Part shown: piece by piece, positions 1-32,000 of the stretch
Numbering within the stretch: position 1 is the first letter of the stretch
Layout: the number at the start of each line of letters is the position of its first letter
NCBI GenBank assembly: GCA_021777035.1
Contig: JAIQZR010000138.1
Coordinates: forward strand, 1 to 32,000
Length of the DNA: 32,000 nt
Reading direction: 5' to 3'
Origin: Candidatus Scalindua sp.
GTDB taxonomy: Bacteria > Planctomycetota > Brocadiia > Brocadiales > Scalinduaceae
Program-made: the position numbers and the translations under genes
Notes under the pieces: generated by a model
Databases searched by the model: none
What the model saw: the letters and a program-made list of their open reading frames with translations, nothing else
What the model was told of the DNA's origin: nothing

Positions 1-442
1 GTATGGCTGTTTGTGCAAGTTTGATTATGCCATTTTCTCCTTGATTTTAGGTACTCATTAGCCTTTTGGCTAGATGCGTAAAATCATACGTTTGTGACAG
101 TTCTTCTCAAGATTGTAAAGTTATTTTTTCGCGAACCCTAAGGTGATAAACGATAGAAAATTATTCCTTTATTCTATGCTGCAAAACACTATCAAAGAAG
201 TATATATTGGCGTAAGAAACAAGTACAAAAAAGAAGGAAGAGTTATGCGTTTCGCAAAGGCGATTCGAAGTACTCATAAAGATTGCCAAATTTATCTAAT
301 TTATGTTGATTTTAGTTCATGGAAATTAGTGCATGAGGAAATTAATGCGTGAAAAATTATATCCTCAAATCGAGTAACACGATACTTATTTAATTGACAT
401 GCAAGATAATAGTTGACAGTAATATTTAAAAGGATCGGATGA

Positions 443-2767
443 ATGGAGAAAGAAATAGTAAAATACTCTTGGGTTGAAACTCATAAGGAATTAGTAAAGT
501 TCTTAGCTAATAATCAAAACAATCAAAAACAGCTAATTGACTTGCTTAAAAAAGTCGGAATAACTGGGTTTAAAGATAAAGATTCTAGTGGAGACAATAT
601 TGAACTTGAAGAAATAGACCCATTTACTTTTTTTTGTTATATATACAAACACGGTGACCAAAATAGACTTAATTATCTTCAAAAGATTGCAGAAGAAATC
701 AATATATTACCAATACCAACGGATGATTCTGGAATACCATCAGCTTACGCACAAAAAGTATGGCTATTTCCATATAAAGCGGAAAGAAACAATAATGAGA
801 TTTCTCGTTTATGGAATCTATTCTTTTGCGCTATAGAGAACCGTGTTTCAAATGAACAATTTGAGAATATATTAAAAATAAAAAATATTGGAAAAACGAA
901 ATTAACTGAAGCTCTTTTTAACATTAATCCCGAAAAATATTTTCCAATTGATAAGCCAACAAAACCTTATTTAAAAGAGAAATTAGAAATAGAACCAAAA
1001 TTTAATACATACACTGAATATCTTGATATTTTAAAGAGAATCAGAGGAAGAACGGATGAGCCTTTCTATAAACTTTCATATAAAGCTTCGGAATTGAATA
1101 GCGAAAAGAATAAAGTGAATTACTGGATTTTTCAAGGCAATCCTGACCTTTTTGATTTTGAAACTGCCTTAACCAATAATCTTATAAATGACTGGCATGT
1201 TTCTGCATATAAAGAAGAAATTAAAAAAGGTGACAAAGTAATTCTTTGGATTACGGGGAAAAAGTCAGGTTGCTATGCATTTGCAGAGGTTACACAAGAA
1301 CCAAGAATAAAAGAAACCTCTTCTGACGACCACCTTTGGGAAACTGATAAGAAAAACGAACTTAAAGCAGGAATAAAAGTTACAAACAATCTTGTTTCAA
1401 ACCCAATAACAAAAGAACAAATTGATGATATTGAAGAGTTGTCAGAATTGAAGGTTGGTAATCAAGGAACCAATTTTTCTGCAACGGAAGAAGAATATTT
1501 AACATTACTAAAAATGGCAGAAACAATGAATTCAAAAAAATATTGGCTTTTTGCACCAGGTAAAAACGCTGAAATGTGGGATGAGTTTTGCGAACAAGGT
1601 ATAATGGGCCTTGGTTGGGATACATTAGGAGACTTGAATAATTATAAGACAAAAGAAGAGATTGTTGTAAGGTTACAGGAACTTGAAAATACTAAGGGGT
1701 CTAAAAAAAATGATGCAACCGCAAATTATGAATTTAAGGAAGTCTTGTCAAAAGGTGATGTCGCTATTGTAAAGAAAGGCATAGGAGAATTGCTTGGGTA
1801 TGGTGTGGTAGCTTCAGACTATTTTTTTGATCATACCAGGAATAGTTACCAAAAATGCAGAAAAATTGACTGGAAAAAGAAAGGGAATTGGAAAACTGAT
1901 TTTTCACTTGTGCCAAAAACACTTACTGATATTACAAAATATCCAACAGAACACCCAGATTATGAATATTATTACGAAAGATTACTTGGATTGATGGATG
2001 ATAAAAAGGAGTATAGAATGAACTTTCCGCTTAATACAATTTTTTACGGTCCTCCTGGTACTGGTAAAACCCGTGGTACTATACTTAGAGCAGCACAAAT
2101 AATTGAAAATAGAATTATTACTGATTATGAAGAAGCTATGGAAGTTTTTAACAAATATCTGAGAAAAGAAATTGAGTTCATTACATTTCATCAAAACTAT
2201 AGTTATGAAGACTTTATTCAAGGTTTGAGGCCTGATGTAGATAATGGATCAGAGTTGCGTTTTGAAAGAAAAGATGGTGTTTTTAAACGAATTTCGGACA
2301 GGGCTCATAAGAACTTGTTAGATTCTCAAAATCCTAAAGATTCCAGAAGGAAATTCGAAGACGTTTTTAATGAATATATTAAGCCACTTAAAGAGAAAGA
2401 AGAACTTGAAGTTTGTATGAAAAATGTTTCTTTCTTCATTACAGGTATTACCCCTAAATCAATTGAGTTTCGGAAAAATAAAGGAGAATCACAACATTCA
2501 TTAAGCATCGAAACTCTTCGCAAAATGTATGAAAAAGGTAAAAACGATAATATAATAATAGGAGGGCTGCAACATTATTATGATCCTATTTTAACAAAGC
2601 TGCTAGAAAAAAGTAAAAGTGATGTTAATAAAATAGAACAGAAAAACTACGTCATAATTATTGATGAAATCAACAGGGCAAATATTTCTCGTGTTTTTGG
2701 TGAGTTAATAACGCTTATTGAACCTGACAAACGTTCACACGGCGCAATCCCTCGTTATGTCAATTGA
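443..2767 (+). CDS. McrB-family AAA+ GTPase with two N-terminal EVE/PUA-like modules; 3'-truncated, probable pseudogene
   Basis: 774-aa ORF. Walker A GPPGTGKT lies at about nt 2048-2071. Walker B plus the McrB signature VIIIDEINRANISRVFGELITLIEPDKR lies at about nt 2651-2734. Upstream, YWIFQGNPDLFDF...GDKVILW (about 1115-1440) and KYWLFAPGKNAEMWDEF...GDVAIVKKG (about 1538-1900) look like EVE/PUA-like reader modules. The ORF stops 10 codons after DKR, so the rest of the AAA+ domain is missing, and no McrC-like gene follows. Confidence 0.8.
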   Translation: MEKEIVKYSWVETHKELVKFLANNQNNQKQLIDLLKKVGITGFKDKDSSGDNIELEEIDPFTFFCYIYKHGDQNRLNYLQKIAEEINILPIPTDDSGIPSAYAQKVWLFPYKAERNNNEISRLWNLFFCAIENRVSNEQFENILKIKNIGKTKLTEALFNINPEKYFPIDKPTKPYLKEKLEIEPKFNTYTEYLDILKRIRGRTDEPFYKLSYKASELNSEKNKVNYWIFQGNPDLFDFETALTNNLINDWHVSAYKEEIKKGDKVILWITGKKSGCYAFAEVTQEPRIKETSSDDHLWETDKKNELKAGIKVTNNLVSNPITKEQIDDIEELSELKVGNQGTNFSATEEEYLTLLKMAETMNSKKYWLFAPGKNAEMWDEFCEQGIMGLGWDTLGDLNNYKTKEEIVVRLQELENTKGSKKNDATANYEFKEVLSKGDVAIVKKGIGELLGYGVVASDYFFDHTRNSYQKCRKIDWKKKGNWKTDFSLVPKTLTDITKYPTEHPDYEYYYERLLGLMDDKKEYRMNFPLNTIFYGPPGTGKTRGTILRAAQIIENRIITDYEEAMEVFNKYLRKEIEFITFHQNYSYEDFIQGLRPDVDNGSELRFERKDGVFKRISDRAHKNLLDSQNPKDSRRKFEDVFNEYIKPLKEKEELEVCMKNVSFFITGITPKSIEFRKNKGESQHSLSIETLRKMYEKGKNDNIIIGGLQHYYDPILTKLLEKSKSDVNKIEQKNYVIIIDEINRANISRVFGELITLIEPDKRSHGAIPRYVN

Positions 2768-2801
2768 AAAGTGTACCAGGTGGCAAAGCAAAAGTGTACC
2801 A
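2767..2801. repeat. 12-nt direct repeat AAAAGTGTACCA x2 at the McrB truncation point (possible transposon-end binding sites)
   Basis: Identical 12-mers at 2767-2778 and 2790-2801 with an 11-nt spacer. They begin exactly at the premature stop of the McrB-like ORF. Confidence 0.6.
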
Positions 2802-2839
2802 CACGATATAAAAGAATACATACGATATTAACAAGTCAT

Positions 2840-2900
2840 GGGAATCTGCGGTGCAACGGAAGAAGCCCGTAGGGCGACTGGAGTTGCACCGCAGATTCCC
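2840..2900. repeat. Perfect 18-bp inverted repeat (61-nt hairpin), unclassified
   Basis: GGGAATCTGCGGTGCAAC (2840-2857) is the exact reverse complement of GTTGCACCGCAGATTCCC (2883-2900). The 25-nt loop contains a nested GCCC-GTA-GGGC mini-hairpin (2865-2875). Confidence 0.7.
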
Positions 2901-3036
2901 CGCCCCTCGGATTATTCCCACAGGTATCAACGCAAGATGAATACCTGCTTGATATTGTATTATTAAGCCTTTTCCCTCTTTTTCATGCTTTGCTTAAATC
3001 GATAGCTTTTCGCCATTGAGTGTAAGAATATTATAA

Positions 3037-3349
3037 TGGACTGGGATTTTCGGACCACTAGCGAAGATGCATTTTTGATGTTAAGATATCAAAAAGGAGG
3101 TCTGGAAATGAGAAAAAGTTTTAGTGCGGAATTTATGGCGAAAGTGGCATTGGAAGCAATAAAAGAAGAAAAGGCAATAGCAGAGTTGTCGTCGAAATAC
3201 GAAGTTCACAGGACACAAATAGCAAATTGGCGTAAACGTGTATTAGTAGGTGTTAGAGAAATTTTCAAAGGGAAACTGGAAAAGGTAAACAAAAAAAATG
3301 AGAAGATGGTCGATGAACTGTATAGACAGATCGGGCACCTGAAAGCCCA
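3037..3349 (+). mobile_element. IS3-family insertion sequence fragment (left end plus 5' part of orfA only)
   Basis: A candidate left terminus TGGACTGGGATTTTCGGACCAC starts with TG at 3037. A Shine-Dalgarno AAAGGAGG lies at 3093-3100 and an ATG at 3108. The product MRKSFSAEFMAKVALEAIKEEKAIAELSSKYEVHRTQIANWRKR... is a typical IS3/IS911-type OrfA helix-turn-helix. Similarity ends near 3345-3350, inside the leucine-zipper region. No OrfB/DDE part and no right end are present. Confidence 0.75.
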
Positions 3350-3479
3350 CTTTCTCCGGGCCGTTATGCTTTCTACTTTGGTAAGTCCTTACGGGAATAT
3401 GATGTTGTGTTCACTGCTTCGCATGGGAGGCAAGCCTGGGCATATTACTTTGAAATATACGAAAATTCTGCTCCAATAA
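3108..3479 (+). pseudogene. IS3-family transposase OrfA, truncated and fused to unrelated sequence
   Basis: The first ~80 codons are OrfA-like, up to ...MVDELYRQIGHLKA. The remainder (HFLRAVMLSTLV...) has no OrfA character. Confidence 0.7.
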
Positions 3480-3751
3480 CGGATGCCATACAAACTGCAA
3501 CAAATATTCCCTCTTCAGTATTTGTCACCAAGACATCTAACATATATCACAATTCCAATTGTCCAGAACTAAGCACAGAAGATCTAGTTGAATTTGCTAC
3601 ATCACAAAAAGCGCAAGAGGCCGGTGGTGTACCGTGTAAGACTTGTAATCCGAAGTCTTCATCTGAAGAAAATACGACGGGAGATAAACCTGGCAAATCA
3701 CGCACTACATATGAATGGACAGGATGGAAGTCTTTGTTTGAAAATAAATAA
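3326..3751 (+). pseudogene. 5'-truncated gene ending in an Ada-like (H/C-x3-C...C-x2-C) zinc-ribbon domain
   Basis: The frame is open from 3326 with no credible start; the ORF track gives 3407-3751 from GTG. The C-terminal motif is NIYHNSNCPELSTEDLVEFATSQKAQEAGGVPCKTCNP. The upstream part abuts the IS3 fragment. Confidence 0.55.
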
Positions 3752-3899
3752 AAAATATCACTAATACATTTCGATGATTATGAGGTGTCGCAATGAAATT
3801 GAATAAGTTTATTTAAAATCGTTTACTATAGCCTTTTTATCCTCATTCATTTTATCTGGTGCAAGCGCAGTAGAAAACGCTATAGCTCCTAATGGAAAA

Positions 3900-5165
3900 T
3901 TGGGAGAATTAAGACACGGAACTTTTCCATCCCCCCCTCTTGGTAATTTTACTCATGTTGGTGTGGATATTGTTGCCCCATGTGGAAGCAATATTTACGC
4001 TTTTGCAGATGGCCAGGTTAAGGATATTATAGATAACACCAATGATGAAAATTTTAATACCTTGGGTTATATGGTACTAATAGAACATCCCGCATCACTT
4101 ATTGGTAAAACGTTTTATACACTTTTTCTGCACATGCAAAGCCCACCTGATGTAGCTAAATTAAAGACAAAGTATGGAGAAATTGAAGTAAATATTGACA
4201 CCATTACATCCTTTAACAAAGGTGTCTTAATTTTAAATGACCAAAGCAAGTTGTCAGGAAGTTTTACTGATGGAAATATAACGATCAAAACTTCATACGC
4301 AAAGTTTAGCCTTCCTATATCAGAAATCATTGCTATTTCTACTGAAGCAACTACTACTCCAAGCCAGGAAATAACTGCTCCTACTCAAGGTACAAAATCC
4401 ACAGTAAAGAGATTAAGCCGTGATAAAGCTAAAGAGGTTTTGAAAAACCTTGTGACTACAAAGCGTTGGTGTGCTTTCCCTGGAAAATGTCCAGATAAAA
4501 GTATTAGCATACCAAATGTTTACGGATTTTATTTAGAAGCTTCCAGTGCTGGGATAGAGGTTAGCAGAGAGACATTGATATCCTATTTGTCATGTTTAGA
4601 AAATAAAGGGCTTGTTAAAAACTTGAGTGTGAAAAAAGGAAGAAAAGAAGGTTTTTCTGGCTGGGATGCGTGGTTCGAGACTACAACAACTGGTGAGCCA
4701 TGGCAATTAACGGAGATGGGACAAAAGTATTTAACCGATAACCTGGACTATTCTTTACAGGTTGCTGTTGACAAGATTACAGGCATTCAGTTCAGTAATG
4801 AATACACTGTTACCAAAGTCTTTTTCGACGCTACGATAAAAAGTAGTAATAATCCATTTAACAAGTGTTTTGAAGATTATTTTGATGTTCATAGCTTATT
4901 AAACTACCCTTATGCACTGTTTGAGCTTTTTGATGATGGATGGCGTGTTAAAGAATGGCATAGTGGCGGTAAATTGAAAGAAAGAGTGCAACCGTCTACG
5001 AAGCAATTGGAGAAAACTACTGCTAGTGCCAACACTGACAAATCAGATTTAATTTTAGGCCGTCATGAACATGAAGCTGGAGTGATTGAGTACTTCGTAG
5101 ATGGTACTTTTATGTTACATATGCCTACGGGGGAGTATAAAAAAAGGCAGGCAATTGGAACATAA
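3900..5165 (+). CDS. Degenerate LytM/M23-like domain protein with a large uncharacterised C-terminal region (possibly part of a decayed longer gene, 3792-5522)
   Basis: The N-terminus FTHVGVDIVAPCGSNIYAFADGQV...GYMVLIEHPA...TLFLHMQ matches the M23 HxxxD segment and the following beta-strands. The terminal GPHLHFE-type HxH motif is absent. The start is TTG. A signal-peptide-like stretch lies upstream in frame but is interrupted by stops. Confidence 0.6.
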   Translation: MGELRHGTFPSPPLGNFTHVGVDIVAPCGSNIYAFADGQVKDIIDNTNDENFNTLGYMVLIEHPASLIGKTFYTLFLHMQSPPDVAKLKTKYGEIEVNIDTITSFNKGVLILNDQSKLSGSFTDGNITIKTSYAKFSLPISEIIAISTEATTTPSQEITAPTQGTKSTVKRLSRDKAKEVLKNLVTTKRWCAFPGKCPDKSISIPNVYGFYLEASSAGIEVSRETLISYLSCLENKGLVKNLSVKKGRKEGFSGWDAWFETTTTGEPWQLTEMGQKYLTDNLDYSLQVAVDKITGIQFSNEYTVTKVFFDATIKSSNNPFNKCFEDYFDVHSLLNYPYALFELFDDGWRVKEWHSGGKLKERVQPSTKQLEKTTASANTDKSDLILGRHEHEAGVIEYFVDGTFMLHMPTGEYKKRQAIGT

Positions 5166-5522
5166 ATGGAGATATCCTTACATTGCGTTTTTACATTCAT
5201 CCAAAACCATACAAATATTAAGATATTAGAACTCTCTGCAACCACGTATAAAATTGTGAGAATTAGTAGTGCCGAAAAGGATGCTTACAATAGTACAAAA
5301 AGTATAGAATCCACAGAACAATCTTCAGTATATACTACAGAAAATAGTGATAAGTCAGACAGTCCTAATAAAGCTTCATACTCCGTATTTGCCTCAAGTG
5401 ACTCTAATCTATATCACAAATCTAATTGTTCTAAACTGAACACTAAAGATTTAATAGAATTTAGCTCTCCTAAAAAAGCACGTAAATCTGGAGGTGCACC
5501 TTGTAGCAATTGTAATCCATAA
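5166..5522 (+). CDS. Small protein with C-terminal Ada-like zinc ribbon; same frame as the preceding ORF, separated by one TAA
   Basis: Contains NLYHKSNCSKLNTKDLIEFSSPKKARKSGGAPCSNCNP, paralogous to the motif at about 3545-3655. The ATG at 5166 directly follows the TAA at 5163-5165 in the same reading frame. Confidence 0.5.
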   Translation: MEISLHCVFTFIQNHTNIKILELSATTYKIVRISSAEKDAYNSTKSIESTEQSSVYTTENSDKSDSPNKASYSVFASSDSNLYHKSNCSKLNTKDLIEFSSPKKARKSGGAPCSNCNP

Positions 5523-5527
5523 AGAGA

Positions 5528-5947
5528 TTATTGTAAGGTGCTTTCTTTAAGGACTATATCTTGCTTGGGTGAGACCGCATGCAAAAGTTCATTAAATTTT
5601 TCAACGGAAGGAATAGATTTACCACGTTCGTATCTGGCAAAGGCATTTCGCGAAGAAGCGCCTATTCTTTCAGCTACCTGCGCTAAAGAGAGTCCGCTAA
5701 GTTCTCGTTTTCTTTGAAGAAGAATACTAACCAAGGTCCTTGTATCCTCAGAACCGATCTCGAAATATTCTTGTCGGTTTGAGTAAATTGACACATGAAA
5801 TCCTTCCTTATCAGCCATGGTCTCAATCAAATCCCCCACCATTTCAAAAGCCTCTTTCCTTGAATACCCTTGAGTCATTACATCAAGAATAGGTATTTCC
5901 GCCAACCAGAATTTGCCATTTTTGTAAATCTTTCCACTAAATCTCAT
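5528..5947 (-). CDS. hicB: HicB-family antitoxin with C-terminal XRE-type HTH
   Basis: The N-terminal HicB fold pattern is KNGKFWLAEIPILDVMTQGYSRKEAFEMVGDLIE. The C-terminal HTH is LSGLSLAQVAERIGASSRNAFARYERGKSIPS. It lies 3 nt downstream of hicA. Confidence 0.85.
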   Translation of the reverse strand: MRFSGKIYKNGKFWLAEIPILDVMTQGYSRKEAFEMVGDLIETMADKEGFHVSIYSNRQEYFEIGSEDTRTLVSILLQRKRELSGLSLAQVAERIGASSRNAFARYERGKSIPSVEKFNELLHAVSPKQDIVLKESTLQ

Positions 5948-5950
5948 ATA

Positions 5951-6142
5951 TTAACATCCTTTCTTTATTCTTCTAATAATGGCACGCGCAAGCATTTCAT
6001 TAATTTCAACGTGCCTTGGGACATATTCTTGATGCTCTCCATCAGTCCAGACATCATGTTTACGCCCATGCCTCAAAAACCACCATCCAAGCTTTCTAAG
6101 TGTATTTTCCAAAGCCTTACGTTTCATAGTTTTATTGTACAC
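5951..6142 (-). CDS. hicA: HicA-family mRNA interferase toxin
   Basis: MKRKALENTLRKLGWWFLRHGRKHDVWTDGEH...VPRH is typical of HicA/YcfA. The likely true start is the ATG at 6127 rather than 6142. Confidence 0.85.
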   Translation of the reverse strand: MYNKTMKRKALENTLRKLGWWFLRHGRKHDVWTDGEHQEYVPRHVEINEMLARAIIRRIKKGC

Positions 6143-6416
6143 ATATATGTATACGTGTCAAGCTGTTATAATTTTTGTGTAACGTCAAAAGGAGCTTGAA
6201 ATTATGGTTGACAACAACTAACACAACCATTAGAATTTCCTACTAAAATTATACTTGTATTGGCTGATAGTATGAGAAACTAAACACTTATGCAAAGTAA
6301 TTTCATAAACATTCCCGCCTTATTCACTTTTTCTGAATATACCATCATTTCAGCACTATTGAATACTTGATCTTTTTTGTTTTTCGCCATAAATTTCTTA
6401 GATTAAAAGATTGTAA

Positions 6417-6800
6417 ATGTATACAGGCATAGATATTATTGAGATCAGCAGGATAGAGAAGGTCTTTGGTTCACACAAAGACTTTCTTGGAAGGGTTTAT
6501 ACGTCTGATGAGGTGAAATATTGCCAAGCCAAAAAGAACTGTTATCAGCACTACGCAGTACGTTTTGCTTCAAAAGAGGCCGTACTCAAGGCGTTTGGAA
6601 CCGGTTTAAGAGACAGGATAAAGTGGACTGATATAGAAACGCTGAATGATGAACTTGGAAAGCCTTATGTAAATCTATACGGTAGAGCGAAAGAGATTGC
6701 AACAGAGAAAAATATCGGCGAAATTTCGGTTTCGTTATCACATTGTAAAGAATATGCAATTGCGCACGTATTATTAATACCTGAGAAATCTCATGAATAA
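6417..6800 (+). CDS. acpS: Holo-[acyl-carrier-protein] synthase (4'-phosphopantetheinyl transferase, AcpS type)
   Basis: 127 aa. Motifs: GIDIIEISRIEK..., FASKEAVLKAFGTG, GKPYV, SLSHCKEYAIAHVLL. Confidence 0.9.
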   Translation: MYTGIDIIEISRIEKVFGSHKDFLGRVYTSDEVKYCQAKKNCYQHYAVRFASKEAVLKAFGTGLRDRIKWTDIETLNDELGKPYVNLYGRAKEIATEKNIGEISVSLSHCKEYAIAHVLLIPEKSHE

Positions 6801-6809
6801 GAGAAAAAA

Positions 6810-8285
6810 ATGAAAAAACTAATTCTCATAAACCCTCACCCGATAGGTAATGTTGGCGAGGAAAATGTTTCAGTACTAAATCAGATGCCGGTAAATCTGG
6901 GATATTTGAAAGCGTTAACTCCTGGCAACTGGGAGGTGGACATAATAGATGAAACCCAGGAACTGTCGGTAGATGAAAAAGGTGAAAATGTCTGCTTTGA
7001 CAAGACGAATGTCGCCCTGGTTGGAATAACGTCCGTAAGTTATCAGGCAAACAGGGCATATCAGATTGCTACAGCATGCAAAAAAAGTGGAATACCAGTA
7101 ATAATGGGAGGAGTACACGCAACAAGCTATCCGGAAGAGGCAGCCAAATATGTTGACTCTGTGGTAATAAGAGAAGCGGTTCCTATATGGGAACAGATAA
7201 TTTCTGATTTCGAAAACAATGAGCTCAAGCCAACATATGACGGAGGCTTGACTCCTATGGAAACATACAAGAACCTTCTGCCAGATAGAAAGTTTTTGAC
7301 GGACAAGTATAAATACCGATACTCCGGCATAATTACAACTGCAGGCTGCCCGTTCAGTTGTGAGTTCTGCTCCGTTCCACAGTTCCAGGGAAGAAAATAC
7401 AGAGAGAGGCCTGTAGATGATGTTCTCAATGAGCTTGAGGCAATTAAAGGGCAGTATAGAGGCCTCATCCTGACAGATGAAAATTTCTACGGCCACAGCA
7501 AAAAGTCGTATGAAAGAGTCAGAACCCTTTTTAAAGGAATGGTCGATAGAGGTATTTACCAGAATTGGTTTGGGTTTACCTCATTAAACATCTATCAAGA
7601 TGATGAAACGTTGGACTATATGGCAAAGAGTGGATGTGTGGGTGTGCTCATTGGCATTGAATCTATAAATGAAGATGCATTAAAATCAATGAATAAAGGT
7701 GTTAATCTCCGTATAACAATAGATAAATACAAGGAAGCAATAAAGAATATACGGAAGCATGGCCTTGCTGTCTGGGGAACTATGGTATTCGGAAACGACA
7801 ATGATACACCAGATACATTTAAAGATGTAGTTGATTTTATATTGGATGCTAAGATAGACATAATGACCTGTGGTATATTGTGCCCATTTATCAATACACC
7901 ATTACAACAGAGGCTTGATAGAGACAACAGGCTGTTCAGAACTAACTTTCCTGAAGACTGGATTTATTACACATCACATCACTTAACGTATGTTTTGTCT
8001 AAGCTCTCACTTCAGGAATTTATTGATGGCATAGAGTATGTTTATAACAACATATATTCGACCGAAGTAATCAGGAAAAAGTTCAGAGAAGCAAAAGATG
8101 AACTCAACAATCTCAATGCCGCAATGTTTGCGTTCAGGGTCAATCTAGACTGGCAGGATGTATACAAACATCTGTTAGAAAACCTGAGAGAGCTGCAAGC
8201 TTCGGGAGATTATGAAAAGGCCCTGGAACGTTACGAAACACTGAAAAACCAGAAAAACCTGGACATGGCAAATACTAAGATTTAG
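6810..8285 (+). CDS. B12-binding-domain radical SAM enzyme (class B; BchE/HpnP-like)
   Basis: N-terminal cobalamin-binding-like segment VALVGITSVSYQANRAYQIATACKKSGIPVIMGGVHATSYPEE. CxxxCxxC cluster motif GCPFSCEFC, with Cys codons at 7347-7349, 7359-7361 and 7368-7370. The start is 9 nt after the acpS stop. Confidence 0.88.
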   Translation: MKKLILINPHPIGNVGEENVSVLNQMPVNLGYLKALTPGNWEVDIIDETQELSVDEKGENVCFDKTNVALVGITSVSYQANRAYQIATACKKSGIPVIMGGVHATSYPEEAAKYVDSVVIREAVPIWEQIISDFENNELKPTYDGGLTPMETYKNLLPDRKFLTDKYKYRYSGIITTAGCPFSCEFCSVPQFQGRKYRERPVDDVLNELEAIKGQYRGLILTDENFYGHSKKSYERVRTLFKGMVDRGIYQNWFGFTSLNIYQDDETLDYMAKSGCVGVLIGIESINEDALKSMNKGVNLRITIDKYKEAIKNIRKHGLAVWGTMVFGNDNDTPDTFKDVVDFILDAKIDIMTCGILCPFINTPLQQRLDRDNRLFRTNFPEDWIYYTSHHLTYVLSKLSLQEFIDGIEYVYNNIYSTEVIRKKFREAKDELNNLNAAMFAFRVNLDWQDVYKHLLENLRELQASGDYEKALERYETLKNQKNLDMANTKI

Positions 8286-8325
8286 GTTATTGCTTAGATT
8301 GTTTCTCAAAAAAGAAGTCAAAAAG

Positions 8326-8407
8326 CAAATCCCCCCTCCCCGGACAAACTGTGCCGAGGACTTTACTCCCCTTTAGTCAAAGGAGAATAAGGGGGGATTT
8401 GTTTTTT
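8326..8407 (+). terminator. Terminator-like structure: 11-bp stem closing a 54-nt interior, followed by T6
   Basis: CAAATCCCCCC (8326-8336) pairs with GGGGGGATTTG (8391-8401), followed by TTTTTT (8402-8407). It lies between the radical SAM gene and the KS gene. Confidence 0.5.
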
Positions 8408-8478
8408 GTAAAATATGGCTAAAGTACGTTGGGTACTGGAAACCCCTGTGTTTTTTGATTTTTCACAAAGGATTAAAT

Positions 8479-9687
8479 ATGCCTAGAGTTGTTGTCACCG
8501 GTTTAGGATTAGTAATCGCTAATGGTATTGGTGTTACAAATGCGTGGAATGCCCTCATGAATGGCGAAGATGGCACTGCAGAGTTAAGATCCTTTGACAC
8601 ATCACAATATAAAGTACATCGTGCGTGCGAGGTAAAAGGTTTCGAAGTTGATACTGTCTTTGAAAACGAAACTACGGCAAACACAATACACAAATATACA
8701 TACACTGCTGCAAAAGAGGCGTTGGAAGATAGTGGTCTGAGTGATATTACAGAACGCAACAGAGAAAGATTTGGTATTGCAATCGGGACTCTTGCCGGAG
8801 AACTGCCTCCGTTTGAATACCTGTTACGCAACACACCTGAAGATAAAGCCAACGGCTTTGATATGGGTGTTGCTCTGACATATCCACCATCTTCTATTAC
8901 CACACTGCTCTCTGAAGATTTTGGATTTGAAGGGCCTAACATGGTATCACTAAATGCCTGCTCTTCAGGCAACCACGCTATCGCCTGGGCATTAGACCTT
9001 TTATACGAAGGAAAAGTTGATGTAATGCTGGTAGGCGGTGGTGAACTTATCCCACAAACAGAGTTTACGCATTTTCATAATCTGAAGGCGCTGGCACCTG
9101 AAAAGTGCCAGCCATTTGATAAAGAGAGAAAAGGTCTGATAATAGGAGAAGGTGCAGGAATAATGGTGTTAGAGACACTGGCTTCCGCTTCTAAAAGAGA
9201 TGCTAAAATTTATGCTGAATTAAAAGGCTATGGCATGAGCTGTGACGGACACCATATGACGGCCCCACATCCTGAAGGGGCAGGCGCAGTAGTGGCGATG
9301 TCAAATGCACTTTCCATGGCTAAAATGTCTTACAAAGACGTGGATTACATCAATGCGCATGGAACAGGGACTCCTTTAAATGACAGAATGGAGACCATGG
9401 CCATAAAGTCTGTGTTTAAAGAGCGTGCAAAGAGAATTCCAGTTAGCTCTATTAAATCTATGATAGGCCATACAATGGGTGCGGCCAGTGCAATAGAATC
9501 TGTGGTTAGTTGCCTGGCAATTAAAAACAACGAGGTTCCACCCACCATACACTATGAGGCACCTGATCCTGAGTGTGATCTGGATTATGTGCCAAATAAA
9601 GGACGCAAAACTGAAGTCAACTGTGTTATAAACAACTCATTTGCATTTGGCGGAAATAATGTCACGAATATTTTTAGTAGATTATAG
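8479..9687 (+). CDS. Beta-ketoacyl-ACP synthase II-like condensing enzyme (FabF family, catalytic triad intact)
   Basis: Active-site Cys in NACSSGNHA (TGC at 8959-8961). His in DGHHMTAP and NAHGTGTPLND. Also KSMIGHTMGAASAIE and NSFAFGGNN. The preferred start is MPRVVVTGLG at 8479, with AAAGGA upstream; the track ORF starts at 8455 with TTG. Confidence 0.9.
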   Translation: MPRVVVTGLGLVIANGIGVTNAWNALMNGEDGTAELRSFDTSQYKVHRACEVKGFEVDTVFENETTANTIHKYTYTAAKEALEDSGLSDITERNRERFGIAIGTLAGELPPFEYLLRNTPEDKANGFDMGVALTYPPSSITTLLSEDFGFEGPNMVSLNACSSGNHAIAWALDLLYEGKVDVMLVGGGELIPQTEFTHFHNLKALAPEKCQPFDKERKGLIIGEGAGIMVLETLASASKRDAKIYAELKGYGMSCDGHHMTAPHPEGAGAVVAMSNALSMAKMSYKDVDYINAHGTGTPLNDRMETMAIKSVFKERAKRIPVSSIKSMIGHTMGAASAIESVVSCLAIKNNEVPPTIHYEAPDPECDLDYVPNKGRKTEVNCVINNSFAFGGNNVTNIFSRL

Positions 9688-9735
9688 AGAAAAAGTATAT
9701 AGCCACCAAGGCCCTAAGACACAAAGTAAAAATAA

Positions 9736-10128
9736 ATGCACTTTAAACCACTTTCTACAAGACAGGAAGGAATAGCAAAGAAAATTGTTGACGCAGCATA
9801 TTGTGTGCATAAGGAATTGGGTTCTGGTTTACTTGAAAAAGTGTATGAAGCTTGTTTTTGTCACGAGCTTAAAAAAAGGGATCTTTCCTATAGGAGACAG
9901 GTAGAAATTCCAATTGTGTATGACGGTATAACTTTAGAAGAGGGGCTAAGATTAGATGTATTGGTTGAGGATCTTATCATTTGTGAACTTAAGGCAGTTG
10001 ATAATATGAATCCTGTTTGGGAAGCACAGGTATTAAGCCATTTAAAGCTGGCAGACAAACGTTTAGGCTTCCTTATTAATTTTAATGAAAGATACGTAAA
10101 AGATGGTATCAGGCGTATAATTCTTTAA
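9736..10128 (+). CDS. GxxExxY family protein (PD-(D/E)XK-like), inserted between the two KS genes
   Basis: 130 aa. The defining motif is GSGLLEKVYE (G-x2-E-x2-Y). Further matches: PIVYDG, LDVLVEDLIICELKAV, GFLINFN. Confidence 0.85.
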   Translation: MHFKPLSTRQEGIAKKIVDAAYCVHKELGSGLLEKVYEACFCHELKKRDLSYRRQVEIPIVYDGITLEEGLRLDVLVEDLIICELKAVDNMNPVWEAQVLSHLKLADKRLGFLINFNERYVKDGIRRIIL

Positions 10129-10158
10129 TTTTTTAGTGTCTTAGTGGCAAAAAAATAG

Positions 10159-11388
10159 ATGAATAAAAGGGCCGTAATTACTGGTATTGGAGTTGTGTCT
10201 CCGTTAGGTATCGGGCATCAGGATTTCTGGAATAACCTGGTTTCAGGCAGTTCCTCTATAGCGCCAATAGAGTGCCTTGATCTATCAAAGTATGAATGTA
10301 AAAACGGAGCAGAAGTTAAGGGGCTAAACCCGGAAGAGTTTTTAGGACGTAAAGGTTTAAGGTATCTTAACAAAGGGACTAAATTCCTGGGATCCAGCGC
10401 GAAACTGGCGGTAGATGACGCAAGACTCGAAATAGATGAAGAGCTGTCAAACCATACCGGGATCCTCATCGGCACTTCCCTTGGAAATTTCTCACAGACC
10501 ACAGATTATTTTCACGACATCATCATGGAAGGCCCATCAGAACTATCACCTATGCAGAGCTACGATGTCGCCCTGAACTCTTCCGTAAACTACGTCTCAG
10601 TATTTTTCAAGATGAAGAGTTTCGCCAGGACTATCTCCTCAGGCTTTACATCAGGTACCGATGCGATTGGAAATGCCGTTAAACTTGTACAGAATGGAAA
10701 AGCAAAAGTAATCATAGCCGGTGGAGTCGAGCAGATCTCATTGGATCTTTATATGATTTTTTATCTGAGAAAGATGCTGGCTGGAACTAATGATACCGGA
10801 AACGAGATCAGCATGCCCTTTGACAAAAGAAGAAATGGTTTTATTATGAGTGAAGGCAGTTATGTTTTCGTAGTGGAAGAGTATGACCACGCCTTAAATC
10901 GAGGAGCAAGAATATACGGTGAAATTTCCGGCTATGGCAGCCTCTTTTCTGGCAGCAGGAAAAGCGATACTGAAAACAGAATTAAAAAAGCCGGTAACAC
11001 AATGAAATTATGTATCGATGATGCGGGGATATCCCCAGACGACATAGATTTGATTAACGCAAACGGAAATTCCGGCAAGATGTCAGACCTCATAGAATCA
11101 AAGGCTATCAAAGGGTTGTTTGGAAAGAGAGGCGAAGAGATCCCTGTTCACGCCGTCAAATCAACCTTAGGAGAGAGTTACGGTGCATCCGGGGCAGCAC
11201 AGACAGTATCCGCTTTGCTTTCCATAAACAATGGATTGGTACCCCCTACCATTAATTACGAAGAAAAAGATCCTGAATGCAATCTGAATATTGTTGATGC
11301 AAAGCTCGAAAAGGATATCAATACAGTGCTCATTAATTCGTTTGATTTATCGGGAAACAACTCTTGCCTGGTTGTTAAGAAGGCATAG
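10159..11388 (+). CDS. Ketosynthase homologue lacking the Cys-His-His triad (chain-length-factor / KS-beta-like partner)
   Basis: The thiolase/KS fold is conserved throughout (VITGIGVVSPLG, IIAGGVE, PFDKRRNGFIMSEG, VPPTINYEEKDPEC, INSFDLSGNN). Hand alignment to E. coli FabF gives Cys->Phe (GFTSG; TTT at 10645-10647), His->Arg (GSRKSD) and His->Asn (INANGNSG). Confidence 0.85.
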   Translation: MNKRAVITGIGVVSPLGIGHQDFWNNLVSGSSSIAPIECLDLSKYECKNGAEVKGLNPEEFLGRKGLRYLNKGTKFLGSSAKLAVDDARLEIDEELSNHTGILIGTSLGNFSQTTDYFHDIIMEGPSELSPMQSYDVALNSSVNYVSVFFKMKSFARTISSGFTSGTDAIGNAVKLVQNGKAKVIIAGGVEQISLDLYMIFYLRKMLAGTNDTGNEISMPFDKRRNGFIMSEGSYVFVVEEYDHALNRGARIYGEISGYGSLFSGSRKSDTENRIKKAGNTMKLCIDDAGISPDDIDLINANGNSGKMSDLIESKAIKGLFGKRGEEIPVHAVKSTLGESYGASGAAQTVSALLSINNGLVPPTINYEEKDPECNLNIVDAKLEKDINTVLINSFDLSGNNSCLVVKKA

Positions 11389-11756
11389 AATCTACTAAAT
11401 CAGCTTTTAAACATAATATTGGAATAAATAATCCGGCACATTTCTCCCGACACCATTCTCGGGGTTTGAGATTATGAAGCGGTCAATACAATATTCAAAT
11501 TGCAGAAATATGGCCGTATTCTTATCAGGAGTACTATGTACATTCCAATTCCTACAATTTGTCAATCTTGCACTTGCTTTTGTAATCACTTTTGTTCATA
11601 ATGCTAGATGTAGGCTTAGGTAGGTTTGCGTTTTTAGCACTTGATAGATTGCCTAACTTGGACATGTAAGTAACTTTTCAGTATTTTGAAAAATCACTAA
11701 AAAAAGTGCAGAATGTCGAGTCTGAATAAGAAAAATGTAGGGGCTGTTTCCCAAAC

Positions 11757-11807
11757 AGTCTTTATTTGTACGGCTCGTTTTCTAAACGAGCCGTACAAAT
11801 AAAGACT
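11757..11807. repeat. Perfect 24-bp inverted repeat (hairpin with 3-nt loop) immediately upstream of the reductase gene
   Basis: AGTCTTTATTTGTACGGCTCGTTT (11757-11780) is the exact reverse complement of AAACGAGCCGTACAAATAAAGACT (11784-11807). A second small hairpin, CTGTTT-CCC-AAACAG (11744-11758), overlaps its 5' edge. Confidence 0.8.
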
Positions 11808-11822
11808 CTCTCTAAAAACAAT

Positions 11823-13850
11823 ATGAGTAAATTATTTACACCAATAAAAATTTGTAATTTAGAGATCAAGAACCGACTGGCCATGTCAGCAATGGATCTC
11901 GGCTTTACCTCAAATGGTTCTATAAACAATCGGTTTATAGATTTTTATGTAGAACGTGCTCGCGGAGGTGTAGGGTTAATTGTAGTGGGCGGATGCTATC
12001 CGGAAATGACCGGCAAGGTTTGGAAGAGCATAATTGGCCTGGACAAAGATGAATTTATTCCGGGTTTAAAGAAGCTAACCGATACGATACACAAATATGA
12101 TGTTAAGATTGCAGCACAAATACTTCACGGAGGGAGAAGCGCATCTTCATTTTTTTCAAAAACCCACCCAGTATCACCATCAAGCCTTTCACATATCAAC
12201 ATAAAGCAGAAACCACACGCCCTGACCATACCTGAAATAAAGAAAGTAATAGATGGCTATGTTACTGCCACAATAAGGGTAAAGAAGGGAGGGTTTGATG
12301 CAGTAGAGATACACGGCGGCATGGGCTATCTTATCAACCAGTTTCTTTCAAGAGCAACTAACAAGAGAAAAGATAGATATGGTGGCAGTCTCAAGAACAG
12401 GATAAGATTTGCGAAAGAGATAGTTGTAGCCATAAAGAAAAAAGTGGGGAAAAAATATCCTGTAATCTTCCGCTTATCGGGTGAAGATTTTGTAGATGAT
12501 GGGCTCAAAATAGATGAAAGTATTGAGATTGCGAAAGAACTGGAGAAAGCAGGTGTGGATGCATTCAATGTTTCACCCGGCTGGCATGAGAGCCGAACTC
12601 CCATAATGCTTATGGCTATTCCAAGAATGTCATATATCTTTCTGTCTGAAAAGATTAAAGACAATGTAAATGTACCTGTTATCGGATCCGTGAGAATAAA
12701 TGACTTGGCCCTGGCAGAGGAAGTTATTGATAATGACCGTTCAGACATTGTTTCAATAGGAAGGCCCTTAATAGCAGACCCGGAATTACCAAAAAAATAT
12801 AAGAAAAAGCAGTTTGATGATATCAGAAGATGCATTGCCTGTAACCAAGGTTGTTTTGATTCCTTGTTAGGTTTCAAATCTGTCAGCTGTTTATATAATG
12901 TCAGAGCTGGCAAAGAGAGTGAATTCAAGATCAGGAAGGCGAAGAAAAAGAAAAAAGTAATGGTTATTGGCGGCGGACCGGGAGGTATGGAGGCAGCAAG
13001 AATTGCCGCTTTAAGAGGTCATGACGTACATTTATTTGAGAAAGCAGATGTGCTTGGTGGTCAATTAAGATATGCTTATATACCGCCGGGAAGGGAAGAG
13101 ATAGAAAATGTTATCATATTTCTGGAAAATCAGATAAGGAAATTAAATGTAAATATACAGCTTTGCAAAAAAGTAGATACAAAAACGATAAAGGATTTAA
13201 AGCCGGACGTTGTAATCGCAGCGACAGGGGGGAAGCCTCTTATTCCTGAGATTTCTGGTGTTAAAGAGAAGAATGTTGTTGTAGCTGAAGACGTATTTGA
13301 CAATAAAGTAAAGGTTGGTCAAGACGTCGTAATTATAGGCGGAGGCACTATCGGTTGCGAAATCGCCCTTCACACGGCAAAGATGGGGGCAATGGAACCG
13401 GAAGTTGCCTGCTTTCTTTTAAAAAACAGAGTTATTAGTGGAGATGAAGCCATAGGACTTACTTCAAAGGGAAAACGAAATATCACTATTCTGGAAATGA
13501 AAAATAAAATTGGTGGAAAGTTTGGCATCTCAACCAGATGGGTTATCATGAAGCAGGTGCAGGATGCCGGCATTAACAGTATTACCGGAATAAAAGTAAA
13601 AAATATATCGACTAAAGCTAAATCAAAAAAAGAGAAGGATAAAGTCTGCGTAACTTTTGAAAAGGAAAATAAAAATACGAAGATTTATGCGGATACGGTT
13701 ATCATCGCCGCAGGATACAAATCCAACCAGGATCTTACCAGAAAATTAAACGGTACGATTAACGAACTATATAAAATAGGAGATTGCGTAGAGGTCAGGA
13801 CGGCACTCGAAGCGATCCATGAAGGGTTTGAAGTAGGATTGAAGATTTAA
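11823..13850 (+). CDS. FadH-like 2,4-dienoyl-CoA reductase / Old-Yellow-Enzyme-family flavoprotein with Fe-S and FAD/NAD(P) domains
   Basis: N-terminal OYE TIM-barrel (LKNRLAMSAMD, HGGMGYLINQFLS, RYGGSL). 4Fe-4S motif RRCIACNQGCFD. Two Rossmann motifs, VMVIGGGPGGMEAA and VVIIGGGTIGCEIA. The preferred start is MSKLFTPI at 11823; the track ORF begins at a TTG at 11766 inside the hairpin. Confidence 0.85.
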   Translation: MSKLFTPIKICNLEIKNRLAMSAMDLGFTSNGSINNRFIDFYVERARGGVGLIVVGGCYPEMTGKVWKSIIGLDKDEFIPGLKKLTDTIHKYDVKIAAQILHGGRSASSFFSKTHPVSPSSLSHINIKQKPHALTIPEIKKVIDGYVTATIRVKKGGFDAVEIHGGMGYLINQFLSRATNKRKDRYGGSLKNRIRFAKEIVVAIKKKVGKKYPVIFRLSGEDFVDDGLKIDESIEIAKELEKAGVDAFNVSPGWHESRTPIMLMAIPRMSYIFLSEKIKDNVNVPVIGSVRINDLALAEEVIDNDRSDIVSIGRPLIADPELPKKYKKKQFDDIRRCIACNQGCFDSLLGFKSVSCLYNVRAGKESEFKIRKAKKKKKVMVIGGGPGGMEAARIAALRGHDVHLFEKADVLGGQLRYAYIPPGREEIENVIIFLENQIRKLNVNIQLCKKVDTKTIKDLKPDVVIAATGGKPLIPEISGVKEKNVVVAEDVFDNKVKVGQDVVIIGGGTIGCEIALHTAKMGAMEPEVACFLLKNRVISGDEAIGLTSKGKRNITILEMKNKIGGKFGISTRWVIMKQVQDAGINSITGIKVKNISTKAKSKKEKDKVCVTFEKENKNTKIYADTVIIAAGYKSNQDLTRKLNGTINELYKIGDCVEVRTALEAIHEGFEVGLKI

Positions 13851-13854
13851 TATT

Positions 13855-14673
13855 ATGAAAGATATTCGAATGAATCGTGGCGACAACTCCGGTTATGACC
13901 ATCTGGAATTTGAAGAGATAGCGTCTGATAATGGTAAGAAAATAGGAATTATTTACTTGAACAAACCTGACAGGAACTCTTTGGGTTCCTGGTTACTGGA
14001 CGCTATATATGAGAAAATGGATCAGTACGAAAATGATGAAAAGGTTGGAGCCATTATTATTGCCAGTAAGTTAAGAGGGGTATTTTGTGACGGTGTAGAC
14101 CGCGAAGAGTTATTTGGGTCATGGATTTCAGATCTGGTAGCAAAGAAAGACTACGAACGGTTCCATCGTTCCTACGAGATGCTTGTTGAAATGGAAAATT
14201 GCCAGAAACCGGTTATTGCCGCAATTAATGGCATTGCAATAGGAGCAGGGATAGAACTTGCAATGTTATGTGATCTGCGTATTGCATCAGAACTCGCATT
14301 TTTCAATCTGCCTGAAGCAAAGCCGGAACTTGGCATTATTCCGGCGCTGGGCACAACACAACGTTTACCGCGGCTAATTGGCCATGCACGTGCAAAAGAG
14401 ATGCTGTTTCTTGGCAAGATGGTTCGTGCAAAAACCGCATTGGAATGGGGTTTAGTCAACCAAATTGTTCCACACAAAGAGGTCTTGAATCAAGCCATAG
14501 AAATGGCAAAAGTGCTGCTGGAGAGAGAGACTGGAGTACTAATAGAAATGAAAAAATGTGTCAATTTTGCAGTTGAAAATGATATTACAAAAGGTCTGGA
14601 ATACGAGGTCAGTGTATTCGCTAAAATGATGCGACTGAAACTGGCGGAAAAGGAGATTACCGTCGAATCGTAA
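13855..14673 (+). CDS. Enoyl-CoA hydratase/isomerase (crotonase) family protein
   Basis: Crotonase signature AAINGIAIGAGIELAMLCDLRIAS, plus PEAKPELGIIPALGTTQRLPRLIG. The start is 4 nt after the upstream stop. Confidence 0.88.
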   Translation: MKDIRMNRGDNSGYDHLEFEEIASDNGKKIGIIYLNKPDRNSLGSWLLDAIYEKMDQYENDEKVGAIIIASKLRGVFCDGVDREELFGSWISDLVAKKDYERFHRSYEMLVEMENCQKPVIAAINGIAIGAGIELAMLCDLRIASELAFFNLPEAKPELGIIPALGTTQRLPRLIGHARAKEMLFLGKMVRAKTALEWGLVNQIVPHKEVLNQAIEMAKVLLERETGVLIEMKKCVNFAVENDITKGLEYEVSVFAKMMRLKLAEKEITVES

Positions 14674-14750
14674 AATCCATAGAGCAGAGCATTATAATCG
14701 ATAACAACAAATTCTTGTTTTTTTAATAATGATTTCCCGGAGGAAATACT

Positions 14751-15494
14751 ATGAGTATGAGTAACAAGACGGCGATAGTAACAGGTGGTACAAGAGGTAT
14801 AGGAAAAGCGATAGTACTTGAACTGGCAAAAAACGGATGCAATGTTGCCTTTAACTATAGTAAGAGTGATGACCTGGCAAATGAACTCGTAAAGGAGATA
14901 GAAGCACTTGGAGTCAAGGCCATGGCAAAGAAGGCGGATGTATCCGATTTTGAAAGTGCTAAAGATATGATTAAAGAGGTTAAGGATGAGTTTGGTCAGA
15001 TCGATTATCTGGTTAACAATGCTGGAATAACGAGAGACAAACTGCTTGCCCTGATGAAAGAAAATGACTGGGATGACGTGATTAATATAAACCTGAAAAG
15101 TGTGTATAATTTTTCTAAGGCGGTAATCATGACCATGATCAAGCAGAAAAGAGGAAACATACTCAACATAACCTCTGTCAGCGGAATTGCGGGCGTTGCA
15201 GGCCAGACCAACTACTCAGCTTCCAAAGCGGGAATGATTGGCTTCACAAAGGCCCTTGCAAAGGAAGTTGGTAAGGCAAAAATTAATGTTAACGCCATTG
15301 CGTGCGGATTTATAGAAACAGACATGACTTCAGAGCTTCCTGAAGAGTACAAGCAGAAGATGATAGATATGACTGCACTAAAGCGATTCGGCACAACTGA
15401 CGACGTAGCAAAAACAGCCAGATTTTTACTATCAGACGACGCAAAATATATTACCGGACAGGTATTGTCTATCGATGGAGGATTGGCGTTATAA
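14751..15494 (+). CDS. fabG: 3-oxoacyl-ACP reductase (SDR family, FabG-like)
   Basis: VTGGTRGIGKA (TGxxxGxG), NNAGITRD, catalytic YSASKAG (YxxxK), GQVLSIDGG. GGAGG Shine-Dalgarno upstream. Confidence 0.9.
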   Translation: MSMSNKTAIVTGGTRGIGKAIVLELAKNGCNVAFNYSKSDDLANELVKEIEALGVKAMAKKADVSDFESAKDMIKEVKDEFGQIDYLVNNAGITRDKLLALMKENDWDDVININLKSVYNFSKAVIMTMIKQKRGNILNITSVSGIAGVAGQTNYSASKAGMIGFTKALAKEVGKAKINVNAIACGFIETDMTSELPEEYKQKMIDMTALKRFGTTDDVAKTARFLLSDDAKYITGQVLSIDGGLAL

Positions 15495-15550
15495 ATACAT
15501 ATAATTGTTGCGAGTTGCAGGTTTAATAATATGAAAGGAGTTTATACAAA

Positions 15551-15862
15551 ATGCTCTTCTTATTAAAAGTTCAAATAAAAAAGATACCTGATATGCCTGT
15601 GAAGGATTTCCTGGGATTTGTAGTCAAGGAGTGGGAATATTTTATCAGGATGAGAAAAAGAGGCAGGATCCTTGCAGGCGGGAAACTGGCCGGTAGCAGA
15701 GGTGCTGCCGCCATTATTGAAGTTGATTCCAATGAAGACCTTGATCAACTCGTATCAAATCTACCACTCTTTCCATTTTTCACTGACATAGAAATAACCC
15801 CACTCGTCCCTACAGACAAAGCGTTGCTCGATGTTAAACGCATCCATTCACTTATGAAGTAA
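15551..15862 (+). CDS. Muconolactone delta-isomerase-like small protein
   Basis: 103 aa. The N-terminus MLFLLKV..., the central GGKLAGSRGAAAIIEVDSNEDLDQLVSNLPLFPF and the length fit the MIase (ferredoxin-like) family. AAAGGAG Shine-Dalgarno upstream. This is a recalled pattern match and is less certain than its neighbours. Confidence 0.6.
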   Translation: MLFLLKVQIKKIPDMPVKDFLGFVVKEWEYFIRMRKRGRILAGGKLAGSRGAAAIIEVDSNEDLDQLVSNLPLFPFFTDIEITPLVPTDKALLDVKRIHSLMK

Positions 15863-15949
15863 GAAATACATATGGCTAAACTTTCAGACTTTGTAACCAA
15901 TGGTTCGAAAAAAAAATAACCTGTCGATCAGGTGATATTGCACAAAATT

Positions 15950-15993
15950 ATAGTAGGACGGATGGCAATGCCAACCATCCTACTATTTATTTA
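15950..15993. terminator. Putative bidirectional terminator between convergent genes
   Basis: Imperfect hairpin ATAGTAGGACGGATGG ... CCATCCTACTAT (about 12 bp with a 4-nt bulge), flanked by A/T runs on both sides. Confidence 0.4.
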
Positions 15994-16086
15994 TAAGCAA
16001 TTTTTTGAGGTTTATTTCTAACATCATCCCGAAAATCAAAACAAAGCTATTACTGAAACGTTATCAGACTAAAAATTGAAATTACA

Positions 16087-17040
16087 TCAATCGTTAGTAG
16101 CATCCAGTAAAAAATCGTAACAGTTATCTCTGATTTCAAGATTGGCTCGTTGCTTCATTGCATTACGAGGATGCTGATTAAGGTGGCCACTGATTCCATA
16201 AATGTCATTAAATCCCCACTCAATCTCCTCACGCAACGGAACAAAACTTTCCTGTATTGCCTTGTATATCGGCCTGACATCAAATTTTGGATTTTTCAGG
16301 AAGTTAAGGAGGAGTTCTATATTACAGTTTCCGGCCCCACGGCCAATGCCGTTTATGGTCGCGTCAAGCAGATTCACACCATCTATAATAGCCTGCTGGG
16401 TATTTGAAAAGGCCAGTTGCTGGTTGTTGTGGGCATGGAATCCGAGTTCCTTATTCGGAGCATGCTCTTTATAAAGTTGAAGATAGCCGGTTACCTGTTC
16501 TGAATAGAATGCTCCAAAGCTGTCCACAAGGTAGAGATAGTCAACCTCACCTGCATTATTCACCTGCTGCAGGGCTTCAATCAGTTCAGTTTCTATTGCA
16601 GCGGAACAAGCCATAATGTTAATAGTAGTTTGATAACCCAGATCCTTACTGCGTTTTACCAGATCCAGCCCTTTGTCAATATCTGCAACATAACAGGCGG
16701 TACGTACCATCCCGATAACACTCTGTTCTGCTGGAAGCAATGCGGAAATATCTACCCTGTCTACATCATACATTACGGCCAGTACCGGAGGGTTCTCGCA
16801 CTCATGGGAATTAACAATATATTTGATATCATCCTCATCACAAAAATTCCATTTACCGTATTTTTCCCGTGTATATTCATCACTCACACATAGCTTCTTA
16901 CCAATCTCCATTATATCAATACCGCTATCACAGGCGGCACGATAAGCCGCTTTAACAAAATCGTCCTTGAAGTGGTAATTATTGATAAGACCTCCATCTC
17001 TGACTGTACAATCTAAAACCTTTATTTTCTCTCGAAACAT
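16087..17040 (-). CDS. HMGL-like aldolase catalytic-domain protein (pyruvate carboxyltransferase / DmpG-like fold)
   Basis: N-terminal LDCTVRDGG motif. The metal-binding segment is FHAHNNQQLAFSNTQQAIIDGVNLLDATINGIGRGAGNCNIELLL. Confidence 0.75.
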   Translation of the reverse strand: MFREKIKVLDCTVRDGGLINNYHFKDDFVKAAYRAACDSGIDIMEIGKKLCVSDEYTREKYGKWNFCDEDDIKYIVNSHECENPPVLAVMYDVDRVDISALLPAEQSVIGMVRTACYVADIDKGLDLVKRSKDLGYQTTINIMACSAAIETELIEALQQVNNAGEVDYLYLVDSFGAFYSEQVTGYLQLYKEHAPNKELGFHAHNNQQLAFSNTQQAIIDGVNLLDATINGIGRGAGNCNIELLLNFLKNPKFDVRPIYKAIQESFVPLREEIEWGFNDIYGISGHLNQHPRNAMKQRANLEIRDNCYDFLLDATND

Positions 17041-17160
17041 CTTCTCCGCTCCCGGTAAAATACCTTATATTTACTTCTGAAAAATTTAAACACTACATAC
17101 TAACGCAAACTGGCATGAAAAAACAAGTGAGAAATGTGAGAAATGTGAATACTTTGTCTA

Positions 17161-17179
17161 TTCAATAATATTTATTGAA
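17161..17179. promoter_or_regulatory. 19-bp perfect palindrome TTCAATAA-TAT-TTATTGAA in a divergent promoter region (candidate operator)
   Basis: The 8-bp arms are exact reverse complements. It lies between the divergent HMGL-like (-) and ykgJ-like (+) genes. A tandem GTGAGAAAT x2 (+GTGA) lies at 17127-17148. Confidence 0.45.
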
Positions 17180-17254
17180 ATTTGTAAAACTCCTGCTAAC
17201 ATCACCTACTTAATAAAACAAGATATATACCACAGGAAAGGGCCCGTTTTAATC

Positions 17255-17707
17255 ATGAGTAGCTCTAATTCAAGCAAGAATAATCGCACAAAAGGACATA
17301 AACAGAAGTGGTACAAAGACGGTTTAAGATTTGAGTGTCAGAGATGTGGTAGTTGTTGTAGAGGTGAACCGGGTGTTGTCTGGATGAGCAAAAAGGAAAC
17401 AAAAAACACCTCGATGTCCCTGGGTATTTCAACAGATCTGTTTACGAAAGATTATGTAAGGTTGATTAACGGGAGAATCAGTCTACTGGAGCATGATAAC
17501 GGAGACTGCGTCATGTATGACAAAGGTTGCAAGATTTATGAGACCAGGCCGAGTCAATGTAAAACATTCCCGTTCTGGAACTCTAATTTGGGAAATAGGA
17601 GTGAGTGGGAAGAGCAGAAGAAGACCTGTCCAGGTATTGGCAAAGGGAAATTACATACAGTTGAGGAGATCATAAACCGTTTAGAACCTGAATTGAGCGA
17701 TTTATGA
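17255..17707 (+). CDS. YkgJ-family cysteine-cluster (CxxCxxCC) protein
   Basis: FECQRCGSCCRGEPGVV plus downstream Cys residues (DNGDCVMYDKGCKIYETRPSQCKTFPF). Confidence 0.8.
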   Translation: MSSSNSSKNNRTKGHKQKWYKDGLRFECQRCGSCCRGEPGVVWMSKKETKNTSMSLGISTDLFTKDYVRLINGRISLLEHDNGDCVMYDKGCKIYETRPSQCKTFPFWNSNLGNRSEWEEQKKTCPGIGKGKLHTVEEIINRLEPELSDL

Positions 17708-18378
17708 TTAATGAAAATAGTAGAGCAACGGAGGATGCCTGGCCTTGTCTGAGAAAAAGAATCGGGGTGCTTGGCGGCACATTCAATCCGATACATATGG
17801 GGCATTTGAACATGGCAGAAGAGGTTTGCCGACATCATCGTTTGTCGAAAATCATTTTTATACCAGCATACATCCCTCCGCATAAATATGTAAAGAATTT
17901 GACTGAGGCGCATCATCGTTATGAAATGATCAAAGCTGCCATTCATCAAAAAAACAGGCTTGGTGTTTTTGAAGTTTCCGATCTTGAAATCAAACGTGAA
18001 GGTAAATCATATACTATAGACACTGTAGAAGAAATTTTGCACCACTATGGCGAAGAGAGTGAAATATTTTTGATTATGGGGGCTGACTCATTAAATGAAC
18101 TGGAATTATGGAAAAATATTAGAAGGCTTTCTCAACTTTGTCACTTTGTAATTGTAAATAGGCCAGGTGCTAAAGCAGTAGCTTCTACCAGACTCGTAGA
18201 AATAATAGGCAGTAATAGTATATCTGACATGGAAAAATTGAGAATAGAGATATCCCCAGTTGATATCTCATCTACAAATATAAGGAAGCGACTGAGCGAT
18301 GGCGATGAAGTCAAAAACCTTGTGCCTGAATGTGTTGAAACATATATAAAAGAACACGGTTTGTATTTACCTTCCTGA
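17704..18378 (+). CDS. nadD: Nicotinate-nucleotide adenylyltransferase
   Basis: GVLGGTFNPIHMGH (HxGH-type nucleotidyltransferase motif) and the C-terminal ISSTNIR motif. It has a 4-nt ATGA overlap with the upstream gene. Confidence 0.88.
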   Translation: MINENSRATEDAWPCLRKRIGVLGGTFNPIHMGHLNMAEEVCRHHRLSKIIFIPAYIPPHKYVKNLTEAHHRYEMIKAAIHQKNRLGVFEVSDLEIKREGKSYTIDTVEEILHHYGEESEIFLIMGADSLNELELWKNIRRLSQLCHFVIVNRPGAKAVASTRLVEIIGSNSISDMEKLRIEISPVDISSTNIRKRLSDGDEVKNLVPECVETYIKEHGLYLPS

Positions 18379-18561
18379 ATGATCCGGTCAGACAGGTGTT
18401 GTGATGTAAAAATAATGTAACCGTTTGCGGGATACCAGCTAAACCCTATTGCAAAAGATCACAACCCCATATAATCCCCCTTTTTTAAGGGAGTTATAAA
18501 AACCTAACGAATAATACATTGCCTGGTTTCCCAGGTTACGTGAACGGTTACAAAAAAACAC

Positions 18562-18590
18562 TTGACTAAGAAACTTAGTCCATTTAGACT
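18562..18590 (+). promoter_or_regulatory. Candidate sigma70-type promoter with embedded palindromic operator for the phd-vapC module
   Basis: TTGACT (18562-18567), a 17-nt spacer, then TAGACT (18585-18590). The palindrome ACTAAG-AAA-CTTAGT (18565-18579) overlaps the -35 and spacer. The ATG at 18599 is only 9 nt from the -10 and has no Shine-Dalgarno sequence. Confidence 0.45.
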
Positions 18591-18598
18591 ATCTCATT

Positions 18599-18829
18599 AT
18601 GACCATAGTATCAATCCATGAAGCAAAGACTCATTTCTCCAGACTGATTCAAAGAGCGTTAGCCGGAGAGGAAATTATTGTATCCAAAGGCAAGGAACCG
18701 GTTGTCAGAATTGTACCTATCCCAGAAGCGAAAAAAAAGAGATTACCTGGTGGAGCAAAAGGAATAGTTAGGCAAATTTCTCCGAATTTTGACGATCCTC
18801 TCGAGGAATTCAGGGAAAGTATGCAATGA
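18599..18829 (+). CDS. Phd/YefM-family type II antitoxin
   Basis: MTIVSIHEAKTHFSRLIQRALAGEEIIVSKGKEPVVRIVPI is the classic Phd/YefM N-terminus. It has a 4-nt overlap with the downstream PIN gene. Confidence 0.85.
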   Translation: MTIVSIHEAKTHFSRLIQRALAGEEIIVSKGKEPVVRIVPIPEAKKKRLPGGAKGIVRQISPNFDDPLEEFRESMQ

Positions 18830-19212
18830 GATATTTACTGGACACACATGTAATGCTGTGGTTCCTGGAAGACTCCAATGAATTAAGCAAAAAATCAAGA
18901 AAACTCCTCGTGGATAGTGAAAATGAACTTTTTTGGAGTTCGGTAAGTTTTTGGGAAATTACCGTAAAGGTTTCTTTGGGGAAGCTCGAATTAGAAAAAG
19001 ACTGGCAGAAGCAACTCGAACGGGAGAAAAAAACGAATAGGATCCAGGATTTACCTGTCTATCAAAAGCATTGCGAACCTCACTTGAGTTTACCGTGGCA
19101 CCATAGAGATCCTTTTGATAGATTACTTATCTGTCAGGCCATTTCAGAAGATTTAGTTCTCATAACAAGAGATAAAACCATACGAAAGTACAAAGTGCAA
19201 ACTATATGGTAA
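18826..19212 (+). CDS. vapC: PIN-domain ribonuclease toxin (VapC family)
   Basis: The PIN acidic residues are in context: LLDTHV, FWEITVK, HRDPFDRLL, LITRD. Confidence 0.85.
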   Translation: MRYLLDTHVMLWFLEDSNELSKKSRKLLVDSENELFWSSVSFWEITVKVSLGKLELEKDWQKQLEREKKTNRIQDLPVYQKHCEPHLSLPWHHRDPFDRLLICQAISEDLVLITRDKTIRKYKVQTIW

Positions 19213-19366
19213 TAAAGCTTTCGTTTGAAATGAAGCAATGTCAATCCAAACTTGATGAAAGCAGGTATTTTACAATCGACATGAATACCGTATGAGGCAA
19301 CATATATTTGAACACATGAGAACGGTGAACACATAGGTACATCTCTACATAAAATGGTGAAAATTT

Positions 19367-20773
19367 ATGAATCGTTTATTCCGTTTCTGGTGGTTTCCAC
19401 TTGTGTTGCAGGTCATGACACTTGCAGTGTTCGTGTTACTGATTATTGACGGTTTCCTGGCGAACACTGACGACATGGCATTTGCCCAGGTTCTCCGGAA
19501 TACGAACCTGGCAAATCTGATTGTCTGGTCGTACTGGTGGCCAGTGATTATTATCTCGGCAATCTTCTTCGGGAGAATCTGGTGCATGGTCTGCCCGATG
19601 GAATTACTTACTTCGCTTGCTGCACGAATCGGCCTGAAGCAGAAACCAAACCGATTTGTACGATCAGGCTGGATTACTACCCTATTCTACATATCAATCA
19701 TGTTCATTGGCATACACACCCTTTCCATCCACCGTGTACCGTTTCGGATGTCTATCTACCTGTTGGCCCTACTAGCGGTGACCGTTATAGTCGGCTTACT
19801 ATTTTCCAAAAATACTTTCTGCGCCTATATCTGTCCGGTAGGACACCTGCTGGGACTGTATGCCCGCCTTGCACCATTTGGTTGGTCTACAGGTAATCGT
19901 TCGATATGCAGTAACTGCAAAGACCACTCTTGTACCGCCAGTGCAAATGTATATGTTTTTCAGGGTCGTAGTTGCGGTGTTGGCCTGGATCCCGCACATA
20001 TTGACGACAACACAAACTGCCTGCTGTGTGGACAGTGCGTAAAGTCATGCGATCACAATAACCCAGGTATTGAAGGAAGGCCCAATCCGGGATGGTTTGT
20101 ACGTCCCTGGTTTAAGGACATTTTTGCGCTCAAGCCGATGACTGCCGCCCAGACAGCGTTCTGCCTTGTTGTTTCCGGCTTCACCGTTTATGAAGTATTT
20201 ACAGAATGGAAGGTCACTAAAAACCTACTACTTTGGATGCCGGATAATGTAAACATGTGGCTCGGCACAGGGAACACCTGGTCACATGGGTTGGTCAAAT
20301 CATTGATACTATTCGTGTTCCTGCCGGCTATAGTCTGGCTGTCTCCGTATGGCTTGTTCAGATTAGCAGGTGGAAAACTGCCTATCAAAAAATTCCTCTG
20401 CATTTTCGGAATAGCGTTCATCCCGATCATGGCTTCAGCACACGCGGTTAAAGCAATGCTCAAAACTACATCACGTATTCCGTACTGGGAAAATGCCTTC
20501 CCTGATCCTGTTGGTGTGATGACTGCAAGAGGTATTCTGGACAAATCTCTCCAACTTGCATGCATACCCGCATGGAGAGAACCTGTGGTAACGGTACTGT
20601 CACTGGTTTTAGTGTGCTGTGGCATAGCGGTCAGCACAGTTGCCATTCACAAGCTCACAATAACTCATATACATAACTCCGGGCACCGTGCATGGGCACT
20701 CTATCTCATCCCAGGTTTTTATGGCGGAGCATTCGCGGCCATGATCTGCATGTGGCGTCTGAATTTAATGTAA
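19367..20773 (+). CDS. Polytopic membrane protein with Fe-S cluster motifs (NapH/NosR/MauN-type polyferredoxin-like)
   Basis: Multiple hydrophobic helices. Two CxxxCP motifs, GRIWCMVCPM and FCAYICPVGH. Ferredoxin-type CLLCGQCVKSC plus CSNCKDHSC. Confidence 0.7.
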   Translation: MNRLFRFWWFPLVLQVMTLAVFVLLIIDGFLANTDDMAFAQVLRNTNLANLIVWSYWWPVIIISAIFFGRIWCMVCPMELLTSLAARIGLKQKPNRFVRSGWITTLFYISIMFIGIHTLSIHRVPFRMSIYLLALLAVTVIVGLLFSKNTFCAYICPVGHLLGLYARLAPFGWSTGNRSICSNCKDHSCTASANVYVFQGRSCGVGLDPAHIDDNTNCLLCGQCVKSCDHNNPGIEGRPNPGWFVRPWFKDIFALKPMTAAQTAFCLVVSGFTVYEVFTEWKVTKNLLLWMPDNVNMWLGTGNTWSHGLVKSLILFVFLPAIVWLSPYGLFRLAGGKLPIKKFLCIFGIAFIPIMASAHAVKAMLKTTSRIPYWENAFPDPVGVMTARGILDKSLQLACIPAWREPVVTVLSLVLVCCGIAVSTVAIHKLTITHIHNSGHRAWALYLIPGFYGGAFAAMICMWRLNLM

Positions 20774-21417
20774 CATACCAAAGAGGAATGGAGTAGTATC
20801 AAAGTCGAAGATCCAAGCCGCAAGCATATGAGATTGAAGATTCATGAATCAGAAATACTGCTCAACAAAACAACAAGATATTTCAGACAAATTGCCGTAT
20901 CAGGCAATGGTCATGAAAAAGAGGCATTTATCTTAACCAATGATAGAAAGCGTACTGCCTCACAAATAATCAGACAATATGGAAAACGTTGGAATATAGA
21001 AAAAGGAATTTCAGAGCAAATCATTATCATCCGGTTAGGTTTTTGCGAGTACGGCTTTTTTTATACTCGAATCGTCAGCAGAGACGTAGGGCGAGGCTTT
21101 AGCCTTGCATTTATGCACAAAAGCAAACCTAAAGGATTGCCCTACGTGTTACACGCAAAAACCTAACCGGATGATGCTGAGAGCAAATAGAGTTTTTTCA
21201 CCTTAACAAACTCTCATCGTCCATAGTGGTAAAGGTGGATTTTAATTTAACTATGACTATAGCGGCACATAATTTCTACCGCGTAATTGCTATGGAGCTT
21301 GCTGGGTTTGAGAATGAAACATCAGGAAGTTTAAGCAGTAAGTTTTTTGACAATGGGGGTCAATTCAAAATTGAGAACGGATCCAATGTCATTGGCAAGT
21401 TGATTTTAAGCACCTAA
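20774..21417 (+). pseudogene. C-terminal remnant of a DDE transposase (IS4/IS5-superfamily type), interrupted by a MITE
   Basis: The frame is open from 20774 with no N-terminal part. It carries the YGKRWNIE (Y-x2-R-x3-E) motif. Removing 21022-21188 restores a continuous frame, ...GISEQIEFFHLNKLSSSIVVKVDFNLTMTIAAHNFYRVIA..., which joins track ORFs 20828-21166 and 21226-21417. Confidence 0.8.
21022..21179. mobile_element. 158-bp MITE-like insertion with 26-bp terminal inverted repeats and 9-bp target-site duplication
   Basis: The TIRs are CATTATCATCCGGTTAGGTTTTTGCG (21022-21047) and CGCAAAAACCTAACCGGATGATGCTG (21154-21179), matching at 24 of 26 positions. The flanking direct repeat AGAGCAAAT occurs at 21013-21021 and 21180-21188. 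Internal palindromes are ACGTAGGGC/GCCCTACGT and AGGCT-TT-AGCCT. Confidence 0.85.
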
Positions 21418-22883
21418 GGCGATTCCAAAATTGCCGTTTCACCAATTCCTTTTTCTTCATTAATAATTGCAACATCCGCACCGTGACCAACGTCATCTTG
21501 TCCAACAGTAATAACTCTGTCACTCTCTTTGAGACCGGTTAATACTTCTACATAATTACCCTCTTTAAAACCGAGTGTGATTTTTGTCTTAAACGCTTTT
21601 GTTTCCACATCAAAACTAACATTTTTTTTCTCTAATACTGGAGAGTCATTATTATCATAGAAAGAGACCGTTACGAATTCTTTACCTATATTGCTAATTA
21701 TAGCTTCCGTCGCTTCAATTGTAATATTGTATATTGAGTCATCTTCATGACTTTTTGAAACGTCTACAATTTTTCCGTGGAGTGATGAATCAATCTTTTT
21801 TTCTTCTTTTACTGTACTTCTTTGTTCACATACAGCACGACTTCCCATAGTCAATCGTTTAACTTCGTTAGAGTCAACACTTATTACAACAAAGTCCTTC
21901 ACAACAAATACCTCATCAGCTTCTGCCTCAAGGATCAGCGACTTCTTTGGTATCAGCAGGGCATCTTGATGTTGATCTACTATCGTGAAAACAGAGGCAA
22001 ACATTCCCGGTCTCAAAGCCCCACCTAATAAATCTTTCATTTCTATTGTCGCCTTCACGGTACCACTATCGGGATCAACGACCGGGCTTACCATCTTCAC
22101 CCTGCCCATGAACTCTATACCAGGTAGAAACTCTGAAACAACTCTTGCCGATTGCCCCTCTACTACTTTGTTAACGTCCTTCTCCGGTATGAAAATCCTT
22201 GCCAGTATTGGATCAAAATCCGCAATCTTAAACACCATCTGGCCCTTCTCGATGTTATAACCTTCTTCTATATTTCTCTCAACAATGACACCATCAATGG
22301 GAGACTCAATTGTAGTATACTCATATTCCAACTGCTTTCTTTCAAGTTCTACAGTCGCAATTTCAAGTTGAAACCTCTTGTCTTCGAATTCCTCTTTGCT
22401 GATAATATTTTCTTTGAAATTACCCAAAGAGTTTTTGTAAACTCTGTCAGCATTTTCCTTCTTCAATGTTGCATCCCTGAGTGCCAACAGGGCTTCATCA
22501 TCTTCAAGTTTCGCAAGTAACGTACCGGATTTCACGTAGTCACCTTCCTCTACCAGGATATTTAATACAATACCGGAAGTCTTTGCTTCTACATCAACCT
22601 GTTTCTCTGGTTCAAGTGTACAATTATTAACTAAAAAAATCTCAATATTGCTCCTTTTCACCGGTATCGCTTCAACAGGAACCGCCTCAGAATTTTTTCC
22701 ATAATTTCCGGAATATGCCCTATGTTTACTTTCAACTTTTTTTTCTTCTTTTTGCAAATTATTTACCTGTAAATCATGTGGGTTTTTTGTATCCTTCCAG
22801 ACAGTTAGCTTCAACGCCAGAAGGGTTACTGCCACAGTACCTATACAGATAAGAACTATCCTAGTGACTGATTTTGGTTTCAT
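21414..22883 (-). CDS. Efflux transporter periplasmic adaptor (membrane fusion protein, HlyD/RND-MFP family)
   Basis: N-terminal membrane anchor (IVLICIGTVAVTLLALKL). Lipoyl-like hairpin VEAKTSGIVLNILVEEGDYVKSGTLLAKLEDDEA. Coiled-coil segment. Beta-barrel segment ARIFIPEKDVNKVVEGQSARV...GRVKMVSPVVDPDSGTVKATIEM. C-terminal segment VEVLTGLKESDRVITVG. Confidence 0.82.
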   Translation of the reverse strand: MKPKSVTRIVLICIGTVAVTLLALKLTVWKDTKNPHDLQVNNLQKEEKKVESKHRAYSGNYGKNSEAVPVEAIPVKRSNIEIFLVNNCTLEPEKQVDVEAKTSGIVLNILVEEGDYVKSGTLLAKLEDDEALLALRDATLKKENADRVYKNSLGNFKENIISKEEFEDKRFQLEIATVELERKQLEYEYTTIESPIDGVIVERNIEEGYNIEKGQMVFKIADFDPILARIFIPEKDVNKVVEGQSARVVSEFLPGIEFMGRVKMVSPVVDPDSGTVKATIEMKDLLGGALRPGMFASVFTIVDQHQDALLIPKKSLILEAEADEVFVVKDFVVISVDSNEVKRLTMGSRAVCEQRSTVKEEKKIDSSLHGKIVDVSKSHEDDSIYNITIEATEAIISNIGKEFVTVSFYDNNDSPVLEKKNVSFDVETKAFKTKITLGFKEGNYVEVLTGLKESDRVITVGQDDVGHGADVAIINEEKGIGETAILESP

Positions 22884-23167
22884 GATCCACTGCCTATTAA
22901 AACGTTTTGGGCCTTCTTAAAATATGTTTCTCGGTATAGCCATCGGATAATTCTTTACTCTGTAAACATTTAAATGAAGTAAATGGTTCCGGGATTGGAT
23001 CTGGCTAAGTGCGGTTTTAACATACTGTATTTGCGATTCAGCATCAAATATGAGAGTAGCACCATATGTGATTTGGTTTGGGACAGATATGAGGTGAATA
23101 TTATGTAAAATAGCTTATATATGTTTAACACAATTACCTGCCCGGCTTTGGCAGACGACTTAGCCTA

Positions 23168-24418
23168 TTATGCGCTTTTACGGAACTTTTTCGGTATAAG
23201 GGAAGTTTCTCCTGCTACAACTTCCGGTGTCACTACATATGTTGATCCTTTCCCTTCTGTAGGTAAGTCAAACATAGCATCCAGCATGAATCCCTCAAAA
23301 ATAGAACGTAATGCCCTGGCCCCAGTCTTTCGTTTCAGGGCCATCTTACTTACTTCCCCCAATGCCGCTTTTGGAAATTCAAGTACTGCGTTTTCCATCT
23401 CAAAGATTTTTTGATACTGCTTGACAATAGCATTTTTAGGCTCCAGCATAATCCTGATCAAGTCATCCTGACTATGTGGCATCAATGTCGTGAGTACGTG
23501 GAGTCTGCCAATAAACTCACGGATCATGCCATATTTGATTAAATCATTCATTTCAATTTCAGAAAGAATTTCGCCAGTAGATTTGTCCTCTGCACGATCC
23601 ATAGTGGCACCAAATCCTATTGCCTTTTCGCCTATCCTTGTTTTTATTATTTCCTCTATCCCACTGAATGTTCCACCGCAGATAAACAGGATATCTTTAG
23701 TATCCATTTGTATATATTTCTGCTCAGGATGCTTCCTTCCTCCCTGTGGAGGCACATTGATGATAGACTGCTCAAACATTTTAAGTAGTGATTGCTGCAC
23801 ACCTTCACCGGAAACATCTCGCGTGATAGATGCGCTTTGATCCTTTCTTGCAATCTTGTCTATCTCATCGATATAGACAATTCCCTGCTGTGCTCTATCC
23901 ACATCAAAATCAGCATCCCTCAGCAATCTTAGAAGCACATTTTCTACATCCTCACCAACATAGCCGGCTTCAGTAAAAGTAGTCGCATCGGTAATAGCAA
24001 ACGGCACGTCAAGAATTCCAGCAAGTATTTTAACCAACAAGGTTTTTCCAGAACCTGTGGGCCCTACAAGAAGAACATTGCTTTTCTCCAGTTCCACACC
24101 ATCGTCAGTAACTTCTGAAGCCAATCTTTTGTAGTGATTATGAACCGCCACCGCTAAGACTCTTTTTGCTCTTTCCTGTCCAATAATGTACTCGTCTAAA
24201 CGCTCCTTGACATATAACGGAGTTGGTATTTTTCTCTTTAAACGAGTTGAGGTTTTTTCTTTATCTTTTTGGATAAGGGTAAAACAAGCCTCAATACATT
24301 CGTTACAGATGTATACATTGCGATCACCCTGTATTAATCTTTTGACAACATTATAATTTCTGCCGCAAAAGGAGCATGACATAGACCTACCCTTCTTATC
24401 CTTGGCTTTTTTGTCCAT
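23168..24418 (-). CDS. clpX: ATP-dependent Clp protease ATP-binding subunit ClpX
   Basis: N-terminal zinc finger [31 protein letters not shown]. Walker A GPTGSGKT, Walker [10 protein letters not shown]. Further ClpX-specific segments include GARALRSI. Confidence 0.95.
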
Positions 24419-24556
24419 CTCTTTTTCTCCTTATATATATCGTTCGTCCTATGTAAATATAATAGATAGGTATGTATGCTAACAAAAAGCAACTTACAAA
24501 TCCAGTTTTTTTGGGTCTCCTGAATTTGATCAGCCCCATATATCTTGACATTCAAG

Positions 24557-26689
24557 CTATGCATTTCTACCTGTAACAACGCGGGCGTTAAGGACTAACT
24601 TATTAGCTCTTTCTCGCAGTTCCATAGCGAATTGATCTTCTTCCTTCAGCGCATTCTCAATTTTGTCAAGAATATCATAATAAAGGCCCCAGGCTTTCCT
24701 CTCTCTTTCATACCTTTCCTTAAGCCCATTTCCATCTTCCATGGACACTTCCCGGAGACTGCTACGTAACCTTCTCGTCCCAGTCTCAATAAGCGTAAAG
24801 CCTTTATATTCACTCTCTTCTTCTTTTGTGGCAAAGAATTCAGCTGCCTTGAGTGAAAGACGAAGATATGCAAGGTTTTGAGGAAGGTGACTTACAAAAC
24901 TACCGGTAAACGGATCTATCATACTTTTAACCACATCTATCTCAGATGAAAAAATCCTTGCATAATTTGAGAAGAATAATATTCTCTCGTAGTCACCCAC
25001 TATCTTGCCTATTGCCGCAGCCTTTATGGCCTCTCCTGCAAAAGCATGTTTGTCGTGTCTCATAAACAAACCATCATTATGAAAATACCTCAGTAACGGC
25101 CCACTATCTTTAGAAAATAAGGCAGACAGAAGATAAGCCTGGTCTTCCGCCCTTCCTATAAATACAGGAGTAAATGGGCGATACCTTCTCAATGCTTCAA
25201 TTAAAATTCCATTTGTACCGCCCGTTACATGTATCCTTGATATACACGAATTTTCACCATCAATATCGCCACTATCGTACCTTGTCATCATCTCAGACAG
25301 AGTAGATAATGCCTGAGGTATTCTACTACAAAAAATAGTATCTTCACCCTTAAAGGGTGGAGTTGGATATGTTACATCCGGCGTAAAAAGTGAAGCACTA
25401 ATATCTTTTTCATTTACCAAAGCGCCTGCCATCATACCCAGATGAACAGGATTACCCTGAGAGTCGACACCTTCAGCTCCCCAGAGAGGAGACATCATAT
25501 GCTCAAATGCACTTTTTCCTGTTTCCTCAAGCAGTTCCTCCTGTGGAAATACCTGGTCAAGATCAATCTTAAATGTCGCCTTTTTATCAGGATCTACAAA
25601 GACTTGCCAGAATGCAGTTACTGCTTTGAGAAAACTATAGTGCCTTCCATACTTCCCATTAACACCCACAACTTCCCTTAAAAGAGATGCTGAATCCCTT
25701 ATATCATTAAAATACTTACTTGCTGCAGGGACAAGAATCTCATGGATCAATCCGGCTGTTTCTGCCTCGGTAAAAAGATACACTTTGAGCCCCAATAAGC
25801 CATGGGATTTTTCCAATTCTGACTCGATATATTCCTTCACAATCCCCTGTAATCCCTCATGCGTAACAGACGCCGACAGTACAACCGTTAACTCATCTTC
25901 ACCATCTGCATTACTCAATTTTTTCTCAAAGAGAAGAGCCTCGGACAGATGATGGAGGCCATAGAGAATCTCATTCCTGTCCGATCCAACGCCTATCTGA
26001 ACAGGATGATCATACCAGAAAACCTGGTCCTCCTGCACAACCTCCTCAAGAGCATTCCACAAACTGGATTTTATACCAAGGTCTTTAAATTTTCTTCCGG
26101 TAGGCGGAATAGTTAAAAGAGCATTTGCGGTAAAAATAACATCTTGTGAAACATTTGTTATCGGTTTGGAATTAAGATTGGTTATCTCTATCTTGCGCTT
26201 ATTTCTCAAGGTGTTTGCCTGAGAATCCTTATTACTGAGAATACCGGATGCCTCAGGATGGAATAGTTTCCAGATATCTTCCTGAATTGTTTTAGGAAAT
26301 GGAAGATGTTCTTTTTGTTGTGCTAACTTTACTCTTAATCCTTCCAGCCTCTCTATACTATTATCGTTCTTGGAGCAGAAGACCCTGAACTCCTTTAACA
26401 ACAAACTAAGCCCTTCTCTATAAAATGTAACAAGATTTGTCCGGAGAGGATTCTTCCCCACTTCTTCCAAATACTCCATGGCAGCCGCATATCTGGAATG
26501 ATCATCTCCTGAAAGAGAGATCAGAAATGCAGCGTTGATGTTCCTGGAAACTGCAACCCGACTATTATCTTCCGGCTGAAATTGCGCTACAATGTTTATC
26601 CCACAAGCCCCATCTTCAGACCCATCGCCTATAATACAACGTAGAACATCATGATAAGTTTTTTTTACATTGTCTAGTGACACTGTCAT
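24557..26689 (-). CDS. Large hypothetical protein (about 710 aa), no family recognised
   Basis: Long uninterrupted ORF with protein-like composition. The preferred start is ATG at 26689 (MTVSLDNVKK); the track ORF begins at a TTG at 26773 with an unconvincing 28-aa extension. It is co-directional with clpX and 138 nt upstream of it. Confidence 0.6.
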   Translation of the reverse strand: MTVSLDNVKKTYHDVLRCIIGDGSEDGACGINIVAQFQPEDNSRVAVSRNINAAFLISLSGDDHSRYAAAMEYLEEVGKNPLRTNLVTFYREGLSLLLKEFRVFCSKNDNSIERLEGLRVKLAQQKEHLPFPKTIQEDIWKLFHPEASGILSNKDSQANTLRNKRKIEITNLNSKPITNVSQDVIFTANALLTIPPTGRKFKDLGIKSSLWNALEEVVQEDQVFWYDHPVQIGVGSDRNEILYGLHHLSEALLFEKKLSNADGEDELTVVLSASVTHEGLQGIVKEYIESELEKSHGLLGLKVYLFTEAETAGLIHEILVPAASKYFNDIRDSASLLREVVGVNGKYGRHYSFLKAVTAFWQVFVDPDKKATFKIDLDQVFPQEELLEETGKSAFEHMMSPLWGAEGVDSQGNPVHLGMMAGALVNEKDISASLFTPDVTYPTPPFKGEDTIFCSRIPQALSTLSEMMTRYDSGDIDGENSCISRIHVTGGTNGILIEALRRYRPFTPVFIGRAEDQAYLLSALFSKDSGPLLRYFHNDGLFMRHDKHAFAGEAIKAAAIGKIVGDYERILFFSNYARIFSSEIDVVKSMIDPFTGSFVSHLPQNLAYLRLSLKAAEFFATKEEESEYKGFTLIETGTRRLRSSLREVSMEDGNGLKERYERERKAWGLYYDILDKIENALKEEDQFAMELRERANKLVLNARVVTGRNA

Positions 26690-27155
26690 TATATTTAACT
26701 CTTTTTTATCAAATGTAGTAAATGCGTTTACAGAATTCAATCTGCACGTTGATGTACAGTTACCGTTATGCAAATTCTAATTGCGGTAAAAGCAGATACA
26801 ATAATATGGTATTTGATTATAGGCCACAAGAAAAAACATTAAAACAAGAGTATCTTAACAACTCAAATAAAGTACGTATGGCATATTATTAATTGGTAAT
26901 GACGCTAATGATTTGATATAAAACATGGTTTCGATTCTATTCTCAGATCCAGGTGCAAAAGGCGAATGCTTAATAAAGCAGAAGGGCTATTTAACTCGTC
27001 AGACTAATAACAAGCGAGCAAACAGCCCTTCATAAAATTGTTTTTGCCTGGATAGCCGGATCTATAGTAGAATAAAATATCTAAAATATTGCTCTCCACA
27101 ACAAAATTATCCCCAGGAGATGACACTAGTTAAGTTGTCCGGGTAAGGAGGAAAA

Positions 27156-27692
27156 ATGAGTACCAGTTTGACAAACCGAATTTTTCGGGCAGCCACACTC
27201 GATGTCCACCTTTATGAAGAAGTAGAGGCCGATAAGAGCGCAATGCGCCAGGCGATGCTGGTCGTAATCCTCTCCGGTGTCGCAGCCGGAGTTGGAAGCA
27301 TTTCACGAGGTGGTGCATTAGGGGTTGCAATGGGCACTGCCATGGGGCTGGTAGGATGGTACATTTGGGCGTTTATTATATTTTTTATAGGCACCAAACT
27401 CCTACCTGAGCCACAAACCAAGTCTAATGTTGGAGAATTATTAAGAACAATCGGCTTTGCGAGTGCACCTGGATTAATCCGGATTTTTGGTGTTTTTCCA
27501 GGAGTAGAAAAGCTTGTTTTCCCGGCTGCTACTGTCTGGATGTTAGCAGCAATGGTTATTGCTGTGAGACAAGCACTGGATTACAAAGGAACTGTGCGTG
27601 CTGTCATCGTCTGTATAATTGGCTTGCTTGTCCAGATTGCAATTCTTTTGACCATTTTCTCTGTATTTAAAGTTTTACCAAAACCCGCTTAA
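27156..27692 (+). CDS. Yip1-domain integral membrane protein
   Basis: 178 aa. The N-terminus RIFRAATLDVHLYEEVEADKSAMRQAM is followed by about five hydrophobic helices. GGAGG Shine-Dalgarno upstream. Confidence 0.7.
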   Translation: MSTSLTNRIFRAATLDVHLYEEVEADKSAMRQAMLVVILSGVAAGVGSISRGGALGVAMGTAMGLVGWYIWAFIIFFIGTKLLPEPQTKSNVGELLRTIGFASAPGLIRIFGVFPGVEKLVFPAATVWMLAAMVIAVRQALDYKGTVRAVIVCIIGLLVQIAILLTIFSVFKVLPKPA

Positions 27693-27726
27693 ATTTTTTA
27701 TTTTTATTGAAAGGTGATGAACAGAC

Positions 27727-28344
27727 ATGAACAAAACATCTATTAAATATCAGATTTTAACCATTCTTCTCTGCTCTATTGTAAGCATTGTAGCCTTTAA
27801 AAGCATGCCGCAAGTGGTTATGGCAGAGGAGTTGAGGGTTGGCATTGTTGACATAAACGAAATATTTGACAAATACGACAAGAGAAATGATCTTGATCAA
27901 CAACTAAAGAAAGCCGAAGCAGAATTTAAGAAGGAAATAGAGAGCAAAAAGAAAGCAATGATTGATCTAAACGAAGAAACACAGTTGCTAGACCTAGGGA
28001 GTGAAAACAGAAGTCAGAATATGGAAATACTTGAGAGAAAGAACGTAGAACTTGAAGGATATGCCAAATTTGCGGAGAAACAACTCACGAAAAAATACAA
28101 AGATGCCTTTGAAACAATTTATGAAGAGATAATTAAGGAAGTCAATTCTTTTGGCAAAGAAAAAAATTACAGTGTTATTATAAAGAAAGAGAAACCTAAC
28201 TTACAAAGCAATGAGCTTTCTGATCTTCAGTTTAAGATAGGAATCAGAACCGTTTTGTACAATTCAAGTGCAATAGATATTACGCCAAATATAACAGAAC
28301 GTATAAACACACGTTACCAAAAAGAGAAACCACAAGAAAAATAA
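27727..28344 (+). CDS. OmpH/Skp-family periplasmic chaperone
   Basis: A signal peptide is followed by VGIVDINEIFDKYDKRNDLDQQLKKAEAEFKKEIESKKKAM, a typical OmpH coiled-coil. Confidence 0.8.
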   Translation: MNKTSIKYQILTILLCSIVSIVAFKSMPQVVMAEELRVGIVDINEIFDKYDKRNDLDQQLKKAEAEFKKEIESKKKAMIDLNEETQLLDLGSENRSQNMEILERKNVELEGYAKFAEKQLTKKYKDAFETIYEEIIKEVNSFGKEKNYSVIIKKEKPNLQSNELSDLQFKIGIRTVLYNSSAIDITPNITERINTRYQKEKPQEK

Positions 28345-28445
28345 TTAGGTGCTACTACGGGATCAAGGCCATACTAAAATCGCAGAAGGGAATTATCAGG
28401 AATGGAGCTATATAGATATTGCTTTAGTTAATCAAATCAGGCAAC

Positions 28446-29975
28446 TTAAGCAAATTTCTCTATAGCCGCCTTTTTGATACTTTTATAATCAACTTTACCA
28501 GATGGAAGCATAGGGATGGCGTCTATTGACATATAGTGATCAGGTTGAGACAACTTTGTCAAACCGGCTTTATCAAGCCCCCTATTGAGTAGAATCTTGT
28601 CCGGATTTGCATCAACAACAAAAGCGACCAGTTGTTCACCTTTTTGTACGTGAGGGATATTCATGACCGCACAGCTTCTTTTTTCATTCTCAGTATGCTG
28701 ATCTAAAACCTGAGACAATTTATCTTCAATAGGTGTCAGGGGAATCATCTCTCCCCCTATCTTGGCAAATCTTTTAAGTCTATCAGTAATATATAAAAAT
28801 TCATTTTCAAATTTCCCAATATCACCGGTAATATAAAAACCGTCATGAAATGCCTGGCTGGTTAATTCTGGGGCCTTATAATATGCACTCATAACGTTGG
28901 GGCCTTTAATGAATATTAACCCCTCCTCGCCAGGTTTAAGTTCTTCATATGTTTCAGTATTCACTATTTTACATTGAACACCCGGCATGAGCCTTCCCAC
29001 GCTTCCATGACAAAAGTCATGCGGATAATTCACAGTAATACAAGAACAACTTTCAGTAACCCCATAGGCTTCAAAGATAGTTACACCTAGTTTTTCATTG
29101 AATTTGTTTCTAACGCTTTCATTTAATTTTTCTGCTCCTGCAAATGCCAGACGAACACTCGAAACCTGCTCACGTTTCCACCTTTTCATAAACCCTCTAT
29201 AAAGTGTACTAGTCCCTAAAAGCATTGTAACACGGTATTTGTGAACAATTTTACCAAGTCTTTCATAATCAGTCGGATTTGGGTGGAAAACAGATCCCAT
29301 CCCCATTATCAGCGGCAACCAGAGACATACAACAAAACCAAAGACATGAAAAAACGGTAAGGTACCTAACACCTTGTCATCCGGATTTGGTTGAAAAACG
29401 GTACTGAAAGCCTGGATACTCATGAATATATTCTTGTTTGTCAGAGGAACACCCTTTGGGTGTGATTCAGAACCGGAAGTAAACAGTATTATGGCGATCT
29501 TATCAGGCGCATCAAACTTTTTAAATTTTTGAATTAAAGACTGGCTTGACTTCATCTTACAGGAAAAATAAGTCAACATTTTTTCCAGTTTTGATGTTTT
29601 CTCTTTTAGATCCTCAATAAACACCATCCTAGGGTCTTCAGTAATTTCCGCCTTTTGTATAAATACTCTTGAGGTAAATATTGTTTTTATATCACACGTC
29701 TTCATCGCCCACTCCTGCTCATCTTTACCTGCGATAAAATTCAGTCCAACAGGGGTTTTGCCTGACAATGACGTAGCAATAAATGCCAATGCTCCTCCCA
29801 CAGAAGCAGGAAAAACCAGGGCTATATTTTCACCTTCAAAGTTGCGAACATGTTTGGACAAAAGAATACCGGCGGTAAGCGTCTGGCCGAATGTCAGGGA
29901 CATACCGGTAGAGTCTTCCTGTACAATTTTATTGAAATTCTTTTTTGCAGTCTTAATGAAGCTTTCTATAATCAT
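28446..29975 (-). CDS. AMP-dependent acyl ligase (acyl-ACP / acyl-CoA synthetase, Aas C-terminal-domain-like)
   Basis: Adenylate-forming motifs ILFTSGSESHPKGV, EAYGVTE, YITGDIG and RLKRFAKIGGEMI. Confidence 0.82.
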   Translation of the reverse strand: MIIESFIKTAKKNFNKIVQEDSTGMSLTFGQTLTAGILLSKHVRNFEGENIALVFPASVGGALAFIATSLSGKTPVGLNFIAGKDEQEWAMKTCDIKTIFTSRVFIQKAEITEDPRMVFIEDLKEKTSKLEKMLTYFSCKMKSSQSLIQKFKKFDAPDKIAIILFTSGSESHPKGVPLTNKNIFMSIQAFSTVFQPNPDDKVLGTLPFFHVFGFVVCLWLPLIMGMGSVFHPNPTDYERLGKIVHKYRVTMLLGTSTLYRGFMKRWKREQVSSVRLAFAGAEKLNESVRNKFNEKLGVTIFEAYGVTESCSCITVNYPHDFCHGSVGRLMPGVQCKIVNTETYEELKPGEEGLIFIKGPNVMSAYYKAPELTSQAFHDGFYITGDIGKFENEFLYITDRLKRFAKIGGEMIPLTPIEDKLSQVLDQHTENEKRSCAVMNIPHVQKGEQLVAFVVDANPDKILLNRGLDKAGLTKLSQPDHYMSIDAIPMLPSGKVDYKSIKKAAIEKFA

Positions 29976-30006
29976 ATATATTAAAGTCCTCTGATTCAGT
30001 AACTGT

Positions 30007-30429
30007 TCACTCTACAACTTCATAGCCTTTTTCCATCCATGACTCTATTCCACCCAGCATATTAAAAACATACTTATGCCCCCTTGATGTAAGCAATTCA
30101 CAAGCAACCTTACTTCTATTACCGTTATGGCAATATACCAAAACACTTTGCCCCATCTGGATTTCGTGCATTTTTTCTGTCAGAACCATAATCGGAATGA
30201 GAACGGCATTCTTGATATGAGATCTTGCAAATTCCTCACCCGTTCTTACGTCAAGGACAATATCCACCTTACTATTATTCTGTTCACTCATCATATATTT
30301 CGCTTCAGATACAGAAACATTATTAAATATTTCCCGGGCGAATGATTCGGACATAAAAGAACCAGATATCAAAACAACCAGATAGGCAATAACCATAACT
30401 ATGAAATTCTTCTTCGGAAATATTTTCAT
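30007..30429 (-). CDS. Secreted single-domain rhodanese (sulfurtransferase)-like protein
   Basis: VLDVRTGEEFARSHIKNAVLIP, active-site loop CHNGNRS, GGIESW. The preferred start MKIFPKKNF at 30429 has a GAGGG Shine-Dalgarno upstream and is followed by a signal peptide. Confidence 0.8.
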   Translation of the reverse strand: MKIFPKKNFIVMVIAYLVVLISGSFMSESFAREIFNNVSVSEAKYMMSEQNNSKVDIVLDVRTGEEFARSHIKNAVLIPIMVLTEKMHEIQMGQSVLVYCHNGNRSKVACELLTSRGHKYVFNMLGGIESWMEKGYEVVE

Positions 30430-30502
30430 GCAACCCTCATAAAAGATGTTGTTTCGCAAAATTAATATTAAGTTACGAGTAATGTTGATAACCCTTGTAC
30501 TA

Positions 30503-31972
30503 CTATTTCTTTTTCCTCCATGCGACCTTGTCTTTCTTATCTTCGATGATAATCCCCAGCGCGCTTAACCTATCTCTTACTTTATCCGCCAGTTCCCACT
30601 GTTTGGATGCCCGTAACTCATTTCTTGCTTCAATCAATGTCGTTATCAAATCATCCTGCATTTTATAAGCATCAGCTCCATCTGGGCCGTTTTGGACTAT
30701 CTTTTCTGTAACGATACCCAGAACATTACCGCCATAAGTACTATAGAATAACTCAATTTCTGATAACACTCCCTCGCTAATCTCCTCATCCATACTAAGG
30801 AGGCTATTAACTTCCTTACTTAAATTAAAGAGAACAGCCAAAGCTTCTGCCGTATTAAAATCCTCATTCATTGCTTCTTCAAAGGCATTCTTGTAGCCAT
30901 CTAGCTTAGTCTTCCATATTTCCAGCCCTTCAGTTCCGCTGGATGATTCCATACGTTCTCTTAAACTACGTATTGTGTTGTGCAGTCTCTCCAACCCAGT
31001 GTTGGCCGCATCTAACGCCTCATCACTATAGTTGATTGGACTACTGTAATGTGTATTGAGGACGAAGAAACGTATTGTCAAAGGTGAGAATTTTTTAAAC
31101 GCATCCTTGAGTGTAACGAAATTTCCCAAAGATTTCCCCATCTTCTGTCCATCAACCGTTACCATATTGTTATGCATCCAATAACGTGCAAAAGGCCTTT
31201 CGTTAGCGGTCTCACTTTGCGCTATTTCACACTCGTGATGTGGAAACACATTTTCAATCCCTCCACCATGTATATCAAACGTCTCACCCAGATATTTCAT
31301 GGACATGACTGAACACTCAAGATGCCATCCTGGAAACCCTACACCCCAGGGACTGTTCCATTTCATAATATGCTCAGATCCAGCCTTCTTCCATAGTGCA
31401 AAGTCTGCCGGATGTTTTTTCTCAGGATTTATCTCGATACGCGCCCCCGACTCCTGATCCTCCAGCTTTCGTCCTGAAAGCTTACCGTAGTCCTTCAATT
31501 TTGACACATTAAAATAAACAGACTGGTTTGACTCATAAGCAAATCCCTTATCGATTAGTGTGTTTACAAGATCTATTTGCTCAGGAATATGACCGGTTGC
31601 ACGAGGTGAAATGTCGGCACGCAGATTATTCAATGCATCCATATCTTCATAATAGCTTCGCATATACAGTTCAACTAGTTCCATCGGTTCTACTTTCTCC
31701 AGCTTGGCCCTTTTTTCAATCTTGTCTTCCCCTGAATCTGCATTATCTGTTAAGTGCCCAACATCAGTAATGTTCTGCACATATCTCACCTTATAACCGA
31801 GGTATCTTAGATAGCGTACGATGATATCAAAACTGACATAACTTTTAGCATGCCCAATATGAGGATGATCGTAAACGGTAGGCCCACACACATAGATACC
31901 AACCCGTCCTTCTTCAATAGGAACAAATTTTTCTTTCTGTCTTGTTAATGTATTATAAATTTTTAATGTCAT
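30503..31972 (-). CDS. cysS: Cysteine--tRNA ligase
   Basis: IYVCGPTVYDHPHIGHAKS (HIGH motif), KMGKSLGN (KMSKS motif), and the WHLEC zinc-site context. Confidence 0.95.
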   Translation of the reverse strand: MTLKIYNTLTRQKEKFVPIEEGRVGIYVCGPTVYDHPHIGHAKSYVSFDIIVRYLRYLGYKVRYVQNITDVGHLTDNADSGEDKIEKRAKLEKVEPMELVELYMRSYYEDMDALNNLRADISPRATGHIPEQIDLVNTLIDKGFAYESNQSVYFNVSKLKDYGKLSGRKLEDQESGARIEINPEKKHPADFALWKKAGSEHIMKWNSPWGVGFPGWHLECSVMSMKYLGETFDIHGGGIENVFPHHECEIAQSETANERPFARYWMHNNMVTVDGQKMGKSLGNFVTLKDAFKKFSPLTIRFFVLNTHYSSPINYSDEALDAANTGLERLHNTIRSLRERMESSSGTEGLEIWKTKLDGYKNAFEEAMNEDFNTAEALAVLFNLSKEVNSLLSMDEEISEGVLSEIELFYSTYGGNVLGIVTEKIVQNGPDGADAYKMQDDLITTLIEARNELRASKQWELADKVRDRLSALGIIIEDKKDKVAWRKKK

Positions 31973-32000
31973 TGTTATTGTCTGTTATATAAGTGTTTAT

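Follow-up and report, generated by a model that had tools for sequence, protein, structure and literature searches.

No experiment ties any gene cluster to ladderanes, and those put forward in the literature are candidates. Among these candidates is kuste2802-2805 of Kuenenia, which was proposed by Rattray 2009 (PMC2649909) and described as an ACP synthase, a SAM radical enzyme, FabF and a non-canonical FabB by Javidpour 2016 (PMC4790861); expressed in E. coli, these genes gave no new fatty acids or ladderanes, and the proteins were largely insoluble (Javidpour 2016, PMC4790861). "Cluster I" is more widely tied to ladderanes than any other; its ketosynthase (KS) pair was shown experimentally to be a KS/chain-length-factor (CLF)-like heterodimer that decarboxylates malonyl-amxACP. 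In the amxFabF heterodimer, whose structure has been solved (PDB 9s5h), amxFabFmut makes up the inactive subunit (bioRxiv 10.64898/2026.05.19.726425).

Gene content of the Scalindua locus

The window, a stretch of 32,000 nucleotides from the marine anammox bacterium Candidatus Scalindua sp., carries at 6417-15862 nine co-directional ORFs on the plus strand (Table 1), and the coordinates and domains that an earlier note had given for them are borne out, the latter by profile HMMs. Judged by sequence, the first four genes (acpS, the B12-radical SAM gene, KS1 and KS2) are the orthologue of kuste2802-2805, which supports the likeness to anammox ladderane-candidate clusters drawn in that note. The cluster type is already known; its extension by FadH-like, crotonase, FabG and muconolactone-isomerase (MLI)-fold genes is the new part. 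The window proteins all have their closest relatives in Candidatus Scalindua, including the best matches of KS2, the radical SAM enzyme and the MIase-like (MLI-fold) protein. We read the region as a lipid-biosynthetic operon specific to anammox bacteria, in the form that it takes in Candidatus Scalindua, with a probability of about 0.6 for this reading as a whole, mechanism and ladderane link included; the function of the cluster, any ladderane role included, is that of a candidate and unproven. Pfam searches of all window ORFs of at least 80 aa returned no ACP, FabD, FabH, FabZ/FabA or FabI, and a motif scan of the window found no ACP either. The canonical FAS-II parts are thus missing from the window as had been claimed; the incompleteness that this implied was overstated, since the cluster has a KR and plausible DH and ER surrogates.

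Table 1. Genes and spacer of the Scalindua cluster, with positions in the window.
Feature	Position	Strand	Basis and remarks
acpS, holo-ACP synthase	6417..6800	+	PF01648, TIGR00516; orthologue of kuste2802
Class B (cobalamin-binding) radical SAM enzyme	6810..8285	+	PF02310 + PF04055; orthologue of kuste2803
KS1, FabF-like ketosynthase	8455..9687	+	Cys/His/His/Lys intact; orthologue of kuste2804
GxxExxY / PD-(D/E)XK_3 protein gene	9736..10128	+	PF13366, TIGR04256; insertion in KS1-KS2 spacer
KS2, triad-less ketosynthase homologue	10159..11388	+	Phe/Asn/Glu for Cys/His/His; orthologue of kuste2805
KS2-FadH spacer, 434 bp	11389..11822	.	Perfect 24+24 nt palindrome at 11757-11807
FadH/NCR-type three-domain flavoenzyme	11823..13850	+	PF00724 + PF07992
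Crotonase-fold enoyl-thioester hydratase/dehydratase	13855..14673	+	PF00378
FabG-type 3-oxoacyl-ACP reductase	14751..15494	+	TIGR01830 above cutoff
Muconolactone-isomerase-fold protein (103 aa), final cluster gene	15551..15862	+	PF02426

The downstream genes and their linkage to the core

It is unlikely, in our judgement, that only the four-gene core is biosynthetic and that the four downstream genes form a separate CoA-dependent beta-oxidation or auxiliary module, merely adjoining the core in Scalindua, whose task would be the remodelling, shortening or breakdown of acyl-CoAs with unsaturated or alicyclic chains. Such a module is favoured by the FadH-like and crotonase proteins, since their nearest characterised relatives all use CoA rather than ACP thioesters; to that extent these relatives also speak against the operon reading. 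The FadH-like protein has the FadH architecture (Oxidored_FMN, PF00724, 247.5 bits; Pyr_redox_2, PF07992, 103.9 bits), with an FMN TIM barrel, a 4Fe-4S Cys motif (CIACNQGC...C in the translation) and an FAD/NAD(P)H domain, and its best PDB matches are 2-naphthoyl-CoA reductase (6qkg, 377 bits) and, over the full length, E. coli 2,4-dienoyl-CoA reductase (1ps9, 374 bits). The crotonase (PF00378, 173.8 bits) best matches 3-hydroxypropionyl-CoA dehydratase and enoyl-CoA hydratases in the PDB; both catalytic Glu residues are present and, with the motif LPEAKPEL, invariant across 15 orthologues. Against a CoA module, FabG exceeds the equivalog cutoff of an ACP reductase (TIGR01830, 324.2 versus 297.75 bits), and thiolase, acyl-CoA dehydrogenase and CoA ligase are all missing from the cluster. 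The MIase-like family likewise argues for biosynthesis, being narrow and nearly confined to anammox bacteria (82 matches, nearly all Brocadiales) and linked in outgroups to a FabH-like, biosynthetic gene. The protein itself passes PF02426 (51.7 bits, over 26.7), its Glu27 is almost invariant, and its AlphaFold2 model (pLDDT 96) has ClcF and MLI as top Foldseek matches (TM 0.76-0.86, rmsd 1.4-1.6 Å). Identity as a TIGR03221 equivalog was ruled out (39 bits against a cutoff of 130.6).

Gene linkage bears on the same question. The four-gene core is found in 42/45 anammox loci with enough flank (15/15 Scalinduaceae, 27/30 others). The arrangement of the cluster is no accident: dozens of genomes repeat the gene order. 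All four downstream genes follow the core in 20/20 Scalinduaceae loci, often abutting or overlapping; they also accompany it in Jettenia (L042) and in L051, and the deep-branching L048 and L055 have three of the four. This contiguity in Jettenia and deep-branching lineages suggests, from the sequences compared, that the joint order is ancestral, which argues against a separate module. Favouring a separate module, the four genes are off the core in most Brocadiaceae, only some of which keep them beside it, and in Kuenenia hertensis; in 17 of the 28 non-Scalindua anammox loci the 10 kb around the core hold none of the downstream genes, so the fusion is not obligatory, and in L084 FabG and the MIase-like gene are detached from the core, still adjoining each other. 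The earlier note had proposed checking gene order and its tracking of unusual-lipid producers: the order is conserved in related genomes, and the orthologues are restricted to those of anammox bacteria. A GC-richer, unclassified Planctomycetota MAG carries a related set (radical SAM enzyme 46%, KS 38%, a degenerate KS-like protein, FabG 46%, MIase 50%), which counts against the operon reading, as it shows that modules of this type predate or extend beyond the recognised anammox bacteria.

The spacers of the window differ from those of its relatives. For KS1 the ATG at 8479 is the probable start codon, and the likeliest one for the FadH-like gene is that at 11823 (ATG), not 11766, which leaves the 434-bp spacer after KS2. 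Promoter-like hexamers within this spacer, upstream of FadH, would suit a separate module; against this, 13/22 Scalinduaceae loci have no such spacer, their KS2 and FadH genes directly adjoining or overlapping each other. The palindrome (inverted repeat I5, 100% complementary, 3-nt loop) lies just ahead of the FadH start codon, and a comparable hairpin with changes on both arms occurs in the KS2-FadH spacer of L001 and L006; the palindrome-bearing spacer has no match in Rfam. The KS1-KS2 spacer of 471 bp holds a 393-bp gene whose product matches PF13366 (134.5 bits) and TIGR04256 (139 bits). At this position the GxxExxY gene occurs in the window and L018 only, and because it is missing from most orthologous loci this nuclease-like ORF is an insertion that has no part in the pathway; in S. 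sediminis the spacer holds a Y1_Tnp gene instead, and in 10/22 Scalinduaceae loci a stop codon alone divides KS1 from KS2. The interruption of KS1-KS2 and KS2-FadH by spacers in the window counts against the operon reading. In about half of Scalinduaceae loci, both gene pairs abut or overlap, and co-translation is therefore favoured.

AcpS and the radical SAM enzyme

The first gene encodes a clear AcpS (PF01648, 65.7 bits; TIGR00516, 100 bits against a cutoff of 59.8) and opens the conserved core in 42/45 anammox loci with enough upstream flank. In Kuenenia, kuste2802 is the sole acpS in Table 1 of Rattray 2009 (PMC2649909); as the only PPTase listed there, it need not be a priming enzyme dedicated to the cluster, and its presence may be organisational only.

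The radical SAM enzyme combines a B12-binding with a radical SAM domain (PF02310, PF04055) and has the CxxxCxxC motif. It lies below every curated NCBIfam cutoff (TIGR04072, 76 versus 360; BchE, 87 versus 481; PhpK, 104 versus 600), and because all matches fall so far under the family cutoffs we assign no reaction type; "BchE-type", the term used in the earlier note, holds at the level of the superfamily and no closer. Orthologues share 69-94% identity with it and come exclusively from Brocadiales. We regard it as distinctly unlikely that the product of the cluster is another anammox lipid and not ladderane rings, for example mid-chain methyl-branched fatty acids, the enzyme serving as a cobalamin-dependent C-methyltransferase on the KS1/KS2 acyl-ACP. 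Methyl transfer is the reaction of most class B radical SAM enzymes so far characterised, and 10-methylhexadecanoic acid occurs in anammox bacteria; the best partial NCBIfam matches include methyltransferases (the PhpK family, MCR glutamine C-methyltransferase, HpnR), although the non-methyltransferases BchE and HpnJ score similarly. The set in the Planctomycetota MAG, which is not part of the recognised group of anammox orthologues, and the failure of heterologous expression to yield ladderanes would also fit another lipid. Against it, the enzyme is a close paralogue of kuste3608 (56% identity), which belongs to Cluster I and hence to the foremost of the ladderane candidates, and simple methyl branching needs neither a dienoyl reductase nor an isomerase.

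The ketosynthase pair

The earlier note had described an intact KS beside a triad-less one, and the residues agree: KS1 retains Cys/His/His/Lys, and KS2 carries Phe, Asn and Glu for Cys, His and His with Lys retained. The pattern Phe163/Asn298/Asn300/Lys328/Glu333 is common to KS2 and Kuste2805, for which it is given in Table 2 of Rattray 2009 (PMC2649909). The best PDB match of KS2 is amxFabFmut (9s5h_C, 306 bits, 38% identity), with which it is monophyletic within a single clade of all the triad-less KS homologues (99% bootstrap). Its orthologues (54-89% identity) are confined to anammox (Brocadiales) genomes, and the next relatives, at no more than 40%, lie in different contexts. The monophyly with amxFabFmut supports the KS/CLF reading of the earlier note, and KS2 is predicted to be the CLF-like partner of KS1; its Phe, where classical type II PKS CLFs carry Gln, speaks against this.

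Such a pair, with a KR and a dehydratase-like enzyme, also recalls a type II PKS or aryl-polyene-like pigment cluster; the closest structural homologue of amxFabF2 is the ishigamide polyene KS, and KS1 matches PDB 6kxd (264 bits). We hold this to be very improbable: Pfam found no ACP, cyclase/aromatase, thioesterase, LolA-like or exporter genes among the window ORFs, KS2 has Phe where classical type II PKS CLFs have Gln, the orthologues are anammox-confined, and a B12-radical SAM enzyme is foreign to such systems. That this is the cell's ordinary housekeeping FAS-II set, KS1 being its FabF, is scarcely credible and already contradicted, for although fabF is the top NCBIfam match of KS1, which has an intact triad, and AcpS and FabG are of housekeeping type, KS1 scores 420 against the TIGR03150 equivalog cutoff of 493.75, has amxFabF2 as its best PDB match (9s5h_B, 405 bits, 46% identity), ahead of B. 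subtilis FabF (302 bits, 41%), falls in the anammox-specific 2804-type clade (100% bootstrap) apart from the latter, and is paired with a KS2 that its residues predict to be catalytically dead, while Kuenenia has its canonical FabF, ACP, FabD and FabH in another cluster, kustd1386-1389, and the canonical Scalindua FabF is named separately.

A model for the pathway

In the lipid-biosynthetic model that we infer, from the heterodimer and its substrates to the sequence of reactions and the tie to ladderanes, KS1 and the dead KS2 would form a KS/CLF-like heterodimer, as in their paralogues amxFabF2/amxFabFmut, which would decarboxylate malonyl-ACP and condense it onto an ACP-bound chain, the amxACP being encoded elsewhere and primed by AcpS. 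The beta-keto group would be reduced by FabG and dehydrated by the crotonase, and the conjugated enoyl or dienoyl thioester that this yields would be reduced by the FadH-like enzyme. The MLI-fold protein may shift a double bond through Glu-mediated proton transfer, and the cobalamin radical SAM enzyme would act on an unactivated carbon, either forming a C-C bond or adding a methyl group.

By sequence comparison KS1/KS2 and the radical SAM enzyme have old paralogues among the Cluster I proteins, and in the deep-branching L055 the Cluster I radical SAM and PDH genes lie 1.3 kb past the MIase gene, so that the two clusters are adjacent. Cluster I has an ACP, FabZ, KS/CLF, a desaturase and a radical SAM enzyme and lacks KR and ER, whereas the window cluster lacks an ACP but has its own KR (FabG) with the DH and ER surrogates. 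The four conserved chain-processing genes were left out of earlier work on other anammox bacteria. Each cluster lacks what the other supplies, and so the two seem to be matching halves of a single pathway, whose product would be an acyl chain specific to anammox bacteria, with the ladderane chain as the most plausible candidate.

Gene content of the cluster

Open reading frame calls together with Pfam and NCBIfam annotation place nine co-directional genes at 6417-15862, as the earlier note had described, in a window of ~40% G+C. Its reading of these as a nine-gene cluster stands for eight of them; the ninth, a GxxExxY/PD-(D/E)XK_3 gene, belongs to a nuclease superfamily and is an insertion that plays no part in the pathway. 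Aligning the ketosynthases with B. subtilis FabF and PDB entry 9s5h bears out the pairing of an intact ketosynthase (KS1), which keeps Cys/His/His/Lys, with a triad-less homolog (KS2), which has Phe, Asn and Glu for the triad and retains the Lys. ACP, FabD, FabH, FabZ/FabA and FabI are missing among the window ORFs, again in line with that note, and an ACP motif scan of the window was also empty. The BchE-type label proposed for the B12-binding radical SAM enzyme (rSAM) holds at superfamily level only, its TIGR02026 score being 87.4 bits against a cutoff of 481.

The nearest relatives of KS2, rSAM and the muconolactone isomerase (MIase)-like protein are Candidatus Scalindua proteins with 72-97% identity, and these best matches place the host among the anammox bacteria (Brocadiales). 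No hydrazine synthase gene was found within the window, which thus holds no direct anammox marker.

Features of the window, in order of position
Feature	Position	Strand	Basis or detail
EVE/AAA_5 protein, 774 aa	443-2767	+	
Hairpin, 29+29-nt inverted repeat	2840-2900		
Probable HicA/HicB toxin-antitoxin pair	5528-6142	-	
AcpS	6417-6800	+	Pfam/NCBIfam
B12-binding radical SAM protein	6810-8285	+	Pfam/NCBIfam
KS1, FabF-like ketosynthase	8455-9687	+	Pfam/NCBIfam
GxxExxY/PD-(D/E)XK_3 protein	9736-10128	+	Pfam/NCBIfam
KS2, second ketosynthase homolog	10159-11388	+	Pfam/NCBIfam
KS2-FadH spacer	11389-11822		434 bp
Perfect palindrome	11757-11807		24+24 nt, 3-nt loop
Oxidored_FMN + Pyr_redox_2 flavoenzyme (FadH-like)	11766-13850, likely start ATG 11823	+	Pfam/NCBIfam
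Crotonase (ECH)	13855-14673	+	Pfam/NCBIfam
FabG	14751-15494	+	TIGR01830, 324.2 bits, above the cutoff of 297.75
MIase-family protein	15551-15862	+	Pfam/NCBIfam
HMGL-like aldolase (-), CxxCxxCC protein, cytidylyltransferase-like protein	16087-18378		
Family-less ORF	20828-21166		
31-nt inverted repeat	21021-21180		90% complementary, 98 nt apart
ORF, 738 aa	24557-26773	-	no Pfam match
AMP-binding enzyme	28446-29975	-	acyl-CoA/acyl-ACP ligase-type

Orthology with kuste2802-2805

The first four genes are almost certainly the Scalindua ortholog of the published ladderane-candidate cluster kuste2802-2805, because gene list, gene order and KS2 residues agree with the accounts of Rattray et al. 2009 (Biol Direct 4:8) and Javidpour et al. 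2016 (PLoS One 11:e0151087). The former lists acpS as Kuste2802, a B12-binding SAM radical enzyme as Kuste2803 and, as Kuste2805, a non-canonical ketosynthase with Phe163/Asn298/Asn300/Cys302/Lys328/Glu333; the latter describes kuste2802-2805 as "a complete cluster" of ACP synthase, SAM radical enzyme, FabF and non-canonical FabB, expression of which in E. coli gave no new fatty acids, the proteins being mostly insoluble. The window carries the same four gene types as Kuenenia stuttgartiensis in the same order on one strand (AcpS, rSAM, intact ketosynthase, triad-less ketosynthase), and the KS2 substitutions are shared: residues F/N/N/K/E match the Kuste2805 pattern, the sole deviation being Gly at position 302, where Brocadiaceae have Cys. 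The Kuenenia hertensis orthologs of this core show 57-78% identity to the window proteins, and KS1 and KS2 group with the 2804 and 2805 proteins of Kuenenia, Brocadia and Jettenia in clades that each have 100% bootstrap support. The resemblance to anammox ladderane-candidate clusters suggested in the earlier note is thereby made specific; the core has been in the literature since 2009, and the window is a further member.

The Scalindua core differs from kuste2802-2805 in being fused to four extra genes, which encode the FadH-like reductase, crotonase, FabG and MIase-like protein and which in Kuenenia (locus L049) are absent within 10 kb of the core; the window copy adds the GxxExxY insertion and the 434-bp spacer. 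Membership of Cluster I itself, the other anammox candidate cluster (kuste3603-3608), was rejected, as amxACP, amxFabZ and the phytoene-desaturase homolog (PDH) are all missing from the window.

Conservation of gene order across anammox genomes

A KS2 profile scan, with a five-sequence alignment as query and one genome per GTDB species, yielded identities that fall in three steps among the best 80 loci kept: 72-89% in Scalinduaceae, 54-60% in other anammox genera (Brocadia, Jettenia, Kuenenia, Anammoxibacter, Loosdrechtia, Wunengus, Subterrananammoxibius and further Brocadiales) and at most 40% outside anammox (Planctomycetia, Blastocatellia, Nitrospirota, Omnitrophota, Selenomonadales). The conservation of gene order in related genomes that the earlier note anticipated was found when the window proteins were compared by tblastn with all loci and those with enough flank were counted: AcpS-rSAM-KS1 lies upstream of KS2 in 42/45 anammox loci, comprising 15/15 from Scalinduaceae and 27/30 from other genera. 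The kuste2802-2805-type cluster, the less studied of the two candidates, is as widely kept among anammox genomes as KS2.

The four downstream genes are more unevenly distributed. All are found downstream of KS2 in 20/20 Scalinduaceae loci with at least 5 kb of downstream sequence, and outside this family Jettenia ecosi (L042) has the full set, as does locus L051, where a 3.6-kb insert precedes it; the deep-branching loci L048 and L055 have FadH-FabG-MIase, and eight further non-Scalindua loci have FadH with or without ECH. In 17/28 non-Scalindua loci, several Brocadia and Kuenenia hertensis included, all four are absent from the flanking 10 kb. Remnants of the arrangement are seen in L084, where FabG (74%) and MIase (71%) are still side by side though detached from the core, and in Brocadia pituitae (L062), where ECH at 77% lies directly 3' of KS2. 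The long form is contiguous in three separate lineages, which suggests an ancestral arrangement that later came apart in Brocadiaceae.

Roughly half of the Scalinduaceae loci have KS2 starting directly after the KS1 stop codon and FadH starting at or within the end of KS2, junctions that are the signature of a co-translated operon. Both junctions are interrupted in the window itself, by the GxxExxY gene and the 434-bp spacer. The four-gene extension has no prior description in the searchable literature, subscription-only papers lying outside that scope, and a search for ladderane with dienoyl-CoA reductase gave an unrelated review.

Spacers and flanks

The operon spacers attract selfish genes at positions where, in many other species, the operon genes abut. 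The GxxExxY/PD-(D/E)XK_3 gene between KS1 and KS2 recurs in locus L018 (2910-3299, 89% identical), a 46% homolog lies between FadH and ECH in L023 (12265-12633), and in S. sediminis (L002 9274-9765) the KS1-KS2 spacer holds a Y1_Tnp (IS200/RAYT-like) gene. The perfect palindrome in the KS2-FadH spacer of the window lies 16 nt 5' of the FadH start codon and is preceded by a smaller hairpin (CTGTTTcccAAACAG). A comparable two-hairpin motif, with changes on both arms, occupies the same spacer in S. japonica (L001, about 11318-11348) and in L006 (about 10789-10819), and REP-like palindromes of other kinds take this place in other Scalindua species. Rfam gave no RNA family anywhere in the window, the palindrome included, and scans of the window for promoter-like and terminator-like signals showed no enrichment over shuffled sequence.

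Directly upstream of acpS lies the probable HicA/HicB pair, made up of an ORF of 63 aa, whose HicA_toxin match is weak (20 bits, below cutoff), and an HTH_3 protein of 139 aa; the HTH gene is also found upstream of the cluster in L060, and S. japonica and S. sediminis have MatE and metallo-beta-lactamase-fold genes there instead. These differing genes mark the upstream boundary of the cluster. The aldolase, CxxCxxCC and cytidylyltransferase-like trio that follows it is also present in a subset of close Scalindua relatives (L001, L005, L010, L015 and L016) and is missing there in more distant Scalindua, and so marks the downstream boundary and not cluster membership.

Farther out, the 774-aa protein combines an EVE domain with an AAA_5 (McrB-like) ATPase, has weak PADLOC matches to PDC-S02 and to a type II restriction enzyme model, and is possibly a modification-dependent restriction or defense protein; the 29+29-nt hairpin lies 3' of its gene. 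The AMP-binding enzyme is encoded 12.6 kb downstream of the cluster, and acyl-CoA-ligase-like genes in synteny with other candidate clusters have been noted (Rattray et al.). The 31-nt inverted repeat overlaps the end of the family-less ORF listed in the table.

The downstream enzymes

The FadH-like flavoenzyme can be aligned from end to end with E. coli 2,4-dienoyl-CoA reductase (1ps9, 374 bits), matches 2-naphthoyl-CoA reductase equally well (377 bits), and has the FadH family architecture of an Oxidored_FMN TIM barrel, a 4Fe-4S Cys motif and an FAD/NAD(P)H domain. For the crotonase the closest relatives are 3-hydroxypropionyl-CoA dehydratase and enoyl-CoA hydratases, and both catalytic glutamates are kept in every ortholog examined. 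Scalindua crotonases split into two groups with a mutual identity of only 60-66%, against 75-95% for the neighboring genes; both groups are nearer to Brocadiaceae crotonases (67-78%) than to each other, with catalytic residues unchanged, and the split could reflect fast divergence or gene replacement.

The MIase-like protein has 103 residues and a confidently predicted model (pLDDT 96) that is closest in fold to chloromuconolactone dehalogenase ClcF and to muconolactone isomerase, at TM 0.76-0.86. It scores 51.7 bits for PF02426, above the gathering threshold of 26.7, and its Glu27, nearly invariant across 29 homologs, is the site of the mutation in the ClcF E27A substrate complex among the fold matches. 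A true muconolactone Delta-isomerase (TIGR03221) was rejected, with 39.4 bits against a cutoff of 130.6 and no beta-ketoadipate pathway context. Nearly all of the 82 matches to this family are from Brocadiales; on two GC-rich outgroup contigs the gene adjoins a FabH-like gene and a ferredoxin.

The ketosynthase pair

KS1 has as its best solved relative chain B of 9s5h (amxFabF2; 405 bits, 46-47% identity), with B. subtilis FabF behind it (302 bits, 41%), while the best solved relative of KS2 is chain C (amxFabFmut; 306 bits, 38%). In a neighbor-joining tree with 100 bootstraps all triad-less homologs form one clade (99%), within which the 2805-type group including KS2 (96%), with a degenerate KS-like protein from locus L087 as sister, is separate from a second group of amxFabFmut and non-anammox Phe/x/Glu proteins (99%); a 2804-type clade (100%) unites the active partners. 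Neither protein reaches the TIGR03150 cutoff for housekeeping FabF of 493.75 (KS1 420.1, KS2 339.5). The possibility, raised in the earlier note, that KS1 is simply the housekeeping FabF is contradicted by this score and by its placement in the 2804-type clade.

As in a KS/CLF pair, the active ketosynthase adjoins a homolog that lacks the catalytic Cys in the orthologous loci, with the GxxExxY insertion between them in the window. The pair resembles the type II PKS systems of actinorhodin (1tqy) and ishigamide (Iga11/Iga12, 6kxd-f) in this respect and in that its operon also encodes a ketoreductase (KR) and a dehydrating enzyme, and KS1 and KS2 match 1tqy and 6kxd at 180-264 bits. It differs from them in that KS2 has Phe at the Cys position in place of the classical CLF Gln, a crotonase stands in for the hot-dog fold dehydratase, and the cluster lacks an ACP, a cyclase and a tailoring set and has a cobalamin radical SAM enzyme. 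Singly, amxFabF2 and amxFabFmut are inactive; as a pair they co-purify and decarboxylate malonyl-amxACP, forming a KS/CLF-like heterodimer that favors short chains (bioRxiv 10.64898/2026.05.19.726425). By paralogy with chains B and C of 9s5h, the best expectation is that KS1/KS2 likewise form a KS/CLF-like heterodimer.

Relation to Cluster I

Cluster I (PDB 9s5h; bioRxiv 10.64898/2026.05.19.726425; Dietl 2023 JBC) comprises in Kuenenia (L089) amxACP, amxFabZ, two ketosynthase genes, a phytoene-desaturase homolog and a B12-rSAM. It has in common with the window cluster a paralogous set of ketosynthase, triad-less ketosynthase and B12-rSAM, and both clusters are anammox-restricted. The window lacks the ACP, FabZ and phytoene-desaturase homolog and has instead AcpS, a FadH-like enzyme, crotonase, FabG and a protein of the muconolactone isomerase (MLI) fold. 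The Phe of KS2 is replaced in amxFabFmut by Val or Thr, and the two ketosynthase pairs fall in separate, well-supported subclades (96% and 99%). The window rSAM is 56% identical to the Cluster I enzyme kuste3608. Assignment to the TIGR04072 rSAM_ladder_B12 family was rejected (76.2 bits against a cutoff of 360), the Cluster I rSAM likewise scoring only 87.

The two clusters are also found together. In L055 (CSMAG_693), a GC-richer (54% G+C), deep-branching Brocadiales-like MAG, Cluster I genes lie beyond the MIase gene: an rSAM (72% to kuste3608) and a phytoene-desaturase homolog (55%) at 15842-18536 (-), convergent and 1.3 kb past MIase; the locus ends short of the rest of Cluster I. The two candidate clusters are therefore neighbors there. 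Given the paralogy of ketosynthase pairs and rSAMs, both clusters have in common an anciently duplicated set of ketosynthase, dead ketosynthase and rSAM, and they occupy one neighborhood in at least one genome.

The next-best relatives of KS2 are triad-less ketosynthases with 36-40% identity from non-anammox Planctomycetia, Omnitrophota and Nitrospirota (L064-L077), which have Phe/x/Glu with the Lys kept and lie beside an active ketosynthase and FabG. Their clusters resemble Cluster I in having ACP, FabZ and often a PDH-like gene, group with amxFabFmut (99% bootstrap) and not with KS2, and lack AcpS, rSAM, FadH-like, crotonase and MIase genes; many of them adjoin lipoate-protein ligase and E3 genes. 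Six of these loci (L064, L066, L070, L074, L076, L077) hold sets of triad-less KS, FabG, ACP, FabZ, KS, a third KS and often a PDH-like gene, with a dihydrolipoyl-dehydrogenase-like gene and a lipoate-protein ligase upstream; Kuenenia Cluster I is followed by an E3-like gene (L089 11649-13073). The reported C6-C8 preference of Cluster I enzymes makes a link to octanoyl-ACP/lipoate supply worth considering.

A related gene set also occurs outside the recognized anammox ortholog group, in a Planctomycetota bacterium (L087 8551-20363; GCA_008501825.1, QQUA01000023.1; contig 58.7% G+C). On one strand it has a B12-rSAM (46%), a ketosynthase with intact triad (38%), a 332-aa degenerate KS-like protein, FabG (46%) and three family-less ORFs, with a FabH-like gene, a ferredoxin and MIase (50%) ~6 kb from the rSAM-KS set; L088 and L090 (8547-10309) belong to the same comparison. 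A contig of 69% G+C with many multiheme cytochromes also carries the FabH-ferredoxin-MIase trio.

Proposed function and alternatives

The operon is anammox-restricted, combines one live and one dead ketosynthase of amxFabF type with a paralog of the Cluster I rSAM, and is predicted to encode a complete beta-carbon processing set of KR, hydratase/dehydratase and ene-reductase. We propose that KS1/KS2 would elongate an ACP-bound chain, that FabG and crotonase would convert the keto group to an enoyl, that the FadH-type enzyme and the isomerase-fold protein would handle conjugated or shifted double bonds, and that the radical SAM enzyme may act at an unactivated carbon. Cluster I has ACP, dehydratase and desaturase and lacks KR and enoyl reductase (ER), and the window has KR and an ER surrogate and lacks ACP; for this reason we regard the two clusters as complementary parts of a single anammox-specific acyl chain pathway, the chain most plausibly being that of ladderane. 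We put the probability of the functional model as a whole at about 0.5-0.6.

The main alternative is that FadH-ECH-FabG-MIase form a CoA-dependent module merely adjacent to the core. All characterized relatives are CoA-specific and the four genes are detached from the core in most Brocadiaceae, but the overlapping gene junctions, the lack of any thiolase, acyl-CoA dehydrogenase or ligase, and the equivalog-level TIGR01830 score of FabG speak against such a module, and we regard it as unlikely. A different lipid product, such as methyl-branched acids formed by a cobalamin-dependent methyltransferase, is kept alive by the gene set in the L087 Planctomycetota MAG and seems distinctly improbable. 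A housekeeping FAS-II function is contradicted by the NCBIfam scores, the ketosynthase tree and the gene listing of Rattray et al. 2009, and a classical type II PKS or aryl polyene pathway by the same scores and tree.

Implications for ladderane biosynthesis

Conservation and paralogy make the cluster a candidate for a ladderane role and fall short of proof. Ladderanes were described in 2002, and their biosynthesis has been an open question since. As of 2026 the literature ties no enzyme to cyclobutane formation and holds no in vitro or genetic proof for any cluster, experimental work having concentrated on Cluster I, which is without ketoreductase or enoyl reductase. The four-gene extension, the pairwise paralogy with Cluster I and the L055 adjacency were not found in the searchable literature.

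A more specific joint reading, rather unlikely as it stands, is that two paralogous KS/CLF plus cobalamin-radical-SAM modules divide ladderane fatty acid synthesis. Cluster I, with a ketosynthase pair and FabZ that favor C6-C8, would supply the short linear portion, and the window cluster would build and cyclize the ring-bearing part: conjugated double bonds would be introduced and moved by the KR, crotonase dehydratase, dienoyl-type reductase and MLI-fold isomerase, and the radical SAM enzyme would then close them into cyclobutanes. If this division of labor were true, the eight-gene Scalindua operon and Cluster I would be the minimal gene set for ladderane reconstitution.

The combined set suggests why kuste2802-2805 alone, or Cluster I alone, gave nothing on expression. 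Without answering the long-standing ladderane question, the extension, the paralogy and the L055 adjacency sharpen it into a defined reconstitution experiment with a concrete gene set, the eight window genes and the six of Cluster I.

What the first reader, a model, noticed from the sequence alone, without database searches (positions are those of the whole stretch)
6810..8285. Class-B (cobalamin-domain) radical SAM enzyme translationally adjacent to acpS at the head of the lipid cluster
The ORF has an N-terminal B12-binding-like domain and a GCPFSCEFC radical SAM motif, and it starts 9 nt after acpS. Known relatives include methylases of unactivated carbons (hopanoid HpnP/HpnR-like) and the BchE ring-forming cyclase. 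Genetic coupling to a phosphopantetheinyl transferase and KS genes argues that its substrate is a carrier-bound acyl chain. This makes it the prime candidate for an unusual methylation or cyclisation step.
Basis: partly seen in the sequence, partly recalled or inferred. Interest (0 to 1): 0.68.

Follow-up and report, generated by a model that had tools for sequence, protein, structure and literature searches.

The report
Known ladderane-candidate radical SAM gene (Kuste2803 ortholog)

Summary
The ORF at 6810-8285 is real. It encodes a 491-aa protein with an N-terminal B12-binding-type Rossmann domain, a radical SAM core (C180-x3-C184-x2-C187) and a helical C-terminal domain. It starts 9 nt after acpS.

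It is about 80% identical to Kuenenia stuttgartiensis Kuste2803 (CAJ73554.1). It sits in the same module: acpS, rSAM, active ketosynthase, ketosynthase with a dead triad (Phe/Asn/Glu, as in Kuste2805). That linkage holds in every Brocadiales locus I examined. No curated radical SAM family reaches its cut-off.

Kuste2803 was named as a possible ladderane cyclisation enzyme in 2009, cloned in 2016 and cited again in a 2022 review. Its reaction is still unknown.

What this analysis adds:
- The protein is a paralog (56%) of the "Cluster I" rSAM Kuste3608.
- In Scalindua and some other lineages the module continues into a FadH-like dienoyl reductase, a crotonase, FabG and a muconolactone-isomerase-like protein.
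- On two contigs of 55% and 65% G+C, Cluster I-type and window-type genes are fused into one operon-like array. A MAG labelled Blastocatellia carries a smaller version. This argues that the two clusters serve one pathway, and perhaps that the pathway is not confined to anammox bacteria.

Verdict: already known candidate, function unproven.

The parts
6417..6800 (+). acpS, holo-ACP synthase (127 aa), ortholog of Kuste2802
   Evidence: PF01648 65.7 bits and TIGR00516 100 bits against a cut-off of 59.8. It is 59% identical to the Kuenenia acpS in L091. It lies directly upstream of the rSAM gene in L005, L006, L008, L009 and L091.
6810..8285 (+). B12-domain radical SAM protein (491 aa), ortholog of Kuste2803. 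This is the finding itself.
   Evidence: 80% identical over 401 aa to the Kuste2803 sequence printed in Javidpour 2016, supplement file 7. The P0017 cluster contains CAJ73554.1. Only 56% identical to the Cluster I paralog Kuste3608 (P0078).
6810..7229 (+). N-terminal Rossmann-like (B12-binding-type) domain, residues 1 to about 140
   Evidence: Pfam B12-binding at residues 27-123. The model has beta strands at 2-8, 41-47, 68-74, 97-100 and 117-120. Gly100-Gly101 and Glu122 are invariant in 56/56 family members; these are the GG and GE positions described in PMC9204698.
7347..7370 (+). CxxxCxxC motif for the [4Fe-4S] cluster (Cys180, Cys184, Cys187)
   Evidence: Read directly from the sequence. 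Invariant in 56/56 aligned homologs.
8319..8408 (.). Inverted repeat (19-nt arms, 95% complementary, 52 nt apart) in the 169-nt spacer between the rSAM gene and KS1
   Evidence: It is single copy in the window. Its function was not tested. The corresponding spacer is only 12 nt in Kuenenia (L091).
8455..9687 (+). KS1, an active FabF-type ketosynthase and ortholog of Kuste2804. The likely true start is ATG 8479.
   Evidence: PF00109 and PF02801. Catalytic Cys169, His302, Lys334 and His339 are present. It is 62% identical to Kuste2804 and 47% to the Cluster I enzyme KustE3605. The L005 ortholog is 402 aa, which matches a start at ATG 8479.
9689..10154 (+). Strain-specific 466-bp insertion carrying a PD-(D/E)XK_3 ORF (9736-10128). 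It is not part of the lipid module.
   Evidence: Absent from the 88%-identical locus L005, where KS1 and KS2 abut. PF13366, 134.5 bits.
10159..11388 (+). KS2mut, a ketosynthase homolog with a dead triad (Cys to Phe, His to Asn, His to Glu). It is the ortholog of Kuste2805 and a predicted chain-length-factor-like partner of KS1.
   Evidence: One search shows the triad columns as F/N/.../K/E in every window-type locus, including Kuste2805. This matches Rattray 2009 Table 2 (Phe163, Asn298, Asn300, Glu333). It is 56% identical to Kuste2805 and 38% to KustE3606. The heterodimer is inferred by analogy with Granatino 2026.
11382..11815 (.). Strain-specific 434-bp insertion ending in a perfect 24+24-nt palindrome (11757-11807)
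   Evidence: Absent from L005, where KS2 and the reductase gene overlap. The palindrome is reported.
11823..13850 (+). FadH-type (OYE-family Fe-S flavoprotein) 2,4-dienoyl-thioester reductase homolog, 675 aa
   Evidence: PF00724 and PF07992. The best PDB sequence matches are 2-naphthoyl-CoA reductase 6qkg (2e-111) and E. coli 2,4-dienoyl-CoA reductase 1ps9 (1.6e-110, full length). The gene is conserved after KS2 in L005, L006, L007 and L009 but is absent there in Kuenenia.
13855..14673 (+). Enoyl-CoA hydratase/isomerase (crotonase) family protein
   Evidence: PF00378, 173.8 bits. Conserved in L005, L006 and L007; homologs are also in L088 and L095.
14751..15494 (+). FabG-type 3-oxoacyl-ACP reductase
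   Evidence: TIGR01830 324 bits against a cut-off of 297.75. Conserved in L005, L007 and L088.
15551..15862 (+). Muconolactone-isomerase-like small protein (103 aa). It is the last gene of the conserved block.
   Evidence: PF02426 51.7 bits, with a weak match to 1mli. Conserved in L005, L007 and L088. Nucleotide synteny with L005 ends at 15865.

Best explanation
The ORF is the Candidatus Scalindua ortholog of Kuenenia stuttgartiensis Kuste2803. It is a three-domain radical SAM enzyme with a B12-binding-type domain. It belongs to a conserved four-gene module: acpS, rSAM, active ketosynthase, and catalytically dead chain-length-factor-like ketosynthase. This module is a paralog of the KS/CLF + rSAM part of anammox 'Cluster I' (KustE3603-3608).

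Most likely mechanism (inferred, not shown):
1. The KS1/KS2mut heterodimer builds a short or partly unsaturated acyl chain on a carrier protein.
2. In Scalindua that chain is trimmed by the adjacent FabG, crotonase and FadH-like dienoyl reductase.
3. The rSAM cleaves SAM reductively to a 5'-deoxyadenosyl radical and abstracts a hydrogen from an unactivated carbon of the tethered chain.
4. With its cobalamin-type cofactor holding or quenching the intermediate, it forms a new C-C bond. This is either ring closure, as genetics shows for the B12-domain GDGT ring synthases GrsA/GrsB, or the joining or tailoring of two pieces. The step would lie on the route to ladderane lipids, together with the Cluster I enzymes.

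Shown here: identity, domain architecture, orthology, conserved gene linkage, and fusion of the two cluster types on two contigs of 55% and 65% G+C whose taxon the tools did not give.
Inferred: cobalamin use, a carrier-bound substrate, the type of chemistry, and the link to ladderanes.
For: Orthology. The protein is 80% identical to Kuste2803, against 56% to Kuste3608. The P0017 cluster contains CAJ73554.1.

Gene order. acpS-rSAM-KS-KSmut is found in L005, L006, L008, L009 and L091/L092, and rSAM-KS-KSmut in L007. The Phe/Asn/Glu dead-triad signature is shared with Kuste2805.

Family boundaries. The family is compact. At 50% clustering it collapses to one representative; the next relative is 44% identical and the rest are 40% or less. 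No curated family reaches its cut-off.

Fold and motifs. The model has pLDDT 91.6 and matches B12-domain rSAM structures. The GG motif and Glu122 are invariant (against the motifs in PMC9204698).

Coupling to Cluster I.
- L007 has the two clusters divergently adjacent.
- L095 has ACP-FabZ-KS-KS-PDH-rSAM-rSAM-rSAM-KS-KS-ECH in one direction.
- L088 has a similar fusion that also includes MIase, ECH, FabG, ACP, FabH and acpS.

Expression. Kuste2802-2805 have FPKM values of 24-35 in Kuenenia (Javidpour 2016, supplement file 8).

Precedents. The amxFabF2/amxFabFmut pair forms a KS/CLF-like heterodimer (Granatino 2026). GrsA and GrsB are B12-domain rSAM ring synthases acting in lipid chains (PMC13459092).
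Against: - No biochemical or genetic datum exists for this protein or any ortholog. Heterologous expression of 34 candidate genes, including kuste2802-2805, gave no new fatty acids (Javidpour 2016).
- The literature consensus places ladderane chemistry on Cluster I, not on this module.
- The Pfam B12-binding score is marginal (32.9 against 32.1).
- The top structural hit is AprD4, which from my memory does not use cobalamin.
- Most characterised class B enzymes are methylases.
- There is no ACP gene in the window.
- Close homologs (52-60%) with the same ketosynthase pair occur on contigs of 50-65% G+C, one of them from a MAG labelled Blastocatellia. The product may therefore not be ladderane-specific.
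Confidence: 0.5

Rival explanations
1. The enzyme is a conventional cobalamin-dependent radical SAM C-methyltransferase. It adds methyl groups to an unactivated carbon of the acyl chain, either to make methyl-branched fatty acids or to supply extra carbons that are later rearranged.
For: Most characterised class B enzymes are methylases (PMC13459092; PMC9204698). The best partial NCBIfam and PDB matches include the methylases PhpK, MgmA, TsrM, CysS and TokK. From my memory, anammox bacteria contain mid-chain methyl-branched fatty acids. A hypothesis of cyclopropanation followed by rearrangement exists in the literature (Dietl 2023).
Against: All these matches fall far below family cut-offs and are no better than those to the non-methylases BchE, HpnJ and AprD4. 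Separate SAM methyltransferase candidates exist in anammox genomes (Kuste3338 and Kuste3347). According to Dietl 2023, isotope labelling did not reproduce the pattern expected from the cyclopropane route.
Confidence: 0.22
2. The N-terminal domain is only B12-like and binds no cobalamin. The enzyme would then be an AprD4-type radical dehydratase, isomerase or other redox-neutral rearrangement enzyme acting on a hydroxy- or enoyl-acyl intermediate.
For: AprD4 (6fd2) is the best match both by sequence (7e-12) and by fold (TM 0.67). The Pfam B12-binding score is borderline. The module lacks a hot-dog dehydratase gene.
Against: The Gly-Gly motif and the Glu of the GE motif are invariant in 56/56 family members. 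These residues contact cobalamin in OxsB, TsrM and TokK. The crotonase next door could provide the dehydration step.
Confidence: 0.1
3. The module has nothing specifically to do with ladderanes. It would be a highly reducing type II PKS/FAS-like system for another lipid or polyene, shared with non-anammox bacteria.
For: Homologous KS-KSmut-rSAM arrays occur in a MAG labelled Blastocatellia (L093, 50% G+C) and on contigs of 55% and 65% G+C (L095, L088). Ladderane-type clusters are called by antiSMASH in many non-Planctomycetota, with no lipid evidence behind them (PMC9902471). The NCBIfam matches of the ketosynthases include the cispentacin KS/CLF-like AmcF.
Against: The orthologs at 68% identity or more that carry a source name are all labelled Brocadiales, Brocadiaceae or Planctomycetes, including five named candidate genera. 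The non-Brocadiales copies always travel with Cluster I-type genes, so whatever they make is probably the same class of product. The taxonomic labels and lipid contents of those MAGs are unverified.
Confidence: 0.15
4. It is a bacteriochlorophyll C-8(2) or C-12(1) methyltransferase (BchQ/BchR type), as the GenBank product names for Kuste2803 and Kuste3608 state.
For: Source annotations read 'putative bacteriochlorophyllide d C-8(2)-methyltransferase' and '...C-12(1)-methyltransferase'.
Against: No pigment family model reaches its cut-off; BchE scores 87 against 481. The gene context is fatty-acid or polyketide-like in every locus. From my knowledge, anammox bacteria are not phototrophs.
Confidence: 0.01

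Closest known systems
Kuste2803 (CAJ73554.1, UniRef100_Q1Q0N1) of Candidatus Kuenenia stuttgartiensis, in the kuste2802-2805 cluster
   Same: It is 80% identical over 401 aa. It has the same three domains and the same CPF(S/A)CEFC motif. Gene order is the same: acpS, rSAM, FabF, non-canonical FabF/B with a Phe/Asn/Glu triad. It has been proposed as a cyclisation or oxidative-cascade catalyst for ladderanes (PMC2649909, PMC9204698).
   Different: In Kuenenia the cluster stops after the second ketosynthase. In the window it continues with a FadH-like reductase, a crotonase, FabG and an MIase-like gene. The window copy also carries two strain-specific insertions. Neither protein has been characterised.
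Kuste3608, the B12-dependent radical SAM of anammox 'Cluster I' (amxACP-amxFabZ-amxFabF2-amxFabFmut-PDH-rSAM)
   Same: It is a paralog in the same compact family, 56% identical. It also sits beside a KS/dead-KS pair. The two cluster types are adjacent or fused in L007, L088 and L095.
   Different: It belongs to a different superclade in the NJ tree and has a different cluster motif (TKGCPNxCDFC against TAGCPFxCEFC). It follows a phytoene-desaturase-like gene rather than acpS. It is the paralog on which current structural work and the literature consensus focus.
GrsA/GrsB GDGT ring synthases (Sulfolobus acidocaldarius)
   Same: They are radical SAM proteins with an N-terminal B12-type Rossmann domain that form carbocycles inside saturated lipid chains. 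This was shown by gene deletion (PMC13459092). They are the best functional analogy for a ring-forming lipid rSAM.
   Different: They are archaeal, act on isoprenoid tetraether lipids, form five-membered rings, and are not linked to ketosynthases. I did not measure sequence similarity to the window protein.
BchE and HpnJ (non-methylating class B radical SAM enzymes)
   Same: They share the B12-domain plus rSAM architecture. Partial model matches score 87 bits each. A published sequence similarity network places the 'ladderane enzyme' in the same main cluster (PMC9204698).
   Different: The scores are far below the family cut-offs (481 and 578). Their substrates are a porphyrin and a hopanoid sugar, and their gene contexts are unrelated.
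AprD4 (PDB 6fd2), radical SAM 1,2-diol dehydratase
   Same: It is the closest solved structure by sequence (7e-12) and by fold (TM 0.67-0.73).
   Different: It is only 17-18% identical and acts on an aminoglycoside. From my memory it is cobalamin-independent. The NCBIfam AprD4 model scores 57 against a cut-off of 500.
amxFabF2/amxFabFmut heterodimer (Granatino et al. 2026 preprint), and type II PKS KS/CLF pairs
   Same: The neighbouring KS1/KS2mut pair shows the same pattern of one intact and one dead triad. KS1 is 47-48% and KS2mut 38% identical to the Cluster I pair.
   Different: It is a different paralog pair: position 163 is Phe here and Val in Kuste3606. Heterodimer formation and chain-length preference have not been tested for this pair.

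Membership tests
Class B (cobalamin-dependent) radical SAM enzymes | CxxxCxxC motif that binds the [4Fe-4S] cluster, within a radical SAM (partial TIM barrel) core | tested here: met
   Cys180, Cys184 and Cys187 are present. PF04055 scores 80.4 bits against a cut-off of 29.5. The cysteines are invariant in 56/56 homologs. The barrel is seen in the model.
Class B (cobalamin-dependent) radical SAM enzymes | N-terminal Rossmann-type cobalamin-binding domain | tested here: met
   PF02310 scores 32.9 bits against a cut-off of 32.1, which is marginal. The AF2 model has five parallel strands at residues 2-120. Foldseek matches cover the N-domains of MgmA, TsrM, TokK, CysS and OxsB.
Class B (cobalamin-dependent) radical SAM enzymes | Gly-Gly motif on beta-4 and Gly-Glu motif at the start of alpha-5, which contact base-off cobalamin (PMC9204698) | tested here: inconclusive
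   G100-G101 are invariant in 56/56 sequences and Glu122 in 56/56. The residue before the Glu is Arg in the window protein (30/56) and Gly in the Kuste3608 clade (21/56). The motifs are consistent with cobalamin binding but do not prove it.
Class B (cobalamin-dependent) radical SAM enzymes | Experimentally demonstrated cobalamin binding or dependence | not testable with these tools
   This needs purified protein. The closest solved structure is AprD4, which from my memory is a cobalamin-free member with the same fold.
Kuste2803 orthologous group (acpS-linked anammox B12-rSAM) | Closer to Kuste2803 than to any paralog | tested here: met
   80% identity to Kuste2803 against 56% to Kuste3608. It groups with P0017 (Kuste2803) in clade A of the NJ tree. 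It shares the TAGCPFxCEFCSVPQFQ motif.
Kuste2803 orthologous group (acpS-linked anammox B12-rSAM) | Gene order acpS, rSAM, active KS, KS with a Phe/Asn/Glu dead triad | tested here: met
   The Kuenenia locus L091 is. Rattray's Table 2 for Kuste2805 is.
Cluster I B12-rSAM (Kuste3608 group) | Position after a phytoene-desaturase-like gene in ACP-FabZ-KS-KS-PDH-rSAM, with the TKGCPNxCDFC motif | tested here: not met
   The window has no ACP, FabZ or PDH gene. The motif is TAGCPFSCEFC. The protein falls in the other superclade.
TIGR04072 rSAM_ladder_B12 (lipid biosynthesis B12-binding/radical SAM protein) | Model score at or above the curated cut-off of 360 bits | tested here: not met
   76.2 bits. 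Kuste3608 and the Brocadia ortholog also fail, at 87 and 89 bits. This model describes a different family.
BchE anaerobic Mg-protoporphyrin IX monomethyl ester cyclase (TIGR02026) | Model score at or above 481 bits | tested here: not met
   87.4 bits, covering the core only.
Hopanoid enzymes HpnR (TIGR04367) and HpnJ (TIGR03471) | Model scores at or above 650 and 577.6 bits | tested here: not met
   58.0 and 87.2 bits. There are no hopanoid genes in the neighbourhood.
PhpK-family P-methyltransferases (TIGR04479) | Model score at or above 600 bits | tested here: not met
   104.3 bits, residues 174-353 only.

The most novel reading that the evidence does not exclude
The Kuste2803-type module and Cluster I are two halves of one ancient pathway, which also exists as a single fused operon outside the anammox order.

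Evidence so far:
- L095 (55% G+C) carries ACP-FabZ-KS-KSmut-PDH-rSAM-rSAM-rSAM-KS-KSmut-ECH.
- L088 (65% G+C) carries a similar array that also includes MIase, ECH, FabG, ACP, FabH and acpS.
- A MAG labelled Blastocatellia (L093) carries KS-KSmut-rSAM plus a Cluster I-type rSAM.

If those organisms are truly non-anammox, there are two possibilities. Either ladderane-like cyclised lipids are made outside Brocadiales, or the 'ladderane' genes make something else. In both cases the claim that Cluster I occurs exclusively in ladderane producers would fall. The compact fused operons would also become better targets for heterologous reconstitution than the scattered anammox genes.
Probability: 0.3. 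Interest if true: 0.75.

Novelty: already known. Interest (0 to 1): 0.35.

Why it matters
How ladderane lipids are made is a question that has stood open for more than 20 years. No enzyme for cyclobutane formation is known, and anammox bacteria cannot be manipulated genetically. This gene family is one of two B12-type radical SAM candidates for that chemistry.

The finding as given rediscovers a published candidate, so it does not change what can be tested.

- The acpS-linked enzyme and the Cluster I enzyme are ancient paralogs, each paired with its own KS/dead-KS couple.
- Some lineages attach a dienoyl reductase, a crotonase, a ketoreductase and an isomerase-like gene to this module.
- Rare contigs fuse both cluster types into one array. 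This supports a single pathway that uses both radical SAM enzymes, and it offers compact gene sets for reconstitution.

Tried and rejected
1. I first took the best-named Kuenenia hit (P0078, 56%) for the ortholog. Its locus (L001) turned out to be Cluster I, so it is Kuste3608. The true ortholog, Kuste2803, had no source name in the hit list (P0017). I identified it from the protein sequence printed in Javidpour 2016, supplement file 7.

2. TIGR04072 'rSAM_ladder_B12' looked like the obvious family. It scores only 76 bits against a cut-off of 360, and both anammox paralogs fail it.

It cannot be used as a census. No phylogenetic profile across all Brocadiales was possible.

4. The homolog search with KS2mut was swamped by more than 120 Scalindua variants and never reached Kuenenia.

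5. I looked for an ACP gene in the window by tblastn with amxACP and the L088 ACPs. There is none.

6. The promoter and terminator scans gave counts not distinguishable from shuffled sequence: 38 against 28.7 +/- 6.2, and 8 against 7.0 +/- 2.6. I make no operon-boundary claim from them.

7. The taxonomy of the clade B contigs could not be established. Cluster look-ups gave only one name, 'Blastocatellia bacterium'. G+C content is only indirect evidence.

8. One clade B copy (L094), one clade C' copy (L089) and one clade D copy (L090) stand alone without ketosynthases. Linkage is therefore a property of the Kuste2803 and Kuste3608 clades and some clade B members, not of the whole family.
Full report
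**Observation**

The window holds an ATG-initiated ORF at 6810-8285 (+) of 491 codons.
- Pfam finds a Radical_SAM domain at residues 174-344 (80.4 bits). It finds a B12-binding domain at residues 27-123 (32.9 bits, just above the 32.1 cut-off).
- The motif G-C180-P-F-S-C184-E-F-C187 is present at nt 7344-7370.
- The preceding ORF, 6417-6800, is a holo-ACP synthase (TIGR00516 100 bits against 59.8). It ends in TAA at 6798-6800, so the rSAM ATG follows after exactly 9 nt.
- An AlphaFold2 model built on 56 homologs is confident (pLDDT 91.6, pTM 0.89). It shows a Rossmann-like N-domain, a partial TIM barrel and a long helical C-terminal domain.
- The best Foldseek matches in the PDB are AprD4, MgmA, TsrM, CysS, TokK and OxsB.

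**Origin of the window**

- The best homolog is from Candidatus Scalindua rubra (94%).
- Every named protein among the best 120 hits is labelled Brocadiales, Brocadiaceae or Planctomycetes. Named genera include Kuenenia, Brocadia, Wujingus, Tripitaka and Hypogeohydataceae.
- The window has 38.8% G+C.
- A locus from assembly GCA_019911885.1 (L005) is 85-90% identical at the DNA level from 5646 to 15865.

The window is therefore a marine anammox (Scalindua) genome.

**Neighbourhood**

Downstream of the rSAM gene, all on the + strand:

| Coordinates | Gene | Key evidence |
|---|---|---|
| 8455-9687 | KS1, FabF-type ketosynthase | Intact Cys169/His302/Lys334/His339; likely real start ATG 8479 |
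| 10159-11388 | KS2mut, second ketosynthase homolog | Triad is Phe/Asn/Glu |
| 11823-13850 | FadH-type Fe-S flavoprotein reductase | Full-length match to E. coli 2,4-dienoyl-CoA reductase 1ps9 (1.6e-110) and to 2-naphthoyl-CoA reductase 6qkg |
| 13855-14673 | Crotonase-family protein | PF00378 |
| 14751-15494 | FabG | Above the curated cut-off |
| 15551-15862 | Muconolactone-isomerase-like protein, 103 aa | PF02426; weak match to 1mli |

There is no ACP gene in the window. Synteny with L005 stops at 15865, which sets the end of the block.

**Identity**

- Rattray et al. [quoted passage not shown] They list Kuste2805 as a non-canonical ketosynthase with Phe163, Asn298, Asn300, Cys302 and Glu333.
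- Javidpour et al. 2016 (PMC4790861) describe kuste2802-2805 as 'a complete cluster' of ACP synthase, SAM radical enzyme, FabF and non-canonical FabB.
- Their supplement prints the Kuste2803 protein. It is 80% identical to the window protein over 401 residues.
- It is 99% identical to hit P0017, whose 90% cluster contains CAJ73554.1.
- The Kuenenia locus (L091/L092) reads acpS-rSAM-KS-KS and is followed by unrelated genes.
- The window KS2mut has the same Phe/Asn/Asn/.../Glu signature as Kuste2805 and is 56% identical to it. KS1 is 62% identical to Kuste2804.

The finding is therefore the Scalindua ortholog of Kuste2803.

**Relation to Cluster I**

- The best-named Kuenenia and Brocadia hits (P0078, P0102; 54-56%) sit in ACP-FabZ-KS-KS-PDH-rSAM (L001, L003). 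That is 'Cluster I', KustE3603-3608, of Dietl 2023 and Granatino 2026.
- P0078 matches the printed Kuste3608 sequence.
- An NJ tree of 39 sequences splits the family into two superclades. One contains clade A (Kuste2803 type), clade A' and clade B. The other contains clade C (Kuste3608 type), clade C' and clade D.
- Each clade has a characteristic motif around the cluster cysteines.

- The order acpS-rSAM-KS1-KS2mut is present in L005, L006, L008 and L009 and in Kuenenia L091/L092.
- L007 has rSAM-KS1-KS2mut with Cluster I divergently upstream in place of acpS.
- The acpS-to-rSAM spacing is always short: 8-24 nt.
- The extension FadH-like/ECH(/FabG/MIase) is present in the window, L005, L006 (reductase and ECH), L007 (all four) and L009 (reductase). 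It is absent in Kuenenia and in L008.

**Family boundaries**

- No curated model is reached: PhpK 104/600, BchE 87/481, HpnJ 87/578, TIGR04072 'rSAM_ladder_B12' 76/360, HpnR 58/650.
- In an exhaustive search of 1.84 billion 50% representatives, the whole A-D family collapses to one representative (54%). The next relative is 44% identical, and everything else is 40% or less.
- The partial scan of species genomes gives 37% or less outside the family.

The enzyme does not cluster with any characterised family.

**Cobalamin**

The review PMC9204698 defines a Gly-Gly motif on beta-4 and a Gly-Glu motif at alpha-5 as the cobalamin contacts in OxsB, TsrM and TokK.
- In 56 family members G100-G101 and Glu122 are invariant.
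- The residue before Glu122 is Arg in the window clade and Gly in the Kuste3608 clade.

This fits cobalamin binding but does not prove it. The closest solved structure is AprD4, which from my memory lacks cobalamin.

**Mechanism**

Granatino et al. 2026 showed that the Cluster I pair amxFabF2/amxFabFmut is a KS/chain-length-factor-like heterodimer that prefers short chains. They note that no ladderane synthesis has ever been reconstituted.

By analogy, I infer the following sequence:
1. KS1/KS2mut is a second such heterodimer.
2. The FabG, crotonase and FadH-like reductase process beta-keto and dienoyl intermediates.
3. The rSAM abstracts a hydrogen from the tethered chain and forms a C-C bond.

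GrsA/GrsB provide genetic precedent for B12-domain rSAM ring formation in lipid chains. Methylation, the commonest class B chemistry, is the main rival. A cobalamin-free rearrangement is a minor rival. Nothing here discriminates between them.

**Additional result: fused clusters**

Clade B (52-60% identical to the window protein) comprises only 11 clusters in 5.8 billion proteins. Three of its members lie beside both cluster types.

| Locus | G+C | Gene array (identity to Cluster I or window genes) |
|---|---|---|
| L095 | 55% | ACP(51%)-FabZ(52%)-FabF2(65%)-FabFmut(56%)-PDH(50%)-rSAM(C type, 61%)-rSAM-rSAM(B type, 56%)-KS1(57%)-KS2mut(50%)-ECH(40%) |
| L088 | 64.6% | ACP-FabZ-KS-short KS-rSAM-rSAM-rSAM-KS-KS-MIase-ECH-FabG-ACP-FabH-acpS-KS |
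| L093 | 50% | KS1(52%)-KS2mut(41%, Phe...Glu)-rSAM(59%)-DUF374-rSAM(C type, 64%); from a MAG labelled Blastocatellia |

Together with the divergent pair in L007, these arrays argue that the two clusters work in one pathway.
- They also question the statement that Cluster I is found exclusively in ladderane producers.
- However, the taxonomy of these contigs could not be verified. Ladderane-like antiSMASH calls outside Planctomycetota are already known.
- Other family members stand alone without ketosynthases (L089, L090, L094).

**Novelty and score**

- The gene, its domain composition, its cluster and its candidate role were published in 2009 and taken up again in 2016 and 2022.
- It is expressed in Kuenenia (FPKM about 32).
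- The finding is therefore an independent rediscovery of a known, uncharacterised candidate.
- I rate it 'already known' with interest 0.35.
- The most novel reading that is not excluded is a single pathway that also occurs as a fused operon outside Brocadiales. I give it probability 0.3, and interest 0.75 if true.

Noticed in passing
window 9689-10154: A 466-bp insertion carries a PD-(D/E)XK_3 (PF13366) ORF at 9736-10128. It sits between KS1 and KS2mut, two genes that abut in the 88%-identical Scalindua locus L005. It is flanked by a 12-nt inverted repeat (9714-9725 and 10133-10144). It looks like a small mobile or selfish gene dropped into the operon.
   Followed up: partly
window 11382-11815: A 434-bp apparently non-coding insertion lies between KS2mut and the FadH-like gene, which overlap in L005. 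It ends in a perfect 24+24-nt palindrome with a 3-nt loop (11757-11807), 15 nt before the likely true start of the reductase gene (ATG 11823). The TTG start listed by the ORF listing at 11766 lies inside the hairpin.
   Followed up: partly
window 8319-8408: An inverted repeat with 19-nt arms (95% complementary, 52 nt apart, with C6/G6 runs) lies in the 169-nt spacer between the rSAM gene and KS1. It is single copy in the window. The equivalent spacer is 12 nt in Kuenenia.
   Followed up: partly
L095:2119-14797 and L088:3954-18974: Contigs of 55% and 64.6% G+C, whose taxon the tools did not give, fuse a Cluster I-like gene set to a window-type rSAM-KS-KSmut-ECH(-MIase-FabG) set in one direction, with three B12-rSAM genes in tandem. 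L095 includes the phytoene-desaturase-like gene; L088 lacks it.
   Followed up: partly
L093:7466-13800: A MAG labelled 'Blastocatellia bacterium' (GCA_035652355.1; HZS47098.1 and HZS47100.1) carries KS, a KS with the Phe...Glu dead triad, an rSAM 59% identical to the window protein, DUF374, and a Cluster I-type rSAM (64%). It has no ACP, FabZ or PDH nearby.
   Followed up: partly
L007:3035-21464: In one 5.1-Mb contig (34% G+C) Cluster I and the window-type cluster are divergently adjacent, with a 283-bp gap between the ACP and rSAM genes. There is no acpS. A third B12-rSAM, 78% identical to Kuste3608, lies about 2 kb downstream.
   Followed up: partly
L019:6949-14934 and L020:10001-17221: Uncultured Geobacter MAGs have two or three tandem B12-rSAM genes (26-34% identical) followed by FabG, a KS, a truncated or second KS and (in L020) a FabZ-like gene. 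This is a more distant rSAM + KS-pair lipid cluster of the kind Rattray noted in Deltaproteobacteria.
   Followed up: no
hits P0078 and P0253: Public records name Kuste3608 and Kuste2803 'putative bacteriochlorophyllide d C-12(1)/C-8(2)-methyltransferase', and JGI names the family 'YgiQ (UPF0313)'. Both labels are unsupported by the model scores (BchE 87/481, YgiQ 21/462) and by the gene context.
   Followed up: yes
window 16087-17040 (-): An HMGL-like (DRE-TIM metallo-lyase) gene lies convergent to the end of the lipid block. It is not syntenic with L005, which has different genes after the MIase-like gene. It is probably unrelated to the cluster.
   Followed up: no
window 443-5522: The region upstream of the cluster looks like a mobile or defence patch. 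It has a 774-aa ORF with a P-loop (GPPGTGKT) that ends abruptly, followed by short ORFs at 3036-3751. One of these has an N-terminus that looks like a transposase helper protein by eye. Two further ORFs share a C-terminal 'SNCP/SKL...CxxCNP' motif (3407-3751 and 5166-5522). None of this was analysed with tools beyond.
   Followed up: no

Follow-up and report, generated by a model that had tools for sequence, protein, structure and literature searches.

A catalytically dead FabF homologue of Candidatus Scalindua, ortholog of Kuste2805, is a probable heterodimer partner of the neighbouring ketosynthase

In the 32,000-nucleotide stretch of Candidatus Scalindua DNA analysed here (the window), the gene at 10159..11388 encodes a FabF-like protein, KS2, which has neither the Cys nucleophile nor either of the two His residues of the ketosynthase active site and is, as judged from its alignments, catalytically dead. 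Residues published for Kuste2805 of Candidatus Kuenenia stuttgartiensis, the gene order, and the sequences of Brocadia and Jettenia identify KS2 as the Scalindua ortholog of that protein. We consider it probable, at roughly three chances in four, that this Kuste2805 ortholog is the non-catalytic heterodimer partner of the adjacent active ketosynthase, KS1, and shapes its acyl tunnel. The reading starts from features observed in the sequences: the triad is lost, KS2 is orthologous to Kuste2805 and under purifying selection, its synteny is kept, and it belongs to a clade of inactive ketosynthases. The genes concerned are, in order:

6417..6800, + strand: AcpS, holo-ACP synthase (PF01648, E = 4.5e-18; TIGR00516 above cutoff), the first gene of the operon and counterpart of kuste2802
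6810..8285, + strand: B12-binding radical SAM enzyme (PF04055 and PF02310), counterpart of kuste2803
8479..9687, + strand: KS1, an active FabF-like KS with intact Cys/His/His/Lys/Glu/Phe and the Pfam KS N- and C-terminal domains, counterpart of kuste2804
9736..10128, + strand: GxxExxY / PD-(D/E)XK_3 gene between KS1 and KS2 (PF13366, E = 2.8e-39; TIGR04256)
10159..11388, + strand: KS2, ATG start, 409 aa, a triad-less FabF-like protein and, by residues and synteny, the Kuste2805 ortholog
11823..13850, + strand: old-yellow-enzyme (OYE) / 2,4-dienoyl-CoA-reductase-like flavoprotein (PF00724, E = 3e-73; PF07992), candidate enoyl/dienoyl reductase
13855..14673, + strand: crotonase-family enoyl-CoA hydratase (PF00378, E = 5.4e-51), candidate for the dehydratase step
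14751..15494, + strand: FabG-type 3-oxoacyl-ACP reductase (TIGR01830, 324 bits, cutoff 297.75), kept in Scalindua loci
15551..15862, + strand: muconolactone-isomerase-like small protein (PF02426, E = 1e-13), the last conserved gene of the operon

The KS2 ORF is genuine and full-length, and purifying selection acts on it. Its product spans both KS Pfam domains (PF00109, positions 3-251 of 252; PF02801, positions 1-119 of 119), could be aligned from end to end with over 60 KS chains of solved structure, and scored 339.5 bits with the NCBIfam fabF equivalog TIGR03150, below the cutoff of 493.75. An AlphaFold2 monomer model built with 57 anammox sequences reached a pLDDT of 67 and a pTM of 0.76, and one built with 18 Scalindua sequences a pLDDT of 57. 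The core of the model was confident but segments 32-74, 108-137, and 193-231 were not, and its top structural match was B. subtilis FabF (4LS5, TM 0.72-0.74). The end-to-end Pfam domains and the FabF-like model agree with an earlier, sequence-only reading of this DNA, which held that the fold is kept.

KS2 was aligned by HMMER to solved FabF structures (B. subtilis FabF, 4LS5) and by MAFFT together with E. coli FabF, KS1, and homologues; all alignments agreed. The motif positions of the E. coli FabF reference (C163, H303, and H340) match independent PDB alignments. In FabF numbering the triad consists of Cys163, His303 (within NAHGT), and His340 (within KSMTGH). The codons at these positions in KS2, and at one further His position, are:

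10645-10647, + strand: Phe163 (TTT), in place of the nucleophilic Cys163 (SSGFTSG)
10957-10959, + strand: Arg267 (GSRKSD), aligned with the 'YHMT' His, which is E. coli FabF His268
11062-11064, + strand: Asn302, in place of catalytic His303 (NAHGT to NANGN)
11173-11175, + strand: Glu339, in place of catalytic His340 (KSMTGH to KSTLGE(S)), with Lys334 retained

KS2 is left without any member of the Cys-His-His triad, the correct list of replacements being Cys to Phe, His to Asn, and His to Glu, and neither HMMER nor MAFFT places a Cys and two His at its catalytic positions. Further changes are Thr270 to Ser, Thr305 to Asn, Thr307 to Gly, Glu349 to Gln, and gate Phe400 to Leu; Lys335 is kept. 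Two of the substitutions named in the sequence-only reading were borne out, Phe for the nucleophile (three alignments set Phe163 against Cys163) and NANGN for NAHGT (Asn302 against His303), and it rightly stated that none of the three catalytic residues remains. Its third residue was misassigned, however: the 'YHMT' His does align with Arg267, but His268 is no member of the triad, and the actual third change, His340 to Glu339, had been overlooked. Because the Cys nucleophile and both His are missing, KS2 is predicted to be unable to catalyse condensation.

The same reading had proposed an undescribed lineage. This did not hold, because the residues of Kuste2805 (CAJ73556) were listed by Rattray et al. 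2009 (Table 2: Phe163/Asn298/Asn300/Lys328/Glu333/Gln342; PMC2649909), and F/N/N/K/E/Q is common to Kuste2805 and KS2 at these six published positions. The KS2 finding overturns nothing, as its residue pattern has been in print since 2009. The core of the operon in the window is also that of kuste2802-2805 (AcpS, B12 radical-SAM enzyme, FabF, and dead KS), with Kuste2802 given as acpS in Table 1 of the same paper. The two proteins differ at position 302, which is Gly in KS2 vs Cys in Kuenenia, Brocadia, and Jettenia, and at gate position 392, which is Leu in KS2, Phe in the published Kuste2805 table, and Tyr in the freshwater genera aligned here. Kuste2805 was named a 'non-canonical FabB' by Javidpour et al. 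2016 (PMC4790861), who detected the protein on heterologous expression; we found no published biochemistry of the 2804/2805-type pair in the literature.

The KS2 family was found in Scalindua, Brocadia, and Jettenia. Homologues with 75-100% identity to KS2 were all from Candidatus Scalindua, and the Brocadia and Jettenia orthologs share 56-60% identity and carry the signature FNNCKEQ, identical to the first seven of the eight Kuste2805 residues tabulated in 2009. A scan of a genome collection with KS2 recovered 16 Scalindua loci, the rest being almost only canonical FabFs (signature CHTKHEF). In a metagenome scan, which relied on a narrow alignment and generic N-terminal patterns, 54 of the loci had canonical FabFs only, and one Brocadia-type locus (L082) was gained.

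The F/N/N/K/E/Q pattern of KS2 is without exception across Scalindua, and among the anammox orthologs (n = 57) F163, K334, G338, E339, and Q348 are invariant, with N302 and N304 conserved in at least 90%. Strong conservation is also seen in the nucleophile loop, FARTISSGFTSGTDAIGNA. No part of the protein is better conserved than the following:

10534..10590, + strand: predicted tunnel-lining segment of KS2 (helix-loop-helix tip)

Over residues 126-145 the Scalindua consensus is 95% identical to that of the freshwater genera, as compared to 63% for the whole protein, and ELSPMxSYDVALNSS is invariant across Scalindua, Brocadia, and Jettenia. Median dN/dS was 0.092 for KS2, 0.053 for KS1, 0.061 for the OYE gene, and 0.036 for the B12 radical-SAM gene.

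These figures bear on the idea that KS2 is a decaying, functionless duplicate of KS1 or FabF, that is, a pseudogene in progress. All of its catalytic residues are gone, its inter-locus identity within Scalindua is below that of KS1 (72-89% vs 84-94%), and in locus L016 the gene lies in three frame-shifted pieces. The OYE gene of L016 is broken likewise, however, so the breaks there point to assembly errors, and the frame is intact in all other loci. A dN/dS of 0.09, substituted residues and interface segments that are invariant across genera diverged by ~40%, and the detection of the Kuste2805 protein in heterologous expression also argue against decay, an explanation to which we give almost no credence. 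The dN/dS and the conservation effectively refute it.

KS1 keeps each of the active-site residues that are altered in KS2, and its signature, CHTTKHEF, was seen in every ortholog. Although the mechanical ORF runs from TTG 8455, ATG 8479 is the likely start, as in locus L010 the MPRVVV start is preceded by a stop codon. At 6 of 11 Scalindua loci the stop codon of KS1 is directly followed by the ATG of KS2. In nearly all dead-KS loci with enough flanking sequence an active KS is adjacent or within ~2 kb, the lone exception being L077, which has only 276 bp of upstream sequence. Natural fusions of ~800 aa join an active KS as the N-terminal half to a K/E/Q-type dead KS as the C-terminal half, the same order as KS1-KS2.

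In the window itself the two genes are separated by the GxxExxY gene, which among the Scalindua loci occurs between KS1 and KS2 only here, in L012, and in L080. The gene does not belong with the KS genes and resembles a small mobile insertion; an Rfam search of the 435-nt insert yielded only sub-threshold hairpin (miRNA model) noise. It breaks direct KS1-KS2 translational coupling in this genome, an observation that counts against the pairing model.

A pair of this kind has been characterised in anammox bacteria. The proteins amxFabF2 and amxFabFmut were shown experimentally to form a KS/chain-length-factor-like heterodimer, amxFabFhet (bioRxiv 10.64898/2026.05.19.726425): the evidence includes co-purification and a crystal structure, the enzyme was active only as a co-expressed pair, and it prefers C6-C8. 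On its own, amxFabFmut gave no decarboxylation, condensation, or probe cross-linking. Mutations at Phe135 and Val139 of this dead subunit shifted the chain-length preference, the segment that matches KS2 10534..10590 lines the acyl tunnel of the partner, and with this heterodimer the authors report the first chain-length factor in a fatty-acid pathway. The interface is described in the same preprint as an electrostatically asymmetric helix-loop-helix, negative on the KS and positive on the dead subunit. At the sequence level, the crude net charge of the helix-loop-helix and interacting-helix segments revealed no clear asymmetry between KS1 and KS2, nor did it for the 9S5H reference pair.

[quoted passage not shown] The top PDB match of KS1 was amxFabF2 (9S5H chain B, 405 bits), with B. 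subtilis FabF at 302 bits. When KS2 was placed by neighbour-joining, it fell with amxFabFmut in an inactive-only clade in 100/100 bootstraps (97/100 with the signature columns masked), and KS1 fell with amxFabF2 in a small active-only clade (100/100). With amxFabFmut as the best solved relative, these placements support the suggestion made from the sequence alone that KS2 may be a dead, chain-length-factor-like partner of the neighbouring KS.

The dead-KS clade extends beyond anammox bacteria, to Blastocatellia, a Thermodesulfovibrionales MAG, and the ~800-aa KS-deadKS fusions (one named Helarchaeota). K335 and E340 occur together in 50 of 61 inactive representatives, and of those 50, N305 is present in 42 and Q349 in 36. 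The dead-KS module repeatedly adjoins B12 radical-SAM genes. Because KS-deadKS-radical-SAM modules are also found in non-anammox bacteria (e.g., the Blastocatellia MAG), the module in itself is no evidence for ladderane synthesis.

Such regularities could also be expected if KS2 acted without KS1, either as a homodimeric acyl-ACP/acyl-CoA scaffold feeding the B12 radical-SAM enzyme or as a new enzyme, in which Asn304/Lys334/Glu339/Gln348 would serve a new reaction, e.g., a decarboxylation or the coupling put forward by Rattray et al. for non-canonical FabFs (PMC2649909). The replacement residues are non-random, as the joint occurrence of K335 and E340 indicates, the nucleophile loop is strongly conserved, and the module is recurrently found beside B12 radical-SAM genes. 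In addition, amxFabFmut of S. brodae crystallised as a homodimer (bioRxiv 10.64898/2026.05.19.726425); dead subunits can therefore self-associate in vitro, which we counted against the heterodimer model. On the other hand, the paralog amxFabFmut is inert alone and active only in the heterodimer, a two-subunit unit is favoured by the natural fusions and by how tightly the KS and dead-KS genes are coupled, and the vestigial site of KS2 offers neither an evident nucleophile nor an evident general base. An independent function thus appears unlikely.

Returning to KS2 as the heterodimer partner of KS1, we infer the following arrangement. The two proteins would be made together from a tightly coupled gene pair and would associate in parallel to amxFabF2/amxFabFmut, with the sole active site on KS1 and KS2 as the second half of an obligatory dimer. 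The helix-loop-helix of KS2 (residues ~105-148) would form one wall of the KS1 acyl tunnel and gauge the lengths or shapes of the chains. Phe163 would fill the vestigial active-site cavity, and Lys334-Glu339-Gln348 may stand in, in a purely structural role, for the Lys-His-Glu network. Ser134 and Ala138 of KS2 align with Phe135 and Val139 of amxFabFmut; because these residues are smaller, a wider or longer tunnel is predicted for KS1/KS2 than for amxFabFhet.

The surrounding genes are conserved along with the pair. The order AcpS, B12 radical-SAM, KS, and dead KS was found in the window (6417-11388), in the complete-flank Scalindua loci, and in Brocadia pituitae (AP021856), and the radical-SAM gene is preceded by the AcpS gene in Brocadia pituitae and in those Scalindua loci whose upstream flank is present. 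Across Scalindua the B12 radical-SAM gene shows 85-96% identity. The OYE gene directly follows KS2 in all Scalindua loci and in L074, the crotonase gene is kept downstream in Scalindua, L075, L078, L082, and the Brocadia locus L159, and the muconolactone-isomerase-like gene is kept in Scalindua and L078. AcpS, the B12 radical-SAM enzyme, KS1, KS2, OYE, crotonase, FabG, and the muconolactone-isomerase-like protein could together run their own elongation and reduction cycle, whose product may be an anammox-specific lipid, possibly a ladderane. A DSL-motif scan identified no ACP gene in the KS2-OYE gap or in the whole window. The usual substrates of the crotonase and OYE families are CoA esters, and we counted this habit, together with the missing ACP gene, against our best explanation. 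Kuste2803 has been proposed in the literature as a candidate cyclobutane-forming enzyme; we found no experimental link there of kuste2802-2805-type or amxFabF clusters to ladderanes.

Ladderane lipid biosynthesis is still unsolved, and the sole biochemically characterised condensing enzyme of the candidate clusters is the amxFabF2/amxFabFmut heterodimer. By sequence, the anammox genera sampled (Scalindua, Brocadia, and Jettenia, to which published data add Kuenenia) have kept a second KS/dead-KS pair, which is paralogous to the first and under strong purifying selection, and both pairs belong to a larger, largely unannotated clade of dead-KS partners with an Asn/Lys/Glu/Gln signature. The smaller residues in the most conserved, predicted tunnel-lining segment of KS2 suggest a testable division of labour between the two pairs. 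We tentatively suggest, as a possibility rather than an expectation, that anammox bacteria have two differently gauged KS/dead-KS pairs within a multi-phylum 'x-N-K-E-Q' family of dead-KS chain-length factors. If so, short C6-C8 chains would be the products or substrates of the 3605/3606 pair (Phe135/Val139), and the 2804/2805 pair (Ser134/Ala138, with a Phe163 plug) would have a wider tunnel for extending longer or bulkier intermediates, possibly cyclobutane-bearing ones, and would run, together with FabG, crotonase, and OYE, a self-contained cycle coupled to the B12 radical-SAM enzyme. The 'x-N-K-E-Q' clade would then represent old fatty-acid-type chain-length factors present in several phyla and often linked to B12 radical-SAM enzymes, and KS/dead-KS plus B12 radical-SAM would be a general module for unusual lipids.

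Of the solved relatives, amxFabFmut (Kuste3606 / Broful02170; 9S5H, 9S5I chain C) is the closest; it is a paralog of KS2 and not an ortholog. The two proteins have in common the changes of His303 to Asn, His340 to Glu, and Glu349 to Gln and the retention of Lys335, and the partner KS of amxFabFmut is the closest relative of KS1. They differ at the nucleophile position (Val in amxFabFmut, Thr in that of S. brodae, and Phe in KS2) and in the tunnel residues (Phe135/Val139 vs Ser134/Ala138). Their gene neighbourhoods differ as well: Cluster I, in which amxFabFmut is encoded, comprises amxACP, amxFabZ, a phytoene-desaturase-like enzyme, and a radical-SAM enzyme, whereas the neighbours of KS2 are AcpS, a radical-SAM enzyme, OYE, crotonase, and FabG. 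The operon in the window has no amxACP, FabZ, or phytoene-desaturase-like enzyme, and KS2 lies outside Cluster I.

The chain-length factors (CLFs) of type II PKSs, such as actinorhodin ActI-ORF2 (1TQY chain B), are likewise dead KS-fold subunits beside an active KS and limit the acyl pocket of a heterodimer. KS2, also encoded beside an active KS, could accordingly be read as a classical CLF (KS-beta) of an aromatic or polyene synthase, and both KSs have weak sub-threshold type II PKS-like NCBIfam matches (for KS2, cispentacin AmcF at 140 bits, cutoff 325). Classical CLFs reportedly carry Gln at the nucleophile position, a finding attributed to Bisang et al. 1999; in KS2 this position is Phe. 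No CLF chain appears among its best 60 PDB sequence matches or best 50 fold matches, which include FabFs and KS-alpha chains, among them the KS partners of CLFs, and in both sequence and fold KS2 is nearer to FabFs than to any CLF chain. This bears out the distinction that the sequence-only reading drew between KS2 and the Gln-bearing CLFs. The genes around KS2, moreover, encode FAS-like reductive enzymes and not the cyclases and aromatases of type II PKSs; cyclase, aromatase, and ACP genes are absent from the window, and the operon is specific to anammox genomes. Membership of KS2 among the classical CLFs is thus very unlikely.

Dead partners that lack Gln are known from ishigamide (Iga12) and aryl polyene (ApeC) synthases, in which they work with KR and DH on reduced chains (PMC8358021). 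ApeC consists of one thiolase half (PMC8358021), whereas KS2 is full length, with both halves in 409 aa; on defining residues and protein size, classical CLF and ApeC membership were both rejected. Iga12 is absent from the best sequence and fold matches of KS2, in which its KS partner Iga11 (6KXD chain A) is present. Finally, housekeeping FabF (KAS II; B. subtilis 4LS5) has the fold and length of KS2, but all three of its catalytic residues and its gate Phe are replaced in KS2.

An open reading frame of 409 aa does exist at 10159-11388 (+), as the sequence-only reading had described it, and its product, KS2, aligned with the whole of both ketosynthase Pfam domains. Active-site positions were taken from HMMER alignments to solved structures and from three MAFFT alignments, all of which were concordant. 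Phe163 (SSGFTSG) occupies the position of the nucleophilic Cys163 of FabF, Asn302 (NANGN) that of His303 in the NAHGT motif, and Glu339 (KSTLGES) that of His340 in the KSMTGH motif; Lys335 is kept, and the other substitutions are Thr270 to Ser, Thr305 to Asn, Thr307 to Gly, Glu349 to Gln and, at the gate, Phe400 to Leu. The neighboring upstream ketosynthase, KS1, keeps every one of these residues. The loss of all three catalytic residues in KS2, which had been the headline of the earlier reading, is real but was partly mis-assigned, and the corrected list is Cys to Phe, His to Asn and His to Glu. The histidine of a YHMT motif, which had been taken as the first catalytic histidine, was correctly aligned with Arg267 of KS2, but it is not catalytic in this sense because it corresponds to E. 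coli FabF His268, outside the Cys163/His303/His340 triad; the His340 position, Glu339 in KS2, had been left unexamined.

KS2 belongs to an operon with the following genes:

6417-6800, +, AcpS (holo-ACP synthase)
6810-8285, +, B12-binding radical-SAM enzyme
8479-9687, +, KS1
9736-10128, +, GxxExxY / PD-(D/E)XK gene
10159-11388, +, KS2
11823-13850, +, old-yellow-enzyme (OYE) / 2,4-dienoyl-CoA-reductase-like flavoprotein
13855-14673, +, crotonase
14751-15494, +, FabG
15551-15862, +, muconolactone-isomerase-like protein

Apart from the GxxExxY gene, this order is kept in all Scalindua loci with sufficient flank; the complete genome of Candidatus Brocadia pituitae shares the core of AcpS, radical-SAM enzyme, KS and dead KS, and a deeper-branching relative has a version consisting of radical-SAM enzyme, KS, dead KS and OYE. 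KS1 likely starts at ATG 8479 and not at TTG 8455 of the mechanical ORF, because the ortholog in locus L010 has a stop codon in its leader and MPRVVVTG is common to all orthologs. Although the operon starts with AcpS, a search across the whole window found no ACP gene or DSL-type phosphopantetheine attachment motif.

The spacing between these genes varies among loci. The GxxExxY / PD-(D/E)XK_3 gene, which is carried by the window and by two other loci (L012 and L080), lies precisely in the interval from the stop of KS1 to the start of KS2 (9688-10158), and two further loci (L002 and L003) have insertions of 167-204 nt in this position, with the 3'-end motif of the element (CTTAGTGGCAG) just upstream of KS2. 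The insert has the look of a small mobile insertion that has left decay remnants. KS2 is separated from the OYE gene by 435 nt of non-coding DNA (11389-11822); in most Scalindua loci this stretch is missing, and the stop of KS2 overlaps or directly adjoins the start of OYE. Immediately before the OYE ATG at 11823, the stretch has a perfect 24-bp inverted repeat (11757-11780 / 11784-11807, 3-nt loop), and an Rfam search of it returned only sub-threshold hairpin noise. Upstream of the operon, positions 443-6200 resemble a mobile or defence patch: an EVE + AAA_5 (McrB-like) ORF breaks off abruptly at 2767, further ORFs are a fragment of an IS3-type transposase HTH (3036-3479) and an M23-peptidase-like one, and the minus strand encodes a HicA-like / HTH pair (5528-6142).

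The closest homologs of KS2, with 75-100% identity, are exclusively from Candidatus Scalindua (S. japonica 88%, S. arabica 80%, S. rubra 78%, S. sediminis 75%), and the window is thus from a marine anammox bacterium; 16 Scalindua genome loci were retrieved, and Brocadia and Jettenia orthologs share 56-60% identity with KS2. Median dN/dS across 11 Scalindua orthologs was 0.092 for KS2, compared to 0.053 for KS1, 0.036 for the radical-SAM enzyme and 0.061 for OYE, and F163, K334, G338, E339 and Q348 are invariant in 57 anammox KS2 orthologs. The low dN/dS and these invariant residues effectively rule out that KS2 is a pseudogene. In one Scalindua MAG (L016, 5646-8696), KS2 and the OYE gene are each in three frame-shifted pieces; because two adjacent genes are broken alike, this is probably an assembly error rather than pseudogenisation.

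A ketosynthase with Phe in place of Cys had been proposed as an undescribed lineage, and this fails, as the residue pattern of its Kuenenia counterpart is in print. In Kuenenia stuttgartiensis, the operon core is the kuste2802-2805 cluster, encoding acpS (Kuste2802), a B12 radical-SAM enzyme (Kuste2803), FabF (Kuste2804) and a 'non-canonical FabB' (Kuste2805) (PMC2649909, PMC4790861), and Kuste2802 is the sole acpS of Kuenenia in Table 1 of Rattray et al. 2009 (PMC2649909). Table 2 of the same paper lists Phe163, Asn298, Asn300, Cys302, Lys328, Glu333, Gln342 and Phe392 for Kuste2805; the corresponding residues are F, N, N, G, K, E, Q, L in KS2 and F, N, N, C, K, E, Q, Y in the Brocadia and Jettenia orthologs. 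KS2 is a Scalindua addition to an already known type of dead KS. Our literature search found no paper on the biochemical characterisation of the Kuste2804/Kuste2805 pair, the counterparts of KS1 and KS2, and the pair is not mentioned in a 2026 preprint on the other anammox pair (bioRxiv 10.64898/2026.05.19.726425).

That other pair consists of amxFabF2 (active) and amxFabFmut (dead), the subunits of the heterodimer amxFabFhet. In a neighbor-joining tree of 96 sequences (50%-identity representatives from an exhaustive HMMER search, halves of fusion proteins, E. coli FabF and the chains of PDB 9S5H), KS2 and amxFabFmut fell in a clade composed solely of sequences with an inactive signature in 100 of 100 bootstraps, or 97 of 100 with ten signature columns masked, and KS1 and amxFabF2 formed a small active-only clade (100/100). 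From these two clades, the anammox pairs look like the outcome of duplicating a pre-existing KS/dead-KS pair. A conserved constellation of its own marks the large inactive clade: of 61 representatives, 59 have Lys335, 50 have Glu340, 44 have Asn305 and 39 have Gln349. Residues at the nucleophile position vary, with Phe the commonest (17/61).

Gene coupling and natural fusions favor a pairing of KS2 with KS1. The KS1 stop directly abuts the KS2 ATG (TAGATG or TAAATG) in 6 of 11 Scalindua loci, and an active KS adjoins or lies within ∼2 kb of nearly every dead-KS locus with sufficient flank, the single exception (L077) having only 276 bp upstream present. About 30 representative proteins (P0123-P0252) are fusions of ∼800 aa (∼750-930 aa) in which an active KS (C/H/K/H/E/F) forms the N-terminal half and an inactive KS the C-terminal one, the same order as KS1 and KS2, and several C-terminal halves (P0135, P0142, P0182, P0202) have the N/K/E/Q signature. 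One fusion cluster (P0273, Candidatus Helarchaeota) is annotated from an Asgard archaeon MAG. Both anammox-type clusters occur on one contig (L075, 1-10051, Logan SRR13254584), in the order dead KS (partial), phytoene-desaturase-like amine oxidase, three B12 radical-SAM genes, active KS, dead KS (P0122, signature F/A/H/K/E/Q) and crotonase. A second group, on metagenome contigs L083-L088 and L096, has Phe-type or Met-type dead KSs (FNNTKEQP, FCNTKESP, MNNTKEAS) in reversed gene order, dead KS first and active KS downstream, with a FabG gene between the two in four loci.

As the most likely mechanism, we propose that KS1 and KS2 would form a heterodimer with one active site, on KS1, in which KS2 would complete the dimer and wall the tunnel and Phe163 would plug KS2's own pocket. 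FabG, crotonase and the OYE-type reductase could equip the operon for a full cycle of ketoreduction, dehydration and enoyl reduction, with a modification introduced by the B12 radical-SAM enzyme; the substrate carrier could be amxACP encoded elsewhere, a housekeeping ACP, or CoA. A link of the operon to ladderanes is hypothesized. A related module in an acidobacterial Blastocatellia MAG (L076, 5799-12133, GCA_035652355.1), in which an active KS overlaps a dead KS (P0141, signature F/S/N/K/E/Q) followed by two B12 radical-SAM genes, indicates that the KS-deadKS-radical-SAM arrangement is not restricted to ladderane producers.

The AlphaFold2 model of the KS2 monomer was of moderate confidence (pLDDT 57 with 18 sequences; pLDDT 67 and pTM 0.76 with 57), with a confident thiolase core whose best fold match was B. 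subtilis FabF (TM 0.72-0.74), likewise the closest structural homolog of amxFabFmut (bioRxiv 10.64898/2026.05.19.726425). Segments 32-74, 108-137 and 193-231, which include interface elements, were of low confidence, possibly because they depend on a partner or just because the alignment was shallow. No chain-length-factor chains were among the top 50 fold matches or top 60 sequence matches of KS2.

Among solved structures, KS2 is closest to 9S5H chain C (E = 2.8e-90) and KS1 to chain B (405 bits, versus 302 bits for B. subtilis FabF); we take these chains to be amxFabFmut and amxFabF2 of Brocadia fulgida, respectively, because their residues fit the description by Granatino et al. (bioRxiv 10.64898/2026.05.19.726425). 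In that study the two proteins co-purify, are active only when together and crystallize as a heterodimer, mutation of the tunnel-lining Phe135 and Val139 of amxFabFmut changes chain-length preference, and the authors present this as the first chain-length factor identified in a fatty-acid pathway. At the triad positions amxFabFmut has Val (Thr in S. brodae), Asn and Glu, sharing with KS2 both His replacements, Glu349 to Gln and the retained Lys. Homology to a proven heterodimer thus gives good support to the chain-length-factor-like interpretation of KS2. In favor of a tunnel-gauging role, the helix-loop-helix tip of KS2 (residues ∼126-145, window 10534-10590), whose equivalent in amxFabFmut lines the acyl tunnel of the partner, has 95% consensus identity between Scalindua and the freshwater genera, as compared to 63% for whole KS2, and ELSPMxSYDVALNSS is invariant from Scalindua to Jettenia. 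Because Ser134 and Ala138 of KS2 align with the tunnel-constricting Phe135 and Val139 of amxFabFmut, we predict that the KS1/KS2 pocket would be wider or longer than that of amxFabFhet, which prefers C6-C8.
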